A stretch of 64,000 nucleotides of DNA, from contig CAKPLP010000001.1 of NCBI GenBank assembly GCA_934167695.1, positions 31,806 through 95,805 on the forward strand, written 5' to 3'. This document shows positions 1 to 64,000 of this stretch, piece after piece. The position numbers and the translations under genes are program-made. This stretch comes from an uncultured Bacilli bacterium (lineage in GTDB: Bacteria; Bacillota_I; Bacilli_A; RF39; UBA660). The notes beneath the pieces were generated by a model. That model saw nothing but the letters and a program-made list of their open reading frames with translations, was not told the origin of the DNA and searched no databases. Numbering within the stretch: position 1 is the stretch's first letter; the number at the start of each line of letters is the position of its first letter.

Positions 1-775
1 AAATAACCCCACAATCATTATAATTTTTACTTAAATCTATTTTATATTCACTCATCATAAATTCCTTTAAAATTTCTTTACCATAAAGACCTAAGTCACC
101 CGTAACAATTAAATCATAATAACTAGCATCTCTCTTAGTATCTTCCAAATGAGTTTTAATAGTATCAGCCGCTGCTCCAGCCATTACAGCTCCCATATCA
201 AGAGGATCATTCTGATTATAATCAACAACTTTACCTATTGTACCAGACTCTATTTTTATATCACTAACAACTGAGGAAACAACTGCACTTGCCCCTCCTG
301 TTGCAGTAAATGTTGCAGTCTTAGGTTTAGGTGCCCCATATTCAGTAGGATTTCTAAATTGTTTTTCACTAGACATATTATGAGAACTCACACTACATAA
401 ACATTTATTAATATACTTAGAAGAAACTAAACTAGCTCCAATAATAAGAGCTTCAACATTAGTACTACAAGCATTATAAATTCCAAAAAATGGCCTATTT
501 AAATCTTTAACAGCATAACTAGAGGAACAAACTTGATTTAATAAATCACCTGATATAACCAAATCAATATCATCCTTTGTTAACTTATTTTTCTTTATTG
601 CCATATTCATACTTTCATTCAATATTTTAACTTCAGCTTTTTCCCAAGTATCAGCAGAACAATATAAATTTTTATAACCTCTATCAAAATATTTACCAAG
701 TGGACCATTCTTTTCATAAGGACCAACAACAGTAGCAACTTCATTTAAATAAGCATTTTTAAATTTAAATGTCAT
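1..775 (-). CDS. spoVAD: stage V sporulation protein AD (SpoVAD), 5' part only; the gene runs off the window start
   Basis: The minus-strand translation starts MTFKFKNAYLNEVATVVGPYEKNGPLGKYFD... and has a thiolase/ketoacyl-synthase-like fold typical of SpoVAD. An RBS GGAGGTG sits 5 nt upstream of the ATG at 775..773. The ATGA overlap with the spoVAC stop indicates an operon. Confidence 0.75.
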   Translation of the reverse strand, partial: MTFKFKNAYLNEVATVVGPYEKNGPLGKYFDRGYKNLYCSADTWEKAEVKILNESMNMAIKKNKLTKDDIDLVISGDLLNQVCSSSYAVKDLNRPFFGIYNACSTNVEALIIGASLVSSKYINKCLCSVSSHNMSSEKQFRNPTEYGAPKPKTATFTATGGASAVVSSVVSDIKIESGTIGKVVDYNQNDPLDMGAVMAGAAADTIKTHLEDTKRDASYYDLIVTGDLGLYGKEILKEFMMSEYKIDLSKNYNDCGVI

Positions 776-1218
776 ACTAAGCCACCTCCAATAATTAAGC
801 GAATAACACCAAAGGTCCAAGCAGATACAACACCATATACAATAACAGTACCAGCAAGTTTAAAAGCATTAGCACCTATCCCAGTTACCAACCCTTCCTT
901 TCTATATTCTAAAGATGCACTCATCATAGAATGAGCAAATCCAGTGATAGGAATAATAAGTCCACATTTTCCAAGACTAACCCATTTATCAAAAAAGCCC
1001 ATAGCAGTAAATAAACAAGCTACAAATATTAATGTTACAATCATAAATACTCCAGCCTCTGATCTAGAAATATGAAATCCCATACAATAAAGTTCTATTA
1101 ATATTTCTCCTAATGATCCAATTATTCCACCAACAATAAAAGCTGTTAATGCATTATTTCCTCTTTTCTCCGTAGGTCTATGTTTTTTTACAATTTCTTC
1201 ATATTTTTTATTAACCAT
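772..1218 (-). CDS. spoVAC: stage V sporulation protein AC (SpoVAC)
   Basis: A 148-aa multi-TM protein, NALTAFIVGGIIGSLGEILIELY...GANAFKLAGTVIVYGV, matching the SpoVAC/SpoVAEb family. It sits between sigF and spoVAD, as in clostridial spoVA operons. Confidence 0.8.
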   Translation of the reverse strand: MVNKKYEEIVKKHRPTEKRGNNALTAFIVGGIIGSLGEILIELYCMGFHISRSEAGVFMIVTLIFVACLFTAMGFFDKWVSLGKCGLIIPITGFAHSMMSASLEYRKEGLVTGIGANAFKLAGTVIVYGVVSAWTFGVIRLIIGGGLV

Positions 1219-1270
1219 TTTATCACCATTTATAGTTTAAATATATTTTAAAAAAATATACATAAAAAAA

Positions 1271-1952
1271 CTAAAGTCTTACCTTTAGTTTCTCAAGAAT
1301 CTTAGTTTCCTTTCTAGATACCTGTACTTGACTAATTCCCATCTCTCTAGAAATTTCACTCTGGGTATAACCATTAAAATATCTATCATAAATAATTTTT
1401 TTATCTTCTTCATTAAGAAGATTAATTTGTGTATTCAAATCCATTATATTACTATCCATATTTTTATCATAAACTTTTACAGAGTTATAATAATCACTGC
1501 TATCAGTATCACCAATCTCTTCATCTAAACTTTTTATATAATTAGTAGCTTCTTTTGCTAATGCTATCTTTTCTTCATCTATCTCTAAAAATATAGAAAC
1601 TTCCATATCAGATGGCTCTCTAGATAATTTTTGTCTTAACAATTCCCTTGCTTTTTCAATGGATTTATTAAGCTTTATAATATCTCTACTAATTTTTACA
1701 GTTCTATCTTCACGAATATATTTAGTAACTTCACCTAAAACATAATAATAAGCATAAGTAGAAAATTTAGCACTATTTACACTCTTACAAGAAGTCATAT
1801 TATAAATCACCGCTTTCATTATAATTTTTATAAGCCTTAACTAAAGCCATCATTCCAACTTGATATAAATCTTCATAATTACTATAATTACTAAATTTCT
1901 TAATAACAGAATTCACAACCCATTCATAATCCAAAATGAAGTCAATATCCAT
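1271..1952 (-). pseudogene. sigF: sporulation sigma factor SigF-like gene split over two frames (frameshifted or pseudogene)
   Basis: The N-terminal piece 1800..1952 encodes MDIDFILDYEWVVNSVIKKFSNYSNYEDLYQVGMMALVKAYKNYNESGDL*, which covers sigma region 2.1-2.2. It has a good RBS (GAGGAG) and ends at a TAA at 1800..1802. A 182-aa ORF in the +1 frame (1271..1819) follows, carrying FSTYAYYYVLGE (region 2.3/2.4) and a C-terminus ISQVQVSRKETKILEKLKV that closely matches SigF/SigG region 4. I re-read the codons by hand and the stop is as stated. Confidence 0.6.
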
Positions 1953-1962
1953 AATTATCTCC

Positions 1963-2298
1963 TCACAAATTTAATAAATTAAATGCATCCCTTCTATTAT
2001 CTACATAATATAAACGATTTTTTCCACTACCAATTCTTTCTTGATAGAAATTATTTAAACCATACATAACAACTCTACCACAATTAAGAAAAATTTCTAT
2101 CAATTTACTTTGTAATTTCGAGAGCAGACCTTCTTCTATTCTTAGTACACTACTAAAGTCAAAGGTATAATAACAAACACCCTGCTTATACAATAAATAA
2201 TCAATCTCCTCATTAAAAACATTAAAAGCAGTATTATCAAAAACTCCATCAAATTTTAAAAAAAGAATTCCTCTATTTACTTCAGTTGTTATACTCAT
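1963..2298 (-). CDS. spoIIAA: STAS-domain anti-sigma-factor antagonist (SpoIIAA-like)
   Basis: A 111-aa protein with a STAS fold signature (FDFSSVLRIEEGLLSKL) sits directly upstream of the sigF-like gene, 10 nt away. No SpoIIAB-like kinase ORF lies between them. Confidence 0.6.
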   Translation of the reverse strand: MSITTEVNRGILFLKFDGVFDNTAFNVFNEEIDYLLYKQGVCYYTFDFSSVLRIEEGLLSKLQSKLIEIFLNCGRVVMYGLNNFYQERIGSGKNRLYYVDNRRDAFNLLNL

Positions 2299-2349
2299 TC
2301 TCCCACCTCACATAAAAATATAGAACGTTTTAAAAAAAATATATACCTA

Positions 2350-2392
2350 TTCGACAAAAGATTACATTTTTTTCGTTCGACATATTTCGACA
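2350..2392 (-). promoter_or_regulatory. three Spo0A boxes (TGTCGAA on the minus strand) upstream of the spoIIAA-sigF operon
   Basis: TTCGACA occurs on the plus strand at 2350-2356, 2376-2382 and 2386-2392, which is TGTCGAA in the orientation of the downstream minus-strand operon. TGTCGAA is the B. subtilis 0A-box consensus, and spoIIA is a classic Spo0A~P target. Confidence 0.5.
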
Positions 2393-2458
2393 TTAATAAA
2401 TTCCCTACATTAATATTATTCGTTCTAAATAGTAATTTTAGTCAAAAAAAAAGAATAT

Positions 2459-3175
2459 TTATAACTCATTTTTCTCAAACTTATTTAACATTAATTTTAA
2501 AGCCTCATTAATATTAATAGAAGCTTCTTTTAAAAATTTTTCATACGTAACAACATTATCATCATTAGGAGTATCAGAAATACTTCTAAGAATTAGAAAT
2601 GGAATGTTAGAAAGAAAACAAACTTGAGCAATAGAAGCTCCTTCCATTTCAACACATAAAGCCTCAAACTTCAAATGAATTTTTTCAGCCATTTTTCTTT
2701 CAGTACAAAAAATATCACCAGAAGCAATAGTACCTAAAAAATAATTATATTTATGATTCTTTGTTAAATTAGAAAAAGTATTTTGAGCAAGTCTAATCAA
2801 ATACTCATCACTTTTAATAAATTTACCAATACGTGGAATATAACCCTTTTCGTGATTAAATCCTGTCAGATCAAAGTCATGTTGAACCAAATTCGTTCCA
2901 ACTACAACATCACCAATTTTTAATTTATCACTAATTCCACCTGCAACACCAACATTAAATATATAATCAACCTTTAAATTATCAATAAGTATTTGGGTTG
3001 TTCTAGCAGCATTAACTTTACCAACTCCACTTTCAACTAATATACAAAAAACAGAATTTACGATGCATTCATAAAATTTCAAATCAAATATTTGATATTC
3101 ATTAACTATAGAAATTCCATCTTTAAAAGCATCCATTTCCTCTTCCATAGCAAAAATAATTCCAACTCTTTTCAT
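2459..3175 (-). CDS. mtnN: 5'-methylthioadenosine/S-adenosylhomocysteine nucleosidase
   Basis: 238 aa. The sequence MKRVGIIFAMEEE...GVGKVNAA...CVEMEGASIAQVC is typical of the Pfs/MtnN nucleosidase fold. Confidence 0.85.
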   Translation of the reverse strand: MKRVGIIFAMEEEMDAFKDGISIVNEYQIFDLKFYECIVNSVFCILVESGVGKVNAARTTQILIDNLKVDYIFNVGVAGGISDKLKIGDVVVGTNLVQHDFDLTGFNHEKGYIPRIGKFIKSDEYLIRLAQNTFSNLTKNHKYNYFLGTIASGDIFCTERKMAEKIHLKFEALCVEMEGASIAQVCFLSNIPFLILRSISDTPNDDNVVTYEKFLKEASININEALKLMLNKFEKNEL

Positions 3176-3235
3176 CCTTCGCCTCCCAAAGATTATTATA
3201 CACTATATTAAAAAAACAAAAAATGACAACTTCAA

Positions 3236-4162
3236 CTAATTGTCATCTTTTTCTACTTTAACAAAAGTATAATTATTATCTTTATCTAACTTAAATGTAT
3301 ATTTATATTTTTCAAAATCCTTATAATTACTCTCAATAATACTTTGACTATCATTAACAATTCCACTTTTATATGGAGTGATACTCATAATAGCATCAAT
3401 ATTATCATTTAAAGAATTATACAAATTATAAGCATTATCTAAAGAAGAATTATTATCAGGAGCAGTAACACCATAATATACATCTACATAAGCAAAATCA
3501 CCATTCTTAACATAATTATTTTTATATGATATTACTGAACTAGCAGAAGTACCATCACACCCTAAAACAACATAATAAACTTTTTCATCATCATTATAAA
3601 CTAACATAGGACAATTAGAACCACTAATAGTTTTATTAATTGGAGTAGTACCAAATAAACTATTATACAATTCATTAACATCACTTACATTAATTTGAAA
3701 CTTAATATTACTACGATAAGATTCATAATTACTAGGAAGAAATATTTTGTTAACATCACCATTAACACTTTCTCTTTTTGAAGAATAAATTAATTCATTC
3801 AAAACCAATAATAATTTTTCATCATCACTTAAAATAGACTTTTTTAACAAATCAAAATTAAACTCAAAGCTTACAAAATCAGCATAAGCCTCTCCCGTAG
3901 CATCATATCTCCTACCAGAAAGCTGATCAATTTTTATATTTAAATTCTTTATAACATTAGCATCCGTTATCTTACTAGTAACATTAGAAGTATCCTTTTT
4001 TACATTTTTATCAGACTTCTCTTCAGTAGTAGTTTTATTATTAAAACTTACCCTCTTATCATAAATTATATATAACACTAACCCTAATATAACCAAAACT
4101 AAAAATATCACTAAAATAATTATTTTATTATTTAATTTCTTCTTTTCTAAATTATCATCCAT
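3236..4162 (-). CDS. hypothetical membrane-anchored protein (N-terminal TM, N/K/S/D-rich ectodomain)
   Basis: A 308-aa ORF with a hydrophobic segment IIILVIFLVLVILGLVLYIIY near the N-terminus. I recognise no motif. Confidence 0.45.
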   Translation of the reverse strand: MDDNLEKKKLNNKIIILVIFLVLVILGLVLYIIYDKRVSFNNKTTTEEKSDKNVKKDTSNVTSKITDANVIKNLNIKIDQLSGRRYDATGEAYADFVSFEFNFDLLKKSILSDDEKLLLVLNELIYSSKRESVNGDVNKIFLPSNYESYRSNIKFQINVSDVNELYNSLFGTTPINKTISGSNCPMLVYNDDEKVYYVVLGCDGTSASSVISYKNNYVKNGDFAYVDVYYGVTAPDNNSSLDNAYNLYNSLNDNIDAIMSITPYKSGIVNDSQSIIESNYKDFEKYKYTFKLDKDNNYTFVKVEKDDN

Positions 4163-4247
4163 TATAAATTACTCCCATCACCTATTATAAAAATATATTA
4201 ACACTAAATTTCTAATAAAACAAGAAAATGCCATAGGCATTTTTTTA

Positions 4248-5402
4248 CTATTCACCAACTTCACCAATTATCATTGATTGCATATTTCTTAAATATAATT
4301 GTACAAAATTTAATTTACTAATATCTTGTTTAATTACCAGATCTCCAACATAAACCGTTTTGTTTTTCTCTTTTACAGTAATTTTTCCAACTACACTTTC
4401 TTTTTTTGCAGGTAATTTTATATTATTAATTTTAGTAGTTATCTTATATTTTTTATTATTAACACCTTTATCCTGTAAAATATTAATATCATATTTTGGA
4501 TAAACATTTACATTTTTTATTGAGGCTTTATCTAAAGTTACTTTTTTTATAACATCATTACTTTTTTTAATATTTTGAACCTTTTTATTATTAAAACCAT
4601 AATCTAACAAACCCGTAGTTTCACTATTTCTAATTTTAGCAGTATTTTCTCCTAAAACAATGGCAATTAATCTCATCCCATTTCTTTTAGCCGTTGCGGC
4701 AAGACAATAACCAGCATTATCAGTATGTCCTGTTTTTAATCCATCAGCACCATCATATAAACGTACTAATTTATTAGTATTAACAAGCCAAAACTTATTT
4801 GGAGTATCAACTCTTAAATAATCCTCATAAACAGAAGAAAAATCTAAAATTTGTTTATGAGAAAGAAGCTCCCTTGCTATAATTGCCATATCATAAGCAC
4901 TAGAAAAATGACCATCTTCATCTAATCCAGTACAGTTTTTAAACACAGTGTTTTTTAAACCTAAATCCTGAACTTTCTTATTCATCATTTTTACAAATTT
5001 ACCTTCATTACCAGCAATATATTCAGCCATTGCAACAGTAGCATCATTCGCACTAGCCATACTAATTCCTTTAAATAAGTCCTTAACAGACATTTTTTCA
5101 TCTGCAGATAAATATATTTGAGAACCACCCATATCAGCAGCATTCTTACTTACTGTAACTATATCAGTCCATTTAATTTTATTACTTTCAATATTTTCCA
5201 ATATAATAATTTGAGCAACCATTTTAGTCATAGAAGCAACTGAAACTTGTTTATCCTTTTCCTTCTCATAAATAATAGTACCAGTAGACTCTTCCATTAA
5301 CACTCCACTAACAGCATTAACAATCAAATCATTCTCTGCAAAAGCATTAATAGGAAATAAACATAAAACCAATAAAACTAAAGAAAATAAAAACTTCTTC
5401 AT
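4248..5402 (-). CDS. dacF: serine-type D-alanyl-D-alanine carboxypeptidase (PBP5/DacF-like)
   Basis: It has a signal peptide and the SxxK (VASMTKM), SxN (SANDAT) and KTG (KTGHTDNAGY) motifs. It lies upstream of spoIIAA-sigF, as dacF does in Bacillus and Clostridium. Confidence 0.8.
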   Translation of the reverse strand: MKKFLFSLVLLVLCLFPINAFAENDLIVNAVSGVLMEESTGTIIYEKEKDKQVSVASMTKMVAQIIILENIESNKIKWTDIVTVSKNAADMGGSQIYLSADEKMSVKDLFKGISMASANDATVAMAEYIAGNEGKFVKMMNKKVQDLGLKNTVFKNCTGLDEDGHFSSAYDMAIIARELLSHKQILDFSSVYEDYLRVDTPNKFWLVNTNKLVRLYDGADGLKTGHTDNAGYCLAATAKRNGMRLIAIVLGENTAKIRNSETTGLLDYGFNNKKVQNIKKSNDVIKKVTLDKASIKNVNVYPKYDINILQDKGVNNKKYKITTKINNIKLPAKKESVVGKITVKEKNKTVYVGDLVIKQDISKLNFVQLYLRNMQSMIIGEVGE

Positions 5403-5490
5403 TTAATCACTCCTACTAAAAACTATGTCATTAAGAATCTTTTATTCATATTTTAATAAAAATATGCTATTGTATTAATAGGTGATTTTT

Positions 5491-6348
5491 ATGAAAAATA
5501 TTTTAACATATATAGTAATAATATTATGTTTAACGCTAAGCATATTTCTTGCAAAAAATAATTTATTTAATAAGTCTTCATCTAAAACTAATAAAAAAAC
5601 TAATATAATAGAAAAAAAGAAAGTTGACAATAAAGAAACAAAACCAGATTATTATAATAAAGAATATAAAGAAAGATATACTGCCTATCAAAAAGAATTT
5701 CCAAATATATCATTTGAAGATGTTGTTACAAGAGTAAATATTGGTTTAGACAAACCATATTATACAAATACTAAAAAAACACCATATCAAAATAAAGACT
5801 ATATTTTAGTAAATAAATATATTTATATGGAAAATGATTATATACCAGAAAATTTAGAAGACTTAGATACAAGCTACTCAAGAAGTGGTATGAAACTAGT
5901 AAAAAGTGCTAAAGACTCATTAGAAAAAATGATTGAAAGTGCCAAAAATGATGGTTACACAATAAGAGTAATGTCGAGTTATAGAAGTTACAATTATCAA
6001 GTAAACTTATATAATCGCTATGTAAATACAGATGGCAAAGAAGCCGCAGATACATATTCAGCAAGACCAGGGTTTTCAGAACATCAAACAGGCCTATGTG
6101 TAGATATTGATGATTCAAAAATAAATTACACTAACTTTGAAAAGTCGGAATCATTTAAATGGATGCAAGAAAATGCTCACCTATATGGATTTATTTTAAG
6201 ATATCCTGAAGACAAAACAGAAATAACAGGTTATACATACGAATCATGGCACTATAGATACGTAGGTAAAGAAATAGCAACATACATAAAAAAACATAAT
6301 ATCACATTCGATGAATATTATGTTAAATTTATAGAAAATAAAAAATAA
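5491..6348 (+). CDS. M15-family (VanY-type) D,D-carboxypeptidase
   Basis: The sequence SSYRSYNYQ...FSEHQTGLCVDID...ESWHYRYVG matches VanY/peptidase M15B zinc-ligand motifs. I set the start to the ATG at 5491, which has an AGGTGA RBS; the track's 5482 start is a GTG. Confidence 0.75.
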   Translation: MKNILTYIVIILCLTLSIFLAKNNLFNKSSSKTNKKTNIIEKKKVDNKETKPDYYNKEYKERYTAYQKEFPNISFEDVVTRVNIGLDKPYYTNTKKTPYQNKDYILVNKYIYMENDYIPENLEDLDTSYSRSGMKLVKSAKDSLEKMIESAKNDGYTIRVMSSYRSYNYQVNLYNRYVNTDGKEAADTYSARPGFSEHQTGLCVDIDDSKINYTNFEKSESFKWMQENAHLYGFILRYPEDKTEITGYTYESWHYRYVGKEIATYIKKHNITFDEYYVKFIENKK

Positions 6349-6924
6349 TTAATGATCAAATCTTTTCTTCAAATACTTATAAAAATATATAAATAAAGTA
6401 ATAAGTACCCAAATAAATAATACTAAATTACTAACTTGTATAAAAGAAAGAATAAATTCATCTCTATAAAGACTATAATCCAAAGTAAGTACAATACCAT
6501 TACTAATAATATAACTAAATAATCCTAAAAAACATAAATAAATAAAGGAAAAGAAGATATAATTAATTATCTTTTTTATTTTGTCTATATTATCATTAAT
6601 AATAGTATATATAAACAAAAATGTAACAACTAATATTAATATATAATAAAGCATTATAGATGGAAAGTAATAATAATTCATTAATTTTTTAATAAAACCA
6701 TCAATACAAGAAACTACATATCCATGAAAACCACCACTTATAAATAATAAAATACATATTATAAAAGATGGAACACAAATTTTTATAATCATATTATTCT
6801 TTTTTAGATTTAACATCAAAAATATAAATAGAATTAAAATTACTAAAAACATTTCGATACCTAGAAAAGATGAAATAAAATAATTTAATATTAACCCTAA
6901 CTTATCAATAAAAGATAAATTCAT
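6349..6924 (-). CDS. hypothetical polytopic membrane protein
   Basis: 191 aa with about 5 hydrophobic helices. It is adjacent to the sortase/adhesin cluster. Confidence 0.4.
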   Translation of the reverse strand: MNLSFIDKLGLILNYFISSFLGIEMFLVILILFIFLMLNLKKNNMIIKICVPSFIICILLFISGGFHGYVVSCIDGFIKKLMNYYYFPSIMLYYILILVVTFLFIYTIINDNIDKIKKIINYIFFSFIYLCFLGLFSYIISNGIVLTLDYSLYRDEFILSFIQVSNLVLFIWVLITLFIYFYKYLKKRFDH

Positions 6925-6941
6925 ACATAGTACCTCCCTAT

Positions 6942-7610
6942 TTATACAAGTTCAAATATATAAATTGATTGTGTTGTATCACTATCTTTAGTACAAGTAA
7001 TTAAAGTTAATCCGTTAATATTATAATTAGGTCTATGAATAGCAACCACTCCTACCTTTGGTTGTACTTCTATTTTAACTAACTGATACTTATATTTTTT
7101 ATTATTATAAGTAACATAAGCATAATCACCTATTTTCAATTTATAAAGATAGGCAAAAAAAGAAATATAAGCATCACCAGAATGAGCAATTAATATAAAA
7201 TTACCATTTACTACATCAGGATAATCAGCATTATAAGAAACTGTAACATTATAACTAATATCATTATACTTTGATTCTTTATTTAAAAATCCTCTTTTTA
7301 ACCTTATTTTAGGAATTTCTAAATAACCTATATAATTATAATTACGTTTTGGAATACTACTGCTAATATTATTATTAGTGCTACCAGTGGAATTGGAATC
7401 ATTAGCACTAATATTACTAACCTCACCAGCATCATGCACCTTATCATCACTATTATCACTACTAGTTTGATCTAACATACTTAAACGAACACTTTCATAC
7501 ACTTCTTCTTTTAAAATCCTTAAATGTCCATACGATAAAACAAAAACTCCAACTAATATAAGTAAAGAGCCAAAAAGTAAAATTTGACTCTTTTTAACTT
7601 TTTTCATCAC
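6942..7610 (-). CDS. sortase (probably class D/B-like; divergent)
   Basis: It has an N-terminal TM anchor, the IPKIRLKRGF substrate-channel region, a His in NFILIAHSG and the catalytic Cys in LTLITC (TLxTC). The protein ends 16 aa after the Cys, with no obvious conserved Arg. Confidence 0.7.
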   Translation of the reverse strand: MMKKVKKSQILLFGSLLILVGVFVLSYGHLRILKEEVYESVRLSMLDQTSSDNSDDKVHDAGEVSNISANDSNSTGSTNNNISSSIPKRNYNYIGYLEIPKIRLKRGFLNKESKYNDISYNVTVSYNADYPDVVNGNFILIAHSGDAYISFFAYLYKLKIGDYAYVTYNNKKYKYQLVKIEVQPKVGVVAIHRPNYNINGLTLITCTKDSDTTQSIYIFELV

Positions 7611-7612
7611 CC

Positions 7613-9133
7613 TTAATTATTCTTCTTTGGTTTAGTAGTTACATAAATTACTGCAATACCAATTACTAGAATCATACCACCAATTATATAAATATATATT
7701 GGTATATTCTCTGCAGTATTTGGAACATCTGTAGTTGGAGTATTTTTCATAACTACTTTAGTTATTGTACCATCATCTTTTACTGTAAATGGTACAGATT
7801 CTTTATTAAGTTCATAACCATCTGGTGAAGTAATCTCTGATAATATATAATCCCCTGCAGGTAAACTTACATAATAAGGTTGATCAGTACTTGTCCATTT
7901 AGCAACTTCTTCTCCATTACTATTTTTAATAGATAATTGAGCTCCTGCAACTAGTTTACCATTACTAATATCAGTCTTACTAATTTGAGTAAAATTAACA
8001 TTAATAGTTTTATAAAGTGTTTTATTCACTGTTTTAGCAATAATTGGAATTTGAACACCAGGATCAGATGGAGTATAAGAATAAACCTCATTAGAAGCAT
8101 ATTTTATTGCAACCATAACTTGTAAATTAATTGAATCTGCATCCTTAATTTTTTCAACTGGAATTCTAACTCTAAATTTATTATTAGAAGAAGTAACTCC
8201 TGAACTAGAATTGCCACTTGCATCTACAACAACCGCATCATAAGTATTGTTAGCAAGTCCTATTTGATAATTAATAATAGATAAATTATTTCCTGTAATA
8301 GTAATCTCATTACTCTCTAAATATTTACCATCAGAAGTTAAAGAGTATTTAATACTATCTTTATCAATAGAAATACTAACAGCACCTTGATGTTCTTGAT
8401 TATATTGTACAGCATCATTCGCAAATAAATTTATTGTTCTTGCTACTTCACTTGCTTGACCAGAATCACCAGACAAAAGTAACTTCAACATATTAGAACT
8501 TTGATCACTACTTAATTGCTTATTACCATTACTATCTTTAGCTCCAACCATATCCATATAATACCATATAGCATATTGTGTTATGTATTTTTTACAAGCT
8601 TTAATTTTTTCATCTGCAGACATACCAATTTGCATATCATTAGAAGTAATTGTATAAGTATTATCATCACATCTACTTAAATATTTTGTTGAACCTTCTG
8701 AACCATAACCATTATTTAAAATATAAGCAAGTCCCGGAGCATAAGTATTAGAAACTAATTGAGGATCAGTATATTGAACAGGATTATTTGAAACCATTTT
8801 TTGACCTTCAATACAGTACATTTCATAATTTTGTCCATTTGTATCAGTTGCCTTAAAGTCATATGTCAATGATAACTCAGTTGTTTGATAATATTGATCA
8901 TTCATCAAACTCCAAGCCTTTCCCTGCTCTAATTTTGTTATATTAGAATTCAAAGTTGTTGGTACAATTTCATCAGTAGGCAATGCATAACTGCCCCCAA
9001 TACTATTAGAAGCCATAAACATCGTAAGCATAAAACAAATAAATGTAAATGCTAATACAATATTCGCACTAGACTGTTTATCCAATTTCCACCTTTTTCT
9101 TTTTACTTGTTTTTCACTATTATTAGAATTCAT
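7613..9133 (-). CDS. cell-wall-anchored thioester-domain (TED) adhesin, paralog 1
   Basis: It has a signal peptide and N-terminal YCIEGQ and TQYAIWYY motifs (TED Cys and TQxA(I/V)W Gln motifs). The C-terminus carries a CnaB/SpaA-type prealbumin-like domain (LVAGAQLSIKNSNGEEVAKW...GDYILSEITSPDGYEL). A sorting signal VPNTAEN, a hydrophobic stretch and a KPKKNN tail follow. Confidence 0.65.
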   Translation of the reverse strand: MNSNNSEKQVKRKRWKLDKQSSANIVLAFTFICFMLTMFMASNSIGGSYALPTDEIVPTTLNSNITKLEQGKAWSLMNDQYYQTTELSLTYDFKATDTNGQNYEMYCIEGQKMVSNNPVQYTDPQLVSNTYAPGLAYILNNGYGSEGSTKYLSRCDDNTYTITSNDMQIGMSADEKIKACKKYITQYAIWYYMDMVGAKDSNGNKQLSSDQSSNMLKLLLSGDSGQASEVARTINLFANDAVQYNQEHQGAVSISIDKDSIKYSLTSDGKYLESNEITITGNNLSIINYQIGLANNTYDAVVVDASGNSSSGVTSSNNKFRVRIPVEKIKDADSINLQVMVAIKYASNEVYSYTPSDPGVQIPIIAKTVNKTLYKTINVNFTQISKTDISNGKLVAGAQLSIKNSNGEEVAKWTSTDQPYYVSLPAGDYILSEITSPDGYELNKESVPFTVKDDGTITKVVMKNTPTTDVPNTAENIPIYIYIIGGMILVIGIAVIYVTTKPKKNN

Positions 9134-9198
9134 TTTCTCACCTTACCTTACTATCTACAGTATAACACAAAATAATTTTAAAACAAAATAATTTTAAA

Positions 9199-9236
9199 TA
9201 ATTTATAAAGTTTATACAAAAAAAGAATCTTACGAT
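9199..9236 (-). terminator. intrinsic terminator between the two adhesin genes
   Basis: On the minus strand, GAATCgtaaGATTC is followed by TTTTTTT. Confidence 0.5.
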
Positions 9237-9247
9237 TCCTTCTTCAT

Positions 9248-10804
9248 TTAATTTTTCTTCTTTTTAACAGTTACATAAATTACAGAAATACCAACTATTA
9301 AAATAAATCCACCAATTATATAAACATATCCCGGTATATTTTCTGCAGTATTTGGCACATCTGTAGTTGGAGTATTTTTCATAACTACTTTAGTTATTGT
9401 ACCATCATTTTTTACTTTAAATGCTACTGAAGCTTGATTAAGTTCATAACCATCTGGTGAAGTAATTTCTGATAATGTATAATCTCCTTCACTTAAATTA
9501 ACATAGTATGGATAATTATTAGTAATCCATCTAGCAATCTCCTTACCATTGCTATCTTTAATAGATAATTGAGCTCCTGAAACTAATTTATCATTAGTAA
9601 TATCAGTTTTTGTTATCTCAGTTAAATTAAGAGAAATAGACGTAGTAAATCCTGTTGTAGTTTTTGTTTTATCTGCAACAATAGGAGATTGAGCACCATC
9701 AACTGAAGGTGTATATTTATATACAACATCTTTAGAATATGAAACAGTCATAGCAATATCTAAACTAACAGAATCAATATTTTTTAACTTATCTAATGGT
9801 ATTCTAATTTTAAATTTATTATTAGCAGATACATTTTGTAAATTTGGATTAATATTTCCATCTGAATCAATAAATACAGCTTCTACATTATTTTTAGAAA
9901 AAGCAGCCGTATAAAATAAATTTAAATTTTTATTTGTTGAACTAACAGTAATAAAGTTACTTTCTAAATACTTACCATCATCTGTCACTGTATATTTAAT
10001 ATCAGAAGTATCAATAGAATAAGTACAAACCTCATGACTTTTATCATTATATAATTTTGCCTCATTAGCAAAATTTATAACTTGTTGTGCAACATCAGTT
10101 GCTTGAGTAACATTACCATTAGCATAATTTTCTAAATTTTGTCTTTTTGCTTCTGTTAGTTGAGTATTACCATTACTATCCTTATAACCAACCATATCTA
10201 AATAATACCATATAGCATATTGTGTTAAATACTTTTTACACGCTCTAACTCTATCTCCTACATCAACATTACCAGTACTTGAAATATTATCAATAGTACT
10301 AATAAAATAATTAGGAGCATTAGTATCACAAAACTTCATAAACGAACTATCTGTAGAATTTGGATAACCGTTATTTAAAATATAAGCAAGTCCCGGAGCA
10401 TAAGAATCGTCCATCATTTCATAATTACTATAAGTTATAGTACCCGTACCAATTCCTTTTTGACCTTCTACACAATACATATCATGTTCAACACCAGATG
10501 AGTCTGTTGCCTTAAAATCGTATGGCAAAGTTAACATTAAATTCTCATCACTTTCAGGTTCTGCTACATTTCTAATTAACCACCATCTATAAGTATTATC
10601 AAAATTAGTAAAATTAGATTTTAAAGTAGACATTTCTGGAGTAAGATTTAATGTAAAATTCTCATCTGCAAAACTGCTACCAATACTATTTGAAAACATA
10701 AACATTGTAAGCATAAAACAAATAAATGTAAATGCCAAAACTATATTAGCACTTGACTGCTTATCTAATTTCCATTTTCTCTTTTTATTACTTTCTTTTT
10801 TCAT
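9248..10804 (-). CDS. cell-wall-anchored thioester-domain (TED) adhesin, paralog 2
   Basis: Its N-terminal leader (KKRKWKLDKQSSANIVLAFTFICFMLTMFM) and C-terminal domain plus sorting signal are near-identical to paralog 1. YCVEGQ and TQYAIWYY are present. The middle of the protein has diverged. Confidence 0.65.
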   Translation of the reverse strand: MKKESNKKRKWKLDKQSSANIVLAFTFICFMLTMFMFSNSIGSSFADENFTLNLTPEMSTLKSNFTNFDNTYRWWLIRNVAEPESDENLMLTLPYDFKATDSSGVEHDMYCVEGQKGIGTGTITYSNYEMMDDSYAPGLAYILNNGYPNSTDSSFMKFCDTNAPNYFISTIDNISSTGNVDVGDRVRACKKYLTQYAIWYYLDMVGYKDSNGNTQLTEAKRQNLENYANGNVTQATDVAQQVINFANEAKLYNDKSHEVCTYSIDTSDIKYTVTDDGKYLESNFITVSSTNKNLNLFYTAAFSKNNVEAVFIDSDGNINPNLQNVSANNKFKIRIPLDKLKNIDSVSLDIAMTVSYSKDVVYKYTPSVDGAQSPIVADKTKTTTGFTTSISLNLTEITKTDITNDKLVSGAQLSIKDSNGKEIARWITNNYPYYVNLSEGDYTLSEITSPDGYELNQASVAFKVKNDGTITKVVMKNTPTTDVPNTAENIPGYVYIIGGFILIVGISVIYVTVKKKKN

Positions 10805-10866
10805 AAAAAACACCTTACCTTACAAATAATAATATAACACATATTTTTTGTTAAATAACCCAAAAG

Positions 10867-12090
10867 TTAATTAATTTCAAAAACATCGTCAGAAAGTGTA
10901 AAGTCATTTTTATCATTTACATATAATGTCATCAAAAGATCTCCTTCCTTGACACTTTCACCTACTATTTTATTAAGTATAATTCCTACACTATGATCAA
11001 TTACATCTTCCTTTTCTCTTCTACCAGCACCTAATTCTAAACTAATTTTACCAATTTCCAAAGCATTAATTCCTTTTATAATGCCTGCCTTCTTGCTATA
11101 AATCTTTTCAGTTTTAGAACTAATCTTCATTTTATTTATATCGCCACCCTGATTATGAACTATTTCAATAAATTTATTATAAGCTAATCCATTTGACAAA
11201 ACATTTCTAACAAGAACAGCCGCCTCATCAATAGAAATTTCTTTGGCCATACTAACCATATTACTAGCAAGTTCTACACATAAATCATAAAAAGCACCAT
11301 CCGTATTACCTTTAAGAGTATCAATCGCTTCCATAACCTCTAAACTATTTCCAATACAGCTACCTAATGGATTATCCATATTTGAAATAACATATCTAAC
11401 TTCCTTTTTATATTTAATTCCTATTTTTTTCATTAATTCAGCCAAAACAAGAGCATCATCATAGTTAGAAACAAGAGCACCATTACCATACTTAACATCC
11501 AAAAGAATTTTATCTGCTCCACCAGCTATTTTCTTACTCATAATACTAACTGCAATTAATGGAATTGAAGAAACTGTTGCAGTAACATCTCTCAAAGCAT
11601 AAATAACTTTATCAAGAGGAACCAAATTAGCAGTTTGTCCGGTTATTACAGCACCAACACTTTTTAAAGATACATCAACCTCATCATTAGATAAATCAGT
11701 TCTAAAGCCTTCAATAGACTCTAATTTATCAATAGTACCACCAGTATATCCTAAACCTCTACCACTCATTTTTACAACAGGAATTCCTAAACTAGCAACA
11801 ACTGGTACAATTACCAAAGTAGTTTTATCACCAATTCCACCAGTTGAATGTTTATCAACTTTAATTCCGGGAATATTATCAAAATTTAAAACCTCTCCAC
11901 TATTTATAAAAATATCTGTAAGATTAAAAATTTCATCTTCACTCATTCCATTAATACAAATAGCCATTAATAAACTACTCATCTGATAATCCTTTACAGT
12001 TCCATTCAAATATCCCATAAAGATTTTTTTAAGTTCATCATAACTTAAATCTTTCCCTAATCTTTTTTTATCAATAATATCTTTTATCAT
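10867..12090 (-). CDS. pdp: pyrimidine-nucleoside (thymidine) phosphorylase
   Basis: KHSTGGIGDKTTL and overall collinearity match Pdp/DeoA. Confidence 0.85.
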   Translation of the reverse strand: MIKDIIDKKRLGKDLSYDELKKIFMGYLNGTVKDYQMSSLLMAICINGMSEDEIFNLTDIFINSGEVLNFDNIPGIKVDKHSTGGIGDKTTLVIVPVVASLGIPVVKMSGRGLGYTGGTIDKLESIEGFRTDLSNDEVDVSLKSVGAVITGQTANLVPLDKVIYALRDVTATVSSIPLIAVSIMSKKIAGGADKILLDVKYGNGALVSNYDDALVLAELMKKIGIKYKKEVRYVISNMDNPLGSCIGNSLEVMEAIDTLKGNTDGAFYDLCVELASNMVSMAKEISIDEAAVLVRNVLSNGLAYNKFIEIVHNQGGDINKMKISSKTEKIYSKKAGIIKGINALEIGKISLELGAGRREKEDVIDHSVGIILNKIVGESVKEGDLLMTLYVNDKNDFTLSDDVFEIN

Positions 12091-12158
12091 TATCATCCCT
12101 CTATTCTATTAATAGAATATCAAATTATTAAAAAAAAAACTATAAATTAATATAGTTT

Positions 12159-12518
12159 TTAAAAAAGTTTTTTATTAATAAGTTCTGCACATCTTTTTGG
12201 ATCTTCAATGACTTTGTCATGAAATTTATCATAGCGCCTAACTTCTTTTATAAATTCAATTTCTTCATTTGCCATATACATACCATATTCTCTAGCATTA
12301 CTATCTTCTGCAATTTCATAACTATCATTTCCCATTAAATAATCATAACTAACATTAAACACTCTTGCTAAATCATGTAAATTACTAACAGTAGGAACTC
12401 TCTTACTATTTTCATAATAACTAATAGTAGATTTAGTAACATTAATTTTACTTGCAAGTTCTTCCTGAGTTAAATTGTTTTCTTCACGTAATGTTTTAAT
12501 CCTAACTCCTAGTAACAT
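12159..12518 (-). CDS. XRE-family HTH transcriptional regulator
   Basis: An N-terminal HTH, LTQEELASKINVTKSTISYYENSKRVP. Confidence 0.7.
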   Translation of the reverse strand: MLLGVRIKTLREENNLTQEELASKINVTKSTISYYENSKRVPTVSNLHDLARVFNVSYDYLMGNDSYEIAEDSNAREYGMYMANEEIEFIKEVRRYDKFHDKVIEDPKRCAELINKKLF

Positions 12519-12596
12519 AATAACACCTCATTAATACAAAAATAATTATAAAAATTAGTTATTAATTTTTGTTAAAAGTTAACTAATAGTGAACAA

Positions 12597-12941
12597 TTAA
12601 TTATTACTTTTTTCATCTTCCTTCTTACTAGAAAGAAAAGTAACCTTCTCTGCAATTAATTGAATTTCAGTTTTATTATTCTGATCATTATCTGTTACTA
12701 TTCTGGACTGAATTCTACCTTTTATACCAACAATATCACCTTTCTTACAATAAGTAGAAGTATTAGTAGCCACATTATCCCAAAGTAAACAATCAATAAA
12801 ATCAGTATCATATAACCCATCTTTATTTTTAAAACTTCTAGGAACAGCTAAAGTTATAGTAGCAACCTTTTTACCAGCATCCGTTTTATTTACTTTTATA
12901 TCATAAACAAGTCTACCAACTAATACTATTTGATTAAGCAT
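12597..12941 (-). CDS. ssb: single-stranded DNA-binding protein (short form lacking the acidic C-terminal tail)
   Basis: An OB-fold opening MLNQIVLVGRLVYDIKV...; 114 aa with no DDDIPF-type tail. Confidence 0.7.
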   Translation of the reverse strand: MLNQIVLVGRLVYDIKVNKTDAGKKVATITLAVPRSFKNKDGLYDTDFIDCLLWDNVATNTSTYCKKGDIVGIKGRIQSRIVTDNDQNNKTEIQLIAEKVTFLSSKKEDEKSNN

Positions 12942-13030
12942 ATCTTTCCTCCTTTCAGCTAAATATACTACATTATTTTTTTAAACAGTCAAAAAGCACT
13001 ATTATCTGGTTTAGTAAACTTATAAACATA

Positions 13031-13065
13031 AAAAAAACAAATTGTACTATACAATTTGTTTTTAT
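13031..13065. terminator. bidirectional intrinsic terminator
   Basis: ACAAATTGTActaTACAATTTGT is flanked by an A-run and a T-run. Confidence 0.5.
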
Positions 13066-13086
13066 TAAATAGCTATATAAATAAAT

Positions 13087-14400
13087 TTACAAATTTCTTT
13101 TAATTAACTGATTCAATTCCACTGCATATTCCATTGGTAATTCCTGTCTAAATTGATCCAAGAATCCTAAAATAATTAACTCAGTTGCTTTCTCTCTCGT
13201 AATTCCTCTACTCATCATATAAAACAAATTATCCTCATTAATTTTAGAAACAGTAGCTTCATGTTCTATATTACTAGATTCATTATAATTCATATTAACA
13301 GGAATAGTATCACTCTTTGAAATAGAATCTAAAATTAAAGTATCACACTTAACCATAGCTTCACTATTATTAGCAGATGGAGAAATATAAACTTTACCAC
13401 GATACGTTGCATTACCACCATTTTGACTAATACTCTTTGAAATAATATTACTCTTAGTATTATTACCTAAATGAATCATTCTAGCACCACTATCTTGTTC
13501 CTGATTACTACTAGCCACACTTATAGTAATACAAGTACCTTGAGAATTATCACCCTTTAAAACACAACATGGATACTTCATTGTTTTATAAGAACCAATA
13601 TTTCCATCAATCCACTCCATTGTACCGTTTTCATCTACAAGTGCCCTTTTTGTAACTAAATTATATACATTAGTAGCCCAATTCTGAATAGTAGAATACC
13701 TACATTTACTATTCTTACCAACATATATTTCTACAACCGCAGCATGTAAACTAGATTCACTATAACTAGGAGCAGTACAACCCTCTACATAATGTAAACT
13801 ACTATTATCATCAACAATAATCAAAGTTCTTTCAAACTGTCCCATATTACGACTATTAATTCTAAAATAACTCTGTAAAGGTCTATCTAAAGTAGTATTA
13901 GGTGGTATATATATAAAACTACCTCCACTAAATACCGCAGAATTTAAAGCAGCAAATTTATTTTCATTATTAGAGACAATCTTTCCAAAATACTTTTTAA
14001 CAATATCAGGATATTTTTTCATAGCATCTTCTATAGATGTAAAAATAACCTTTTTCTCTTCTAATTCTTTAATCATATTATGATATATTACTTCACTTTC
14101 ATATTGAACACCCATACCATCTAAATGATTTTCACTTTCAAGAACACCTAAACTATCAAGTTCATCTCTAACAGGTTTTAAAACTTCATTCCAATCACTT
14201 TTAATTTTTTCATCTACTTCATTATTTTTATAATATATTACCTTTTCAAAATCAAGTTTAATTTCAGGACCAAAACTTGGCATTTCAAGATTCTTAAAGT
14301 TTTCATAACTTTTTAATCGAAAATTTTTAATCCAGTCACTTTCTTTTTTTACTGTAGATATTTCTGATATTTTTTCTTCACTTAATCCAATAATTTCCAT
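13087..14400 (-). CDS. sufB: Fe-S cluster assembly protein SufB
   Basis: 437 aa with the C-terminal SufB/SufD beta-helix (GARMIHLGNNTKSNIISKSIS). It sits in the sufCDSUB order. Confidence 0.85.
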   Translation of the reverse strand: MEIIGLSEEKISEISTVKKESDWIKNFRLKSYENFKNLEMPSFGPEIKLDFEKVIYYKNNEVDEKIKSDWNEVLKPVRDELDSLGVLESENHLDGMGVQYESEVIYHNMIKELEEKKVIFTSIEDAMKKYPDIVKKYFGKIVSNNENKFAALNSAVFSGGSFIYIPPNTTLDRPLQSYFRINSRNMGQFERTLIIVDDNSSLHYVEGCTAPSYSESSLHAAVVEIYVGKNSKCRYSTIQNWATNVYNLVTKRALVDENGTMEWIDGNIGSYKTMKYPCCVLKGDNSQGTCITISVASSNQEQDSGARMIHLGNNTKSNIISKSISQNGGNATYRGKVYISPSANNSEAMVKCDTLILDSISKSDTIPVNMNYNESSNIEHEATVSKINEDNLFYMMSRGITREKATELIILGFLDQFRQELPMEYAVELNQLIKRNL

Positions 14401-14840
14401 TATCTTTCATCCAATCTATTTAACATTTTACAAACAGCATTATAAGGAAGTAGAGCACACTTAATGCGATTAGGTTGCATATAAATTTCATCATACACAT
14501 TAAGTTCTCCAAGTAATTCACTATCATAAGGCTTTTCTTCAATCATATTTTTATAATTTTGTAAAATTTCTCTAGCCTTATTAACTCTTTGTCCAATCAA
14601 ATTTCTAATAATTATAGAAGTAGCACTAGTAGAAATAGCACAAGCCTCACCATCAAAGCGAATATCTTCTATTACATCATCAACAACTTTCATTTGCATA
14701 TCGATATTGTCAATACATGATTCATTATTAGTATTCTCCTTTATATAATCACTAGATTCCACAAGTCCTTTATTCATTGGATTTTGATAATTATCTAATA
14801 TAATTTCTCTTCTCATTTCTTTATCTTTTACTATATCCAT
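14400..14840 (-). CDS. sufU: SufU/IscU-like sulfur-transfer scaffold
   Basis: 146-aa NifU-like N-domain with conserved Cys residues (GEACAISTSATS). Confidence 0.8.
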   Translation of the reverse strand: MDIVKDKEMRREIILDNYQNPMNKGLVESSDYIKENTNNESCIDNIDMQMKVVDDVIEDIRFDGEACAISTSATSIIIRNLIGQRVNKAREILQNYKNMIEEKPYDSELLGELNVYDEIYMQPNRIKCALLPYNAVCKMLNRLDER

Positions 14841-14855
14841 ACAATATCCACTCCT

Positions 14856-16061
14856 TTATAAAACTATTTTGAAAATATCTTTACTATTCTTTAAAGCATC
14901 TATAAGTTTATCAACATCATCTTTTGTATTATAAACATACATACTTACTCTACAAGTATTTTTAATTTTTAAGTCATCTTTAAGCATTTTAGTACAATGA
15001 TTACCCGCTCTTATATATATATTATAATGATTTAAGTAAATTGAAGTATCTTGACTAAATACATGATCAAGATTAAAAATAACTATACCACTTTCACTAG
15101 ATTTATTATAAAGTATAACATTATCTATCTTTTCCATTTCACTTACTAAATATTTCTTTAAAGTTAATTCATGTTCATGTATCTTATCAACACCTATTTT
15201 TTTAATATATTTAATTGCCTCACCCATTCCAATAACTTCTGCAATAGGTGGAGTACCAGCTTCAAATTTCAATGGAGGTAATTTTAATTCATAATCCCCA
15301 TTTTCTTCAAAATATTGGTTCATTCCTCCACCATACTCAAGTGGTTCCATTTTTAGAAGCAAGTCATATTTACCATATAAAACTCCAACCCCAGTAGGCC
15401 CCATCATTTTATGAGCAGAAAAAGCCATAAAGTCTATATTACTGTCTACAACATTTATATCTATATGACTGACAGCTTGACTTGCATCTACAACAAAATA
15501 AATATCTTTATCATGACAAATTTGACCTATTGTTTTAACATCACGAATATCACCTACAACATTACTAATATGACTAATAGAAATTACTTTAGTCTTAGAA
15601 GTAATAGACTTTTTAACATTATCTACAGTAAGTTCATAATTTTCATCTAAAGGAATACATTTAACCTTAATTCCTATCTTTTCTTGTAAAACAAGCCAAG
15701 GTAAAACATCACTAGCATGTTCAGCCTTATCAATTAAAACCTCATCATCTTCACTCAAAATATTTTTAAAATATCCAAAAGCAATCATATTAAGAGCTTC
15801 AGTACTACCTTTAGTAAAAACTATTTCATTCTCCTTTTCTGCTTTTATAAAATCTCTAACAATTTCACGAACTCCATCATATTCTTTATTAGTTCTAATA
15901 GCTGCTTGATAATCACCCCTGTGAATATTAGAAGTATAATTACTATAATAATCAACCATCTTATCAACAACACACTTAGGCTTTAATGTAGTTGCACCAT
16001 TATCAAAATAAACAATATCTTGTTGCAACATAGGAAAATCTTCTCTATTCATAAGTTTCAC
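14856..16061 (-). CDS. sufS: cysteine desulfurase SufS
   Basis: Class V aminotransferase with the PLP lysine region SAHKMMGPTGVGVLYGK. Confidence 0.85.
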   Translation of the reverse strand: MKLMNREDFPMLQQDIVYFDNGATTLKPKCVVDKMVDYYSNYTSNIHRGDYQAAIRTNKEYDGVREIVRDFIKAEKENEIVFTKGSTEALNMIAFGYFKNILSEDDEVLIDKAEHASDVLPWLVLQEKIGIKVKCIPLDENYELTVDNVKKSITSKTKVISISHISNVVGDIRDVKTIGQICHDKDIYFVVDASQAVSHIDINVVDSNIDFMAFSAHKMMGPTGVGVLYGKYDLLLKMEPLEYGGGMNQYFEENGDYELKLPPLKFEAGTPPIAEVIGMGEAIKYIKKIGVDKIHEHELTLKKYLVSEMEKIDNVILYNKSSESGIVIFNLDHVFSQDTSIYLNHYNIYIRAGNHCTKMLKDDLKIKNTCRVSMYVYNTKDDVDKLIDALKNSKDIFKIVL

Positions 16062-16065
16062 CTCC

Positions 16066-16668
16066 TTATATTTTTTCTATTTCATCTAAATAATCTTTAA
16101 CCCTATCCTCTAAAACATAATTAGGAATCAAAAATCCTTTCATTAATAAATGGTATGCATTATTTTTATTAAGTCCTCTACTTTCTAAGTAAAACAATTT
16201 GTCCTTACTAAATTTACCAATATATGCAGAATGACTAGATTCAACATCAAAACAATCTATTAACAAATTAGGACATATAGTACTTTTACCATTACTAATA
16301 TTAATAATTTGATTTTCTTGATTACAAACAGCACCATTCATGTCTTTTAAAATTATTCCATTCACTAAAAAATCAAGCTTATTATCTAAAACATTAACAC
16401 CATGATTATATATATTACTTACTGTATTTTTTTTATTATGTTTAATATTAACTGAAACAACATGATTATGGTAATTAATATTACTATAATAATAATTAAC
16501 AGATGCGCCCTCACAATTTAAATTAACCGAAATATTAGAGTCATCATCTATAACAAATTGATAGATATCTACCATACAATTACCATTTATATCTATATTA
16601 ACTTCTTGATCCCCACGATCTATATATAAAATTGTGTCTTTCTCTATTATTTTATTCATTACAATCAT
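16066..16668 (-). CDS. sufD: SufD-like protein, unusually short (200 aa)
   Basis: It sits at the position of sufD between sufC and sufS and has C-terminal beta-helix-like repeats. It is about half the usual SufD length. Confidence 0.55.
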   Translation of the reverse strand: MIVMNKIIEKDTILYIDRGDQEVNIDINGNCMVDIYQFVIDDDSNISVNLNCEGASVNYYYSNINYHNHVVSVNIKHNKKNTVSNIYNHGVNVLDNKLDFLVNGIILKDMNGAVCNQENQIINISNGKSTICPNLLIDCFDVESSHSAYIGKFSKDKLFYLESRGLNKNNAYHLLMKGFLIPNYVLEDRVKDYLDEIEKI

Positions 16669-17416
16669 TCTTTCCTAATACATTTATCCCATTATAACCA
16701 TTTTTTTCAATATCTTTAGCTAAAGAAAAATCACCTGTTTTAACAATCTTTCCTTCTCTTAAAATATGTACGTAATTAGGTTTAATATACTCTAAAATTC
16801 TAGGATAATGAGTAATAATTAATACAGATGTATCTTTATTTTCTTCTAAATATTCATTTATGTTGGTACAAACAACATTTAAACTATCAACATCCAAACC
16901 ACTATCCAATTCATCTAAAATAATAAATTTAGGTTTTAACATTTTTAATTGAAGAACTTCATTTTTTTTCTTTTCGCCACCACTAAAACCTTCATTAATA
17001 GAGCGACTTAACATATCAGACTTCAATTCTAACGCTTTTATATTAGATTCCATTTCTTTTACAAATTGATATAAATTAACTTTTTCGCCACTTGCCTCTT
17101 GCATAGCTTCTTTTAAAAACTCACTATTACTAACACCACTAATTACAGTAGGATCCTGCATAGCCAAAAATATTCCCATTTTTGCACGTTCACAAGTATC
17201 TATATTAGTAATATCTTTATTATTAAAAATAACATTTCCTTCAGTAACTTCATAATTATAATGACCCATAATAATTTTAGACAATGTACTCTTACCAGTA
17301 CCATTGGGTCCCATAATAACATGAATTTCTCCATCATTTATTTTTAAATTAAAATCGGAAAGTATTTTTTTATCTATATCTTTTACTTTACAACTTAAAT
17401 TTTTAATCTCTAACAT
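16652..17416 (-). CDS. sufC: Fe-S assembly ATPase SufC
   Basis: ABC ATPase with Walker A GPNGTGKST, a signature LSGGEKK-like motif and Walker B ILDE. Confidence 0.85.
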   Translation of the reverse strand: MLEIKNLSCKVKDIDKKILSDFNLKINDGEIHVIMGPNGTGKSTLSKIIMGHYNYEVTEGNVIFNNKDITNIDTCERAKMGIFLAMQDPTVISGVSNSEFLKEAMQEASGEKVNLYQFVKEMESNIKALELKSDMLSRSINEGFSGGEKKKNEVLQLKMLKPKFIILDELDSGLDVDSLNVVCTNINEYLEENKDTSVLIITHYPRILEYIKPNYVHILREGKIVKTGDFSLAKDIEKNGYNGINVLGKNDCNE

Positions 17417-17522
17417 ATAAATCACCTCTTTTTTATAATAATCTTTTTTTGTTAAAAAAATTGTAGCATTAAGAAAAGCAATTATATTTTATCACTATTA
17501 AGCCAAAAGTCAAAATCTTATT

Positions 17523-17548
17523 AATAAAAAAAGAAGACTCTCGTCTTC
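17523..17548 (-). terminator. intrinsic terminator downstream of the 17553..19016 gene
   Basis: On the minus strand, GAAGACgagaGTCTTC is followed by TTTTTTT. Confidence 0.55.
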
Positions 17549-17552
17549 TCTC

Positions 17553-19016
17553 TTAAGCTACTTTTCTTTTTACTGTATATGAACTATCAACATCACCATA
17601 GCTACCTAATAATTCACTAACAGATGAAATAATACCATTTAATTTAGCATTTTCTTTACTTGCTTTAGCTTTTAACTTTTCATTTTCTTCTAAATACTCT
17701 TTATTAGTTGCCTCTAATCTTTCAGTCTTATCTTGAAGTCCATTTACTCTATTTTTTAGCATTCTATTTTCATCACCAAATTGACGATTTTGATTTATCA
17801 ATATATTAACTTTCTTTGTCTTTGACTCAAGTTCCATATTAACCTTATCAAGCTTTTGATTTAGCTCTTCAACCTTTTCCTCATAATTTGTAATTTTTTC
17901 TTGAGAAGCTTTTCTATCATTAACTAGTTTTGAAATCATACTACTTAATTGTTCAAATTTATCATTTTCACCATCATAAGAGTCATCAATCATACTAGAA
18001 ACTTCAGTGTTATCAGATGAACTAATTCCAAAGAAATCATCAAATACTTGATTATTATTTTCCTCTTCAACTGATTCTTCTTTACTTTCTACAACATTTT
18101 CACTATCAGCAAAGAAATCAGTTTTTTCATCTTTATTTTCTACTTCTTCTACATTTGTACTATTTTCTTCAGGATCAGGTAAAATAACATTATCCACATT
18201 TACTTCAGATAATTCACTAACATATTCATTACTATCACTTTTCTCTTCAGAAATTACCGGATTGTCCATCTTTTTAGGAGCAAACTTATCAAACATAGAA
18301 ACAGAATCATCAATTTTTCCAAATGTAAATACAGGCATACCAGATTTTTCTATATTTTGAACAAGAACTTTCTCTTCCCCTATTTGTTCTAACTTAGTAG
18401 TATCTGTAACAATATTACTATGAGTATAAACATTTACACCATCTGTTGCAATAAAACTACATTTATCGCCTATATTTTTAACTTCATAATGATCATTAAC
18501 TTTTTCTATTTTATAAATAGCAGCCTCATTATAAGCATCCTCATATATAAATTTTAAATCATCTACAGATACAGGATTAACATCTTTTGCAGTATTAATC
18601 ATTTGATCTTTTATACTTCTACTATCAACAGCAATTTCTTGAACTTTTAAAGCATCTGTTTTCAAACTTTGATTATTTTTAACACTAATCATATTACTAA
18701 CAGCTTTAACACCTACAAATAAATTGTTATCCATCTGTTTAATTTCACTAAACTCAGGAGGCATTAATATTTCACCTTTGTTAGTAATAAGTTGTAAGTT
18801 AGCTGACTCACCTGCACGTAAAGCTCTATGAAGAGTAACTAAAACATTATCACTAACTACAAAAAGATCCCCATCATTAAAATCCCTTTCAACATACAAA
18901 TCTTTTTGAATATTAATACCATCTGCTTTAATTATTCTAAGTTCTACAGCAGCATACTTATCTTGTTCAACCCTTGCTTTAATAATTTTTAATCCACTAT
19001 TTTGACCATCCATCAT
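17553..19016 (-). CDS. hypothetical protein with a globular N-domain, an acidic linker and a C-terminal coiled coil
   Basis: 487 aa counted from the ATG at 19016, which has an AGGTGGTGA RBS; the track's 19028 start is a GTG. The C-terminal ~120 aa are heptad-rich (EEKVEELNQKLDKVNMELESK...). Confidence 0.5.
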   Translation of the reverse strand: MMDGQNSGLKIIKARVEQDKYAAVELRIIKADGINIQKDLYVERDFNDGDLFVVSDNVLVTLHRALRAGESANLQLITNKGEILMPPEFSEIKQMDNNLFVGVKAVSNMISVKNNQSLKTDALKVQEIAVDSRSIKDQMINTAKDVNPVSVDDLKFIYEDAYNEAAIYKIEKVNDHYEVKNIGDKCSFIATDGVNVYTHSNIVTDTTKLEQIGEEKVLVQNIEKSGMPVFTFGKIDDSVSMFDKFAPKKMDNPVISEEKSDSNEYVSELSEVNVDNVILPDPEENSTNVEEVENKDEKTDFFADSENVVESKEESVEEENNNQVFDDFFGISSSDNTEVSSMIDDSYDGENDKFEQLSSMISKLVNDRKASQEKITNYEEKVEELNQKLDKVNMELESKTKKVNILINQNRQFGDENRMLKNRVNGLQDKTERLEATNKEYLEENEKLKAKASKENAKLNGIISSVSELLGSYGDVDSSYTVKRKVA

Positions 19017-19220
19017 CTTAGTCACCACCTATTATCACCATAATAACATAAAAAAAAATTCTAGTAAATGCCTTTTTTAAAATTTTTATTTTTTTCAATT
19101 TTTAGACAAAAAAAGAAGAAGACAATCACCTCTTCTTCAAAAAAATTAATTTTTTCTCTACTATAATCATAAGTTAGCTAATCTTATAAAAAAGTAGGCG
19201 TTTAATGTCATAAATAACTT

Positions 19221-19333
19221 GAGTCCATCTCTCATATTCAATATTCTTACTCTCTCATCTATACTCATATATCGCATACTCTTTTATGCATGAGTCGGTG
19301 CGCACCAATGGGTTAGATTGATATCCCCTATAA
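19221..19333. ncRNA. candidate structured RNA / conserved core of repeat copy 1 (strand and identity unknown)
   Basis: 113 nt that differ from the copy-2 core (19686..19798) at 1 position, while the flanks are ~88% identical. It is locally GC-rich and contains the palindrome GGTGCGCACC and complementary segments ACTCATGCATA / TATGCGATATATGAGT. Candidate ORFs through it are not conserved between the copies. Confidence 0.3.
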
Positions 19334-19510
19334 TTAATGTTAAATTTAATATAATTAATCAAACTTATACAATAAGAATATTTACTATTTTTAATACAAT
19401 AATAATTCTTACTAATCTTCGGAACAATTACTATATAAAGCAATAATACATCACTTATCAAAAAATGATAATTAGTCAACTAAGACCGATATTATTATTA
19501 TCACTTATCT

Positions 19511-19538
19511 TTGACATCTTAATCATACTATATATAAT
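19511..19538 (+). promoter_or_regulatory. consensus sigma-A-type promoter inside repeat copy 1 (TTGACA-16-TATAAT)
   Basis: TTGACA is at 19511-19516, a 16-nt spacer follows, and TATAAT is at 19533-19538. Confidence 0.45.
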
Positions 19539-19685
19539 TTACTATGTCAATAATTTTTTATTTTTTTAGACAAAAAAAGAAGAAGACAATCACCTCTTCT
19601 TCAAAAAAACTAATTTTTTCTCTACTATAATTATAAGCTAGCTAATCTTATAAAAAAGTAGGCGTTTGTTTTCATAAATAAATTT

Positions 19686-19798
19686 GAGTCCATCTCTCAC
19701 ATTCAATATTCTTACTCTCTCATCTATACTCATATATCGCATACTCTTTTATGCATGAGTCGGTGCGCACCAATGGGTTAGATTGATATCCCCTATAA
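19686..19798. ncRNA. candidate structured RNA / conserved core of repeat copy 2
   Basis: See the copy-1 core entry. Confidence 0.3.
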
Positions 19799-19984
19799 CT
19801 AATCGTAAATCTAATATAATCATTTACCTTACACAGTAAGAATATTTACTATTTTTAATACAATAATAATTCCTACTAATCTTCAGAACAACTATTATAT
19901 AAAGCAACAATTCATTGCTTATCAAAAAATGATAATTAGTCAATTAAGACCGATATTATTATTATCATTTATCTTTGACATCCT

Positions 19985-20012
19985 AATCATACTATATATA
20001 AATTATTATGTC
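19985..20012 (+). promoter_or_regulatory. sigma-A-type promoter (TTGACA-16-TATAAA) upstream of the 20082 gene
   Basis: The copy-2 equivalent of the 19511 promoter; it lies ~70 nt upstream of the ATG at 20082. Confidence 0.45.
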
Positions 20013-20081
20013 AATACTATTTTTAAATTTTTTTATTTACATCTTATTTAATAATAGATACAATTAACATGGTGATTAATT

Positions 20082-20828
20082 ATGAAAGAGAAAAATAACC
20101 TAATTCTTACTATGGGCCTACTATATTTATTCGTAATATTGATACTAGGACTAATTTTAATTAGTGAAAAAAAAGATTCTTATATTAAACCCAAAATATA
20201 TAAAAAATTAACTAATTATATTAATAATAAATATAAAGATGAACAAAAAGATTTTAAATATAGTAAGTTAATAAAAGATAATCAAAATAATTACTATATA
20301 AAAATATATAATAAAAACAATAAAAATTTATACTTTAAAACAATATATAATAATAAAAAAATAATAGACACATACAAAAAAGACTATTTAGAAGGAAATA
20401 CACTAAATAAATATATAGAAAAGAAACTTAATAAAGAATTAAATAAAAGAAAAAACAATATAGATACTAAGTATAATAATTACAACATTACTTATAAAAC
20501 AAAGTTTAATAATTGCACAAATTATATAAAAAAGAAATTACTAAAAAACAATTATTTAATACCTATATATACAGTAAACATAGAAGTAACCACTGATAAT
20601 ATAAAACAAACAATTATAGATATTAACAATGATTTAACAAAACTAAATCTTATACCAAAAAATTATAATATTACTATAAATAACAAAAAAAATATTACAA
20701 AAAGTATTAACTTAATAATAGAACCTGCTATAATAGAAAGTAACATTGATGAAGTAGTAAATTTAATAAACAATAATGATTTTACTACTTTAAATAAATA
20801 CAATGTAAAATGTAAATATTTAAATTAA
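20082..20828 (+). CDS. hypothetical K/N/Y-rich protein with an N-terminal TM anchor
   Basis: 248 aa with a GGTGAT RBS. The sequence is low-complexity with no recognisable motif. Confidence 0.4.
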   Translation: MKEKNNLILTMGLLYLFVILILGLILISEKKDSYIKPKIYKKLTNYINNKYKDEQKDFKYSKLIKDNQNNYYIKIYNKNNKNLYFKTIYNNKKIIDTYKKDYLEGNTLNKYIEKKLNKELNKRKNNIDTKYNNYNITYKTKFNNCTNYIKKKLLKNNYLIPIYTVNIEVTTDNIKQTIIDINNDLTKLNLIPKNYNITINNKKNITKSINLIIEPAIIESNIDEVVNLINNNDFTTLNKYNVKCKYLN

Positions 20829-20839
20829 AGGAGAATAAT

Positions 20840-21235
20840 ATGAACGACTGTCTATTTTGTAAAATAATAAATAAAGAAATTCCGTCTAAAACAATATATG
20901 AAGATGATTTAATAAAAGTTTTCTTAGATATTAATCCAAATACAAATGGAGATATGTTGATAATACCTAAAAAACACTATGAGAACATTTTAGAAATAGA
21001 TGAAAATATAATTACACATTGTCATAAAATAATTAAAAATACTCTATTTCCTATAATAAAGGAAAAGCTACAAGCAACAGGACTTACAATAATTCAAAAT
21101 AATGGAACCGGTCAAGAAGTAAAACATTATCATATACATCTAACACCACGTTATGAAAACGATGATTTAAAAATAAGTGCCAATAAAGACATCTTACTAG
21201 AGTTAGATGACATCCAAACAAAGCTAATGAAATAA
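20840..21235 (+). CDS. HIT-family (histidine triad) nucleotide-binding protein
   Basis: The HIT motif HYHIHLTPR (HxHxHxx) is present; 131 aa. Confidence 0.8.
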   Translation: MNDCLFCKIINKEIPSKTIYEDDLIKVFLDINPNTNGDMLIIPKKHYENILEIDENIITHCHKIIKNTLFPIIKEKLQATGLTIIQNNGTGQEVKHYHIHLTPRYENDDLKISANKDILLELDDIQTKLMK

Positions 21236-21736
21236 AAATGTAAAAACAACATCCATAATAAAAACAAAAGATACTAAAACCGTAACAGGAATTGGTATTT
21301 TTTTTATAATAGGATCAACAATAGGTTTAATTACATATATAAGAAACAAACTTCCAATCCCCCATAACAAAGACATTTCCAAAGAAACATAAGGTCCAAA
21401 AGAAAATTTCATTTCACTATAATTCCAAAACTTCTTATGGAAAATTGCTTCTATTAAAATACCACCTAAATATTCAATTAAAGAAAGTAATAAAAAGTTA
21501 CATATAAACAACAAAAATATCTTTACTACCCTATTAGCCTTTACCCTATTAAAAATAAGTCTCATCATAAAAATAGAAATTATTCCTCCAAGTCCATACA
21601 CAGGCAACCAAGGACCATATAAAATACCACTATTCATTCCTTTAAATATAAACATTTTAACTAAAAATTCTAAAATATAACCAATAAACGAATAAATAAA
21701 AAAACTATTTATATAATAAAACATATATATCACCAA
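21224..21736 (-). CDS. hypothetical polytopic membrane protein
   Basis: 170 aa with 4-5 TM helices. Confidence 0.4.
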   Translation of the reverse strand: MVIYMFYYINSFFIYSFIGYILEFLVKMFIFKGMNSGILYGPWLPVYGLGGIISIFMMRLIFNRVKANRVVKIFLLFICNFLLLSLIEYLGGILIEAIFHKKFWNYSEMKFSFGPYVSLEMSLLWGIGSLFLIYVIKPIVDPIIKKIPIPVTVLVSFVFIMDVVFTFLFH

Positions 21737-21779
21737 TAATATTTTTCCAAAAAAAAGAAGTATTATACATACTCTTTTT

Positions 21780-21905
21780 TTAATAATAACAACTATTACG
21801 TCTACTGCTACCTAAAATAATTGCAAGTAAAATATATAAAACAATAATTATAAGAAATCCATCTCTACCTCTTACTGGGGTAGAATTATTTTCATTGCAA
21901 GCCAT
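21780..21905 (-). CDS. tiny TM protein, YjcZ-family-like sporulation peptide (41 aa); not in the ORF track
   Basis: MACNENNSTPVRGRDGFLIIIVLYILLAIILGSSRRNSCYY. It has a GGAGGTG RBS. The GFLIIIVLYILLAIILG core resembles the GFALIVVLFILLIIVG motif of the Bacillus tiny-TM YjcZ family (a recalled consensus). Confidence 0.45.
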   Translation of the reverse strand: MACNENNSTPVRGRDGFLIIIVLYILLAIILGSSRRNSCYY

Positions 21906-21920
21906 AAGACACCTCCTTAA

Positions 21921-22001
21921 TTAGATATAAGCCCCAAGAATTATTATTAATAAGATAAATAATACTAATATAATTGCAGAAGATGATACATAGTTACCCA
22001 T
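21921..22001 (-). CDS. tiny TM protein, YjcZ-family-like (26 aa); not in the ORF track
   Basis: MGNYVSSSAIILVLFILLIIILGAYI. It has a GGAGGAAAA RBS and lies in tandem with the previous gene. A CATAAAATA element about 30 nt upstream resembles a sigma-K -10 (CATA---TA). Confidence 0.45.
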   Translation of the reverse strand: MGNYVSSSAIILVLFILLIIILGAYI

Positions 22002-22146
22002 AGATTTTCCTCCTTTTTTTTGGTATTCACATTATTTTATGGTTAAAGGTAGAAAAGTGTGCTACATGTAAGCAATTTTTTTTAAATAATTTGCACAATA
22101 CCCTATTTTTTGGTATGATTATTATGCAATTACAAGGAGGACAATA

Positions 22147-23160
22147 ATGAAAAATGTAAAAGTATTATATACAATTATTGCAATTTTAATAGTTTCTTTA
22201 GTTGCAAGTATTGTAATAAACTGTAATCAAACAGCAAAACTAAAAAATGGTAAAGAAACAGTTGTAAAAGTTGGTAAGGAAAAAGTAACTGCAGATGAAC
22301 TATATACATCATTAAAAGAAAAATATGCTATGAATATATTAATCAGTAAAATTGATCATATGTTATTAGATAACAAATATAAAACTGATGATAATGAAAA
22401 GAAAACTATTGAAAATCAAATTAGTCAAATAAAAGCCAATTATAATGATGATGCAACATACTTACAAGCAATTAAAAGTTACTACGGAGTAGAATCAGAA
22501 GATGAATTCAAAGAAATGTTATCACTTGAATACAAACGTAACTTAGCAGTTAATGAGTATGTTAAGGAAAAAATAGTAACTGACGATGAAGTTAAACAAT
22601 ACTATGATACAAAAACAATCGGAGATGTTAAAGCTAGTCACATTTTAATAAAATCAAATGCTTCTAGTGATGATTCTGAAGAAACTAAAACTAAGAAAGA
22701 AGAAAAAGCTAAGAAAAAAGCAGAAGATATTATTAAAAAATTAAATGATGGTCAAGACTTTGCTAAACTTGCTAAAAAATATTCTGATGATGAAGGAACA
22801 GCAGACGATGGAGGAAATTTAGGATACTTCAACAATGATGATAATTATGAAGAAAATTTTGTAACAGCTGCTGCACAACTTGAGATTGGAAAATATACAA
22901 CTGAACCAATAAAAACAGAATATGGTTATGAAATAATATTAAAAGTTGCTGAAAAGAATAAACCAAAATTAAGTAAAGTTAAAGATTCTATAAAAAGTAC
23001 TTTAGCAGAAGAAAAACTAAATTCTGACTCTTCATTATATTACAATTCACTAATCGCATTCAGAGAAGATGAAAAAGTTACATTTAAAGACAATGTTGTA
23101 AAAAAACTTTATGATAAATACAATGAAACATTATTAAGCAAATCATCAAATGCATCATAA
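22147..23160 (+). CDS. prsA: foldase PrsA (parvulin-type peptidyl-prolyl isomerase lipoprotein)
   Basis: A lipobox-like VINC follows the signal peptide. The PpiC domain has ASHILIK...GGNLGYF. An extended -10 promoter TTGCAC-17-TGgTATGAT lies upstream. Confidence 0.75.
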   Translation: MKNVKVLYTIIAILIVSLVASIVINCNQTAKLKNGKETVVKVGKEKVTADELYTSLKEKYAMNILISKIDHMLLDNKYKTDDNEKKTIENQISQIKANYNDDATYLQAIKSYYGVESEDEFKEMLSLEYKRNLAVNEYVKEKIVTDDEVKQYYDTKTIGDVKASHILIKSNASSDDSEETKTKKEEKAKKKAEDIIKKLNDGQDFAKLAKKYSDDEGTADDGGNLGYFNNDDNYEENFVTAAAQLEIGKYTTEPIKTEYGYEIILKVAEKNKPKLSKVKDSIKSTLAEEKLNSDSSLYYNSLIAFREDEKVTFKDNVVKKLYDKYNETLLSKSSNAS

Positions 23161-23219
23161 AATATATAAATTATTCTATTAATAATAAAAAGTAAGTTTT
23201 AAAACTTACTTTTTTATTT

Positions 23220-24131
23220 TTATATCTTCCAATCTTGATCCTCTTGCTTCAATAAAGCCCTATCTATTCTTTTTTCCATTTTACCTTTAAAAAATATAAA
23301 TGGAAAACTAAGTACAGTAAAACTAAGTCCAATTATAATTATTAAAAAATTTACTGGATTTTCTTTTGTAATAGCCTTCTCCGGATCATTTTTATTATAA
23401 TACAAATCTATTGTTTGTCCTAAATTATCATCTAAAGAACCCTTAATATAGGAATCATTAATATATATATACCTTTGATCATCTACATAGTAATAAAAAA
23501 CAGGTTTATATAGATCCTTATCTCCTCCTATACTATAAATTTCTGAATATACAGTAGCTGTAGTAACATTATTAGCATTTTTTAAATTTAAATAATTAAC
23601 AATATCATATATTTGTATTATAAGTGCACTTAAACCAAGTACAAATAAAAAAACATAAAACATATAAATACTAGACAGTGATGATTCATTTTCATTTGCT
23701 TTAGTTCTTGTATTAATTACAAAGAACAAACCAATAGCAATTAAAAGTAAAATTACAATAATAATTAAAAATGGATGTAATATGCCTTGATCAATAGAAT
23801 TATTTATATCAAAATAAATACATTCACCATTATTATCCTTAGAACAGTACATAATTACTGTTTTCTGATCTGGTACATCTAATTTAATAATTTCATCATT
23901 AGTATCATATATCTTTTCAACATTTATTATATCATCCTTTAACTCATAATATAAATTACCATAACTACTATAAACATACTGCTTACTATAGTTTCCTTCT
24001 TTTAACTTCCAATTAAGATATGATGAAAAAAAAGTAATAAATACTATTATTCCAGCTATCAAAAAAATCAAGCCAAATACTTTTGCAGGTTTACTTTCAC
24101 CAACACTTTTATTAAACTCATTATAATTCAA
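23220..24131 (-). CDS. hypothetical membrane protein
   Basis: 303 aa with several hydrophobic helices. Confidence 0.4.
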   Translation of the reverse strand: MNYNEFNKSVGESKPAKVFGLIFLIAGIIVFITFFSSYLNWKLKEGNYSKQYVYSSYGNLYYELKDDIINVEKIYDTNDEIIKLDVPDQKTVIMYCSKDNNGECIYFDINNSIDQGILHPFLIIIVILLLIAIGLFFVINTRTKANENESSLSSIYMFYVFLFVLGLSALIIQIYDIVNYLNLKNANNVTTATVYSEIYSIGGDKDLYKPVFYYYVDDQRYIYINDSYIKGSLDDNLGQTIDLYYNKNDPEKAITKENPVNFLIIIIGLSFTVLSFPFIFFKGKMEKRIDRALLKQEDQDWKI

Positions 24132-24146
24132 TATTGTTCACCACCT

Positions 24147-24707
24147 TTAAATAAAAATCGCAAGAGAAAAGGCAAATATAAAATAAATTATTAAAAATAA
24201 TATTGCACTAATTATAGAAGTTCCACCTTTATTATGTGCTATTAACAATAGTTGATCTTCATTTGCAGTTGGATTATCTTTCTTTATTTCTCTTAATTTT
24301 TTAGTTATATGCCATTTATAAATAGGACAAAAAAATATGCCTATAAGAGTACTAATATAACTGCCAGATGGTATTAAATAAACTGAACATAGTATCAAAA
24401 TTGCGATAATTATAGAAATTAAATACATTTTTCTATACGCAAAATACGCAATTCCAAAAAGTATAGCCCATATATTAATCCCACCCTTTTTTACACTATC
24501 ATACATTTTGTCTGCATTTTTACCAATGTAAGCCTTAATAAATTTCTCATCAAAAGTAACTGAATTATTAAATTCATTATTTTTTGGAATATTATTACCT
24601 TGAAATTGATTAGAATCATTAGAATTATTACTCTCAACCACACTCCCACAAACATTGCAATAATGGTCACTTTCTTTTAATGTAGCACCACAATTTTTAC
24701 AATACAT
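24147..24707 (-). CDS. zinc-ribbon-domain membrane protein
   Basis: An N-terminal CxxC...CxxC (MYCKNCG...CNVCGS) is followed by TM helices. Confidence 0.5.
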   Translation of the reverse strand: MYCKNCGATLKESDHYCNVCGSVVESNNSNDSNQFQGNNIPKNNEFNNSVTFDEKFIKAYIGKNADKMYDSVKKGGINIWAILFGIAYFAYRKMYLISIIIAILILCSVYLIPSGSYISTLIGIFFCPIYKWHITKKLREIKKDNPTANEDQLLLIAHNKGGTSIISAILFLIIYFIFAFSLAIFI

Positions 24708-24861
24708 AAAAACTTCACTCCTCTACTTTACATAATCTTACATAACTAAGTATATACTATTTATAAATTCAAAGTCAACATTTTCTTTCGCTTCACTATT
24801 AAAGACTTTGCTTTCGTTAAAGTATAAAATACTTTTAGAAATAAAGTTTAGGAGGTAGGTT

Positions 24862-25134
24862 ATGAATTTATGTGAAATATTAGCAATTAACTTAAAATAT
24901 TACCGTAAAAAATATAACTTATCTCAAGAAAAGTTTGCGGAAGTTTTAGGAACAACATTATCATATTTAAACCAAATTGAAAATAATAAAGTGGATGTAA
25001 AATCTTCAACAATAGATAAATTTGCGAAAAATATAAGAGAATATGATAAAAACTCTAAAATTAAACCTGAGGATTTAGTTACATATTCAAAAAAGCACAT
25101 AACAAATTATTCCAGAATAGATGAAAGAAAATAA
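24862..25134 (+). CDS. small XRE-family HTH regulator
   Basis: The HTH reads LSQEKFAEVLGTTLSYLNQIEN. Confidence 0.55.
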   Translation: MNLCEILAINLKYYRKKYNLSQEKFAEVLGTTLSYLNQIENNKVDVKSSTIDKFAKNIREYDKNSKIKPEDLVTYSKKHITNYSRIDERK

Positions 25135-25162
25135 AAAAAGAAGCAAGTTTTATGACTTGCTT

Positions 25163-25909
25163 CTAATCATATATAGAATAAAACCCTTTACGAAACATAC
25201 CTTCTTTAATTTTTTGTTCTAATTCTCTACCCTCATATTTTTTAGATAATCTCTTCTTTAATTTTTCATACTCTTTATTTTTTAATTCATTATCATCCAA
25301 AAAAGATTGTTCTAAAATGACCTTATCAATAATACTCTTTGAAAAACCATCCTTCATCAAATCAGAATATATCTTTCTTTTTAATAAAGTATTACTTTTA
25401 CTATGGTTAGATCTAATAACTTTTAATACTATTTTTGAGGCCTTTTCATATTGTAAATTACTATCATATAAATTTAAAACATCATCAATAATGGAATTAT
25501 CTATTCCTTTTTTTTGCATCTCAACTCTTATTCTATTAGGTCCATGTGATGTAGTAATTAATTGTTCATTAAAAAAACTATTAGCATAAACCGAATCATT
25601 CAAATACCCTTGTTGTAATAATTTATTAATAACCTCTGAAACATCATCAATATCAAAATTATCTTTTATAAGTTTATTTTTAACCTCTAAAGTACTACGA
25701 CTACGAACATTTATATACTTAATTGCCTTATAATAACATTGCCAAAATTTATTTTCATCTAATAATTTTTTATATTGTTTCTCATCTATTTCTTTTTTTA
25801 ATAATAACTCCTCTTTTAAAATAACCTCTTCATATAGTTCTACACTACAACAATCAAATTCTATTAAATATTTATTATCTTTAAGTTTCTTATACTTTAT
25901 AATTTTCAA
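25163..25909 (-). CDS. recX: RecX-family regulatory protein
   Basis: It has the three-repeat helical architecture, with SRSTLEVKNKLIKDNFDIDDV, EQLITTSHGPNRIRVEMQKKGID and KRKIYSDLMKDGFSKSII matching RecX repeats. Confidence 0.6.
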   Translation of the reverse strand: MKIIKYKKLKDNKYLIEFDCCSVELYEEVILKEELLLKKEIDEKQYKKLLDENKFWQCYYKAIKYINVRSRSTLEVKNKLIKDNFDIDDVSEVINKLLQQGYLNDSVYANSFFNEQLITTSHGPNRIRVEMQKKGIDNSIIDDVLNLYDSNLQYEKASKIVLKVIRSNHSKSNTLLKRKIYSDLMKDGFSKSIIDKVILEQSFLDDNELKNKEYEKLKKRLSKKYEGRELEQKIKEGMFRKGFYSIYD

Positions 25910-25983
25910 TTATCTCACCTCAATATAAAATACGATTAAAAACATCTGTTCGTATAAAAATATTAATAAAAAGTAAGTAAATT

Positions 25984-26190
25984 CTACTTACTAGATTTTT
26001 TTACTTTTAATAGCCCAGCTTCTACTTCTTCTAAAGCTCTACCAATATTTTTCTTACTCTTATATTCAGATTCTTTCATTTGTAAATGTTCAGTTCTAAA
26101 AATCTCTTTGCTTCTTCTTGCCGCAATATGAACTAATTCATACTTTGAAGAAACAATATTAAGTAATTTATCGATAGATGGATATATCAT
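25984..26190 (-). CDS. rpoZ: DNA-directed RNA polymerase subunit omega
   Basis: MIYPSIDKLLNIVSSKYELVHIAARRSKEI matches RpoZ. I trimmed the track's N-terminal extension. Confidence 0.75.
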   Translation of the reverse strand: MIYPSIDKLLNIVSSKYELVHIAARRSKEIFRTEHLQMKESEYKSKKNIGRALEEVEAGLLKVKKSSK

Positions 26191-26278
26191 AGTATCACAC
26201 TCCCTTAACATTAGAATATTACAGAATATATCTGAATGCAAGTAATATGACAGAATTAGACATTTTATGACAAAAGAA

Positions 26279-26300
26279 AAAATCACCGAAGTGATTTAGA
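26279..26300 (-). terminator. hairpin plus T-tract on the minus strand, upstream of rpoZ
   Basis: AAATCACttcgGTGATTT is followed by TTTTCTTTT on the minus strand. Confidence 0.45.
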
Positions 26301-26480
26301 AAATTTTACTATTTAAATTGTGAACAAGAACCACATTGAATATTACTTACTACATTTTCTTCACAACATGAATATTCTGGTCTATAAGTATGACGATAAA
26401 CATGATGATTAATTATTCTAGTTCTAATAGGGCATACATGTGACTTTCCCTTTTTGATAGACAAAAAACGAGTATTAAAT

Positions 26481-26506
26481 ATTTAAATACTCGAAAAAAT
26501 ATCTTA
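26481..26506 (-). terminator. intrinsic terminator of the 26514..27062 gene
   Basis: CGAGTATttaaatatttaatACTCG is followed by TTTTTT on the minus strand. Confidence 0.5.
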
Positions 26507-26513
26507 TCTATTT

Positions 26514-27062
26514 TTATTCATTCTTATCAAGAGTTAACTCACCTGTTGTTATAACCAAGCTATCATAATTAGAATCAACTAAATTAAAACTTCTAGTTTT
26601 TGGTGCAGCATTAATAAGTTCATGAGTACTTGTCTCCTCAACTAAAGTAGTAGTTATTAAATCACTAGAGAATTCATGATTCCCATCAGAAGATAATTGC
26701 TTGAAATATACATTAATTGTACCATTAGCATCAACAGGCAAATTACTAAATACTACATTACCAGAATCATCAGAAGTCTGAACATTTCCATATTGATTAC
26801 CCTCAGCATCTACTCTAACAAAAGTAGCACCTACGATAGGAACACCAGCTACAGTTCCATCTTCTGAAACATGTAAAGTTAAAACACCTTTTGCTGCTAT
26901 CGTAAAGTTATAAATAGTTTCAGTATCAGTAACATTAATAGATGATGGTGTTATTGTAGAATTATCATAACCCAATACATTTGCAGTAACAGCATATTCA
27001 CCATTTAATACCTTTTCTTCCGCTACACCGTTAGTAATATTTATAGTGTATTTTTTTGACAT
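26514..27062 (-). CDS. hypothetical protein (possible beta-sandwich/CnaB-like fold); cargo of the recombinase element
   Basis: 182 aa, Thr/Val/Gly-rich (GTVAGVPIVGATFVRVDAEGNQYGNVQTSDDSGNVVFSNLP). Its stop overlaps the start of the next gene. Confidence 0.4.
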   Translation of the reverse strand: MSKKYTINITNGVAEEKVLNGEYAVTANVLGYDNSTITPSSINVTDTETIYNFTIAAKGVLTLHVSEDGTVAGVPIVGATFVRVDAEGNQYGNVQTSDDSGNVVFSNLPVDANGTINVYFKQLSSDGNHEFSSDLITTTLVEETSTHELINAAPKTRSFNLVDSNYDSLVITTGELTLDKNE

Positions 27063-27373
27063 AAAATAATTTTTCCTCCCTTAATAATTAAATCTTGATA
27101 ATATTTATCATGCAGAATAATCGTGGAGGTTTTTGTCAAATTATTATAAAAATCAAAATACAACTCATCCTGATTTTTAAACTTTTCTAAATAAGAATAC
27201 GGATAATAATAAGGACTTTTAATACCAATATAACCATCAAAATATTTATCTAAATATATATTAGTTTCCCCATAAATTTTTTTCTTATCTATAACATCAC
27301 CATTATTATTATAAATTAATAATTCAAATTCTCTATTTAATAATTGATTATTCAATCTGCATCTTATTAACAA
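27041..27373 (-). CDS. hypothetical protein; cargo of the recombinase element
   Basis: 110 aa, overlapping the downstream gene by 22 nt. Confidence 0.35.
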   Translation of the reverse strand: MLIRCRLNNQLLNREFELLIYNNNGDVIDKKKIYGETNIYLDKYFDGYIGIKSPYYYPYSYLEKFKNQDELYFDFYNNLTKTSTIILHDKYYQDLIIKGGKIILCQKNTL

Positions 27374-27448
27374 AATACACCTCCTCTATTATCTAATATA
27401 TAATATGTACTTAATAATTTTTTGTATAGATAAATACCTCTTAACACA

Positions 27449-28999
27449 TCACTTTCCAAAGGTTAAAATCAAATTTATTCTCTTATCGTCAAATATTTCA
27501 ATTTTTTCAATCAACTGAACAATTAATTCCCTACTTACATTAGACATACTTAAATAATCATTAATAAATTGTTCTACAAAAAATTTTTCTTTAACTTTTC
27601 TCTTTTCCAAACTAGTTTTCTTTAAATAAACCCGTCTACTATTTTTAATTTCTAAATTTTTATATATCCTATCTTTAACCCTAGAAAATTGTTCATCATC
27701 TATAACCTTATTTAACTTATCTATATATACTTCATCCAAATTTTCATTCAACTTATTAATTTCTAAATTAAGCATATTAATTTCTTCTTGTATATTATCA
27801 GTTTGCATGTTAGATAATTCTTCATTAATACTTTTCTTTATTTTTTCAACATCAATAAAATTAAACAAAATTTTTTTTAATTCACTAATAATCTTTTTCT
27901 CCAACAAGTCATAATTATTAGAATGCGTTGTACATACTTTCTCCTTAATATATGCTCTATAATAATTACAAACAGTATAACAATTATTATCTTTTTTTCT
28001 CCTTGAAGTAACAGATATTCTATGACCACAATCACCACAATATAACAATCCATCTAATAAATGTTTTTCTTTTTTTTCACAACGACCCACATTTTTAGGA
28101 ATCAACTTCTGCACCTCAAAAAAAGTATTTCTATCAATAATTGCTTCATGAGTATTTTCAACTACTATATATTTACTAGGATCATTTCTAGCAATTTTCT
28201 TTATTTTATAATTAATTTTATATCTTTTGCCTTGAACCAAATCCCCTATATAAATTCTATTAGTTAAAATATCCTTAATCGTTTTAGCATTCCAACTTCC
28301 AATTTTTAATGAACTATTCTTTTTCCAAACAAAATTATAATATGCAGAAGGATTTTTTACATTTTCAATAGTCAATATTTTTGCAATTTTAAAACAAGTT
28401 AACCCTTCTAAACACATTTTATAAATTCTTTTAACAACTTCAGCTTGGGAAGAATCTATAATCAAATGATTCTTATCAAGAGGATCTTTTTTATATCCAA
28501 ATGCTACTCTACCACTCACCCACTTCCCTTCTTTTTTTTTAGCCATCAAACTAGATCTTATTTTTTTTGAAATATCTTTAGCATACATATCGTTCATTAT
28601 AGCCTTAAAAGGAGCTATATCATTATTGGAACTATCTAAAAAGGTATCAATATTATCAGTAATAGCAACATATCTGACATTATGAGAAGGAAAATATTTT
28701 TCTATAAAGTTTCCTGTTTCAATATAATCCCTACCCAATCTAGACATATCTTTCGTAAGAACCATATTAACATTATTATTTTCAATATCACTAAGTAACT
28801 TCTTAAACGCAGGTCTATTAAAATTCGTACCACTATAACCATCATCTATATATATATCATAAATAGATAAATTATTTTCTTTTACATATTGAAGTAGTAA
28901 ACTCTTTTGATTAGTAATACTTTCACTTTCTTCTTTACTATCTAAATCCTCATGTGACAATCTAATATAAACACCAACATTAAAGACTATATTATTCAA
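27449..28999 (-). CDS. large serine recombinase (resolvase/invertase catalytic domain, recombinase domain and zinc ribbon)
   Basis: The N-terminus GVYIRLSHEDLD...SITNQ has the catalytic Ser in the Y.R.S motif. A central recombinase domain is followed by a Cys cluster YCGDCGHRISV...C..C. It has a TTG start with an AAGGGA RBS. Confidence 0.85.
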   Translation of the reverse strand: MNNIVFNVGVYIRLSHEDLDSKEESESITNQKSLLLQYVKENNLSIYDIYIDDGYSGTNFNRPAFKKLLSDIENNNVNMVLTKDMSRLGRDYIETGNFIEKYFPSHNVRYVAITDNIDTFLDSSNNDIAPFKAIMNDMYAKDISKKIRSSLMAKKKEGKWVSGRVAFGYKKDPLDKNHLIIDSSQAEVVKRIYKMCLEGLTCFKIAKILTIENVKNPSAYYNFVWKKNSSLKIGSWNAKTIKDILTNRIYIGDLVQGKRYKINYKIKKIARNDPSKYIVVENTHEAIIDRNTFFEVQKLIPKNVGRCEKKEKHLLDGLLYCGDCGHRISVTSRRKKDNNCYTVCNYYRAYIKEKVCTTHSNNYDLLEKKIISELKKILFNFIDVEKIKKSINEELSNMQTDNIQEEINMLNLEINKLNENLDEVYIDKLNKVIDDEQFSRVKDRIYKNLEIKNSRRVYLKKTSLEKRKVKEKFFVEQFINDYLSMSNVSRELIVQLIEKIEIFDDKRINLILTFGK

Positions 29000-29100
29000 T
29001 ACATCTCATCCCTTATTTTTCTAATCAATAGAGCAATAATTTTTTCATTAACATCATCATTATTATCACTAAATATAAAGTTAATTTTATAATTATTCAT
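28996..29100 (-). CDS. small ORF (34 aa) whose stop overlaps the recombinase start
   Basis: MNNYKINFIFSDNNDDVNEKIIALLIRKIRDEMY with a GAGGGA RBS. Its function is unknown; it could be an RDF-like protein or a gene fragment. Confidence 0.25.
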   Translation of the reverse strand: MNNYKINFIFSDNNDDVNEKIIALLIRKIRDEMY

Positions 29101-29176
29101 AAAAATCCCTCACTAAATATTGTATACTTAATAAATATGAAAAAAACTTAGAAAATATCAATTCTAAGTTTAAAAA

Positions 29177-31792
29177 TTATAACCATTCACCATATTTATT
29201 AATATATAACTTCTTAATAAGAGAAACTATTACAAAATATATTAAAATTAAAAATGCTAAATAAAAATAAAAATTTAAAGGTAATATAACAAAATGAAAA
29301 GTATCAATTTTATATAGTATTAATGGTGTAATAATAGTTAGAACAAATGAAAATAATGTTAATATGTTAAGCTTAAAACTAGCATTAGATTCTATAAATG
29401 GCTTTTTAGAAGTTCTTACATTGTAAATAATCATTAACTCAGTTGCAAGACAAGTAACAAACCAAGCAGTTTGAAAATATGCCTGTTTATCAACACTATT
29501 ATATTTGAAAACAAACCAAAATATTATAAATGATATAACGTCTATCAAGGAACTAGTAATTCCCATAACCTTCATAAATCGCGATATTCCCTTAGTATCC
29601 CATTTCTTTGGTCTTTCTAAAAATTCATGATCAACATTATCATAAGGAATCCCAATTTGAGAAAAATCATATATAAAATCCTGAAGTAACATTTGAATAG
29701 GTAAAAGTGGTAAAAATGGTAAGAAAATACTAGCAATCATAATACTAAAAACATCACCAAAATCAGCACTCAAAGCCATTTTCATATATTTAATAATATT
29801 ACCATAAACTTTTCTTCCTTCAATTACACCATCATACACAACCTTTAAACTTTGTTTTAAAATAATAATATCACTAGATTCTTTAGCAATAGATGAGGCC
29901 GTATTAACAGATATTCCAACATCTGCTTTACTTAAAGATGGTGCATCATTTACTCCATCACCCATATAACCAACAACATGACCATTTTTTTGGTATAAAC
30001 AAACTACTCTCTCTTTTTGCAACGGATTCATACGTGCAAAAACATCAATACTTTCTAATTTAGATGATAACTCATCATCACTCATTTTATCAATATCACT
30101 TCCAAGTAATATATCATCACCATTTAACCCAACCATATTACAAATATTTCTAGTTGCATAAGGATTATCTCCTGTTAAAATTTTAGTTCTAATACCAACC
30201 TTATATAAATTAGATAAAGTTTTCTTTACATCTTTCTTAGCAGGATCCAAAAATCCTACAAAACCTACAAATACCATAGATTTTTCACAAGAAGCATCAA
30301 ATAAATCCTTTCCCGGATAATTATTTTTCTCAGAAAGAGCAATTACTTGCATTCCATCATTGGCAAGTTCCATCGCTTTATCTTTAATTATTGTAATCAT
30401 ATCAGAATTTATAGAAGTAATTTTTCCATTTATTTTAACCCTATCACAATCATTAATAATTTCTTCCAAGGCACCTTTAGTTATCATACGATAAGAATTC
30501 TTATTTTTAACAACAATACTTTGTTTCTTACGAGTATAATCAAAAGGAATTTCATCAACCTTCTCATATTTTTCTAATTTTTCAGTAATTGAATGTTCAT
30601 TACCATAAACAATTATAGCTCTATCCACTAAATTTTTAATTCCTGTACTATAATAACTATTTAAAAATGCATACTCTAAAATATCGTCATTTTCCTTTCC
30701 CTCAGCATCAATATATTTTTGTAAAGTTATTTTGTTCTCCGTCAGTGTACCCGTTTTATCTGTACATAAAACATCTATTGCCCCTAAATTTTGAATAGAT
30801 TCTATTTTTTTGACAAGCGTTTTTTTCTTAGCCAAACTTTTACTACCTTTAGTCAAGTTAACATTCAAAATCATAGGTAACATACTTGGAGTTATACCAA
30901 CAGCAACAGAAAGAGCAAATAATAGTGCCTCATTTATATTTCTTTTTATAAAACCATCTATTATAATTACAACTAGACAAACACAAACCATATACCTAAT
31001 TAACAACTTCGAAATACTATTAATTCCTTTATCAAAATTAGTTATCTCTTTTTTATTATAAACTTCATTACCAACTTTACCTAAATAAGTATCAAAACCA
31101 GTAGAAATTACAACACCTTCACCTCTACCGCTAACTACAGAAGATCCCATAAGACAAATATTACTTATATCAAATATTTCATCAGCATCTAAACTTTTAA
31201 CATCCTTTTCTACATAAATACTCTCACCTGTAAAAACAGATTGATTAATAAATAAATCTTTACAATCAATAATTTTTATATCAGCCGGAATAATAGTACC
31301 AGCATTAAGCTTAACTATATCACCTACAACAACATTTTCAACTTTTACCTCTTTTTCAATACCATTTCGTTCCACATTAACAGTAGAATAAATACTACTT
31401 TTCAATTTTTTATTAAATTTATAAACAGAATAATCCTGAATAAATCTAATAAATGCGCTAATAAAAGCAATAATTACAATTATTAAAGAACCTAAATTAT
31501 CTCCTAAAAATAAATTTATAATCGCTAAAAATAATAAAATAATAATAAATTCATCCTTAAAAGACATAACAAAAAAATATAATGGACTCTTATCATCATC
31601 CTTTACTACAACATTCTTTCCATATTTATTAAGTCTTTGTTTAGCATCAATATCACTTATACCAGAATATGAAGAATTATATTTATTTAAAATTACATCA
31701 ACATCATCTTTAGAAATATCTAAATATTCTTTAAACATTTCATGATCATCTTTTTTTTGATCATTTTTAACTTTTTTATTAAATATATTCAT
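29177..31792 (-). CDS. mgtA: magnesium-translocating P-type ATPase
   Basis: 871 aa with DKTGTLT (phosphorylation site), TGDN and GDGVNDAPSL, and 10 predicted TM segments. Confidence 0.85.
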   Translation of the reverse strand: MNIFNKKVKNDQKKDDHEMFKEYLDISKDDVDVILNKYNSSYSGISDIDAKQRLNKYGKNVVVKDDDKSPLYFFVMSFKDEFIIILLFLAIINLFLGDNLGSLIIVIIAFISAFIRFIQDYSVYKFNKKLKSSIYSTVNVERNGIEKEVKVENVVVGDIVKLNAGTIIPADIKIIDCKDLFINQSVFTGESIYVEKDVKSLDADEIFDISNICLMGSSVVSGRGEGVVISTGFDTYLGKVGNEVYNKKEITNFDKGINSISKLLIRYMVCVCLVVIIIDGFIKRNINEALLFALSVAVGITPSMLPMILNVNLTKGSKSLAKKKTLVKKIESIQNLGAIDVLCTDKTGTLTENKITLQKYIDAEGKENDDILEYAFLNSYYSTGIKNLVDRAIIVYGNEHSITEKLEKYEKVDEIPFDYTRKKQSIVVKNKNSYRMITKGALEEIINDCDRVKINGKITSINSDMITIIKDKAMELANDGMQVIALSEKNNYPGKDLFDASCEKSMVFVGFVGFLDPAKKDVKKTLSNLYKVGIRTKILTGDNPYATRNICNMVGLNGDDILLGSDIDKMSDDELSSKLESIDVFARMNPLQKERVVCLYQKNGHVVGYMGDGVNDAPSLSKADVGISVNTASSIAKESSDIIILKQSLKVVYDGVIEGRKVYGNIIKYMKMALSADFGDVFSIMIASIFLPFLPLLPIQMLLQDFIYDFSQIGIPYDNVDHEFLERPKKWDTKGISRFMKVMGITSSLIDVISFIIFWFVFKYNSVDKQAYFQTAWFVTCLATELMIIYNVRTSKKPFIESNASFKLNILTLFSFVLTIITPLILYKIDTFHFVILPLNFYFYLAFLILIYFVIVSLIKKLYINKYGEWL

Positions 31793-31976
31793 ATCAATAC
31801 CTTCTTTATAATTAAAAGTATATCACAAAAAAGTAACTTAAACTCATTGCATTAAAAAAAATGTAAAAAATAGTCTTATATTTTTACAAACAACTACTTT
31901 TAATATCGAAGGAAAAGCCGCACTAATAGTATCACCCCTATTAAGTGTTTTTTTATCTTCAAATTTATATCTAACA

Positions 31977-32150
31977 TTAATAAGTACCATTTATAGTAAC
32001 ATTAACTTTAGAACTAGAAATTTTAATTCCACTATCTAATGTAATATCACTACCAAAATAAACATAATCATAACCATTGTCATTTTCTAAAACAGATTTT
32101 AACTCAGCACTAGAAAAGACAACCACCGTATTATTATCAATAATAGTCAT
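31977..32150 (-). CDS. small ORF (57 aa) in the mgtA upstream region; not in the ORF track
   Basis: MTIIDNNTVVVFSSAELKSVLENDNGYDYVYFGSDITLDSGIKISSSKVNVTINGTY with an AGGGTGA RBS. It could be a leader peptide or the remnant of a larger gene. Confidence 0.25.
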   Translation of the reverse strand: MTIIDNNTVVVFSSAELKSVLENDNGYDYVYFGSDITLDSGIKISSSKVNVTINGTY

Positions 32151-32240
32151 AGAATCACCCTAATATATGATATGATACTCAATCATTTATAACAATTTCA
32201 TCCAACTATTTTTATATAATTAATAATCTATCATAAAATA

Positions 32241-32459
32241 TCATACATGTGGTACCTCATGCATAATAGTTCTATGAACACAACGCTCTTGTGGGCATTC
32301 ACTAATTGGTGCAGTATAACCACCCATCATAGTACTGTTATCAATATTTTCTTGTTGCATCATATTAATATCAATGTCATTATAATTTACTCCATTATCT
32401 CCTGTATAACTATTATCAAATTCAAAATTATTCATGTTCGTATTTTGTCTATCAAACAT
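32241..32459 (-). CDS. small Cys/His-containing protein, possibly spore-coat-like
   Basis: 72 aa counted from the ATG, which has a GGAGGA RBS. The C-terminus reads APISECPQERCVHRTIMHEVPHV. Any relation to CotD-type coat proteins is a guess. Confidence 0.35.
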   Translation of the reverse strand: MFDRQNTNMNNFEFDNSYTGDNGVNYNDIDINMMQQENIDNSTMMGGYTAPISECPQERCVHRTIMHEVPHV

Positions 32460-32540
32460 CTCTTTATCCTCCAATCTAGTTTATTGTATGTATAATTCTA
32501 TATAGTGCCTATTATTAAAGCCCAAAAAAATAAAAACACC

Positions 32541-33848
32541 TTAAAAAGGCATTTTCATTCTTCCATTTGTAAATTGTTTCATCATTTTTTTCATTTGATC
32601 AAACTGTTTTAATAATTGGTTTACCTCCTGAACACTAGTTCCACTTCCCTTTGCTATTCTACTTTTACGACTAGCTTTAATAATATCTGGATTACGTCTT
32701 TCCTGAGGAGTCATAGATAAAACAATAGCCTCAACATGATCCATTTGTTTAGGATCAATTTTAACTTGATTAAGCCCCATCTTACTAGCACCGGGAATTA
32801 GTTTTATCAAAGATTCTAAAGGTCCCATTCTTTTTAACTGTTTTAATGTATTCAAGAAATCTTCCAAATCAAATTTTCCATTCTGCATTCTTTTGGCAGC
32901 TTTCTCAGCTTCCTTTTCATCAATAGCATCTTGAGCTTTTTCAACAAGTGAAACAACATCACCCATTCCTAAAATTCGACCTGCCATTCTTTCGGGATCA
33001 AAAGAGTTTAAACCATCAAGTTTCTCACTTGTACCAATAAACTTAATAGGAACATTAGTAAGATGCCTAACAGAAAGAGCAACACCACCCCTAGTATCAC
33101 CATCAAGTTTTGTTAGAATAACACCTGTTAATGGTAATTTATCATGAAAACCAGTAATAACATTAATAGCATCTTGTCCCATCATAGAATCTATTACTAA
33201 AATAATTTCTTCTGGATTTATTTTAGTATTAATATTAATAAGTTCATCCATTAAATCATCATCTATATGAAGACGACCAGCGGTATCGATTAAAACATAA
33301 TCAAAACCATTTTCTTTTGCATATTTAATAGCATTAGAAGATATTTCAACAGGATTATTCTTTTCTTCATCATATACTTCTATATTTAATTGCTTACCTA
33401 TTTGCTTTAACTGATCAATAGCCGCAGGTCTATAAACATCACAAGCAACAAGTAATGGTTTTTTCGCATGTTTTTTTCTTAAATAATTAGCAAGTTTTCC
33501 AATAGTTGTAGTTTTACCACTACCTTGAAGTCCAACTAACATTAAAATAGCTGGATTACCATTCATATTTAATGGTGCACTTTCACCACCTAATAACTCA
33601 GTAAGTTCATCATTAACAATCTTTACAAATAAATCACCCGGATTAATACTAGTTTGAACTTCTTGACCTAAAGCTTTCTCCTTTACAGTATTAGTAAATT
33701 GTTTAACAACTTTATAATTAACATCAGCTTCTAGTAACGAAAGACGAATCTCTTTCATTACATCATTAATATTATCTTCAGTAATTTTTCCATAACCCTT
33801 CATTTTATGAAGTGCACTTTGTAATTTATCACTTAAACTTTCAAACAT
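32541..33848 (-). CDS. ffh: signal recognition particle protein Ffh
   Basis: An NG domain (GLQGSGKTTT, DTAGR) and a C-terminal M domain (Met-rich). Confidence 0.9.
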   Translation of the reverse strand: MFESLSDKLQSALHKMKGYGKITEDNINDVMKEIRLSLLEADVNYKVVKQFTNTVKEKALGQEVQTSINPGDLFVKIVNDELTELLGGESAPLNMNGNPAILMLVGLQGSGKTTTIGKLANYLRKKHAKKPLLVACDVYRPAAIDQLKQIGKQLNIEVYDEEKNNPVEISSNAIKYAKENGFDYVLIDTAGRLHIDDDLMDELININTKINPEEIILVIDSMMGQDAINVITGFHDKLPLTGVILTKLDGDTRGGVALSVRHLTNVPIKFIGTSEKLDGLNSFDPERMAGRILGMGDVVSLVEKAQDAIDEKEAEKAAKRMQNGKFDLEDFLNTLKQLKRMGPLESLIKLIPGASKMGLNQVKIDPKQMDHVEAIVLSMTPQERRNPDIIKASRKSRIAKGSGTSVQEVNQLLKQFDQMKKMMKQFTNGRMKMPF

Positions 33849-33892
33849 TTTTCTTCACCAATTTATATTATAACAAAAAAGAGCTATTATAA

Positions 33893-36475
33893 CTAGCCCT
33901 TAATCTCATCCTCTGTTACAGCTTTACCACCAAATCCTTCTAAAAGAGCATTACTAACATTTTGTCCACCCGGTATAATTACTGCTGGCTTTTCTACCTC
34001 TTGTTTTACATCTGGAATAATAGCAGATTGATTAGAAGCAAATTGTTGATTCAAAGAAACATTAGTACTGTTTTCAGGAGGAGCCATATTAGGTACAAAT
34101 ACATCTACATCAGGGATAATTGATTGAGTTTGATTATTATCAGTACCATTTACAATTTGATTTAATTCATTATTTTCTAAATCGGCACTACCTCCTAAAT
34201 CAGGAATACTAGAAGTAGTATCAACAACATTATCAACTTGTTTATTATTTACATCAACCTCTGCAACAGGACTAACAGCCTCCATTAAATTAGGTTTCTC
34301 ATCTTTAAACAAAGGTATAGCAACATCATTAGTAGGATTATTATTAACTATATTATTTGATAATGAATTATTAAATGGAGAAACATTAGTAGATTGTTCA
34401 ACAAATTTTGGAATTTGAATCTGATCATCACTACTAGATTCATTATCTTCTTCATTTATTTCATCTTCTTCTGTATCTTCATCATCTTCGTCAACTTCTT
34501 CTTCGACTTCATCATCCTCAGCATCAACAAAAGTGACATTATTCTTCAAAGTACTTTCTACATTATTAACACTATCGGTATTATCAACATTTTTATTTTC
34601 ACTACCTAGATCAACAGGAGAAGATACAGACTCTTCTTTAGAAGCTTCTTCTTTTTCAGACTCTAATTCACTAACATCTTCATCATCACTTTCTTCATCC
34701 TCATCATCCTGATAATTACCTTGATTACCATCCCAAATACGTACAACATCACAGTTACCACTTCTAGGTTCAGGATTAGGCATTTCCATCTTAACTATTA
34801 AAGGTATCTTAAAAGCTTGACCAAATGCTAAACAAGTTCCTGCCTGTAATGATTTTTGTTTTTCTACAATTTCTTCACTAATATTAGGAACCATTTTTCT
34901 AATATATTCAACATCAGCAGGGTGATTCATTTTAAAGATCAAGAAGTTAGAGCATTGAGAAATAACTGTATCACTCATTTCAACAGGTCTTTGGGTTATC
35001 AAACCAAGAATAACACCATATTTACGACCCTCTTTTGCAATTCTATCAAAAATATTATATCCAATTAAGAAAGTATCAGTATCATTTTGAATATATCTAT
35101 GAGCTTCTTCAACTATTAAATGAAAAGGTATGCTCGCTCTATCACCTAGACTCTTCGCAAAAGTAAAAATAAGTCTAGAATAAACTTTAACAATAACCTT
35201 TGCAAATGTATCATCCACATCATCTAAATTAATATTAACTAATTGAAATTTTCTACCATTAACAATTAATAAAGAAGATATAAACTGCTCTAAACTAACA
35301 TATTCTTTATAATCAAAAAACTTAGCATTATTACCAGTAATTAAAGAATGAAGTCTTACCTTAATAGTAACAGAATCACCATAAGTATTTTCATTTCTTA
35401 ACCATCCTTCACTTATTAAAGTAAAATTCAAAGCTTTCTCCAAAGTATCTAAAGTATAAAAAACATTGCCACTTGGTTCATAAGAATCATATTCATCCTT
35501 TATAAAAGATGATACATATTCAGTCATTAAAACACTTTCAGTAAAATTACCAAACTGATCTATCAAAAAGCAATCTCTAAACTTTCTTGTATAACCAATA
35601 CCTTTAAGTTCAGTCTCTAAGTTAAACTCTGGAGTTGAACAACTTGCTATTATAGAAAAAATCTCATTTCTCTTATTAGGAGATGTTTCATTAGTATATA
35701 AAATAGTCATAATAGCCTTTGCAATCAAATGATTTTTATAACTATTAGAATCAACCCCTTTTTCAGAAAAAATTCTAGCAAGCTTTAACATTCTTTCTAT
35801 AATAGGTAATTGTGAATGACTAGTAACATTTAAAAGAAGAGCTAAATCATCAACATTAAGTAAATAAATAGGAATTCTTAAAGCTTCACCTAATCCTTCA
35901 GACTCATTAGTAGTAATAAATCTATAATTATAATTAGGATTAATAGTAGACAAATTTCTAAAAGCATTATAATACTCACCAGATGAATCAAACATTAAAA
36001 TATTTGATTTATATGGAAATAATCTTTGATCTTGAAACATATTCTGAAAAATTCTACTAACACCACAACTCTTTCCAGAACCACTATTACCAAAAATAGC
36101 AAAATGGTTACTAAAGAATCCATTAACATTCATAAAAACTTCTTTATCATTATAAAAAGGGCTCTTACCAAACAACATATAACCACGTCTATTTTTACCT
36201 GTAATAAGAGGTATTTCCTTTGGAGAAATAACCCTAACACTAGCATCTAAAGTTGGTTTACGAATTACTCCACCAAGTAACCCCTTATCTGTAATTTCCC
36301 CCAATAGACGAACCTTTACTATATCCTTTGAAATATCATCAACTTCACCTAATATTTTTTTATCTTTATCCTCAAAAATGATATGTAAATTCATCAAATT
36401 AAAAGTTATATCAGCATTTTCTTTTAACTTAACATCACAAACTCTATCCCCTATATAAACAATTTTATCAAACAT
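33893..36475 (-). CDS. HerA/FtsK-superfamily (DUF87-like) P-loop ATPase with a long acidic disordered C-terminal tail
   Basis: An N-terminal HAS-barrel-like segment is followed by Walker A GNSGSGKS, Walker B HLIVEEAHRY and the ITQRP motif. About 280 C-terminal residues are D/E/N/S-rich and low-complexity. Confidence 0.65.
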   Translation of the reverse strand: MFDKIVYIGDRVCDVKLKENADITFNLMNLHIIFEDKDKKILGEVDDISKDIVKVRLLGEITDKGLLGGVIRKPTLDASVRVISPKEIPLITGKNRRGYMLFGKSPFYNDKEVFMNVNGFFSNHFAIFGNSGSGKSCGVSRIFQNMFQDQRLFPYKSNILMFDSSGEYYNAFRNLSTINPNYNYRFITTNESEGLGEALRIPIYLLNVDDLALLLNVTSHSQLPIIERMLKLARIFSEKGVDSNSYKNHLIAKAIMTILYTNETSPNKRNEIFSIIASCSTPEFNLETELKGIGYTRKFRDCFLIDQFGNFTESVLMTEYVSSFIKDEYDSYEPSGNVFYTLDTLEKALNFTLISEGWLRNENTYGDSVTIKVRLHSLITGNNAKFFDYKEYVSLEQFISSLLIVNGRKFQLVNINLDDVDDTFAKVIVKVYSRLIFTFAKSLGDRASIPFHLIVEEAHRYIQNDTDTFLIGYNIFDRIAKEGRKYGVILGLITQRPVEMSDTVISQCSNFLIFKMNHPADVEYIRKMVPNISEEIVEKQKSLQAGTCLAFGQAFKIPLIVKMEMPNPEPRSGNCDVVRIWDGNQGNYQDDEDEESDDEDVSELESEKEEASKEESVSSPVDLGSENKNVDNTDSVNNVESTLKNNVTFVDAEDDEVEEEVDEDDEDTEEDEINEEDNESSSDDQIQIPKFVEQSTNVSPFNNSLSNNIVNNNPTNDVAIPLFKDEKPNLMEAVSPVAEVDVNNKQVDNVVDTTSSIPDLGGSADLENNELNQIVNGTDNNQTQSIIPDVDVFVPNMAPPENSTNVSLNQQFASNQSAIIPDVKQEVEKPAVIIPGGQNVSNALLEGFGGKAVTEDEIKG

Positions 36476-36536
36476 ATTGCCCCTTCTTCCTCTTCATATT
36501 TTCTACTTAAATTATACTATTATATTATTTCTAAGT

Positions 36537-36830
36537 CTAGTTACTATCTATAATATTTTTTATCTGTTTACAAATATCACTATCATCTAAAATAGATTCT
36601 ATTCTATTTTTTTTATCACAAAGCTTCAATTTACTTTCATAATCATCTAATAAATTTTTAGTAATACTAACTTGTCTATAAACAGCATTTCTACTAACAC
36701 CATAATTTTCAGCAATTTCACTAAAAGATAAATTATCAAAGTAATAATCTTCAAAATACTCTTTTTGCTTTACAGTTAATAAATTTTTATATAAATCATA
36801 TAATTCACTATAATAAATAACCTCTTCCAT
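36537..36830 (-). CDS. ylxM: YlxM/UPF0122 putative DNA-binding protein
   Basis: 97 aa containing FSEIAENYGVSRNAVYRQV (sigma-70 region-4-like). It is the conserved partner gene upstream of ffh. Confidence 0.75.
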   Translation of the reverse strand: MEEVIYYSELYDLYKNLLTVKQKEYFEDYYFDNLSFSEIAENYGVSRNAVYRQVSITKNLLDDYESKLKLCDKKNRIESILDDSDICKQIKNIIDSN

Positions 36831-36831
36831 A

Positions 36832-37086
36832 TTATGCTCCTAATAACTTAACAACATTATATATAATAAGAGCTACACCAATAAAAACATATAACAATGT
36901 CATATTTTCTCTCTTATAAAATAATTTGTTATTATAACCCATAATTAACAAATCAAGTCCTAAACAAATACCTAAATAACAAATATAACTATTATTAATA
37001 AAATACATAATAAGTAAAACAATAGCAATAATTGATACAATGGCCTGTAAATATAAAGTAATTAAATTCTTTTTCTTCTTCATCAT
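36832..37086 (-). CDS. small membrane protein (2 TM)
   Basis: 84 aa, hydrophobic, lying between ftsY and ylxM. Confidence 0.4.
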   Translation of the reverse strand: MMKKKKNLITLYLQAIVSIIAIVLLIMYFINNSYICYLGICLGLDLLIMGYNNKLFYKRENMTLLYVFIGVALIIYNVVKLLGA

Positions 37087-37092
37087 ATACTC

Positions 37093-38106
37093 CTATAAAT
37101 CTTTAAATAATCCATAAATATATTTTTCTATATCAAAAACCTGTAAGTCATTCTGCCCTTCACCAAGTCCTATATATTTAACAGGAATATTTACTTTCTC
37201 CTTTATAGCCAAAACTATTCCACCTTTAGCAGTACCATCTAATTTAGTAAGAACAATACCAGTTATTGGAGTAATCTCTTTAAAAGAAATAGCCTGACTA
37301 ATTCCATTTTGCCCAGTTGTAGCATCAATAACTAACAAAACTTCCTGTGGAGCAGATGGTATTAAAGATGAAATTACTCTATTGATTTTTTCTAGTTCCT
37401 TCATTAAATTAACCTTATTTTGAAGACGACCAGCAGTATCAATAAATACTACATCATACTCATCATTTAAAGCTTTTTCAACTCCATCATACACTACACT
37501 AGCAGGATCACTATTTTCCTTACCATAAAAATCAACATGATCTCTATCAGCCCATTCCTTTAACTGTTCAACTGCACCTGCTCTAAAGGTATCAGCACCA
37601 ACCAACAAAACCTTTTTACCTTCATCCTTCATTTTCTTTGCTAATTTACCAATAGTTGTAGTCTTACCAACTCCATTAACACCTACAAATAAAACTACCG
37701 TTGGACCATTATCATTATAGTTAATTTTATTAACAATAACATCATCATTAACATAAATAATAAATAATTCATCAACAATTATTTCCTTTAAAAGTTCAGG
37801 GCTTTCAATACTTTCATGTTTAACACGATCCTTAAGTCTATCAATAAAATCTTCAACAGTACTAACTCCAATATCAGCCATAATAAGAATTTCTTCTAAT
37901 TCATCAAAGTATTCTTCATCAATTTTTTTATATTTATTAGTTAAATTAGCTAAACGAGAAACAAAGCCTTCTCTAGATTTTGTAAGACCTTTTTCATAAA
38001 CTTCTATTTCTTCTTTTTGATCACTTTTCTCTGATAAATTCTCATCATCAACAACCTCATTATTCTCTTTATTAAAAATTGTCTTTATCTTACTAAAAAA
38101 TCCCAT
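37093..38106 (-). CDS. ftsY: signal recognition particle receptor FtsY
   Basis: An NG domain (GVNGVGKTTT, DTAGR). I set the start to MGFFSK. Confidence 0.85.
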   Translation of the reverse strand: MGFFSKIKTIFNKENNEVVDDENLSEKSDQKEEIEVYEKGLTKSREGFVSRLANLTNKYKKIDEEYFDELEEILIMADIGVSTVEDFIDRLKDRVKHESIESPELLKEIIVDELFIIYVNDDVIVNKINYNDNGPTVVLFVGVNGVGKTTTIGKLAKKMKDEGKKVLLVGADTFRAGAVEQLKEWADRDHVDFYGKENSDPASVVYDGVEKALNDEYDVVFIDTAGRLQNKVNLMKELEKINRVISSLIPSAPQEVLLVIDATTGQNGISQAISFKEITPITGIVLTKLDGTAKGGIVLAIKEKVNIPVKYIGLGEGQNDLQVFDIEKYIYGLFKDL

Positions 38107-38209
38107 TCTTATCACCAATAACATTTTAACATAAAGAAATAAAGAAATAAAGAATATGTAAAAGACAATATAAAAAAAGTTTACACTATAGTAAACTATA
38201 AATAATTAA

Positions 38210-39001
38210 TTAAACACCTACACTCATAGTTTCAGGTAAAGTAGATCCTCCATCAATTACAATACCTTGTCCTGTGATATAAGTTGATTCATCACTTGCT
38301 AAAAAAGCAGCCAATTCACCAAGTTCCTCTATAGTACCAAGTCTTTTCATAGGAATACCAGCAGCAATACCTTCTATTACACTGTTAGGATTACTTGCAT
38401 TAGAATCTTTTGCAATACCATCAACCATAGGAGTCATAATATATCCAGGCATAATAGCATTTACTGTAATATTATTATTAACAAGCTCCATTGCTAAACT
38501 TTTAGTAAAGCCAAGAATAGCCGCTTTAGTAGTAGCATAAGCAACTTCACCACTATCTGCAACAACTACTCCAGTAACACTAGATAAATTTACAATACGA
38601 CCATAATTATTTTTAATCATATAAGGAACAACAACCTGACTCATATTCCAAGTACCCTTAATATTTATATCAAAATGATTATCTCTGACAGTTTGAGGCA
38701 TATCAACAAATTTTCCAAGTTTACAAATACCAGCATTATTAACTAATATATCAATTTTTCCTTTCTTATTTACAACATCCTGAACAATATTTTGTAATAC
38801 ACTTTCATCTCTAATATCAGCTTTATATCCTAAAACTTTAGGATTATTTAATTCCTGAATAGTTTTATTTACCTCATCAGAATAATCAATAATAACAACA
38901 TCGGCACCATACTTCAAAAAAGTTTTAACAACCCCTAAACCATTTCCCATAGCACCTCCAGTTACAATAGCAACCTTTCCATCTAATTTCAAATATATCA
39001 C
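38210..39001 (-). CDS. SDR-family oxidoreductase
   Basis: A TGGAMGNGLG Rossmann motif and the NNAG and YxxxK (YATTKAA) motifs. Confidence 0.75.
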   Translation of the reverse strand: MIYLKLDGKVAIVTGGAMGNGLGVVKTFLKYGADVVIIDYSDEVNKTIQELNNPKVLGYKADIRDESVLQNIVQDVVNKKGKIDILVNNAGICKLGKFVDMPQTVRDNHFDINIKGTWNMSQVVVPYMIKNNYGRIVNLSSVTGVVVADSGEVAYATTKAAILGFTKSLAMELVNNNITVNAIMPGYIMTPMVDGIAKDSNASNPNSVIEGIAAGIPMKRLGTIEELGELAAFLASDESTYITGQGIVIDGGSTLPETMSVGV

Positions 39002-39085
39002 ACCTTTCCTATTATTTAGTTAATAATAGTATACCACCTATTTAAAATATTTAAACAAAATAAATTTTTTCAAAAAATAAAGAAT

Positions 39086-39115
39086 AATAGACAAAATTAC
39101 TATTTTAGTGTATAA
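39086..39115 (+). promoter_or_regulatory. promoter of rnjA (TAGACA-17-TGtTATAAT, extended -10)
   Basis: Read directly from the sequence, ~55 nt upstream of the ATG. Confidence 0.4.
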
Positions 39116-39169
39116 TGTAGAAAGTTAGTTCTTTTATGTAAAAACTGAACAATTTAGAAAGGAGATAAA

Positions 39170-40867
39170 ATGGAAAAACAAAAGCCTAATGGAACAAAAG
39201 TAATTGTTTTAGGCGGTTTAGGAGAAGTCGGAAAAAATATGTATTGTATAATGCATAATGACAATATTGTAATTATTGATGCGGGTGTCAGTTTTCCAGA
39301 AAGTGAATTATTAGGAATAGATTATGTCCTACCAGATTTTACATTTTTAAAAGAAAATCAAGACAAAATAAAAGCATTATTAATAACACATGGACATGAA
39401 GATCATATAGGAGGTATTCCTTTTCTATTACAAAGTATTAATATACCAGCTATATATGCACCACGTCATGCTAAAGAATTAATCGCAGTTAAATTAGCAG
39501 ATAAAAATATTAGATATGATAATTTATTTGCATATACAGAAGATACCAAATTAAAATTTGGAGATATTGAAGTAGAATTCTTTAGAACTACACACTCAAT
39601 ACCAGATTCACATGGTATTTCTATAACAACTCCAGATGGAAGAGTTGTAACAACAGGTGACTTTAAATTCGACTTAACTCCAATAGGTCCAGTAGCCGAT
39701 TTATATAAAATGGCAAAAATAGGACACGAAGGAGTAGATTTACTAATTAGTGATTCTACTAACGCCTTAAACGAAGGATTTTCAACAAGTGAATCTAAAG
39801 TAGATGATGCTTTAGGAGAGATGTTTGATACATATCCTCAAGAAAGAATAATTATTGCAACATTTGCATCTAACATATATCGTGTAAAACATATCTTTGA
39901 AACATGTTATAAACATAACAGAAAAATATGTGTATTCGGAAGAAGTATGGAAAATAATATTAAAATTTCTATAGATGGAGGATACATAGATCATAAAGAA
40001 TTATTAATAAATGCAGATGAGGTAAATAATTATAAACCGGGAGAAGTTGCAATACTATGTACAGGTTCTCAAGGAGAACCATTAGCTGCACTTTCACGTA
40101 TGTCAAATGGAACTCATAAATATATTAAATTACGACCAGATGATATTGTAATATTTTCATCATCAGCAATTCCGGGAAATGCATTAAGTATTTCTAAAAT
40201 AATTAATAAATTATGTTTAAATGGTGTAAAAGTATATACAAATAAAGCACTAACAGATTTACATACATCTGGACATGCCAATGAAGAAGAACTAAAATTA
40301 ATGATTAGACTAATAAATCCTAAGTATTTAATGCCATTCCATGGTGATTATCGTATGTTAAAACATCATGCAGATATTGGAATTGACTGTGGTATACCTA
40401 AAGAAAATACTTTTGTAATAAAAAATGGAGATACTCTAAATCTTATAAATCATAAAATTACAAAAGGCGAAAGTATGCCGGGAGCTGACATATATGTTGA
40501 TGGAAACCGCATAGGAGAAATCGGTGGAGCCGTTATAAAAGATAGAAAAACAATGGCAAACGATGGAATATTGGTAGTCATTATAAATGTAGATATGAAA
40601 AAAAGAGAATTATTAATAAGACCAAACATTACAACACGTGGATTTGTACAAGTAAATGAAAATGAAGAACTAATAAAGAAAATAGAAATATTATCAGAAA
40701 AAATCATAAAAGAACAACTAGCTAATCCACATTCTACATTTGCAATTATAAAAAATGAATTAACATCAAAGTTAATTCCATATATAAATGAATTAACAGG
40801 AAGAAAACCAATTATCTTACCTGTAATTCTAGATATTAAAAAAGAAGCTGCTATAGAAATGAAATAG
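39170..40867 (+). CDS. rnj: ribonuclease J
   Basis: A metallo-beta-lactamase HGHEDHIGG motif, a beta-CASP region and a C-terminal domain; 565 aa. Confidence 0.85.
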   Translation: MEKQKPNGTKVIVLGGLGEVGKNMYCIMHNDNIVIIDAGVSFPESELLGIDYVLPDFTFLKENQDKIKALLITHGHEDHIGGIPFLLQSINIPAIYAPRHAKELIAVKLADKNIRYDNLFAYTEDTKLKFGDIEVEFFRTTHSIPDSHGISITTPDGRVVTTGDFKFDLTPIGPVADLYKMAKIGHEGVDLLISDSTNALNEGFSTSESKVDDALGEMFDTYPQERIIIATFASNIYRVKHIFETCYKHNRKICVFGRSMENNIKISIDGGYIDHKELLINADEVNNYKPGEVAILCTGSQGEPLAALSRMSNGTHKYIKLRPDDIVIFSSSAIPGNALSISKIINKLCLNGVKVYTNKALTDLHTSGHANEEELKLMIRLINPKYLMPFHGDYRMLKHHADIGIDCGIPKENTFVIKNGDTLNLINHKITKGESMPGADIYVDGNRIGEIGGAVIKDRKTMANDGILVVIINVDMKKRELLIRPNITTRGFVQVNENEELIKKIEILSEKIIKEQLANPHSTFAIIKNELTSKLIPYINELTGRKPIILPVILDIKKEAAIEMK

Positions 40868-40892
40868 CAGTTTTTTATTGCAAAAAAAGAAA

Positions 40893-42458
40893 CTATTTAG
40901 CTTCTTCTGTAGCTCTAGTTTCTCTTACAACAGTAATTTTAATTGTACCCGGATACTTCATAGTTGACTCAATCTTTTCTTTAACATCATGTGCTATTTT
41001 ATGAGCCATTAAATCATCAACCTGTTCTGGTTTTACTACAACTCTAAGTTCACGACCAGCTTGAAGCGCATAAGTTTTTTCAACTCCATCTATTGTATTA
41101 CCTACATCTTCAAGTTGAGATAATCTTTGAATATAATTCTCTAATGAATCATTTCTAGCCCCCGGTCTAGATGCACTTAGACTGTCTGCTATTGCAACAA
41201 TATTGGCAATAACACTATTTGCAGCGCAATCACCATGGTGAGATGCAATAGTATTAATAACTATTTCATCTTCATGGAATTTCTTAGCAATATTAACACC
41301 CAATTCAACATGACTACCTTCTATATCATGATCGATTGCTTTACCAATATCATGTAATAATCCTGCTCTTTTTGCAAGAGATACATCCTCACCAAGTTCA
41401 CTAGCAAGTACACCAGAAAGTTGTGCAACCTCCATAGAATGTTGTAAAGCATTTTGACCATAACTTGTTCTAAAATGTAATTTACCAATAATTTCAATTA
41501 AGCTAGAATCCATTTTAGTTATACCAAGCTCAAATAAAGCATCATTACCATAATCAACAATTTTCTGCTTCATTTCCTTACTAACCTTATCGTAAATTTC
41601 CTCTATCCTAGTTGGATGAATTCTTCCATCTTTAATCAATGTTTCAAGAGTTAGTCTTGCAAGTTCCCTTCTTAAAGGATCAAAACTAGATACAACAACA
41701 GCTTCAGGGGTATCATCAATAATCAAATCAACTCCACAAACAGCCTCAATAGTTCTAATATTTCTACCTTCTCTACCAATAATTCGACCCTTCATATCAT
41801 CATTTGGAAGATCAACTACAGTAACAGTCTGATCACTGGCAATATCTGCTGCATATCTCTGCATAGAAGTTACAATAATCTCTTTAGCTTTTTTATCAGC
41901 AGTTAATTTTGCTTCCTCTTCCTGTTCTTTTATATATTGTGTAACCTCTTTAGTCATATTTTTCTTCACTTCACTCATTAACATATCCTGAGCATTTTCC
42001 TTAGTCATTTCTGCAATTTTTTGAAGTAAATCTAACTGTTCATTTTTAATCTCATCCACTTTACTTTTCTCTATTTGAATTTCATTAGCTCTATCATTTA
42101 ATTTTTCTTCTTTTTCATCAAGAACAGATTCCCTTTTTTGATAAAGTTCATCTCTTTTATCCATACTAGCTTCTCTTTGTAAAATTCTATCTTCACTATT
42201 TTTTAAATCTTCTTTTTTCTCTTTTATTTCATTTAAAGCAACAGTTCTAATCTGTTCTAATTCCTTTTTTTGTTCTGCAAGAGCCTCTTTTTTCAAAATT
42301 TCTGCCTTTTCTTTTGCATCTTCTAAAAGTCGTTTAGCATTCATCATGGCTCTTTTTCTTTTCAAGTGTTCAAACAAAGTTGTTATTAAAAAACCAACAA
42401 CTAATCCAATTACTAAAAGTAAAATGGAGAATACCATATTATTCATTAACTCCTCCAT
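40893..42458 (-). CDS. rny: ribonuclease Y
   Basis: An N-terminal TM, a coiled coil, a KH domain (GRIIGREGRNIR) and an HD domain (LLHDIGK). Confidence 0.85.
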   Translation of the reverse strand: MEELMNNMVFSILLLVIGLVVGFLITTLFEHLKRKRAMMNAKRLLEDAKEKAEILKKEALAEQKKELEQIRTVALNEIKEKKEDLKNSEDRILQREASMDKRDELYQKRESVLDEKEEKLNDRANEIQIEKSKVDEIKNEQLDLLQKIAEMTKENAQDMLMSEVKKNMTKEVTQYIKEQEEEAKLTADKKAKEIIVTSMQRYAADIASDQTVTVVDLPNDDMKGRIIGREGRNIRTIEAVCGVDLIIDDTPEAVVVSSFDPLRRELARLTLETLIKDGRIHPTRIEEIYDKVSKEMKQKIVDYGNDALFELGITKMDSSLIEIIGKLHFRTSYGQNALQHSMEVAQLSGVLASELGEDVSLAKRAGLLHDIGKAIDHDIEGSHVELGVNIAKKFHEDEIVINTIASHHGDCAANSVIANIVAIADSLSASRPGARNDSLENYIQRLSQLEDVGNTIDGVEKTYALQAGRELRVVVKPEQVDDLMAHKIAHDVKEKIESTMKYPGTIKITVVRETRATEEAK

Positions 42459-42549
42459 TTCTAGAATCTATATTTAAATCATTATTTAAATCATCATCTA
42501 ATTTTATTGTAAGAGGGTTTTAACTACTTGTCAAGTTAGGATTAAAAAA

Positions 42550-43959
42550 TTAACTATCAATAAAGTAACTTTTTATAACATCATAATCACAATATGGTAT
42601 TTTTTCATCACCAACTGCCATATAATTATCTCTTCCCTTTCCTATTATTAAAACCAAATAATCATCCTTAGCAAGCGATAATGCTTTTTCTATAGCAAAA
42701 CTTCTATCAATAACTCGTTCATAATTATTTAAATTAGTAGTAGATGTAAGTTGATCTATAATTTTATTAACATCTTCATTACGAGGATCATCCATAGTAA
42801 AAATAACATAATCAACATTTTTTAAAAGCATTTCACCTATTTTTGATCTTTTTTCAACCTCTCTACCCCCTGCTGCTCCAGTTACTACAATTATTTTGCT
42901 ATAATTAAAATTCTTTAAGTTCATAATAATGTTATAGATACCATTATATGTATGAGCATAATCTAAAATTATTGTGTAATTTTGTCCAAAATCAATAAAT
43001 TCTCCTCTACCACTTACACTATCAATATCACTAATTTTCTTAATAATTGATTTTGACTGAATTCCATATAAATATGCAATAGTAAATGCAAGAGTTATAT
43101 TATATATATTATAAACACCAAATAATTTACTATTTATGATATAAGTACTATCTTTATGTATTATCATAAAATTAGTACTATTTTTTTGACAATTAATTTT
43201 ACATATTTTAAAATCAGCATTATCACTTTTTCCATATGAATATACATTATATTTACAACATTTTTTGACATTTAAATAATTACTATCATCAATATTTAGA
43301 ATTGAAATACCATTTTCTCTAACAAGAGAAAACAACTTTTTCTTTGATGAAATATAGTTTTCCAAAGTTTTATGAACATTTAAATGATCTTCTGTTATAT
43401 TAGTAAAACATACAATATCAAATTTAAAATTATCAACACGTCCATGCAAAAGTGCTTCACTTGACACTTCCATGACAACAGTTTTACATCCAAGCTCTTT
43501 TAACTTTACAAGATAATCATACATATCACATATTTCTGGTGTTGTGTTATTACTATTCCAACTTTTTCCACGATAAGTAACTCCATTAGTTCCTATATAA
43601 CAACAGTCTAAAATATTTGCAGTAATTGTCGCTGTAGTAGTTTTTCCATCAGTACCAGTTATTCCAATAAACTTAAAATCATTTTCAATATGATCATAAA
43701 AATTTGAAAGTAAATTAAATAAAGTTTTATTTATATCGTCAACTTTTATATAAATTGAATTTATATTAACATTATCATCCTCGCCAATAACTGCTATAGC
43801 TCCTTTTTCTATAGCATCATTTATGTATAAACTATGATCTACATTATAACCTTTAACTGCAACAAATAAATCACCTTTTTGAACTTTGCGAGAATCAGTT
43901 TTTATTCCTGAAATAGGAACACTATAAACACAATCTATTAATTCACATAACCTCTTCAT
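42550..43959 (-). CDS. murE: Mur ligase family protein, probably UDP-MurNAc-tripeptide synthetase MurE
   Basis: GITGTDGKTTTAT (P-loop) and DSRKVQKGDLFVAVKG at the N-terminus. I set the start to MKRLCEL so the gene does not overlap recA. Confidence 0.7.
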   Translation of the reverse strand: MKRLCELIDCVYSVPISGIKTDSRKVQKGDLFVAVKGYNVDHSLYINDAIEKGAIAVIGEDDNVNINSIYIKVDDINKTLFNLLSNFYDHIENDFKFIGITGTDGKTTTATITANILDCCYIGTNGVTYRGKSWNSNNTTPEICDMYDYLVKLKELGCKTVVMEVSSEALLHGRVDNFKFDIVCFTNITEDHLNVHKTLENYISSKKKLFSLVRENGISILNIDDSNYLNVKKCCKYNVYSYGKSDNADFKICKINCQKNSTNFMIIHKDSTYIINSKLFGVYNIYNITLAFTIAYLYGIQSKSIIKKISDIDSVSGRGEFIDFGQNYTIILDYAHTYNGIYNIIMNLKNFNYSKIIVVTGAAGGREVEKRSKIGEMLLKNVDYVIFTMDDPRNEDVNKIIDQLTSTTNLNNYERVIDRSFAIEKALSLAKDDYLVLIIGKGRDNYMAVGDEKIPYCDYDVIKSYFIDS

Positions 43960-43996
43960 ATAATAATTTATGAAAACAATAAAAAAAAGGAAACAC

Positions 43997-45028
43997 TTAT
44001 TTACCAGTTCCCTTTTTTGGCTCATCTAAACTTATTTGATAATATTCTCTAACCTTTTTCTCAATTTCATTTTTTAAATCAGGATTATCCTTTAAAAGTA
44101 ATTTAACATTTTCTTTTCCTTGTCCCAATTTTTCACCTTGATATGAATACCAAGCACCAGTTTTTTCAACAATTCCAGCTTCTACTCCAAGGTCAATAAC
44201 TTCTCCTTCTTTACTAACACCTTCACCATACATAATATCAACAACAGCAGTTTTAAAAGGAGGAGCAACCTTGTTTTTAACAACTTTAATATTTGTTTTA
44301 TTACCTACTACCCCATCACCCATTTTTAATTGTTCACTACGTCTAACTTCAAGTCTAATAGTAGAATAAAATTTTAAAGCTCTACCACCCGGAGTTGTTT
44401 CTGGATTACCAAACATAACTCCAACCTTTTCACGTAATTGATTAATAAAAATTGCTATTGTATTAGTTTTACTAATCGTACCTGATAATTTTCTTAATGC
44501 TTGACTCATCAATCTTGCTTGAAGACCTACATGAGAATCTCCCATTTCTCCATCAATTTCAGCTTGAGGAACAAGTGCTGCTACTGAGTCTATGACAACA
44601 ATACTAATAGCCTGACTTTTAACTAAAGCATCGCATATCTCCAAAGCTTGTTCACCAGTATCTGGTTGACTAAGAAGCAATTCATTAATATTGACACCCA
44701 ACTTTTGTGCATACACAGGATCAAGAGCATGCTCTGCATCAATAAAAGCTGCACGACCACCTGATTTTTGAACAGATGCAATAGCTTGTAAAGCAAAAGT
44801 TGTTTTACCACTTGATTCAGGTCCATAAATTTCAATAATTCGACCACGTGGATAACCACCAACACCTAAAGCAATATCAAGAGATAAACATCCACTTGAA
44901 ACAACATCAACCTTCATGTGTTTATTTTCTCCTAACTTCATAATTGAACCTTTTCCAAATTGTTTTTCAATATCCATTAATACTTGTTCTAGAGCTTTAT
45001 CTTTATCATTAATTTCTGTTTTTTTCAT
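43997..45028 (-). CDS. recA: recombinase RecA
   Basis: GPESSGKTT Walker A and a highly conserved RecA sequence throughout. Confidence 0.95.
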
Positions 45029-45095
45029 ATTATCCTCCTACAAACTCCTTACAAAATCATTGTAACTTACTATTTTAAAAAACGCAAGACTTTTT

Positions 45096-45109
45096 CGAAC
45101 ATATTTTCG
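45096..45109. promoter_or_regulatory. LexA (Cheo) box-like palindrome upstream of recA
   Basis: CGAACATATTTTCG reads CGAAAATATGTTCG in the recA orientation, a 13/14 match to the Firmicutes consensus CGAACATATGTTCG. Confidence 0.45.
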
Positions 45110-45197
45110 TCAAAAAACTTTTTTGTCTATTTTTTTATTATCAAAACAACAAAAAAAATAGTTAAATCTAAAAATTTAACTATTATAACCGCTCAAA

Positions 45198-45803
45198 TTA
45201 TAAAATTTTCTCTTCCTGTTCAAAAAACAAATTCTTATTCATTCTGTAATACTGTATACCAGAAACAATAGACATTACAGCTCCAAATAACAATAAGAAA
45301 TCAGCAACATCTATACCCAAAAGTTCAAATGGCATATTGTAAAAAAATGCAAGTACAATACCTATCATTAAAGATGCTGTTTTTAACTTACCACTCTTTA
45401 TTGCCGCAACAACAACGCCTTTACTAGCAGCCTGCATTTTAATAGCATCTACAAAAATATCACGTAAAACTATTACAACAGGAACCAAAATATTAATAAA
45501 ACCATGACATGCTAATATTATTAAAACTGAATCAACTAATATTTTATCAGCTATAGCATCAAGCATTTTACCAAGATCAGTAACTTGATTATTTTTACGA
45601 GCTAAATACCCATCAATAAAATCAGTCAAACTAGCAATTATAAACAAAATACCAGCAATAACATATTGACTTTTAATTATAATTCCATTAACTGTAAATT
45701 GGAAAAAATTAATTCCAACAGAGTAAAAAGGAAAAATCAAAAGTAAAATAATAACAAATGTTAATAATATCCTAAAAACAGTTAATTTAGTAGGTAAATT
45801 CAT
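45198..45803 (-). CDS. pgsA: CDP-diacylglycerol--glycerol-3-phosphate 3-phosphatidyltransferase
   Basis: An MNLPTKLTVFRILL start and the CDP-alcohol phosphatidyltransferase motif DGYLAR...G...D...AD. Confidence 0.8.
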   Translation of the reverse strand: MNLPTKLTVFRILLTFVIILLLIFPFYSVGINFFQFTVNGIIIKSQYVIAGILFIIASLTDFIDGYLARKNNQVTDLGKMLDAIADKILVDSVLIILACHGFINILVPVVIVLRDIFVDAIKMQAASKGVVVAAIKSGKLKTASLMIGIVLAFFYNMPFELLGIDVADFLLLFGAVMSIVSGIQYYRMNKNLFFEQEEKIL

Positions 45804-46287
45804 AATATTCCTCCAAAGAACCACTAAGTTCAGAGTTTCTGATTGGTTCTTTATTAATATTTTTAATTATTATTAATGAAATAGATATAACTATTAAAAT
45901 AGTGCCAATCCAAATTAAAATTGGCCAAATATCAATTTTTCTCTTATGAAAAGTAGTATATGGCGATCTTATTTTATTTTTTTCTTCTTTTTCTTTTTGT
46001 ATAGCCTTTTTTTGAGCTTCTTTAATATCAGAAATAGAAATTTTAGAAGTTTTTTCAAATAAAAAATCATTAAAAGTATCAATAACTAAATTAGAATCAA
46101 GTCCTAAGTATTTAGCATATATACTTACATATTCTTTTAGTTTATAAATATCTTTAAACGCCCTTGTATTGCCACTTTCTATATTTTCAAGTTGTGTTAC
46201 AGAAAGTTCCATATCATCTGCTGCTTCTTCTAAACTAACACCATTACTAATCCTAGTTCTTTTCAAATAACTGCCCAAATCTTTCAA
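45787..46287 (-). CDS. RodZ-like HTH membrane protein (YmfM homolog)
   Basis: An N-terminal HTH (LKRTRISNGVSLEEAADDM), then a TM segment. It sits upstream of pgsA as in B. subtilis ymfM-pgsA-(cinA)-recA. It has a non-ATG (TTG) start. Confidence 0.55.
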   Translation of the reverse strand: MKDLGSYLKRTRISNGVSLEEAADDMELSVTQLENIESGNTRAFKDIYKLKEYVSIYAKYLGLDSNLVIDTFNDFLFEKTSKISISDIKEAQKKAIQKEKEEKNKIRSPYTTFHKRKIDIWPILIWIGTILIVISISLIIIKNINKEPIRNSELSGSLEEYYEFTY

Positions 46288-46309
46288 AATATAACACCTC
46301 TTTATAAAC

Positions 46310-46665
46310 AAATAATATTTAATAAGCCATGTTCTGTACCTTAAAAGGTGACAAACATTTATCTACTGATTTCTCAGTCCCTAACATTGGTTCTTAATTT
46401 CCTAGTTAAAGCTCCCCTACCATAATTTGGGTTTCTCACTCGTGGAGTTTACCGCGTTTCACTTCTTAATTTCTTAAGAATTCGTCACTGTGGCACTTTA
46501 TAGGTAACAATCATATCATTGACTTAGATTATCACCTAGTCGTTAGAATTATCTACCTTAGGTTATTTTTTTCCTAAGCACGAACACTACAAACATCACA
46601 GTTTGTGTGAGCATGGACTTTCCTCAATACTCTTTAAGAGTACCGCGTTTGTCTAAAATATTATT
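46310..46665 (-). ncRNA. rnpB: RNase P RNA (type B); ends approximate
   Basis: The minus strand contains GAGGAAAGTCCATGCTCACAC (P4 5' strand), GTAGTGTTCGTGCTTAG, AAAGTGCCACAGTGACGAA, GTGAAACGCGGTAAACTCCACGAGTGAGAAACCCAAATTATGGTAGGGGAGC and ACAGAACATGGCTTA (P4 3' strand). These closely match B. subtilis RNase P RNA, and the position next to gpsB matches Bacillus synteny. Confidence 0.85.
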
Positions 46666-47026
46666 TATTATCTTCACTACTATCGGCACTATTATTATTG
46701 CCTTTGCATTCATTATAAACCATCTTTTCAAGATTAGAAAGTCTTCTCATAATATCAACATTAGTAATTTCAGGAGCCTCATTATTCTTAACAATTTCAA
46801 CATTCATTTTAGCATTCCTAAGTTCCTGTTTAAGACTCATTATTTCGGCTAAAAGATCAGTCTTCTCCTGTTCTAAACTACTAATAATATTAAAAAATTG
46901 TTCATAATCCCCAATAATAATATCAAGAAACTGGTCAACTTCTTTTAAACGATAACCTCGTGTATCTATTTTAAACTCTTTTTCCAAAATTTCTTGTGGC
47001 GTAAGTGCAATTTTATTTTGATACAT
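46661..47026 (-). CDS. gpsB: DivIVA-domain cell-cycle protein GpsB
   Basis: LTPQEILEKEFKIDTRGYRLKEVDQFLDIIIGDYE is the DivIVA/GpsB N-domain. I trimmed the start to MYQNKI. Confidence 0.7.
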   Translation of the reverse strand: MYQNKIALTPQEILEKEFKIDTRGYRLKEVDQFLDIIIGDYEQFFNIISSLEQEKTDLLAEIMSLKQELRNAKMNVEIVKNNEAPEITNVDIMRRLSNLEKMVYNECKGNNNSADSSEDNK

Positions 47027-47328
47027 ATTCTTCACCAATCCCTTTACGATATCTATTATCTCAAAAAGTAATATCTTTGTCAATTATTAGCATTTCTAAT
47101 TGTAGTAATTCTTTTTTCCAATTTAATATACTTTACATTTTCTATCATTTTATTAATTTTAAAAATTATTTCTTCACTCATATTATTCACCATTATCATT
47201 ATAATACTTAAACATAAAAAAAACAGAAATTCGACATACTTAGATAATCTTTTTACAATATAAAATAAATTAACAAAAACAGATGCAAAAATATATTATT
47301 TATAGTATAATATAGGATAGGTGATGAG

Positions 47329-47901
47329 ATGAATTATCCAAATGGTTTAAAGAAAAAAGAAACCTCTTCTAGTATAAATAAAAATTATATAAATTATGCC
47401 AATAGAGGTATGAATTTAGAAGAAGATTTAAACTTAACAAACGAATATTATAGGAAAATAGATAAAGCTTATATTTATAAAAAACCTACTCCAATAAAAA
47501 TTGTAAAGGTGGACTATCAAAAAAACAAAATAACTGAAGGATACTTTGATACCCCTTCAACTACAGATTATAATGGATTATATAAAGGAAAATATATTGA
47601 CTTTGAAGCAAAAGAAACTACATCATTAACATCATTTCCATTAAGTAATATTCACAAACATCAAATAAAGCATCTAGAAAACATTGATAAACATCATGGT
47701 ACCGCCTTTCTAATAGTAAGGTTTACTAAACGAAATGAAACCTATCTATTATTACAAAAAGACTTTAAAAGTTATATAGAATTAAATAAAAGAAAATCAA
47801 TTTCTATAAACTACTTTAAAGAGAAAGGTTATCTTATTAAAGAAAAATATACACCTAGAATAGATTATCTAGAAGTATTAGATAAAATAGGAGGAATATA
47901 A
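47329..47901 (+). CDS. recU: Holliday junction resolvase RecU
   Basis: 190 aa, with conserved RecU blocks (YANRGMNLEE...IVKVDYQ...YKGKYIDFEAKETT) and the recU-ponA operon arrangement. Confidence 0.8.
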   Translation: MNYPNGLKKKETSSSINKNYINYANRGMNLEEDLNLTNEYYRKIDKAYIYKKPTPIKIVKVDYQKNKITEGYFDTPSTTDYNGLYKGKYIDFEAKETTSLTSFPLSNIHKHQIKHLENIDKHHGTAFLIVRFTKRNETYLLLQKDFKSYIELNKRKSISINYFKEKGYLIKEKYTPRIDYLEVLDKIGGI

Positions 47902-47902
47902 A

Positions 47903-50764
47903 ATGGCTCAAAAAAAAGCGTATAATAAAAATAAGAAAGAAACTACATCAACAAAGAAATATCAAACTAAAAATTTTAAACAAAAAAGTACTAATACAAG
48001 AGCAAAAATTAATGAAAAAAACAAATCAAATAAAAATAGTAAAAATTTATGGATACCATGGATAGTATTTTGTTCAATAATATTAATTTTATGTCTTGTT
48101 AAACTAGGAATACTAGTTACAGCATTTACAGCAATCTTAATGATTTTAATATCAAGTATAACCTATCTTTTAAAGAACATTAAGACAAATACTAGAAAAA
48201 AGAAAATAATTAATATTCTTTTAATTATCTTCCTGACATTATTCATTGTAGGATTACTCGCATTTGGAGCATTTCTAATATATATAACAGTAACGGCTCC
48301 AAAATTTGATCCAAAAGCATTAAATACTAAAGAGTTATCTATACTTTATGATAAAGATGGTAATGAATATGCTAAGCTAGGTAGTGAAAAAAGAGAAAAA
48401 GTTAAATATGATGAACTTCCTCAAGTATTGGTAGATGCAATAATTTCAACAGAAGATTCTAGATTCTTTAGTCACAACGGTTTAGATGCACCAAGATTTA
48501 TAAAAGCAACAGTAGGACAAGTATTAGGAAGGTCAAATGCAGGTGGTGCATCAACCCTTTCAATGCAAGTGGTAAAAAACTCATTTACTTCTACAACATC
48601 TAGAGGTATTAAAGGTATTATTCGTAAATTTACCGATATTTATCTAGCAGTATTTAAACTAGAAAAAAATTATACAAAAGAAGAAATAATTGAATTTTAT
48701 GTAAACAATCACAGTTTAGGTGGAAATATATATGGTGTTGAAGAAGCAAGCCAAGCATATTTTAACAAAAGCGTTAGTGAATTAAACTTAAGTGAAGCAG
48801 CAATAATTGCAGGTATGTTTAAAGCACCAAACTATTATAAACCAACTTCTAACCCAGAAAATGCTGCAGCAAGAAGAAAAACAGTTTTATATTTAATGAA
48901 AAAGCATGGATATATTACTGAAAAACAAGAAAAAGAAGCCAACTCAATTTCAGTTGAATCATTAACAGGAGCATCATCCGGAGGAACAAAAAGCTCAGAT
49001 AATCCATATCAAGGATATATTGATACAGTAGTTGACGAATTAGAAGACAAATATGGAGTAAATCCTTATACAACATCAGTACTTGTATATACAAACTTAG
49101 ATAGATCAAAACAAGATGGCATTAATGATGTAATAAATGGAAAAACATATACATGGAAAGATGATCAAATCCAATCAGGAGTATCAGTATTAGATAGTGA
49201 AACTGGAAAAGTCTTAGCAATCGGTGCTGGTAGAAATAGAAAAATAGGAGATTTCAATTACGCTACTCAAGGAAAAAGACAACCGGGTTCTACAGCTAAA
49301 CCATTATTCGATTATGGTCCTGGTATTGAGTACAATAACTGGTCTACATATACTCTATTCGCAGATCAACCATATTCATATTCAAATGGAAGATCAATAA
49401 GTAACTGGGATAATTCATATATGGGTACAATGACATTGAGAAGGGCCCTAGCACTTTCACGTAATATTCCAGCATTAAAAGCATTCCAACAAGTAGATAA
49501 TTCAAAAATAATAGAATTCGTAGAAAACTTAGGAATAAAACCAGAAGTAGAAAATGGAAAAATTCATGAAGCACATGCTATTGGAGCCTTCACAGGTACT
49601 AATCCATTAGAAATGTCAGCTGCTTATGCAGCATTCTCAAACGGCGGTTACTATAATGAACCTTATACCGTATCAAAATTTGTTGATCGTGAAACTGGAG
49701 AAACTGTTAAACACAAAGAAAATAAGAAAAAAGTAATGAGTGAAGCAACAGCTTATATGATCAGTAGTGTATTACAAGATGTAGCTTTAACTGGTGGTTC
49801 TATTAAAAACGTTGCAGCAAAAACTGGTACTACAAACTTTGATGAAAAATTTATAAAAAGCCTAAACCTTCCATCAGATGCAATCCGTGATTCATGGGTA
49901 GTTGGTTTTACAACAAAAACAGTTATCGGTATGTGGTATGGTTATGATAAAACAATAAGCAATCAATACTGTTTAAGAAACTTACCAGCATCAATGGCAA
50001 AAGATAGATTATTTAAAGCTTATGCAGCAGGAGCATTTGAAAATAATAAAGAAGAATTTAAAATGCCAGACTCTGTAGTAAAATTACCAATAATATCTGG
50101 AAGTAACCCTCCAAAAGTTGCACCAGAAGGATATACAGGATCAGTAGTATACGAATTATTTAAAAAAGATGCTCAACCTGAAGAAAATACAACACAAGAA
50201 GAAACTAAACTAGCTAAACCGGGTAATTTAAAATCCACATATTCAAATGGCAAAGTAACATTGACATGGGATGCAGTTAGCGCCAGTGCAAATGAAAGCT
50301 ATGGAGAATTAGGTTATAATATATATTTAGGAGATACACTAATAACATTTACAACAGGAACAAGTTATACATATTCAACAACACAAACAGGAAATTTAAC
50401 ATTTAAAGTAATTGCAACATATAAAAGTTACTCTGCACTAGCAAGTGATGCCGCAACAACAACAGTAAAAATAGAAGCAACCCCAACGACATCACCAATA
50501 AAATACATTATAGAATACTACTGTGGTACTAAACTGTTAACATCATCAGAAAAAACAATTAATTCAACAACACAAACAATAACAATTAATACAAAAGATT
50601 TAACAAGTATTAATCCAACAAACTACGATCCAGCAACAACATGTACACAGAGTATAGATTATCAAAAAACTAATCAAACATTTACAGTTTCAAATAATAG
50701 TACAATTAAAATATATTATACAGAAGGAGCAAATCAAAATAATAATCCTTCTACTACACCATAA
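47903..50764 (+). CDS. ponA: bifunctional class A penicillin-binding protein 1A (glycosyltransferase/transpeptidase) with a C-terminal FN3-like extension
   Basis: GT51 motifs EDSRFFSHNG and RKxxE, transpeptidase motifs SxxK (STAKP), SxN and KTGT, and a C-terminal ~230-aa Thr/Ser-rich beta domain. Confidence 0.85.
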   Translation: MAQKKAYNKNKKETTSTKKYQTKNFKQKSTNTRAKINEKNKSNKNSKNLWIPWIVFCSIILILCLVKLGILVTAFTAILMILISSITYLLKNIKTNTRKKKIINILLIIFLTLFIVGLLAFGAFLIYITVTAPKFDPKALNTKELSILYDKDGNEYAKLGSEKREKVKYDELPQVLVDAIISTEDSRFFSHNGLDAPRFIKATVGQVLGRSNAGGASTLSMQVVKNSFTSTTSRGIKGIIRKFTDIYLAVFKLEKNYTKEEIIEFYVNNHSLGGNIYGVEEASQAYFNKSVSELNLSEAAIIAGMFKAPNYYKPTSNPENAAARRKTVLYLMKKHGYITEKQEKEANSISVESLTGASSGGTKSSDNPYQGYIDTVVDELEDKYGVNPYTTSVLVYTNLDRSKQDGINDVINGKTYTWKDDQIQSGVSVLDSETGKVLAIGAGRNRKIGDFNYATQGKRQPGSTAKPLFDYGPGIEYNNWSTYTLFADQPYSYSNGRSISNWDNSYMGTMTLRRALALSRNIPALKAFQQVDNSKIIEFVENLGIKPEVENGKIHEAHAIGAFTGTNPLEMSAAYAAFSNGGYYNEPYTVSKFVDRETGETVKHKENKKKVMSEATAYMISSVLQDVALTGGSIKNVAAKTGTTNFDEKFIKSLNLPSDAIRDSWVVGFTTKTVIGMWYGYDKTISNQYCLRNLPASMAKDRLFKAYAAGAFENNKEEFKMPDSVVKLPIISGSNPPKVAPEGYTGSVVYELFKKDAQPEENTTQEETKLAKPGNLKSTYSNGKVTLTWDAVSASANESYGELGYNIYLGDTLITFTTGTSYTYSTTQTGNLTFKVIATYKSYSALASDAATTTVKIEATPTTSPIKYIIEYYCGTKLLTSSEKTINSTTQTITINTKDLTSINPTNYDPATTCTQSIDYQKTNQTFTVSNNSTIKIYYTEGANQNNNPSTTP

Positions 50765-50769
50765 AAGCA

Positions 50770-50800
50770 TTTCAAAGTAGAAATGCTTTTTTATTTAATT
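50770..50800 (+). terminator. intrinsic terminator after ponA
   Basis: AAGCATTTCaaagtaGAAATGCTT is followed by TTTTTT. Confidence 0.55.
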
Positions 50801-50888
50801 ATTGAATTAACTATATCTTGATATATAATCTTTCGTATTCTCTTCATAGATATAGATTCAATTAATTGATACAATAAAAGAATTATTC

Positions 50889-51527
50889 CTATTCTGAAAT
50901 AATTCTTTTATTTTTTTCCTTACATATATTAATCAACGAACAATTATTACAAGATGGTTTTATTGCTTTACAATAGTATCTCCCAAATAATACTAATTGT
51001 TTATGTCTTTTACACCAAGTTTCCCTTTTAAATTTTCTTTTTAACTTTTCTTCTATTATAAGAACATTATCTTGCATTTTAACAAGTCCTAATCTTTTAC
51101 TAACTCTCTCCACATGAGTATCAACTGCAAAAGCAGGAATATTATAAAATTCACTAAAAAAAACATTAACAGTTTTTCTACCAACCCCCGGGAAAGATTC
51201 TAAAATTTTTCTATCAACTGGAACATTATCATTAAATTCCTCATTAAGAATTTTGGCGATTTCTTTTACATACAAACTCTTTTTATGAAAAGATCCTAAT
51301 GGTTTTAATATATTTTCTACATCAACAATATCAGCATCCTTCAATAATTCTAATGTTGGATACTTATTAAATAAAATACCAGTAACCTGATTTACCCTTT
51401 TATCAGTCGTTTGAGCACTTAAAACAATAGCAATTAAAAGTTCATAATCTTTGTTAAAATTAAGTTCACATACTGGATTAGGAATTAGCTCATCAAGATA
51501 TTCTCCAATCTGCTTAGTTCTATTCAT
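50889..51527 (-). CDS. nth: endonuclease III
   Basis: An HhH-GPD fold (LPGVGRKTVNVF) and a C-terminal 4Fe-4S cluster loop C-x6-C-x2-C-x5-C. Confidence 0.85.
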   Translation of the reverse strand: MNRTKQIGEYLDELIPNPVCELNFNKDYELLIAIVLSAQTTDKRVNQVTGILFNKYPTLELLKDADIVDVENILKPLGSFHKKSLYVKEIAKILNEEFNDNVPVDRKILESFPGVGRKTVNVFFSEFYNIPAFAVDTHVERVSKRLGLVKMQDNVLIIEEKLKRKFKRETWCKRHKQLVLFGRYYCKAIKPSCNNCSLINICKEKNKRIISE

Positions 51528-52191
51528 CAAATCCATCATCATCCTCAAACCAATTATAATCAAATAATTCCTCTTTTTCTTCCTTTTCCTCTTTTTTCCT
51601 AAATTTATTTCTATTTTTCTCTACATCATCCTTAGTTTTAATACCCTTTTTACCCCACTCATACAATATTTTATCAATATACCTTAAATTATTAACCCCA
51701 TTAAAAGTAGCCTCTTTAACAGCTTCTTTAATAAGCTCATCACTATGTCCACCCAAAGTCCAAGCCTTAATAATTTCATACTCCATAGGACTTAAAGTTC
51801 TACCAAATTCCTTTTCTATAAATTCAAAACAACTAGAATCAACATTATCCTCATTAGAAAAACTATCCAGCATCATCAAAGAAACCTTCTCATAAAAAGA
51901 ATTTAATGAAATTACCTCTTCACTAGTATTCTTTTCATTATTTACAACTTTTACATCAATATAATTTTTATCACTCAAATTAGAAATGAGCATCATAACA
52001 TCTTTAACATTAATACCCAAATCCTCTCCAAATTTATTAGGATTAAATGGAATCATATCACCCAAATTATACAAATACATCAAAAATATAAAATCTTTAT
52101 ATTCTAAATGAAACTTATCAAAATTTTGTAACAAATAAAGAGGAATTACTACATTCCCATATTTAAACAAATTAATAAGCTTTTTGTCCAT
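51520..52191 (-). CDS. dnaD: DnaD-domain replication initiation/membrane attachment protein
   Basis: 223 aa with a C-terminal DnaD-like DDBH2 domain (YEIIKAWTLGGHSDELIKEAVKEA). The dnaD-nth adjacency matches Bacillus. Confidence 0.7.
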   Translation of the reverse strand: MDKKLINLFKYGNVVIPLYLLQNFDKFHLEYKDFIFLMYLYNLGDMIPFNPNKFGEDLGINVKDVMMLISNLSDKNYIDVKVVNNEKNTSEEVISLNSFYEKVSLMMLDSFSNEDNVDSSCFEFIEKEFGRTLSPMEYEIIKAWTLGGHSDELIKEAVKEATFNGVNNLRYIDKILYEWGKKGIKTKDDVEKNRNKFRKKEEKEEKEELFDYNWFEDDDGFDE

Positions 52192-52224
52192 ATAGTAAAA
52201 CCTCCTTTTTCGCCAATTATAATA

Positions 52225-53322
52225 TCATACTTTTAAATAATTATCCATACAATACTTAATTAAAGAATCTTTATCATTTTCCAAACTGCCGCTTAAAATC
52301 ATTTTTTCTAAATTATCATAAATATTTTTCAAATAAGGACCCGGTTTTTTATTTAAAATTTTAACAATATCATCAACATCTATACAAATATCTCTTCTAC
52401 TATGAATTAATAAACTACTATATACTTTAGTTATAGTAACATTTGAGATTCCCTTTATTTCACCAGCAACACTGTTAACATAAAGACCATTTTTATATAA
52501 ATAATATGGATCAAGATTATCATGTACTAAAGCATCTTGAACTCCTACAATTAATTCCCTTTCATTATTACTAAAATGATAAATATCACAAACATCAAGA
52601 ATAGCCCATATACCTATTAAAGAATCAGTATATGTAACCTTCTTTAAATTAGGAATTTCTAAATCAACATCAAGTCCTAATTTTAAAATAAGTTCTATAC
52701 CATATTTAGCATTACTACAGGTAAATATCTTATCTAATTCCTCTTTTTTCCTTTCATAAGAAATATTTTTAAGTAAATGTTTGTTTTTTTCAATAGACTT
52801 AACTACATCATCATCCAATTTAAAGTTAAGCTTAGCAGCAAAACGAACAGCTCTCAATATTCGTAAAGCATCATCTGAAAATTTTTTATTACTATCACCA
52901 ACAGTTTTAACTATTTTATTATCTATATCATCTTTACCATTAAGTATATCAATAATATTTTTATCTTTATCCATACACAAAGTATTAATAGTAAAATCTC
53001 TTCTTAAAATGTCTAATTCTAAAGAATCGATATATTCAACTTCTTCTGGTCTTCTATTATCCACATACTTTATTTCTCTTCTAAAAGTAGTAATTTCAAA
53101 TCTAATATTTTTATAAAATAATGTAACAGCACCATAATCTTCCTTAGGTATCTTTGCATTATCAAAAATTTCTAGTAATTCTTTAGGTTTTGCATTCGTA
53201 CAAACATCTATATCATTAGATTGAATTCCTAATAAATAATCTCTAACAAAACCTCCAACTAAATAAGCCGAATATCCAGCATCATTTATTTTTTGTAAAA
53301 CTTTTAAGCTATCTTCTAGCAT
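52225..53322 (-). CDS. cca: CCA-adding tRNA nucleotidyltransferase
   Basis: GGFVRDYLLG...DIDV is the polymerase-beta head. I trimmed the start to MLEDSLKV. Confidence 0.8.
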   Translation of the reverse strand: MLEDSLKVLQKINDAGYSAYLVGGFVRDYLLGIQSNDIDVCTNAKPKELLEIFDNAKIPKEDYGAVTLFYKNIRFEITTFRREIKYVDNRRPEEVEYIDSLELDILRRDFTINTLCMDKDKNIIDILNGKDDIDNKIVKTVGDSNKKFSDDALRILRAVRFAAKLNFKLDDDVVKSIEKNKHLLKNISYERKKEELDKIFTCSNAKYGIELILKLGLDVDLEIPNLKKVTYTDSLIGIWAILDVCDIYHFSNNERELIVGVQDALVHDNLDPYYLYKNGLYVNSVAGEIKGISNVTITKVYSSLLIHSRRDICIDVDDIVKILNKKPGPYLKNIYDNLEKMILSGSLENDKDSLIKYCMDNYLKV

Positions 53323-53406
53323 AACATCCTCCTTAAAGCCTATCTCACTTATATTATACAACAAAAAGAAAAAGACAAAAAGACCTTTTTATCTTTGACC
53401 AAACTA

Positions 53407-54039
53407 TTATTCATTAATATTAAGACCATTAGAAGTTGTAGTTGTATCCTCATCATTAATCTTTTGAGTTGCTTCTATTCTAAGTCTTACTTTAAATTTA
53501 GTTCCCATCACAGCATTATCAGCACTATCTGCAATCCAAATATGTAAAGTATAATTTTCCTCTAATGCTGGAGATAAAGTACCAGTTCCAATACTTCTTG
53601 TAATAAAACCGTCATCATTTGTAAAAGCAGTGTGAACAGTAAGTAATGAAGGATTGGCAACCTCTCCACCTTTAGTTAACGAAAACTTAATATATTTATC
53701 AGGCATTCTAGGAGCATCACTTATAGTAACATCATCTAAATAAATTGCATAATCACTATCAATATTACCAGTGTTTTTTATAGTAAAATTATATGCAGTA
53801 GTAGAAAGCCCCTCTTCATCACTAATAGGTTCTGCATTTGAAAGAGTAATAGCAGAAGAACTAGTATCATCAAAAGTTATTTGTAACTCCCCACTAGTTA
53901 GAGTAATTTCTTTTTCACCTGTAACAGTAAGTTTATAAAAAGCATAAGAACATCCAAAAAGTAAAACTATTGCAGCCACCATAACTCCTATAATTAATTT
54001 ATTAGGATTTAAATAAAACTTATTTTTCATTAGCATCAC
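53407..54039 (-). CDS. hypothetical secreted protein (N-terminal signal/TM; possibly a TasA/SipW-cognate-like class)
   Basis: 210 aa; after the hydrophobic segment it reads YAFYKLTVTGEKEITLTSGELQITF. The family assignment is tentative. Confidence 0.35.
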   Translation of the reverse strand: MMLMKNKFYLNPNKLIIGVMVAAIVLLFGCSYAFYKLTVTGEKEITLTSGELQITFDDTSSSAITLSNAEPISDEEGLSTTAYNFTIKNTGNIDSDYAIYLDDVTISDAPRMPDKYIKFSLTKGGEVANPSLLTVHTAFTNDDGFITRSIGTGTLSPALEENYTLHIWIADSADNAVMGTKFKVRLRIEATQKINDEDTTTTSNGLNINE

Positions 54040-54128
54040 ATACCTTCACGATTATTATAACAAATTTATATTTGAAGGTCAAAACAAATACTAATTAAAA
54101 CAAAAAAAAAGCCACAAGGGCTATTTTT

Positions 54129-54404
54129 TTATTCATTAACAGCATCTTTTAATGCAGAACCTGCTTTAAAAGTAATTGCTTTACGAGCAGCGATTTGAAC
54201 AGTAGCTCCAGTTCTTGGATTACGTCCTTCACGAGCAGCTCTTTCTGATACAGCAAAAGTTCCAAATCCAACTAATGGTACTTTATCACCTTTTACAAGA
54301 GCATCAGTAATTGTTTTAAATGTAGCATCAATAGCACGAGTAGCATCTGCTTTAGTTAATCCTGCTTCTTCAGCTACAGCTTCAACTAATTCAACTTTTT
54401 TCAT
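54129..54404 (-). CDS. hup: DNA-binding protein HU
   Basis: 91 aa, a near-canonical HU sequence (GFGTFAVSERAAREGRNPRTGA). Confidence 0.95.
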   Translation of the reverse strand: MKKVELVEAVAEEAGLTKADATRAIDATFKTITDALVKGDKVPLVGFGTFAVSERAAREGRNPRTGATVQIAARKAITFKAGSALKDAVNE

Positions 54405-54516
54405 AGTATTAATATACCTCCCTTAGATTTATTAAGCACATACCATGCTTACATATATAAACTTATCACGAGTTAAATCAAAATGCAACAAAAATGACTA
54501 TATTTTACAACAAATT

Positions 54517-54855
54517 TCACTTTCTAAGCTTACTATTTATATCATTTAGAATATTAACAACATGACCAAGCCAAAAAATGAACATACAAATAATAAAACT
54601 TACAAACCAAGTCATAATAGTTAAAGAAATATTAAACTCAGTAACTACACAATTAGTACTATATAATCCTCTAGATTGACAAGATGGAAAAATGTTTCCA
54701 AGAATAATACCACCAAAGAAACTAACAATCATTATTAAAAATGATACATACTGATAAAAATTAAAAGGATATTTTTCAACTTCTTTTATTTTTCCTTTAA
54801 CCTTTGGTAAATCTTTTTTCTGCTTATCTATTTGTTCAAATAAATCATCTTTCAT
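54517..54855 (-). CDS. hypothetical small membrane protein
   Basis: 112 aa with 2 TM helices. Confidence 0.4.
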   Translation of the reverse strand: MKDDLFEQIDKQKKDLPKVKGKIKEVEKYPFNFYQYVSFLIMIVSFFGGIILGNIFPSCQSRGLYSTNCVVTEFNISLTIMTWFVSFIICMFIFWLGHVVNILNDINSKLRK

Positions 54856-55497
54856 TTACTTTTCCACCTTCTTACTATCTTTTTTATTCTTAGCTTTACT
54901 ATCCTCATAGTCCTTATATAAATATATATATCTGCCAAACAAAATAGTATAAATAGCATCAAATAATGATAAAACAACACCATCAAAGTTAACTGCACCA
55001 ATTAAATTTACAAGTAATACTAAACCACTAAGTGTACAAATCATATAAAAATACCATTCATTCTTTATTTCATCAAATGGAGCTTTATAAAGTTTTAATT
55101 CCTTCCAATACCTAGTATCCTTAATAAAAGTATAAATCATATAAAATAATATAATAAAATTTAATAATAAATTAGCAAGACTAGCAATTCCAAATGATTG
55201 AAAAATAGTAAGAAAAGCCGCAAGAACCATTAATAAGTACAAAGCAATATAAATAACATTTATAAAATTAAAATATTTTTTACCAACATTAGACTTAATA
55301 AAGCAGAAATATACAAGTCCCAAAATATATGTAGTATTATGATTTAATAAACTTCTAACAGTATTAACAGTACCTATATTATTTTTAACAGCAAAAGCCT
55401 GACTCATTATAATAGTTATTAAAATAACAGCAATAATAATAGATGTTAAAATATTAGGATTATCATACCATTCCTTCTCTGTTTGAATTCTTTCCAT
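54856..55497 (-). CDS. hypothetical polytopic membrane protein
   Basis: 213 aa with 5-6 TM helices. Confidence 0.4.
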   Translation of the reverse strand: MERIQTEKEWYDNPNILTSIIIAVILITIIMSQAFAVKNNIGTVNTVRSLLNHNTTYILGLVYFCFIKSNVGKKYFNFINVIYIALYLLMVLAAFLTIFQSFGIASLANLLLNFIILFYMIYTFIKDTRYWKELKLYKAPFDEIKNEWYFYMICTLSGLVLLVNLIGAVNFDGVVLSLFDAIYTILFGRYIYLYKDYEDSKAKNKKDSKKVEK

Positions 55498-55670
55498 AAC
55501 TCACCTCTCCTATTTAAATTATAACACTTATAATTTATTATATAAAATATTTGTCAAAATTTCTTAAAAAAGACAAAATTATAGACAATAAAATGTAAAG
55601 TTATAATTTCATATACCATTTACAAATTAGGCAATATATGTTAAAATCTGTACAGAAAAGAGGTGGGAAT

Positions 55671-56978
55671 ATGTTACCAACCGTTGCACTAGTAGGACGT
55701 CCAAATGTTGGAAAATCTACCCTATTTAATAAAATCGCAGGTAAAAAAATATCTATTATTGAAGATACCCCGGGTGTAACAAGAGATAGGATATACGAAG
55801 AAATAACATACAATAATTATAAGTTCAATTTAATAGATACTGGTGGAATTGATGCCACCGAAATGACATTTAATGATGAAATAAAAATGCAAGCAGAACT
55901 TGCAATAAATGAAGCAGATATTGTGGTCTTTATAGTAGACGGAAAAGAAGGACTAACAGAAAATGATCGTATTGTTAGAGATATATTAAGAAAAAGTAAA
56001 AAAGAAGTAATTGTAGCAATTAATAAAATTGATGTAAAAAATGCTCAAGACAACATATATGATTTTTATGAATTAGGATTCAACACCTACATACCAATAA
56101 GTGCAATTCATAATACTGGTTATATTGATCTTATGGACAACATCTGTAAAGACTTTAAAAAAATTGAAAAGGAAGAAATAGATCCTAGATTAAAAATATC
56201 TATTATAGGAAGACCAAACGTTGGAAAAAGTTCATTAATGAATGCTCTTTTAAATGAAGAAAGAGTTGTAGTATCAAATATCGCAGGTACAACAAGAGAT
56301 TCCATAGATAGTGTTTTAAAATATAATAAAAAAGAATACATTTTAATTGACACAGCAGGTATGAGAAAAAAAGGAAAAATATACGAATCTGTTGAAAAAT
56401 ATAGTTTAATTCGTTCAATGCGTGCCATAGATAGAAGTGATATTTGCCTACTAGTTATAAATGCAGAAGAAGGCATAAAAGAACACGACAAACACATCGC
56501 AGGATATGCCATAAACTCAGGAAAAGGTATAATAATTGTAGTAAATAAATGGGATACTATGAAAGATGAAACAATAAATGACTATAAAAAGAAGATAAGA
56601 AATGAATTTCAATTTATGCCTTATGCACCAGTCGTATTTCTTTCAGCATTAACAAAAAAAAGAATATCTACATTAATGCCTGAAGTTATAAAAGTAAGTG
56701 AAAATATTACAAAAGAAATAAAAACAAGTTTATTAAATAATGTTATTAATGAAGCCTATCTTTTAAATATTCCACCAAGCTATAAAGGGAAAAGATTAAA
56801 AATATACTTCACAAATCAAACAGATATAAAACCACCAAAATTCACATTTAGAGTAAATGATAAAGGTTTAGTACATTTCTCATATGAAAGATATCTAGAA
56901 AATAAAATAAGAGAAAACTTTGATTTAACAGGAACACCAATAACACTACAATTCAAAAACAGAAGGGATGATGATTAA
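55671..56978 (+). CDS. der: ribosome-biogenesis GTPase Der (EngA)
   Basis: Tandem G-domains (GRPNVGKSTLFN and GRPNVGKSSLMN) and a KH-like C-terminus. I set the start to MLPTVALVG. Confidence 0.9.
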   Translation: MLPTVALVGRPNVGKSTLFNKIAGKKISIIEDTPGVTRDRIYEEITYNNYKFNLIDTGGIDATEMTFNDEIKMQAELAINEADIVVFIVDGKEGLTENDRIVRDILRKSKKEVIVAINKIDVKNAQDNIYDFYELGFNTYIPISAIHNTGYIDLMDNICKDFKKIEKEEIDPRLKISIIGRPNVGKSSLMNALLNEERVVVSNIAGTTRDSIDSVLKYNKKEYILIDTAGMRKKGKIYESVEKYSLIRSMRAIDRSDICLLVINAEEGIKEHDKHIAGYAINSGKGIIIVVNKWDTMKDETINDYKKKIRNEFQFMPYAPVVFLSALTKKRISTLMPEVIKVSENITKEIKTSLLNNVINEAYLLNIPPSYKGKRLKIYFTNQTDIKPPKFTFRVNDKGLVHFSYERYLENKIRENFDLTGTPITLQFKNRRDDD

Positions 56979-57162
56979 TTTGTTATTTAATTTTTCTAAA
57001 AAAAATCCTGAAAAAGAATTGGAAAATCTGAAAAAAGCATACGAAATATTAAATGAAAGATACGAAAAAAAGACAATAACATTAGAAGAATTCACAAAAC
57101 AATGCAACGATCTAACTAAGAAAATAGAAAAATACCAAAAACTAGTTAATAAAAATAACTAA
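56971..57162 (+). CDS. hypothetical small helical protein
   Basis: About 63 aa, charged and helical, overlapping the der stop. Confidence 0.3.
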   Translation: MINLLFNFSKKNPEKELENLKKAYEILNERYEKKTITLEEFTKQCNDLTKKIEKYQKLVNKNN

Positions 57163-57201
57163 AAAGATACTTTCTACATATACTTATGTAGGAGGTTTTT
57201 T

Positions 57202-57441
57202 ATGTTTGGAGATAATTTCTTTAAAAGAGTTGAAAACAAAACCAATGTCGATAAAAATACAATTCTTAATTTAGCAAAAAAATTACAAAATTCTAATATG
57301 AAAGATGAGAGTACTATAAGAGAAGTAGTAAAAGAAATAAGTAATTTAACAGGAAAAGAAGTTAGTAAAGAAAAAGAGGACAAAATAGTAAACACCATTA
57401 TTAACGACAATGTTCCTAAAGATATTGATAAAATGTTTTAA
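57202..57441 (+). CDS. spoVIF: stage VI sporulation protein F
   Basis: 79 aa; FFKRVENKTNV...ILNLAKKLQNSNMKDESTIREVVKEISNLTGKEVSKEKEDKIV aligns block by block with B. subtilis SpoVIF as I recall it. Confidence 0.6.
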   Translation: MFGDNFFKRVENKTNVDKNTILNLAKKLQNSNMKDESTIREVVKEISNLTGKEVSKEKEDKIVNTIINDNVPKDIDKMF

Positions 57442-57452
57442 TTTATCAAAAA

Positions 57453-57492
57453 TAAAAGAACTTAGCTTTAATTAGTTCTTTTTTTATTTTAC
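57453..57492 (+). terminator. intrinsic terminator after spoVIF
   Basis: AAGAACTtagctttaattAGTTCTT is followed by TTTTTT. Confidence 0.5.
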
Positions 57493-57525
57493 AAACATAA
57501 ATTTAATTGAAGAAAGGAAAGGATT

Positions 57526-59001
57526 ATGGAAAAATTAGAAATTATTAAGAATATTGCCGAAAGAACAGGCGGAGACATATATTTAGGGGTTGTTGGTGCA
57601 GTCCGTACTGGTAAAAGTACTTTTATAAAACGTGTAGTAGAAACACTAATAGTTCCTAATATAGAAGATACCTATGAGAAAAAAAGAGCATTAGACGAAG
57701 TTCCACAATCAGCACAAGGCAAAATGATTATGACAACAGAACCTAAATTTGTTCCTAATCAAGCTGCTAAAATTAAAATAGATGACTTTGATTGTAATAT
57801 CAGATTAATTGATTGTGTTGGTTACGTTATAGATAATGCCAAAGGAATCGAGGATGAAAATGGCCCAAGAATGGTAAAAACACCATGGTATGATGAAGAA
57901 ATTCCATTTATTGAAGCTGCCGAAATAGGAACAGAAAAAGTAATAAAAGATCATTCAACAATAGGAATAGTTGTAACAACAGATGGTTCAATAGGAGAAT
58001 TTAACAGAGGAGATTACCTAAATGCAGAAGAAAGAGTAATAACAGAACTAAAAAGTCTAAATAAGCCATTTATTGTTATTTTAAATACAACACATCCAAC
58101 ATTACCAGAAACAGAACGATTAGCAGAATCCATAAAAGAAAAATATGATGTTCCAGTTATGCCTATAAACGTAGAAGCAATGACAGAAATAGATATGTAT
58201 AAAATATTAAGAGAAGCTCTATATGAATTCCCAGTACTAGAAATAAAAGTAAGTATGCCAGAATGGATAGCAATATTAAATCACAACCACCCATTAAAGA
58301 AAAAATATATAGAAGCAATTAAAGAAAGTGTTGTAGAAGTAGACAAATTAAGAGATATTGAAACTATTACAAATCACTTTTTAAATTGTGAAGAAATAGA
58401 AAAATCTTATATATCAAATGTTGATCCTAAAACAGGAATCGTTACAATTACCTTAACAGCACCTAATGATTTATACGATAAGACATTAAGTGAAATAATT
58501 GATGTAGATGTAAAAAGTAAGGCAGATCTATTAGGTATCTTCCAAGAATTTAATACAGCAAAAAGAGAATACGATCAAATAAAATATGCCCTAAAAATGG
58601 TAAAACAAACAGGATATGGTATTGCAATACCATCAATACAAGATATGAAATTAGAAACGCCAGAAGTAGTAAAACAAGGGCCAAGATATGGTATAAGATT
58701 AAAAGCAGTAGCCCCTTCTATACACATGATAAAAGTTGATGTTGAATATACATTTGAACCTATTATTGGTAGTGAAACTCAATCAAAAGAGTTAATTGAT
58801 TATTTAATGAAAGATTACAAAAAAGATCCTACTTCCATTTGGCAAAGTGAACTATTTGGAAGAAGTCTAGATAATATTGTCCAAGAAGGAATACAATCAA
58901 AAATAAATATGATGCCAGACAATATTAGATTTAAATTACAACAAACACTATCAAAAGTAGTAAACAAAGGCTCAAATAATATAATTACAATCGTAATATA
59001 A
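57526..59001 (+). CDS. spoIVA: stage IV sporulation protein A (spore coat morphogenetic ATPase)
   Basis: MEKLEIIKNIAERTGGDIYLGVVGAVRTGKSTFIKRVVE is near-identical to the SpoIVA N-terminal Walker A region; 491 aa. Confidence 0.9.
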   Translation: MEKLEIIKNIAERTGGDIYLGVVGAVRTGKSTFIKRVVETLIVPNIEDTYEKKRALDEVPQSAQGKMIMTTEPKFVPNQAAKIKIDDFDCNIRLIDCVGYVIDNAKGIEDENGPRMVKTPWYDEEIPFIEAAEIGTEKVIKDHSTIGIVVTTDGSIGEFNRGDYLNAEERVITELKSLNKPFIVILNTTHPTLPETERLAESIKEKYDVPVMPINVEAMTEIDMYKILREALYEFPVLEIKVSMPEWIAILNHNHPLKKKYIEAIKESVVEVDKLRDIETITNHFLNCEEIEKSYISNVDPKTGIVTITLTAPNDLYDKTLSEIIDVDVKSKADLLGIFQEFNTAKREYDQIKYALKMVKQTGYGIAIPSIQDMKLETPEVVKQGPRYGIRLKAVAPSIHMIKVDVEYTFEPIIGSETQSKELIDYLMKDYKKDPTSIWQSELFGRSLDNIVQEGIQSKINMMPDNIRFKLQQTLSKVVNKGSNNIITIVI

Positions 59002-59003
59002 GA

Positions 59004-59468
59004 CTAGCAATAGTCTTTTTTTATATATATACATTTATCAAAATCTATCTCATCTTCAAAAACAATTTGACCCATATCAATAACCGATAAAATATTATCA
59101 ATACTATCTAAATCAACATAATAATTATCATTATAGAAAATAATATTAGAAACATCGCTTATATATGAAATGTCACTAGTTTTTAAATACATTTCCTTAT
59201 TGAAAATAACCATAACTCTAAATTCAATATCACTTCCATCATAATTATCATCATCAAGCTTAATAACTTCAATAAAAACACCAACCTCATGTGGATATAT
59301 TTTTATTTTATAAAAACCCTTTAATTGCACTTTATAATACTTTTTAACTTTTAAAATAATATCCCTAATACTCTCTTCTATTGTAGATTTACTATCCCAA
59401 ATAACATCCTTAAAATAAATATTATTTAAAAATATATTTATGCCATCATTATTTTCTTCTACCTTCAT
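59004..59468 (-). CDS. hypothetical acidic protein
   Basis: 154 aa with no confident motif; there is weak resemblance to adaptor-like proteins. Confidence 0.35.
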   Translation of the reverse strand: MKVEENNDGINIFLNNIYFKDVIWDSKSTIEESIRDIILKVKKYYKVQLKGFYKIKIYPHEVGVFIEVIKLDDDNYDGSDIEFRVMVIFNKEMYLKTSDISYISDVSNIIFYNDNYYVDLDSIDNILSVIDMGQIVFEDEIDFDKCIYIKKDYC

Positions 59469-59500
59469 ATTATCACCTAAAATATAATATGAAAAAAAGA

Positions 59501-60094
59501 CTAAATAGTTTCATCTACTAGTCCTTCTATTTTTTTCAAAGTTTCATCTCTTCCTAGTTTAGTAACACTTGAGAAAACAATAATATCATCCCCTACTACT
59601 AAATCTATAGTATCCATAATTTGTTTTAAACATCTTTCCTTTTTACTACCACCAACTTTATCAGCTTTAGTAGCAATAATAGTAACAGGCAAATTATAAT
59701 ACTTTAAAAAATTATACATAAGAATATCATCTTCCGTAGGTTTTATCCTAAAATCAACAAGCATAAAAACTCTTTTTAACTGTTGCCTTTTTTGAAGATA
59801 CTCCTCTATCATCATTCCAAACTTTTCTTGAACTTTCTTTGAAACACTCGCATAGCCATACCCCGGTACATCTATCAAATAAAAATTTTTATTTATCAAA
59901 TAAAAGTTTAAAGTTTGAGTTTTCCCTGGTCTTGCAGAAGTATAAGCAAGATTCTTCCTACCAAGAACAGTATTAATAAAACTACTTTTTCCAACATTAC
60001 TTCTTCCTACTAATAAAAATTCAGGTAATCCACCATCAGGATATTGACTTCTTCTAGTAGCAAGTATTTCTAAATCAGCACTTTTAATTACCAT
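59501..60094 (-). CDS. engB: ribosome-biogenesis GTPase EngB (YsxC/YihA)
   Basis: G1 GRSNVGKSSFIN, G3 DVPGYG and G4 TKADK motifs. Confidence 0.85.
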   Translation of the reverse strand: MVIKSADLEILATRRSQYPDGGLPEFLLVGRSNVGKSSFINTVLGRKNLAYTSARPGKTQTLNFYLINKNFYLIDVPGYGYASVSKKVQEKFGMMIEEYLQKRQQLKRVFMLVDFRIKPTEDDILMYNFLKYYNLPVTIIATKADKVGGSKKERCLKQIMDTIDLVVGDDIIVFSSVTKLGRDETLKKIEGLVDETI

Positions 60095-60097
60095 ATT

Positions 60098-61054
60098 TTA
60101 CTCTCCTAACTCGTTAACTTTAATATATTCTTCACAAGTTTTATCTAAATCATGAATAATACTATGAGCTTCCTCAAAAGTTGCTACTTTAACACCACTA
60201 GCAAATTTATGGCCACCACCATTATGGTTTTCAGCAACCTTATTAATTTCTGGTCCACGTGATCTAATCGAAATCCTAATTTGACCATTTTTAACATCCT
60301 CTGTAATAGTAACCCAAACTAAAACTTCTTTTATAAAGTTAAAATTATTAACCATATTTCCAGCAGCTGCACTATCTACCTTAAATTTTGATTGAATATC
60401 ATCAGTAATATCAATATATGCAACTCCATTATCAGTAACAATCATATTTTGAGCAATGTATCCCTCTAATCTAACTTCATTAAGATCCCTCAAATATAAA
60501 TTTTGATAAACTTCACTAATATCAAATGGATAACTTTCTAAATATTTAGAAACTAAATCAAAAGTTTTAGAGGTACTACTAGTAAATAAGAAACGATTAG
60601 AGTCACTAATCAAACCATAATAGAGTACCTTAGCAATTTCATTATTACAAGTCAACTTAGTATTAAGAAGTAAATCCATTATAATTTGACTAGCGCTAGA
60701 AGCAGTATCCTCTATATATTCAATACCCCCAAAATCTTCTATAAAAGGATGATGATCAATTTTTATGACATAATCAAAATTTTCAGGTCTAGCAGAATCA
60801 ATTCTCTTTATATCAGGAGTATCAACTACAATTAATAAAGCATTATCATAACTTTCCAACTTATCAAGTTTACCAATATATGAAAATCTACTAGTTCCCA
60901 TTCCAATCGCATAAACTTTTTTATTAGGAAAAGTTAACTTAATAGAATCTCTCAAAGCAATCTGACTAGCAAGAGCATCAGGATCGACACCAACATGTCT
61001 AGCAATAACGATCGTATCGTATTTCTTAATTATCTTATATATTTGTTTAAACAT
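60098..61054 (-). CDS. nrnA: DHH/DHHA1 phosphoesterase (NrnA-like nanoRNase/pAp phosphatase)
   Basis: DHH motifs (IARHVGVDPDALAS...DHH) and a C-terminal DHHA1 motif GGGH. Confidence 0.75.
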   Translation of the reverse strand: MFKQIYKIIKKYDTIVIARHVGVDPDALASQIALRDSIKLTFPNKKVYAIGMGTSRFSYIGKLDKLESYDNALLIVVDTPDIKRIDSARPENFDYVIKIDHHPFIEDFGGIEYIEDTASSASQIIMDLLLNTKLTCNNEIAKVLYYGLISDSNRFLFTSSTSKTFDLVSKYLESYPFDISEVYQNLYLRDLNEVRLEGYIAQNMIVTDNGVAYIDITDDIQSKFKVDSAAAGNMVNNFNFIKEVLVWVTITEDVKNGQIRISIRSRGPEINKVAENHNGGGHKFASGVKVATFEEAHSIIHDLDKTCEEYIKVNELGE

Positions 61055-61067
61055 CTAATCATCCATT

Positions 61068-62249
61068 CTAATTACCAAGAAGTCTAAGTGTATCACGAGC
61101 AATCATTAACTCTTCATCAGTTGGAACAACATATACTGAGACACTAGAATCATCTGAACTAATTTTAGCAAATTCACCATGAATATTGTTCTTTTCTAAA
61201 TCCAATTTTACACCTAAACAAGCTAAATTTTCACAAACTTTTTGACGGAAAGGAATACTATTTTCACCTACTCCAGCAGTAAAGCAAATAACATCTGCTC
61301 CACCTAATTCTACATAATAACTAGCAATATAATTAGTAACACTACGACAATATTTATTAAAAGCTAATAAACATTTTTCATCACCAGAATTCATTCCATC
61401 AATAATATCTCTCATATCACTACTTTTTTCACTAATACCAAGAAGACCACTCTGTTTATTTAAAGAATCTACAACCTCACTAGCATTCATTCCCTCTTTT
61501 TCCATAACATATGGAATAATTGAAGAATCAATATCCCCACTACGAGTTCCCATAATAATACCAGCAAGTGGAGTAAATCCCATAGTAGTATTTACACATT
61601 TACCATCTTTAATAGCTGAAATACTACCACCGTTACCAATATGACAGTTAATAATTTTTAAATCATTTCTACCAAGTTTATTAGTAAGAAACTCTGTAAT
61701 ATAACGATGACTAGTACCATGAAAACCATATTTACGAACTCCATAATTCCTATACCAATCATAAGGAACTGCATATAAATAATTTTCACTATTCATAGTT
61801 TGATGAAAAGCAGTATCAAAAACTCCAACCATTTTTACATTAGGTAATGCCTCACGAAAAGCATTAATTCCAAGAACATTGGCAGGATTATGAAGTGGAG
61901 CAAAATCTTTAAAATCAAGTAAATCCTGAACAACTTCATCAGTAATAACAACAGACTCACTATATTTATCCTTACCATGAACAAGACGATGTCCAACACC
62001 ATCAATTTCATCTAATGAACTAATAATACCTAAACTTAAAAGTCTATCTAATAAAATATGAACAGCATCAGTATGATCCTTCATCTCTATCTCCTGTTCA
62101 ATTTTTTGTCCATTAAACTTAATAATACAGTTACTATTTTCTATACCTATTCTCTCAAATAAGCCACTAACAATTACCTCTTCAGTATCCATATTAAATA
62201 AACTAAACTTTAATGAACTACTTCCTGCATTAATAGACATTATTTTCAT
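61068..62249 (-). CDS. ackA: acetate/propionate-family kinase, paralog 1
   Basis: An MKIMSINAGSSSLKFSLF N-terminus and conserved ASKHGK-family blocks (HRLVHGKDKY, FDTAFHQT, HIGNGGSISA). Confidence 0.8.
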   Translation of the reverse strand: MKIMSINAGSSSLKFSLFNMDTEEVIVSGLFERIGIENSNCIIKFNGQKIEQEIEMKDHTDAVHILLDRLLSLGIISSLDEIDGVGHRLVHGKDKYSESVVITDEVVQDLLDFKDFAPLHNPANVLGINAFREALPNVKMVGVFDTAFHQTMNSENYLYAVPYDWYRNYGVRKYGFHGTSHRYITEFLTNKLGRNDLKIINCHIGNGGSISAIKDGKCVNTTMGFTPLAGIIMGTRSGDIDSSIIPYVMEKEGMNASEVVDSLNKQSGLLGISEKSSDMRDIIDGMNSGDEKCLLAFNKYCRSVTNYIASYYVELGGADVICFTAGVGENSIPFRQKVCENLACLGVKLDLEKNNIHGEFAKISSDDSSVSVYVVPTDEELMIARDTLRLLGN

Positions 62250-62333
62250 ATATTTATCCCTCTTTTCTAATAGTCTATTATATTATACTATATTTACACC
62301 TTTTTTCAAAGTCTAAAATAAAAAAGAAAAGAA

Positions 62334-62588
62334 CTAATTGTTCTCTTCATCAGATAAATATTCCTGTATATCTTGCCATTCTTGATCAGTTAAATCAAAC
62401 AAAGTATTTATACCATTATTATTTTCAACTCTCAAAGTATAAACCAATATATTATCACTATCATCTTCCTCGTTTTTAGTATAAACAATATAATGTGAAC
62501 CTTCAACACTTTCAAGTTCAGTTACTAATTCTACTTTTTCTTCACTACCATCATCATTAGTAATTGTAATTATTTTATCATCATCCAT
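62334..62588 (-). CDS. DUF1292/YrzB-like small acidic protein
   Basis: 84 aa; the pattern ITITNDDGSEEKVELV...YIVY resembles the UPF0473 family. Confidence 0.45.
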   Translation of the reverse strand: MDDDKIITITNDDGSEEKVELVTELESVEGSHYIVYTKNEEDDSDNILVYTLRVENNNGINTLFDLTDQEWQDIQEYLSDEENN

Positions 62589-62598
62589 AAAATCACCA

Positions 62599-63789
62599 TT
62601 AATTAGAAGCTAATTGATAAGTATCTTTAGCAATCATCAACTCTTCATCCGTTGCCATAACATATACTGGAATTGAACTATCATCAGCAGTAATAAGTCC
62701 TTCAACACCTTTTCTTACAATAGTATTTTTATTTTTAATAGGATCAATAATAACTCCAAGTGGAGATAATTTCTTTAATACCTCACTTCTTATTATATCA
62801 TCATTTTCTCCACCACCAGCAGTAAAACAAATTGCATCAATACCATCTAAAAGTAAATAATAATTAGCAATATAATTAGCAATTCTTCTAGTATACATAT
62901 CAATAGCTAATTTAACCTTTCTATCATTAGCAATAAAAGCCCTATCTATATCCCTTAAATCACTCATTCCTGTAATACCTTGAAGTCCACTCTTTTTATT
63001 TAAAATATCATCTACTTCTTTATAAGAAAGATTCTCCTTCTTCATAACATATCCAATAATACTATAATCAATATCACCAGATCTAGTTCCCATCATAATA
63101 CCAGCATTTGGAGTAAATCCCATAGAAGTATCAATACATTTTCCATCTTTAATAGCTGATATGCTTGCACCATTTCCAATATGACAAACAACTAAATTAA
63201 ACTTCTCTTTATTTAGTAATTTACTCATTTTCATACTAATATATTTATGACTAAGTCCATGAAAACCATACTTACGAATATCATATTTCACATACCACTC
63301 ATAAGGAATTGAATATAAGTAATTTTCCTCAGGAATACTTTGATGAAATGCTGTATCAAAACATACTACTTCTAAAGCATTAGGAATAGCAGTCATAAAA
63401 GCAGAAATACCAACTAAAGCAGCCGGATTATGAAGTGGAGCAAAATCTTTAATATGTTCAATCTCAGAAAGTACCCTTTCAGTTACAACAACACTATTAC
63501 TATACTTATTACCACCATGAACAACTCTATGTCCAACAGCTTCAATTTCATTCATTGACGAAATAACACCATTATTTAACAACTGATCAAGTAACATATT
63601 AACTGCATCTTGATGATTATTCAAAACAACTTTACCTTGAACCTTATTATCCCCTATTCTAATACTATAATTACTATTAACAGAACCTATTTGTTCAAAA
63701 CTACCTTTCATTAACACCTTTTCATCAGGCATTTCATAAAGCCTAAACTTTAAGGTAGAACTACCAGAATTTATCGCTAATAATTTCAT
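62599..63789 (-). CDS. acetate/propionate-family kinase, paralog 2 (possibly another short-chain acid kinase)
   Basis: MKLLAINSGSSTLKFRLY, HRVVHGGNKY, FDTAFHQS and HIGNGASISA. By eye it is roughly 50% identical to paralog 1. Confidence 0.75.
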   Translation of the reverse strand: MKLLAINSGSSTLKFRLYEMPDEKVLMKGSFEQIGSVNSNYSIRIGDNKVQGKVVLNNHQDAVNMLLDQLLNNGVISSMNEIEAVGHRVVHGGNKYSNSVVVTERVLSEIEHIKDFAPLHNPAALVGISAFMTAIPNALEVVCFDTAFHQSIPEENYLYSIPYEWYVKYDIRKYGFHGLSHKYISMKMSKLLNKEKFNLVVCHIGNGASISAIKDGKCIDTSMGFTPNAGIMMGTRSGDIDYSIIGYVMKKENLSYKEVDDILNKKSGLQGITGMSDLRDIDRAFIANDRKVKLAIDMYTRRIANYIANYYLLLDGIDAICFTAGGGENDDIIRSEVLKKLSPLGVIIDPIKNKNTIVRKGVEGLITADDSSIPVYVMATDEELMIAKDTYQLASN

Positions 63790-63826
63790 AAAAGCCTCCT
63801 ATAGCACAAGAGTACAAAACAAACAT

Positions 63827-64000
63827 CTATTTGTCAAGACTATTAATATCTTTTAAATGAAATAATAAATGACCATTTAAAAGCATTAAATCATAATAAA
63901 TCTTAGTAAGATTTTGATCTTCACTATCACTATTAGAATCATCATAACCTATAAATTTATTTTTAATAGGATCATTATTAAGTGAAGAAAACTTTTTAAG
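63827..64000 (-). CDS. 3' end of an unidentified gene running off the window
   Basis: An open frame of 57 codons ending at a TAG at 63827..63829; the product is unknown. Confidence 0.25.
   Translation of the reverse strand, partial: LKKFSSLNNDPIKNKFIGYDDSNSDSEDQNLTKIYYDLMLLNGHLLFHLKDINSLDK

Follow-up and report, generated by a model that had tools for sequence, protein, structure and literature searches.

The gene that lies between ylxM and ffh in the stretch of DNA analysed here (64,000 nucleotides from an uncultured Bacilli bacterium, hereafter the window) encodes what we regard, with moderate confidence, as a catalytically competent HerA-type ring ATPase that acts as an effector-less housekeeping DNA translocase, is sister to the HerAs of defence systems and carries a tethering tail. 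In our reading it appears to be a core motor of the cell, not a gene that was inserted recently. To our knowledge, bacterial HerAs are currently understood as members of two-gene modules, namely Sir2-HerA or DUF4297-HerA in phage defence and HerA-NurA in repair. The window gene belongs to a whole HerA branch that has no adjacent partner, appears to have diverged at the effector-docking end and has been kept as a core gene in uncultured gut Bacilli of very high abundance, where it adjoins SRP, division or origin genes.

The first-pass annotation had placed an 860-aa ORF between ylxM and ffh on a single strand, and the order ftsY, tm84, ylxM, herA, ffh was confirmed, with the following features:

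37093–38124, minus strand: ftsY, the SRP receptor gene (Pfam SRP54 and SRP54_N, E = 5e-76)
36832–37086, minus strand: tm84, a small membrane ORF of 84 aa between ftsY and ylxM (ORF list)
36537–36830, minus strand: ylxM, UPF0122 helix-turn-helix protein (PF04297, E = 3e-25; NF045758, 91 bits, cutoff 80)
36511–36539, minus strand: promoter-like -35/-10 site at the 3' end of ylxM (TAGACT, 17 nt, TATAAT; 10 of 12 consensus matches)
33893–36475, minus strand: herA-family ATPase gene, 860 aa, ORF including the stop codon (ORF list; PF01935, E = 5e-18)
33879–33901, minus strand: weak terminator-like hairpin over the herA stop codon (8 pairs, 3 of them G-C, then a T-run)
32541–33848, minus strand: ffh, SRP54 (Pfam SRP54, SRP_SPB and SRP54_N)

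The gaps around herA measure 61 nt to ylxM and 44 nt to ffh. The promoter-like site is a hint only, as consensus-scan matches were not enriched over shuffles, and the hairpin is not significant (2 consensus-scan matches versus 1.4 expected in shuffles). The tm84 product gave no match in Pfam or NCBIfam searches; its orthologues are weakly conserved (26–51% identity), have an NN..YKR motif in common and recur at this position in many loci, and ftsY precedes ylxM at almost every related locus. That rpsP does not follow ffh, as noted earlier, also held more widely, since tblastn found it neither in the window nor in the 8-kb flanks of 80 related loci, each taken from a different species-representative genome. 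An Rfam scan of the window returned RNase P only, with no RNA elements in the gaps, and the window contains no tRNAs.

The family assignment to the HerA/FtsK superfamily, originally made from the letters, was supported by profile searches. The only Pfam match of the herA product was to DUF87/HerA (PF01935; 66.3 bits, above the cutoff of 23.2), FtsK_SpoIIIE and T4SS ATPase models gave nothing at E <= 0.01, and the best-scoring profile was the PADLOC HerA model PDLC04102 (357 bits, E = 5e-107). Sequence matches in the PDB were HerA-type ATPases from defence systems and archaea, plus TdpA, with 9c1m, the HerA of a HerA-DUF4297 system, at the top (E = 5e-43). A Foldseek search with the predicted model returned HerA structures at E = 2e-30; HerA chains made up all of the 50 matches listed, and alignments to full-length HerA chains covered 600–650 columns. 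In the AF2 model, residues 1–586 are confidently predicted (pLDDT about 90) and the N-terminus is β-rich. The barrel and the motifs reported in the first-pass annotation were located where it had put them, while its estimate of about 500 aa for the ATPase part fell short of the 585 aa that are folded:

36161–36475, minus strand: N-terminal β-barrel, HAS-barrel-like, residues 1–105 (AF2 model)
34721–36160, minus strand: RecA-like ATPase core, residues 106–585, with a helical insertion at about 222–410 (AF2 model, Foldseek)
36068–36091, minus strand: Walker A GNSGSGKS, residues 129–136 (motif location)
35093–35119, minus strand: Walker B and catalytic Glu, LIVEEAHRY, residues 453–461 (motif location)
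34985–34999, minus strand: ITQRP, residues 493–497, putative arginine-finger segment (QRP at 495–497; motif location)

The barrel comprises seven β-strands (2-8, 12-17, 31-35, 40-49, 52-62, 65-68 and 79-82; AF2, pLDDT about 90), and it failed to align to about the first 90–145 positions of the Sir2-type HerA profile. Within the Walker A motif, G129, G132, G134 and K135 were invariant in a 32-sequence alignment, and GxxGxGK[ST] was present in 92/92 family members examined; hhhhEEAH was missing from only three or four of these 92, and QRP was retained in 89. The arginine-finger role of QRP is assigned via homology with HerA (PMC11514289). Every catalytic motif is thus kept in the window protein and in about 95% of the family members.

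The herA gene was recovered once per species-representative genome. With the comparison restricted to species-level genomes with at least 55% identity in the core, ylxM lay directly upstream in 59/66 loci, the gap shrinking to 16 nt in one sub-clade, and ffh lay downstream in 41/50 loci with enough flank. Loci of the SRP-linked clade have often lost ffh from the downstream side and retained ylxM. HerA core identity co-varied with that of RNase J (r = 0.96), Ffh (r = 0.84) and FtsY (r = 0.79), mean conservation being 76% for the HerA core, 73% for FtsY and 82% for Ffh. The order ftsY-(tm84)-ylxM-herA-(ffh) is therefore a standing arrangement of the lineage and not a fresh insertion: ylxM and ffh are routinely separated by herA in at least 60 species-level genomes, so the earlier description of herA as inserted, which implied a peculiarity of one genome, is misleading. 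Among 1.84 billion representatives, 209 scored E <= 1e-30 with the herA product and only about 10 were full-length relatives with at least 40% identity. A neighbour-joining tree set the solitary clade apart from the Sir2-type HerAs. The clade is confined to uncultured low-G+C gut Bacilli whose records are labelled Bacilli, Tenericutes or Mollicutes and which probably represent RF39-like orders; database names for its proteins do not go beyond "ATP-binding protein", and our literature searches returned nothing relevant on HerA in RF39 or Mollicutes or on solitary bacterial HerA. Judged from these comparisons of sequences, the herA branch is narrow, previously undescribed, vertically inherited and apparently under purifying selection.

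When compared to known systems, the nearest sequence outgroup of the solitary clade is the HerA of Sir2-HerA (PDLC04102; 8yhx, 8wld, 8j4u, 8sub), at 30–35% identity. The two have a common three-domain fold composed of a β-barrel, a RecA-like core and a helical bundle, together with Walker A, Walker B, QRP and the C-terminal PNPEP..W end. They differ in that Sir2-HerA has a SIR2 neighbour and is borne on plasmids or islands, whereas the solitary clade is without an adjacent Sir2, and the window herA is chromosomal, syntenic and vertical and its product has an added disordered C-terminal extension. For example, a SIR2_2 gene in a defence island immediately precedes the gene for outgroup P0135 (35% identity), and the best plasmid relatives (about 30%, at most 31% identity) are annotated beside SIR2 genes on conjugative or mobilizable plasmids; the only phage match to the herA product was a terminase. 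Sir2-type and related outgroup HerAs scored 500–756 bits over positions 2–650 of the 654 positions of PDLC04102, compared with 245–393 bits for the solitary clade, in which about the first 85–145 positions were unmatched (the window protein covers 146–645). These unmatched N-terminal positions presumably correspond to the Sir2-docking barrel (PMC11514289). Against the Sir2-HerA equivalogs NF042944 and NF042943, the window protein reached 158 and 148 bits, with cutoffs of 850 and 800, respectively.

The top solved match, the HerA of HerA-DUF4297 (9c1m, 8xau, 8ziq; sequence E = 5e-43, fold E = 2e-30), is strongly similar in its C-terminal third, including EEAH, RIAKEGRKYG, QRP and SQC(S/N)NF, but identity over the whole chain is only about 22%, no DUF4297/Cap4-like gene occurs among the herA flanks, and the synteny here is that of housekeeping genes. 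The archaeal and Deinococcus-type HerA of HerA-NurA (4d2i, 9x1m) has the fold and superfamily in common with the window protein and is a hexameric DNA translocase with a housekeeping role, both of which are likewise proposed for the window HerA by homology. Its distance from the window protein is greater than that of the defence HerAs. The equivalog scores of the window protein are far below the cutoffs (NF040937, 110 bits against 800; NF040819, 91 bits against 970), and no NurA, Mre11 or Rad50 gene lies near the window herA.

The first-pass annotation had seen no NurA, Sir2 or DUF4297 gene next to herA, and Pfam indeed found none among ftsY, tm84, ylxM and ffh; its view that the gene does not resemble any recognised HerA defence pair was upheld. 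In the orthologous loci of the solitary clade, these partners were never adjacent to herA, and a tblastn search with a Sir2-partner probe gave no match in the window or the fetched loci except in the Sir2-HerA outgroup locus L084, from which the probe was taken. No conserved partner gene emerged from the other neighbours. With 1–3 kb between herA and ffh, the genes found there vary by locus, among them a PD-(D/E)XK/YhgA-like gene, genes for lactate dehydrogenase and membrane proteins, and fmt. A spacing of about 1 kb between ylxM and herA is filled by an opposite-strand 285-aa ORF in one sub-clade and by unrelated genes in others. RmuC comes immediately before herA in the P0128 lineage only, represented by two contigs that are 99.7% identical and so belong to one species, and occurs neither in the window nor in any other locus.

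We consider it unlikely, though worth weighing, that the protein is a defence HerA after all, sensing phage DNA or DNA ends, with an effector that is encoded elsewhere in the genome, functionally fused via the tail, or lost, leaving a decaying remnant. All of the closest relatives with solved or modelled structures are defence HerAs, Sir2-HerA is the nearest outgroup, and the tail is hypervariable even among strains, as in an arms race. However, the gene keeps a syntenic position and co-diverges with core genes in at least 60 species; no defence island, integrase or mobile context surrounds it; its presumed effector-docking N-terminus has diverged; and no Sir2 gene occurs in the window or the fetched loci, bar the locus that supplied the probe. 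The strong conservation of the catalytic motifs argues against decay, and the tails of the sister lineages are either absent or of another composition.

The tail had been described as acidic, disordered and 280 aa long; the first two properties were borne out and its length is 275 aa. The relevant features are as follows:

33896–34720, minus strand: disordered acidic tail, residues 586–860, 275 aa (composition, AF2)
34403–34414, minus strand: tail motif IPKF, residues 688–691 ([ILV]P.F analysis)
34307–34318, minus strand: tail motif IPLF, residues 720–723, the most hydrophobic 6-mer of the tail ([ILV]P.F analysis)
33926–33988, minus strand: conserved C-terminal tail motif PAVIIPGGQNVSNALLEGFGG, residues 830–850 (motif counts, pLDDT)

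The tail is composed of E (13.8%), N (13.1%), D (11.6%), V (11.3%) and S (9.8%), among other residues, and has a net charge of -58. Its residues 587–831 have a pLDDT below 50, and the only rise within the tail, to 50–59, falls at residues 830–850. Among orthologues the length ranges from 0 to about 420 aa, several lineages being tail-less, and in the sepF-linked sister lineage the tail is Q/P/M-rich and not acidic. In a near-identical strain variant, 7/8 differences fall in the tail, including a 4-aa indel. A frame of 275 codons is not a chance occurrence, because it is open in DNA of 27% G+C and recurs at varying length in dozens of species. Some short motifs recur: [ILV]P.F was found in 28/142 unique tails versus 9.3 in shuffles, hhP.GQ in 50/142 versus 0.2 and LMEGF in 39/142 versus 0.3, all three enrichments being inflated by the shared ancestry of the sequences. 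Additionally, a hydrophobic peak lies no more than 40 aa from the C-terminus in 83/140 tails versus 21% expected. A tandem-repeat array was not borne out, as only short codon-level repeats with periods of 9–18 nt and scores of at most 60 were detected. The tail thus appears, from its letters, to be lineage-specific and hypervariable in length and composition, with short conserved hydrophobic motifs, and this combination offers a direct handle for finding HerA partners.

Some orthologues (P0123, P0129, P0133, P0138) have degenerate motifs, so ATP hydrolysis may be dispensable in some lineages, pointing to a scaffold role. P0123, which sits in the same ftsY-ylxM-herA-ffh synteny, has LLIDNAH instead of LIVEEAH and GEV instead of QRP. 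It is improbable, in our judgement, that the whole family works primarily as a nucleotide-binding scaffold and not as a motor, that is, as a ring platform whose six long tails display motifs that recruit or concentrate proteins, with hydrolysis being secondary. Such a scaffold would fit both the retention, in unchanged synteny, of orthologues without catalytic Glu and Arg finger but with an even longer tail (P0123, 943 aa) and the conserved short motifs amid freely drifting tail sequence. The presence of all catalytic motifs in the window protein and about 95% of the family is hard to explain without hydrolysis, and several lineages lack a tail altogether.

The earlier suggestion of a link to membrane targeting did not prove general, because orthologues with 40–50% identity adjoin sepF-divIVA, rpmH/dnaA or LtaS. 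Specifically, the contexts seen in sister lineages were herA-sepF-divIVA-...-ileS, found in four representatives, rpmH | herA > dnaA-dnaN, and a position beside LtaS and enolase. The FtsK-HerA superfamily includes secretion ATPases, and a co-transcribed ATPase of the SRP pathway that handles proteins or targets them to the membrane (for example a chaperone of FtsY, Ffh or YlxM, or a motor of VirB4 or secretion type) would agree with the common strand, the short gaps to ylxM and ffh and the very stable ylxM-herA pairing. This is nonetheless a doubtful explanation, to which we attach little probability: the sister-lineage orthologues lie away from any SRP gene, ffh has moved away in 9/50 loci while herA stays, and neither conjugation genes nearby nor a Pfam match to VirB4, VirD4, TraG or other T4SS ATPase models (E <= 0.01) connects the window protein to such motors. 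The promoter-like site and weak hairpin that flank herA also suggest that it may be its own transcription unit. Least of all do we credit the hitch-hiker proposed in the first-pass annotation, a passenger, selfish or neutral, riding on an operon that is highly expressed and hard to disrupt, for although herA resides within conserved core loci in three lineages (SRP operon, oriC region, sepF-divIVA cluster), its core matches FtsY in conservation and diverges in step with the neighbouring genes, showing 58–91% identity and intact active sites where FtsY drops to 64–81%, and no mobility genes or repeats flank it.

For the housekeeping translocase that we favour, homology predicts a hexamer that would use ATP to move along double-stranded DNA or pump it through its central pore. 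A role in handling the chromosome, be it in replication, division or sporulation, is suggested by homology and by the sister-lineage neighbourhoods, which differ between lineages. The N-terminal barrel, which docks Sir2 in defence relatives, would have diverged in the solitary clade, and a solitary HerA would not be expected to perform phage-triggered switching of a toxic effector. The tail may serve as a lineage-specific flexible tether whose length and composition drift freely, with the motifs IPxF, P-L-V-x-I and IIIPxGQN..LMEGF as its putative functional parts, which are likely to contact either a partner or the ring; a further effect of the strong negative charge, a trait of this sub-lineage alone, may be to shield the ring from non-specific DNA. 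If the protein is a housekeeping DNA motor, it would provide a concrete case of exchange between immune and core machinery and a protein that might handle the chromosome in genome-reduced Firmicutes.

A more specific proposal, which we regard as a long shot, is that the clade is the long-predicted bacterial housekeeping HerA, a soluble chromosome pump that takes the place of FtsK, SpoIIIE or SftA, or works alongside them, in the genome-reduced, partly sporulating RF39-like Bacilli, with FtsZ-tail-like IPxF and further short motifs of the disordered tail bringing it to the septum of division or sporulation. Septum recruitment would explain the orthologues located beside sepF-divIVA and dnaA. 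FtsK, SpoIIIE and SftA belong to the same superfamily of ring DNA pumps, SftA being a soluble member that acts at the septum and Escherichia coli FtsK bearing a long P/Q-rich linker; the sister-lineage herA orthologues that adjoin sepF-divIVA have Q/P-rich tails, and any functional likeness is speculation only. The window protein differs from FtsK/SpoIIIE in that it has no PF01580 match (E <= 0.01) and no membrane domain, its N-terminus being a soluble β-barrel, and its disordered segment comes after the motor, not before it. For one herA orthologue, a 'faint' PF01580 mark is on record. Neither FtsK nor SpoIIIE is mentioned in a published study of sporulation and peptidoglycan in RF39, RFN20 and ML615J-28.

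Beyond ffh, the small Cys/His ORF and the gap that had been noted are both present, but the ORF proved to be the 5' part of a His/Cys-rich gene split by a serine-recombinase element of 5.8 kb, which accounts for the gap:

32242–32474, minus strand: 5' part of the split His/Cys-rich gene (84% identical to residues 1–79 of the intact 120-aa L001 gene)
26443–32241, minus strand: intervening element, 5,809 bp with one repeat copy counted (flanking 10-bp direct repeat)
26309–26442, minus strand: 3' part of the split His/Cys-rich gene (98% identical to residues 78–120 of the L001 gene)

The element is flanked by the 10-bp direct repeat CACATGTATG at 32242–32251 and 26433–26442, the 5' gene part ending in the repeat. 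It encodes a large serine recombinase (27449–28999; Resolvase, Recombinase, Zn_ribbon_recom), a P-type ATPase (29177–31792) and a 182-aa ORF. The reconstituted His/Cys protein had no match in Pfam or NCBIfam, and an exact-match scan of JGI metagenomes did not find the excised junction. Excision of the element in silico restored an ORF of 118 aa, whose product we take, as an impression only, to be CotD-like, that is, spore-coat-like, and the split gene suggests that these uncultured lineages harbour skin-like recombinase elements.

The region from ftsY to ffh consists of five consecutive ORFs, all on the minus strand, with the 860-aa ORF (herA) lying between ylxM and ffh; the features called there are the following:

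37093-38124, minus strand: ftsY (Pfam/NCBIfam)
36832-37086, minus strand: tm84, an 84-aa ORF with hydrophobic segments (ORF list)
36537-36830, minus strand: ylxM (Pfam/NCBIfam)
36511-36539, minus strand: promoter-like site, 10/12 match (scan; such matches were not enriched over shuffles)
33893-36475, minus strand: herA, 860 aa (PF01935)
33879-33901, minus strand: weak hairpin and T-run overlapping the herA stop (scan; such matches were not enriched over shuffles)
32541-33848, minus strand: ffh (Pfam/NCBIfam)

The spacers measure 61 nt between ylxM and herA and 44 nt between herA and ffh, and the G+C content is uniform at ~27-32% throughout the region. An in-frame stop precedes the herA start codon, with no other start between the two, and a GAAGGGG ribosome-binding site lies upstream of it. 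Co-transcription from ftsY to ffh, including herA, is plausible from this layout. As stated in the first-pass annotation, ffh is not followed by rpsP, which tblastn found neither in the window nor in the flanks of related loci. The tm84 product matched no Pfam or NCBIfam family; its orthologues, kept between ftsY and ylxM clade-wide, are two-helix membrane ORFs (82-180 aa) that share a conserved NN..YKR motif, some carrying long Lys/Glu-rich N-terminal extensions. Elsewhere in the 64 kb window, the sole Rfam match was a class B RNase P RNA at 46318-46660 (minus strand, 284 bits), and no tRNA genes were detected. The presence of recA (43997-45028), recX (25163-25909), and recU with a class A PBP (47329-50764) indicates a walled organism with homologous-recombination genes.

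When searched against HerA, DUF87, FtsK, VirB4, and TraG models, as proposed in the first pass, the 860-aa ORF matched only HerA/DUF87: PF01935 (HerA central domain, E = 5e-18) was the sole family reported in Pfam and NCBIfam, with no match to FtsK_SpoIIIE, VirB4, or TraG models at E <= 0.01. The AlphaFold2 model, computed from a 32-sequence alignment, reached a pLDDT of ~90 at residues 1-586, fell below 50 at 587-831, and rose slightly at 832-848. It displayed a β-rich N-terminal barrel (strands within 2-82), a RecA-like core, and a helical insertion at ~222-410; the folded part comprises 585 aa rather than the ~500 aa originally attributed to the ATPase core. The Foldseek search against the PDB listed 50 matches, all of them HerA chains, including those of HerA-DUF4297 (9c1m, 8xau, 8ziq), Sir2-HerA (8yhx, 8wld, 8j4u, 8sub), Sulfolobus HerA (4d2i), and Thermococcus HerA-NurA (9x1m). 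A PDB sequence search gave the same ranking, with 9c1m, the HerA of a HerA-DUF4297 system (bioRxiv 10.1101/2024.10.24.620088), at E = 5e-43. The best profile was PDLC04102, a PADLOC HerA model of the Sir2-HerA type (357 bits, protein residues 93-589). The initial assignment to the HerA family was therefore correct on PF01935, PDLC04102, and Foldseek; because the HerA equivalogs of NCBIfam, whether for antiphage or for repair systems, scored only 91-158 bits against cutoffs of 800-970, the product falls outside every named subfamily.

HMMER, run over 1.84 billion representative proteins, yielded only 209 at E <= 1e-30, ~10 of them full-length relatives with at least 40% identity. The genomic contexts of related proteins (P) and loci (L) were as follows:

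P0123/P0272, 44% identity: ftsY-tm-ylxM-herA-ffh, as in the window
P0127, P0126, P0365, P0282, 44-45%: PP2C-...-herA-sepF-divIVA-...-ileS
P0129/P0277, L068, L069, 42-51%: between rpmH-rnpA-yidC-jag-mnmEG and dnaA-dnaN-recF-gyrBA
P0130, 40%: after an LtaS-type sulfatase, near enolase
P0128, 42%: after RmuC (one species only)
L073, L075, L066, 47-53%: other housekeeping neighbours

Among uncultured Bacilli, a second lineage, likewise abundant (L086, L087, L092, L094-L097), has herA and sepF-divIVA on one strand, herA coming immediately before sepF; the herA-sepF gap is ~60-110 nt in most contigs and ~1 kb in L097. A third lineage, of the Clostridium sp. CAG:914 type (L068, L069, L089), bears a tail-less orthologue at the rpmH-dnaA intergenic position, the usual site of oriC DnaA boxes in Firmicutes. 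The RmuC gene (PF02646) is located 43 nt upstream of the P0128 orthologue (L090 4331-7172; L091 1793-4634) and might encode its nuclease partner in that lineage; as L090 and L091 are 99.7% identical here, the adjacency counts as a single observation. The absence of an adjacent NurA, Sir2, or DUF4297 gene, reported for the window in the first pass, was borne out there and beside every tabulated relative of this solitary, effector-less branch (40-53% identity). The solitary clade is thus narrow, with housekeeping neighbourhoods in several lineages and no adjacent effectors, and herA in the window represents a new effector-less, apparently housekeeping variant within a known ATPase family. On balance we lean towards a HerA-type product that would act as a hexameric DNA pump, with a housekeeping function in chromosome handling and the C-terminal tail serving as a tether.

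A defence HerA whose effector is unlinked or lost is an unlikely alternative. P0135 (35% identity) is encoded directly after a SIR2_2 gene, and the island around it also encodes PDDEXK_4, PLD-nuclease, and PemK proteins. The best plasmid relatives (~30% identity), carried by Lactobacillus and Listeria plasmids that are conjugative or mobilizable, are annotated beside a "SIR2 family protein"; phage genomes contained nothing nearer than a terminase. The neighbour-joining tree set the solitary clade apart from the Sir2-type clade, to which it is sister. Calibration with PDLC04102 supports this split: Sir2-type and related outgroup HerAs (P0135 being the Sir2-adjacent one) scored 500-756 bits over profile positions 2-650, whereas solitary-clade members scored 245-393 bits, the match starting only at position 85-147. 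In Sir2-HerA structures, the HerA N-terminal β-barrel is inserted in the Sir2 ring, and deletion of HerA residues 1-35 abolishes binding (PMC11514289). The unmatched N-terminal positions presumably correspond to this docking barrel; if so, the solitary clade differs from the Sir2-HerA defence system not only in lacking a Sir2 neighbour but also in having diverged exactly at the effector-docking end.

All three motifs read from the sequence in the first pass were found, namely GNSGSGKS (129-136), LIVEEAHRY (453-461), and ITQRP (493-497). Among 92 family members surveyed, Walker A was intact in every one, Walker B (hhhhEEAH) in all but three or four, and QRP in 89, and this conservation makes the window protein very probably an active ATPase. 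The exceptions include P0129, with HQP in place of QRP, and P0133 and P0138, whose catalytic motifs are also degenerate. P0123/P0272 (L088 8001-10832; 943 aa) retains Walker A and the window's synteny, carries LLIDNAH for Walker B and GEV for QRP, with loss of the catalytic Glu and arginine, and bears an acidic, Ser/Asn-rich tail even longer than the window's; it may be a hydrolysis-dead version, and hydrolysis may be dispensable in a few lineages. A mainly scaffolding role, which such members would suit better than the largely intact motifs of the family, appears distinctly unlikely.

The tail (residues 586-860) is acidic, with a net charge of -58, and disordered (pLDDT < 50), as first described, although its length is 275 rather than 280 aa; its main residues are E (13.8%), N (13.1%), D (11.6%), V (11.3%), and S (9.8%). 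Tails are lineage-specific: those of 23 to ~420 aa are confined to members whose core is at least ~72% identical to the window. In the 58-62% sister sub-clade, where ylxM still lies upstream, and in the outgroups, the protein ends 0-9 residues past the conserved PNPEP...W terminus. Proteins of the sepF-linked lineage have tails of 60-110 aa that are Q/P/M-rich rather than acidic, with a conserved V..IMAQQ motif, and P0126 carries a low-complexity segment at its N-terminus. The near-identical strain variant P0001 differs from the window protein at one core and seven tail sites, including a 4-aa indel, and repeats in the tail DNA are weak and at codon level only. Motif counts among 142 unique tails, inflated by relatedness, compare with the mean in shuffles as follows:

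P[LI][IV]x[ILV]: 80/142 tails; shuffles 5.6
hhPxGQ: 50/142 tails; shuffles 0.2
LMEGF: 39/142 tails; shuffles 0.3
[ILV]PxF: 28/142 tails; shuffles 9.3

In 83/140 tails, against 21% expected, the most hydrophobic 6-mer lay no more than 40 residues from the C-terminus (relatedness again inflating the count). The window tail contains IPKF (688-691), IPLF (720-723), and PAVIIPGGQNVSNALLEGFGG (830-850). Overall, the tails read as disordered linkers that bear putative short linear motifs. IPxF resembles the FtsZ C-terminal peptide core and the SSB tip, which is a lead. The boldest reading, a septal chromosome pump similar to FtsK/SftA and recruited via FtsZ-tail-like motifs, is a doubtful proposition.

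A scan with one genome per species retrieved 80 herA loci (core identity 45-91%); their sources are without exception uncultured bacteria of the gut or rumen, under labels such as Bacilli, Tenericutes, Mollicutes, and "Clostridium sp. CAG:417". A tblastn search with the window neighbours recovered the order ftsY-(tm84)-ylxM-herA-ffh at nearly every locus whose core identity is 58% or more. Counting loci with enough flank, ylxM was directly upstream in 59/66 and ffh downstream in 41/50 at a core identity of at least 55%, compared with 0/5 for each below 55%. The ylxM-herA pairing is the tighter one; in one sub-clade, ylxM was directly upstream in 14/14 loci and ffh downstream in only 5/11. Rather than having been inserted into the SRP operon, as originally claimed, herA routinely separates ylxM and ffh, and its position is a conserved clade trait. 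An SRP-linked ATPase handling proteins would fit this order better than the sepF-divIVA and rpmH-dnaA contexts, and is slightly less likely than a scaffold. Across 41 loci, core identity co-varied with that of RNase J (r = 0.96), Ffh (0.84), and FtsY (0.79), and mean conservation of the core (76%) was intermediate between FtsY (73%) and Ffh (82%), which indicates vertical inheritance under purifying selection and leaves a mere passenger gene very improbable. In one sub-clade (L016, L018, L025, L031, L033, ~7000-7870; a fragment in L067), an opposite-strand ORF of ~235-290 aa ending in ...AIAFGTTLEKL..NYED.KQLIY.P is conserved between ylxM and herA. Another sub-clade has genes inserted between herA and ffh (L055 and L057, ~10900-11760; L058, 5613-6482), which resemble the YhgA/Rpn-type recombination-promoting nuclease or transposase family; the herA-ffh spacer is thus a recurrent insertion spot.

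Downstream of ffh, the small Cys/His ORF followed by a gap does exist (77 aa), but it is the 5' part of a split gene of 110-120 aa, His/Cys-rich and intact after ffh in most relatives:

26309-32474, minus strand: split His/Cys-rich gene including the element
about 26312-26440, minus strand: its 3' part, 98% identical to L001
32242-32251 and 26433-26442: 10-bp direct repeat CACATGTATG at both junctions
27449-28999: large serine recombinase, SpoIVCA-like (Resolvase, Recombinase, Zn_ribbon_recom), element cargo
29177-31792: P-type ATPase, mgtA-like, element cargo
182-aa ORF, element cargo

Joining the repeats in silico removes a 5,809-bp element and restores a 118-aa ORF with the junction ...CCACATGTATGCCCTATTAG.... 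L003, L030, and L026 have the gene interrupted at this same codon, the halves 3.4-4 kb apart, and the junction sequences and element ends of L003 and L030, the two compared, are similar to those of the window. By analogy with B. subtilis sigK and SpoIVCA, the element looks like a skin-type one, of the sort that interrupts sporulation genes, here in an uncultured lineage. Sporulating species are predicted among the RF39-like orders (PMC10868615). The mgtA-like P-type ATPase gene, within the element in the window, lies outside the intact His/Cys gene, on either side, in L009, L019, L022, L024, and L034, so that either the element cargo or the neighbourhood has been rearranged.
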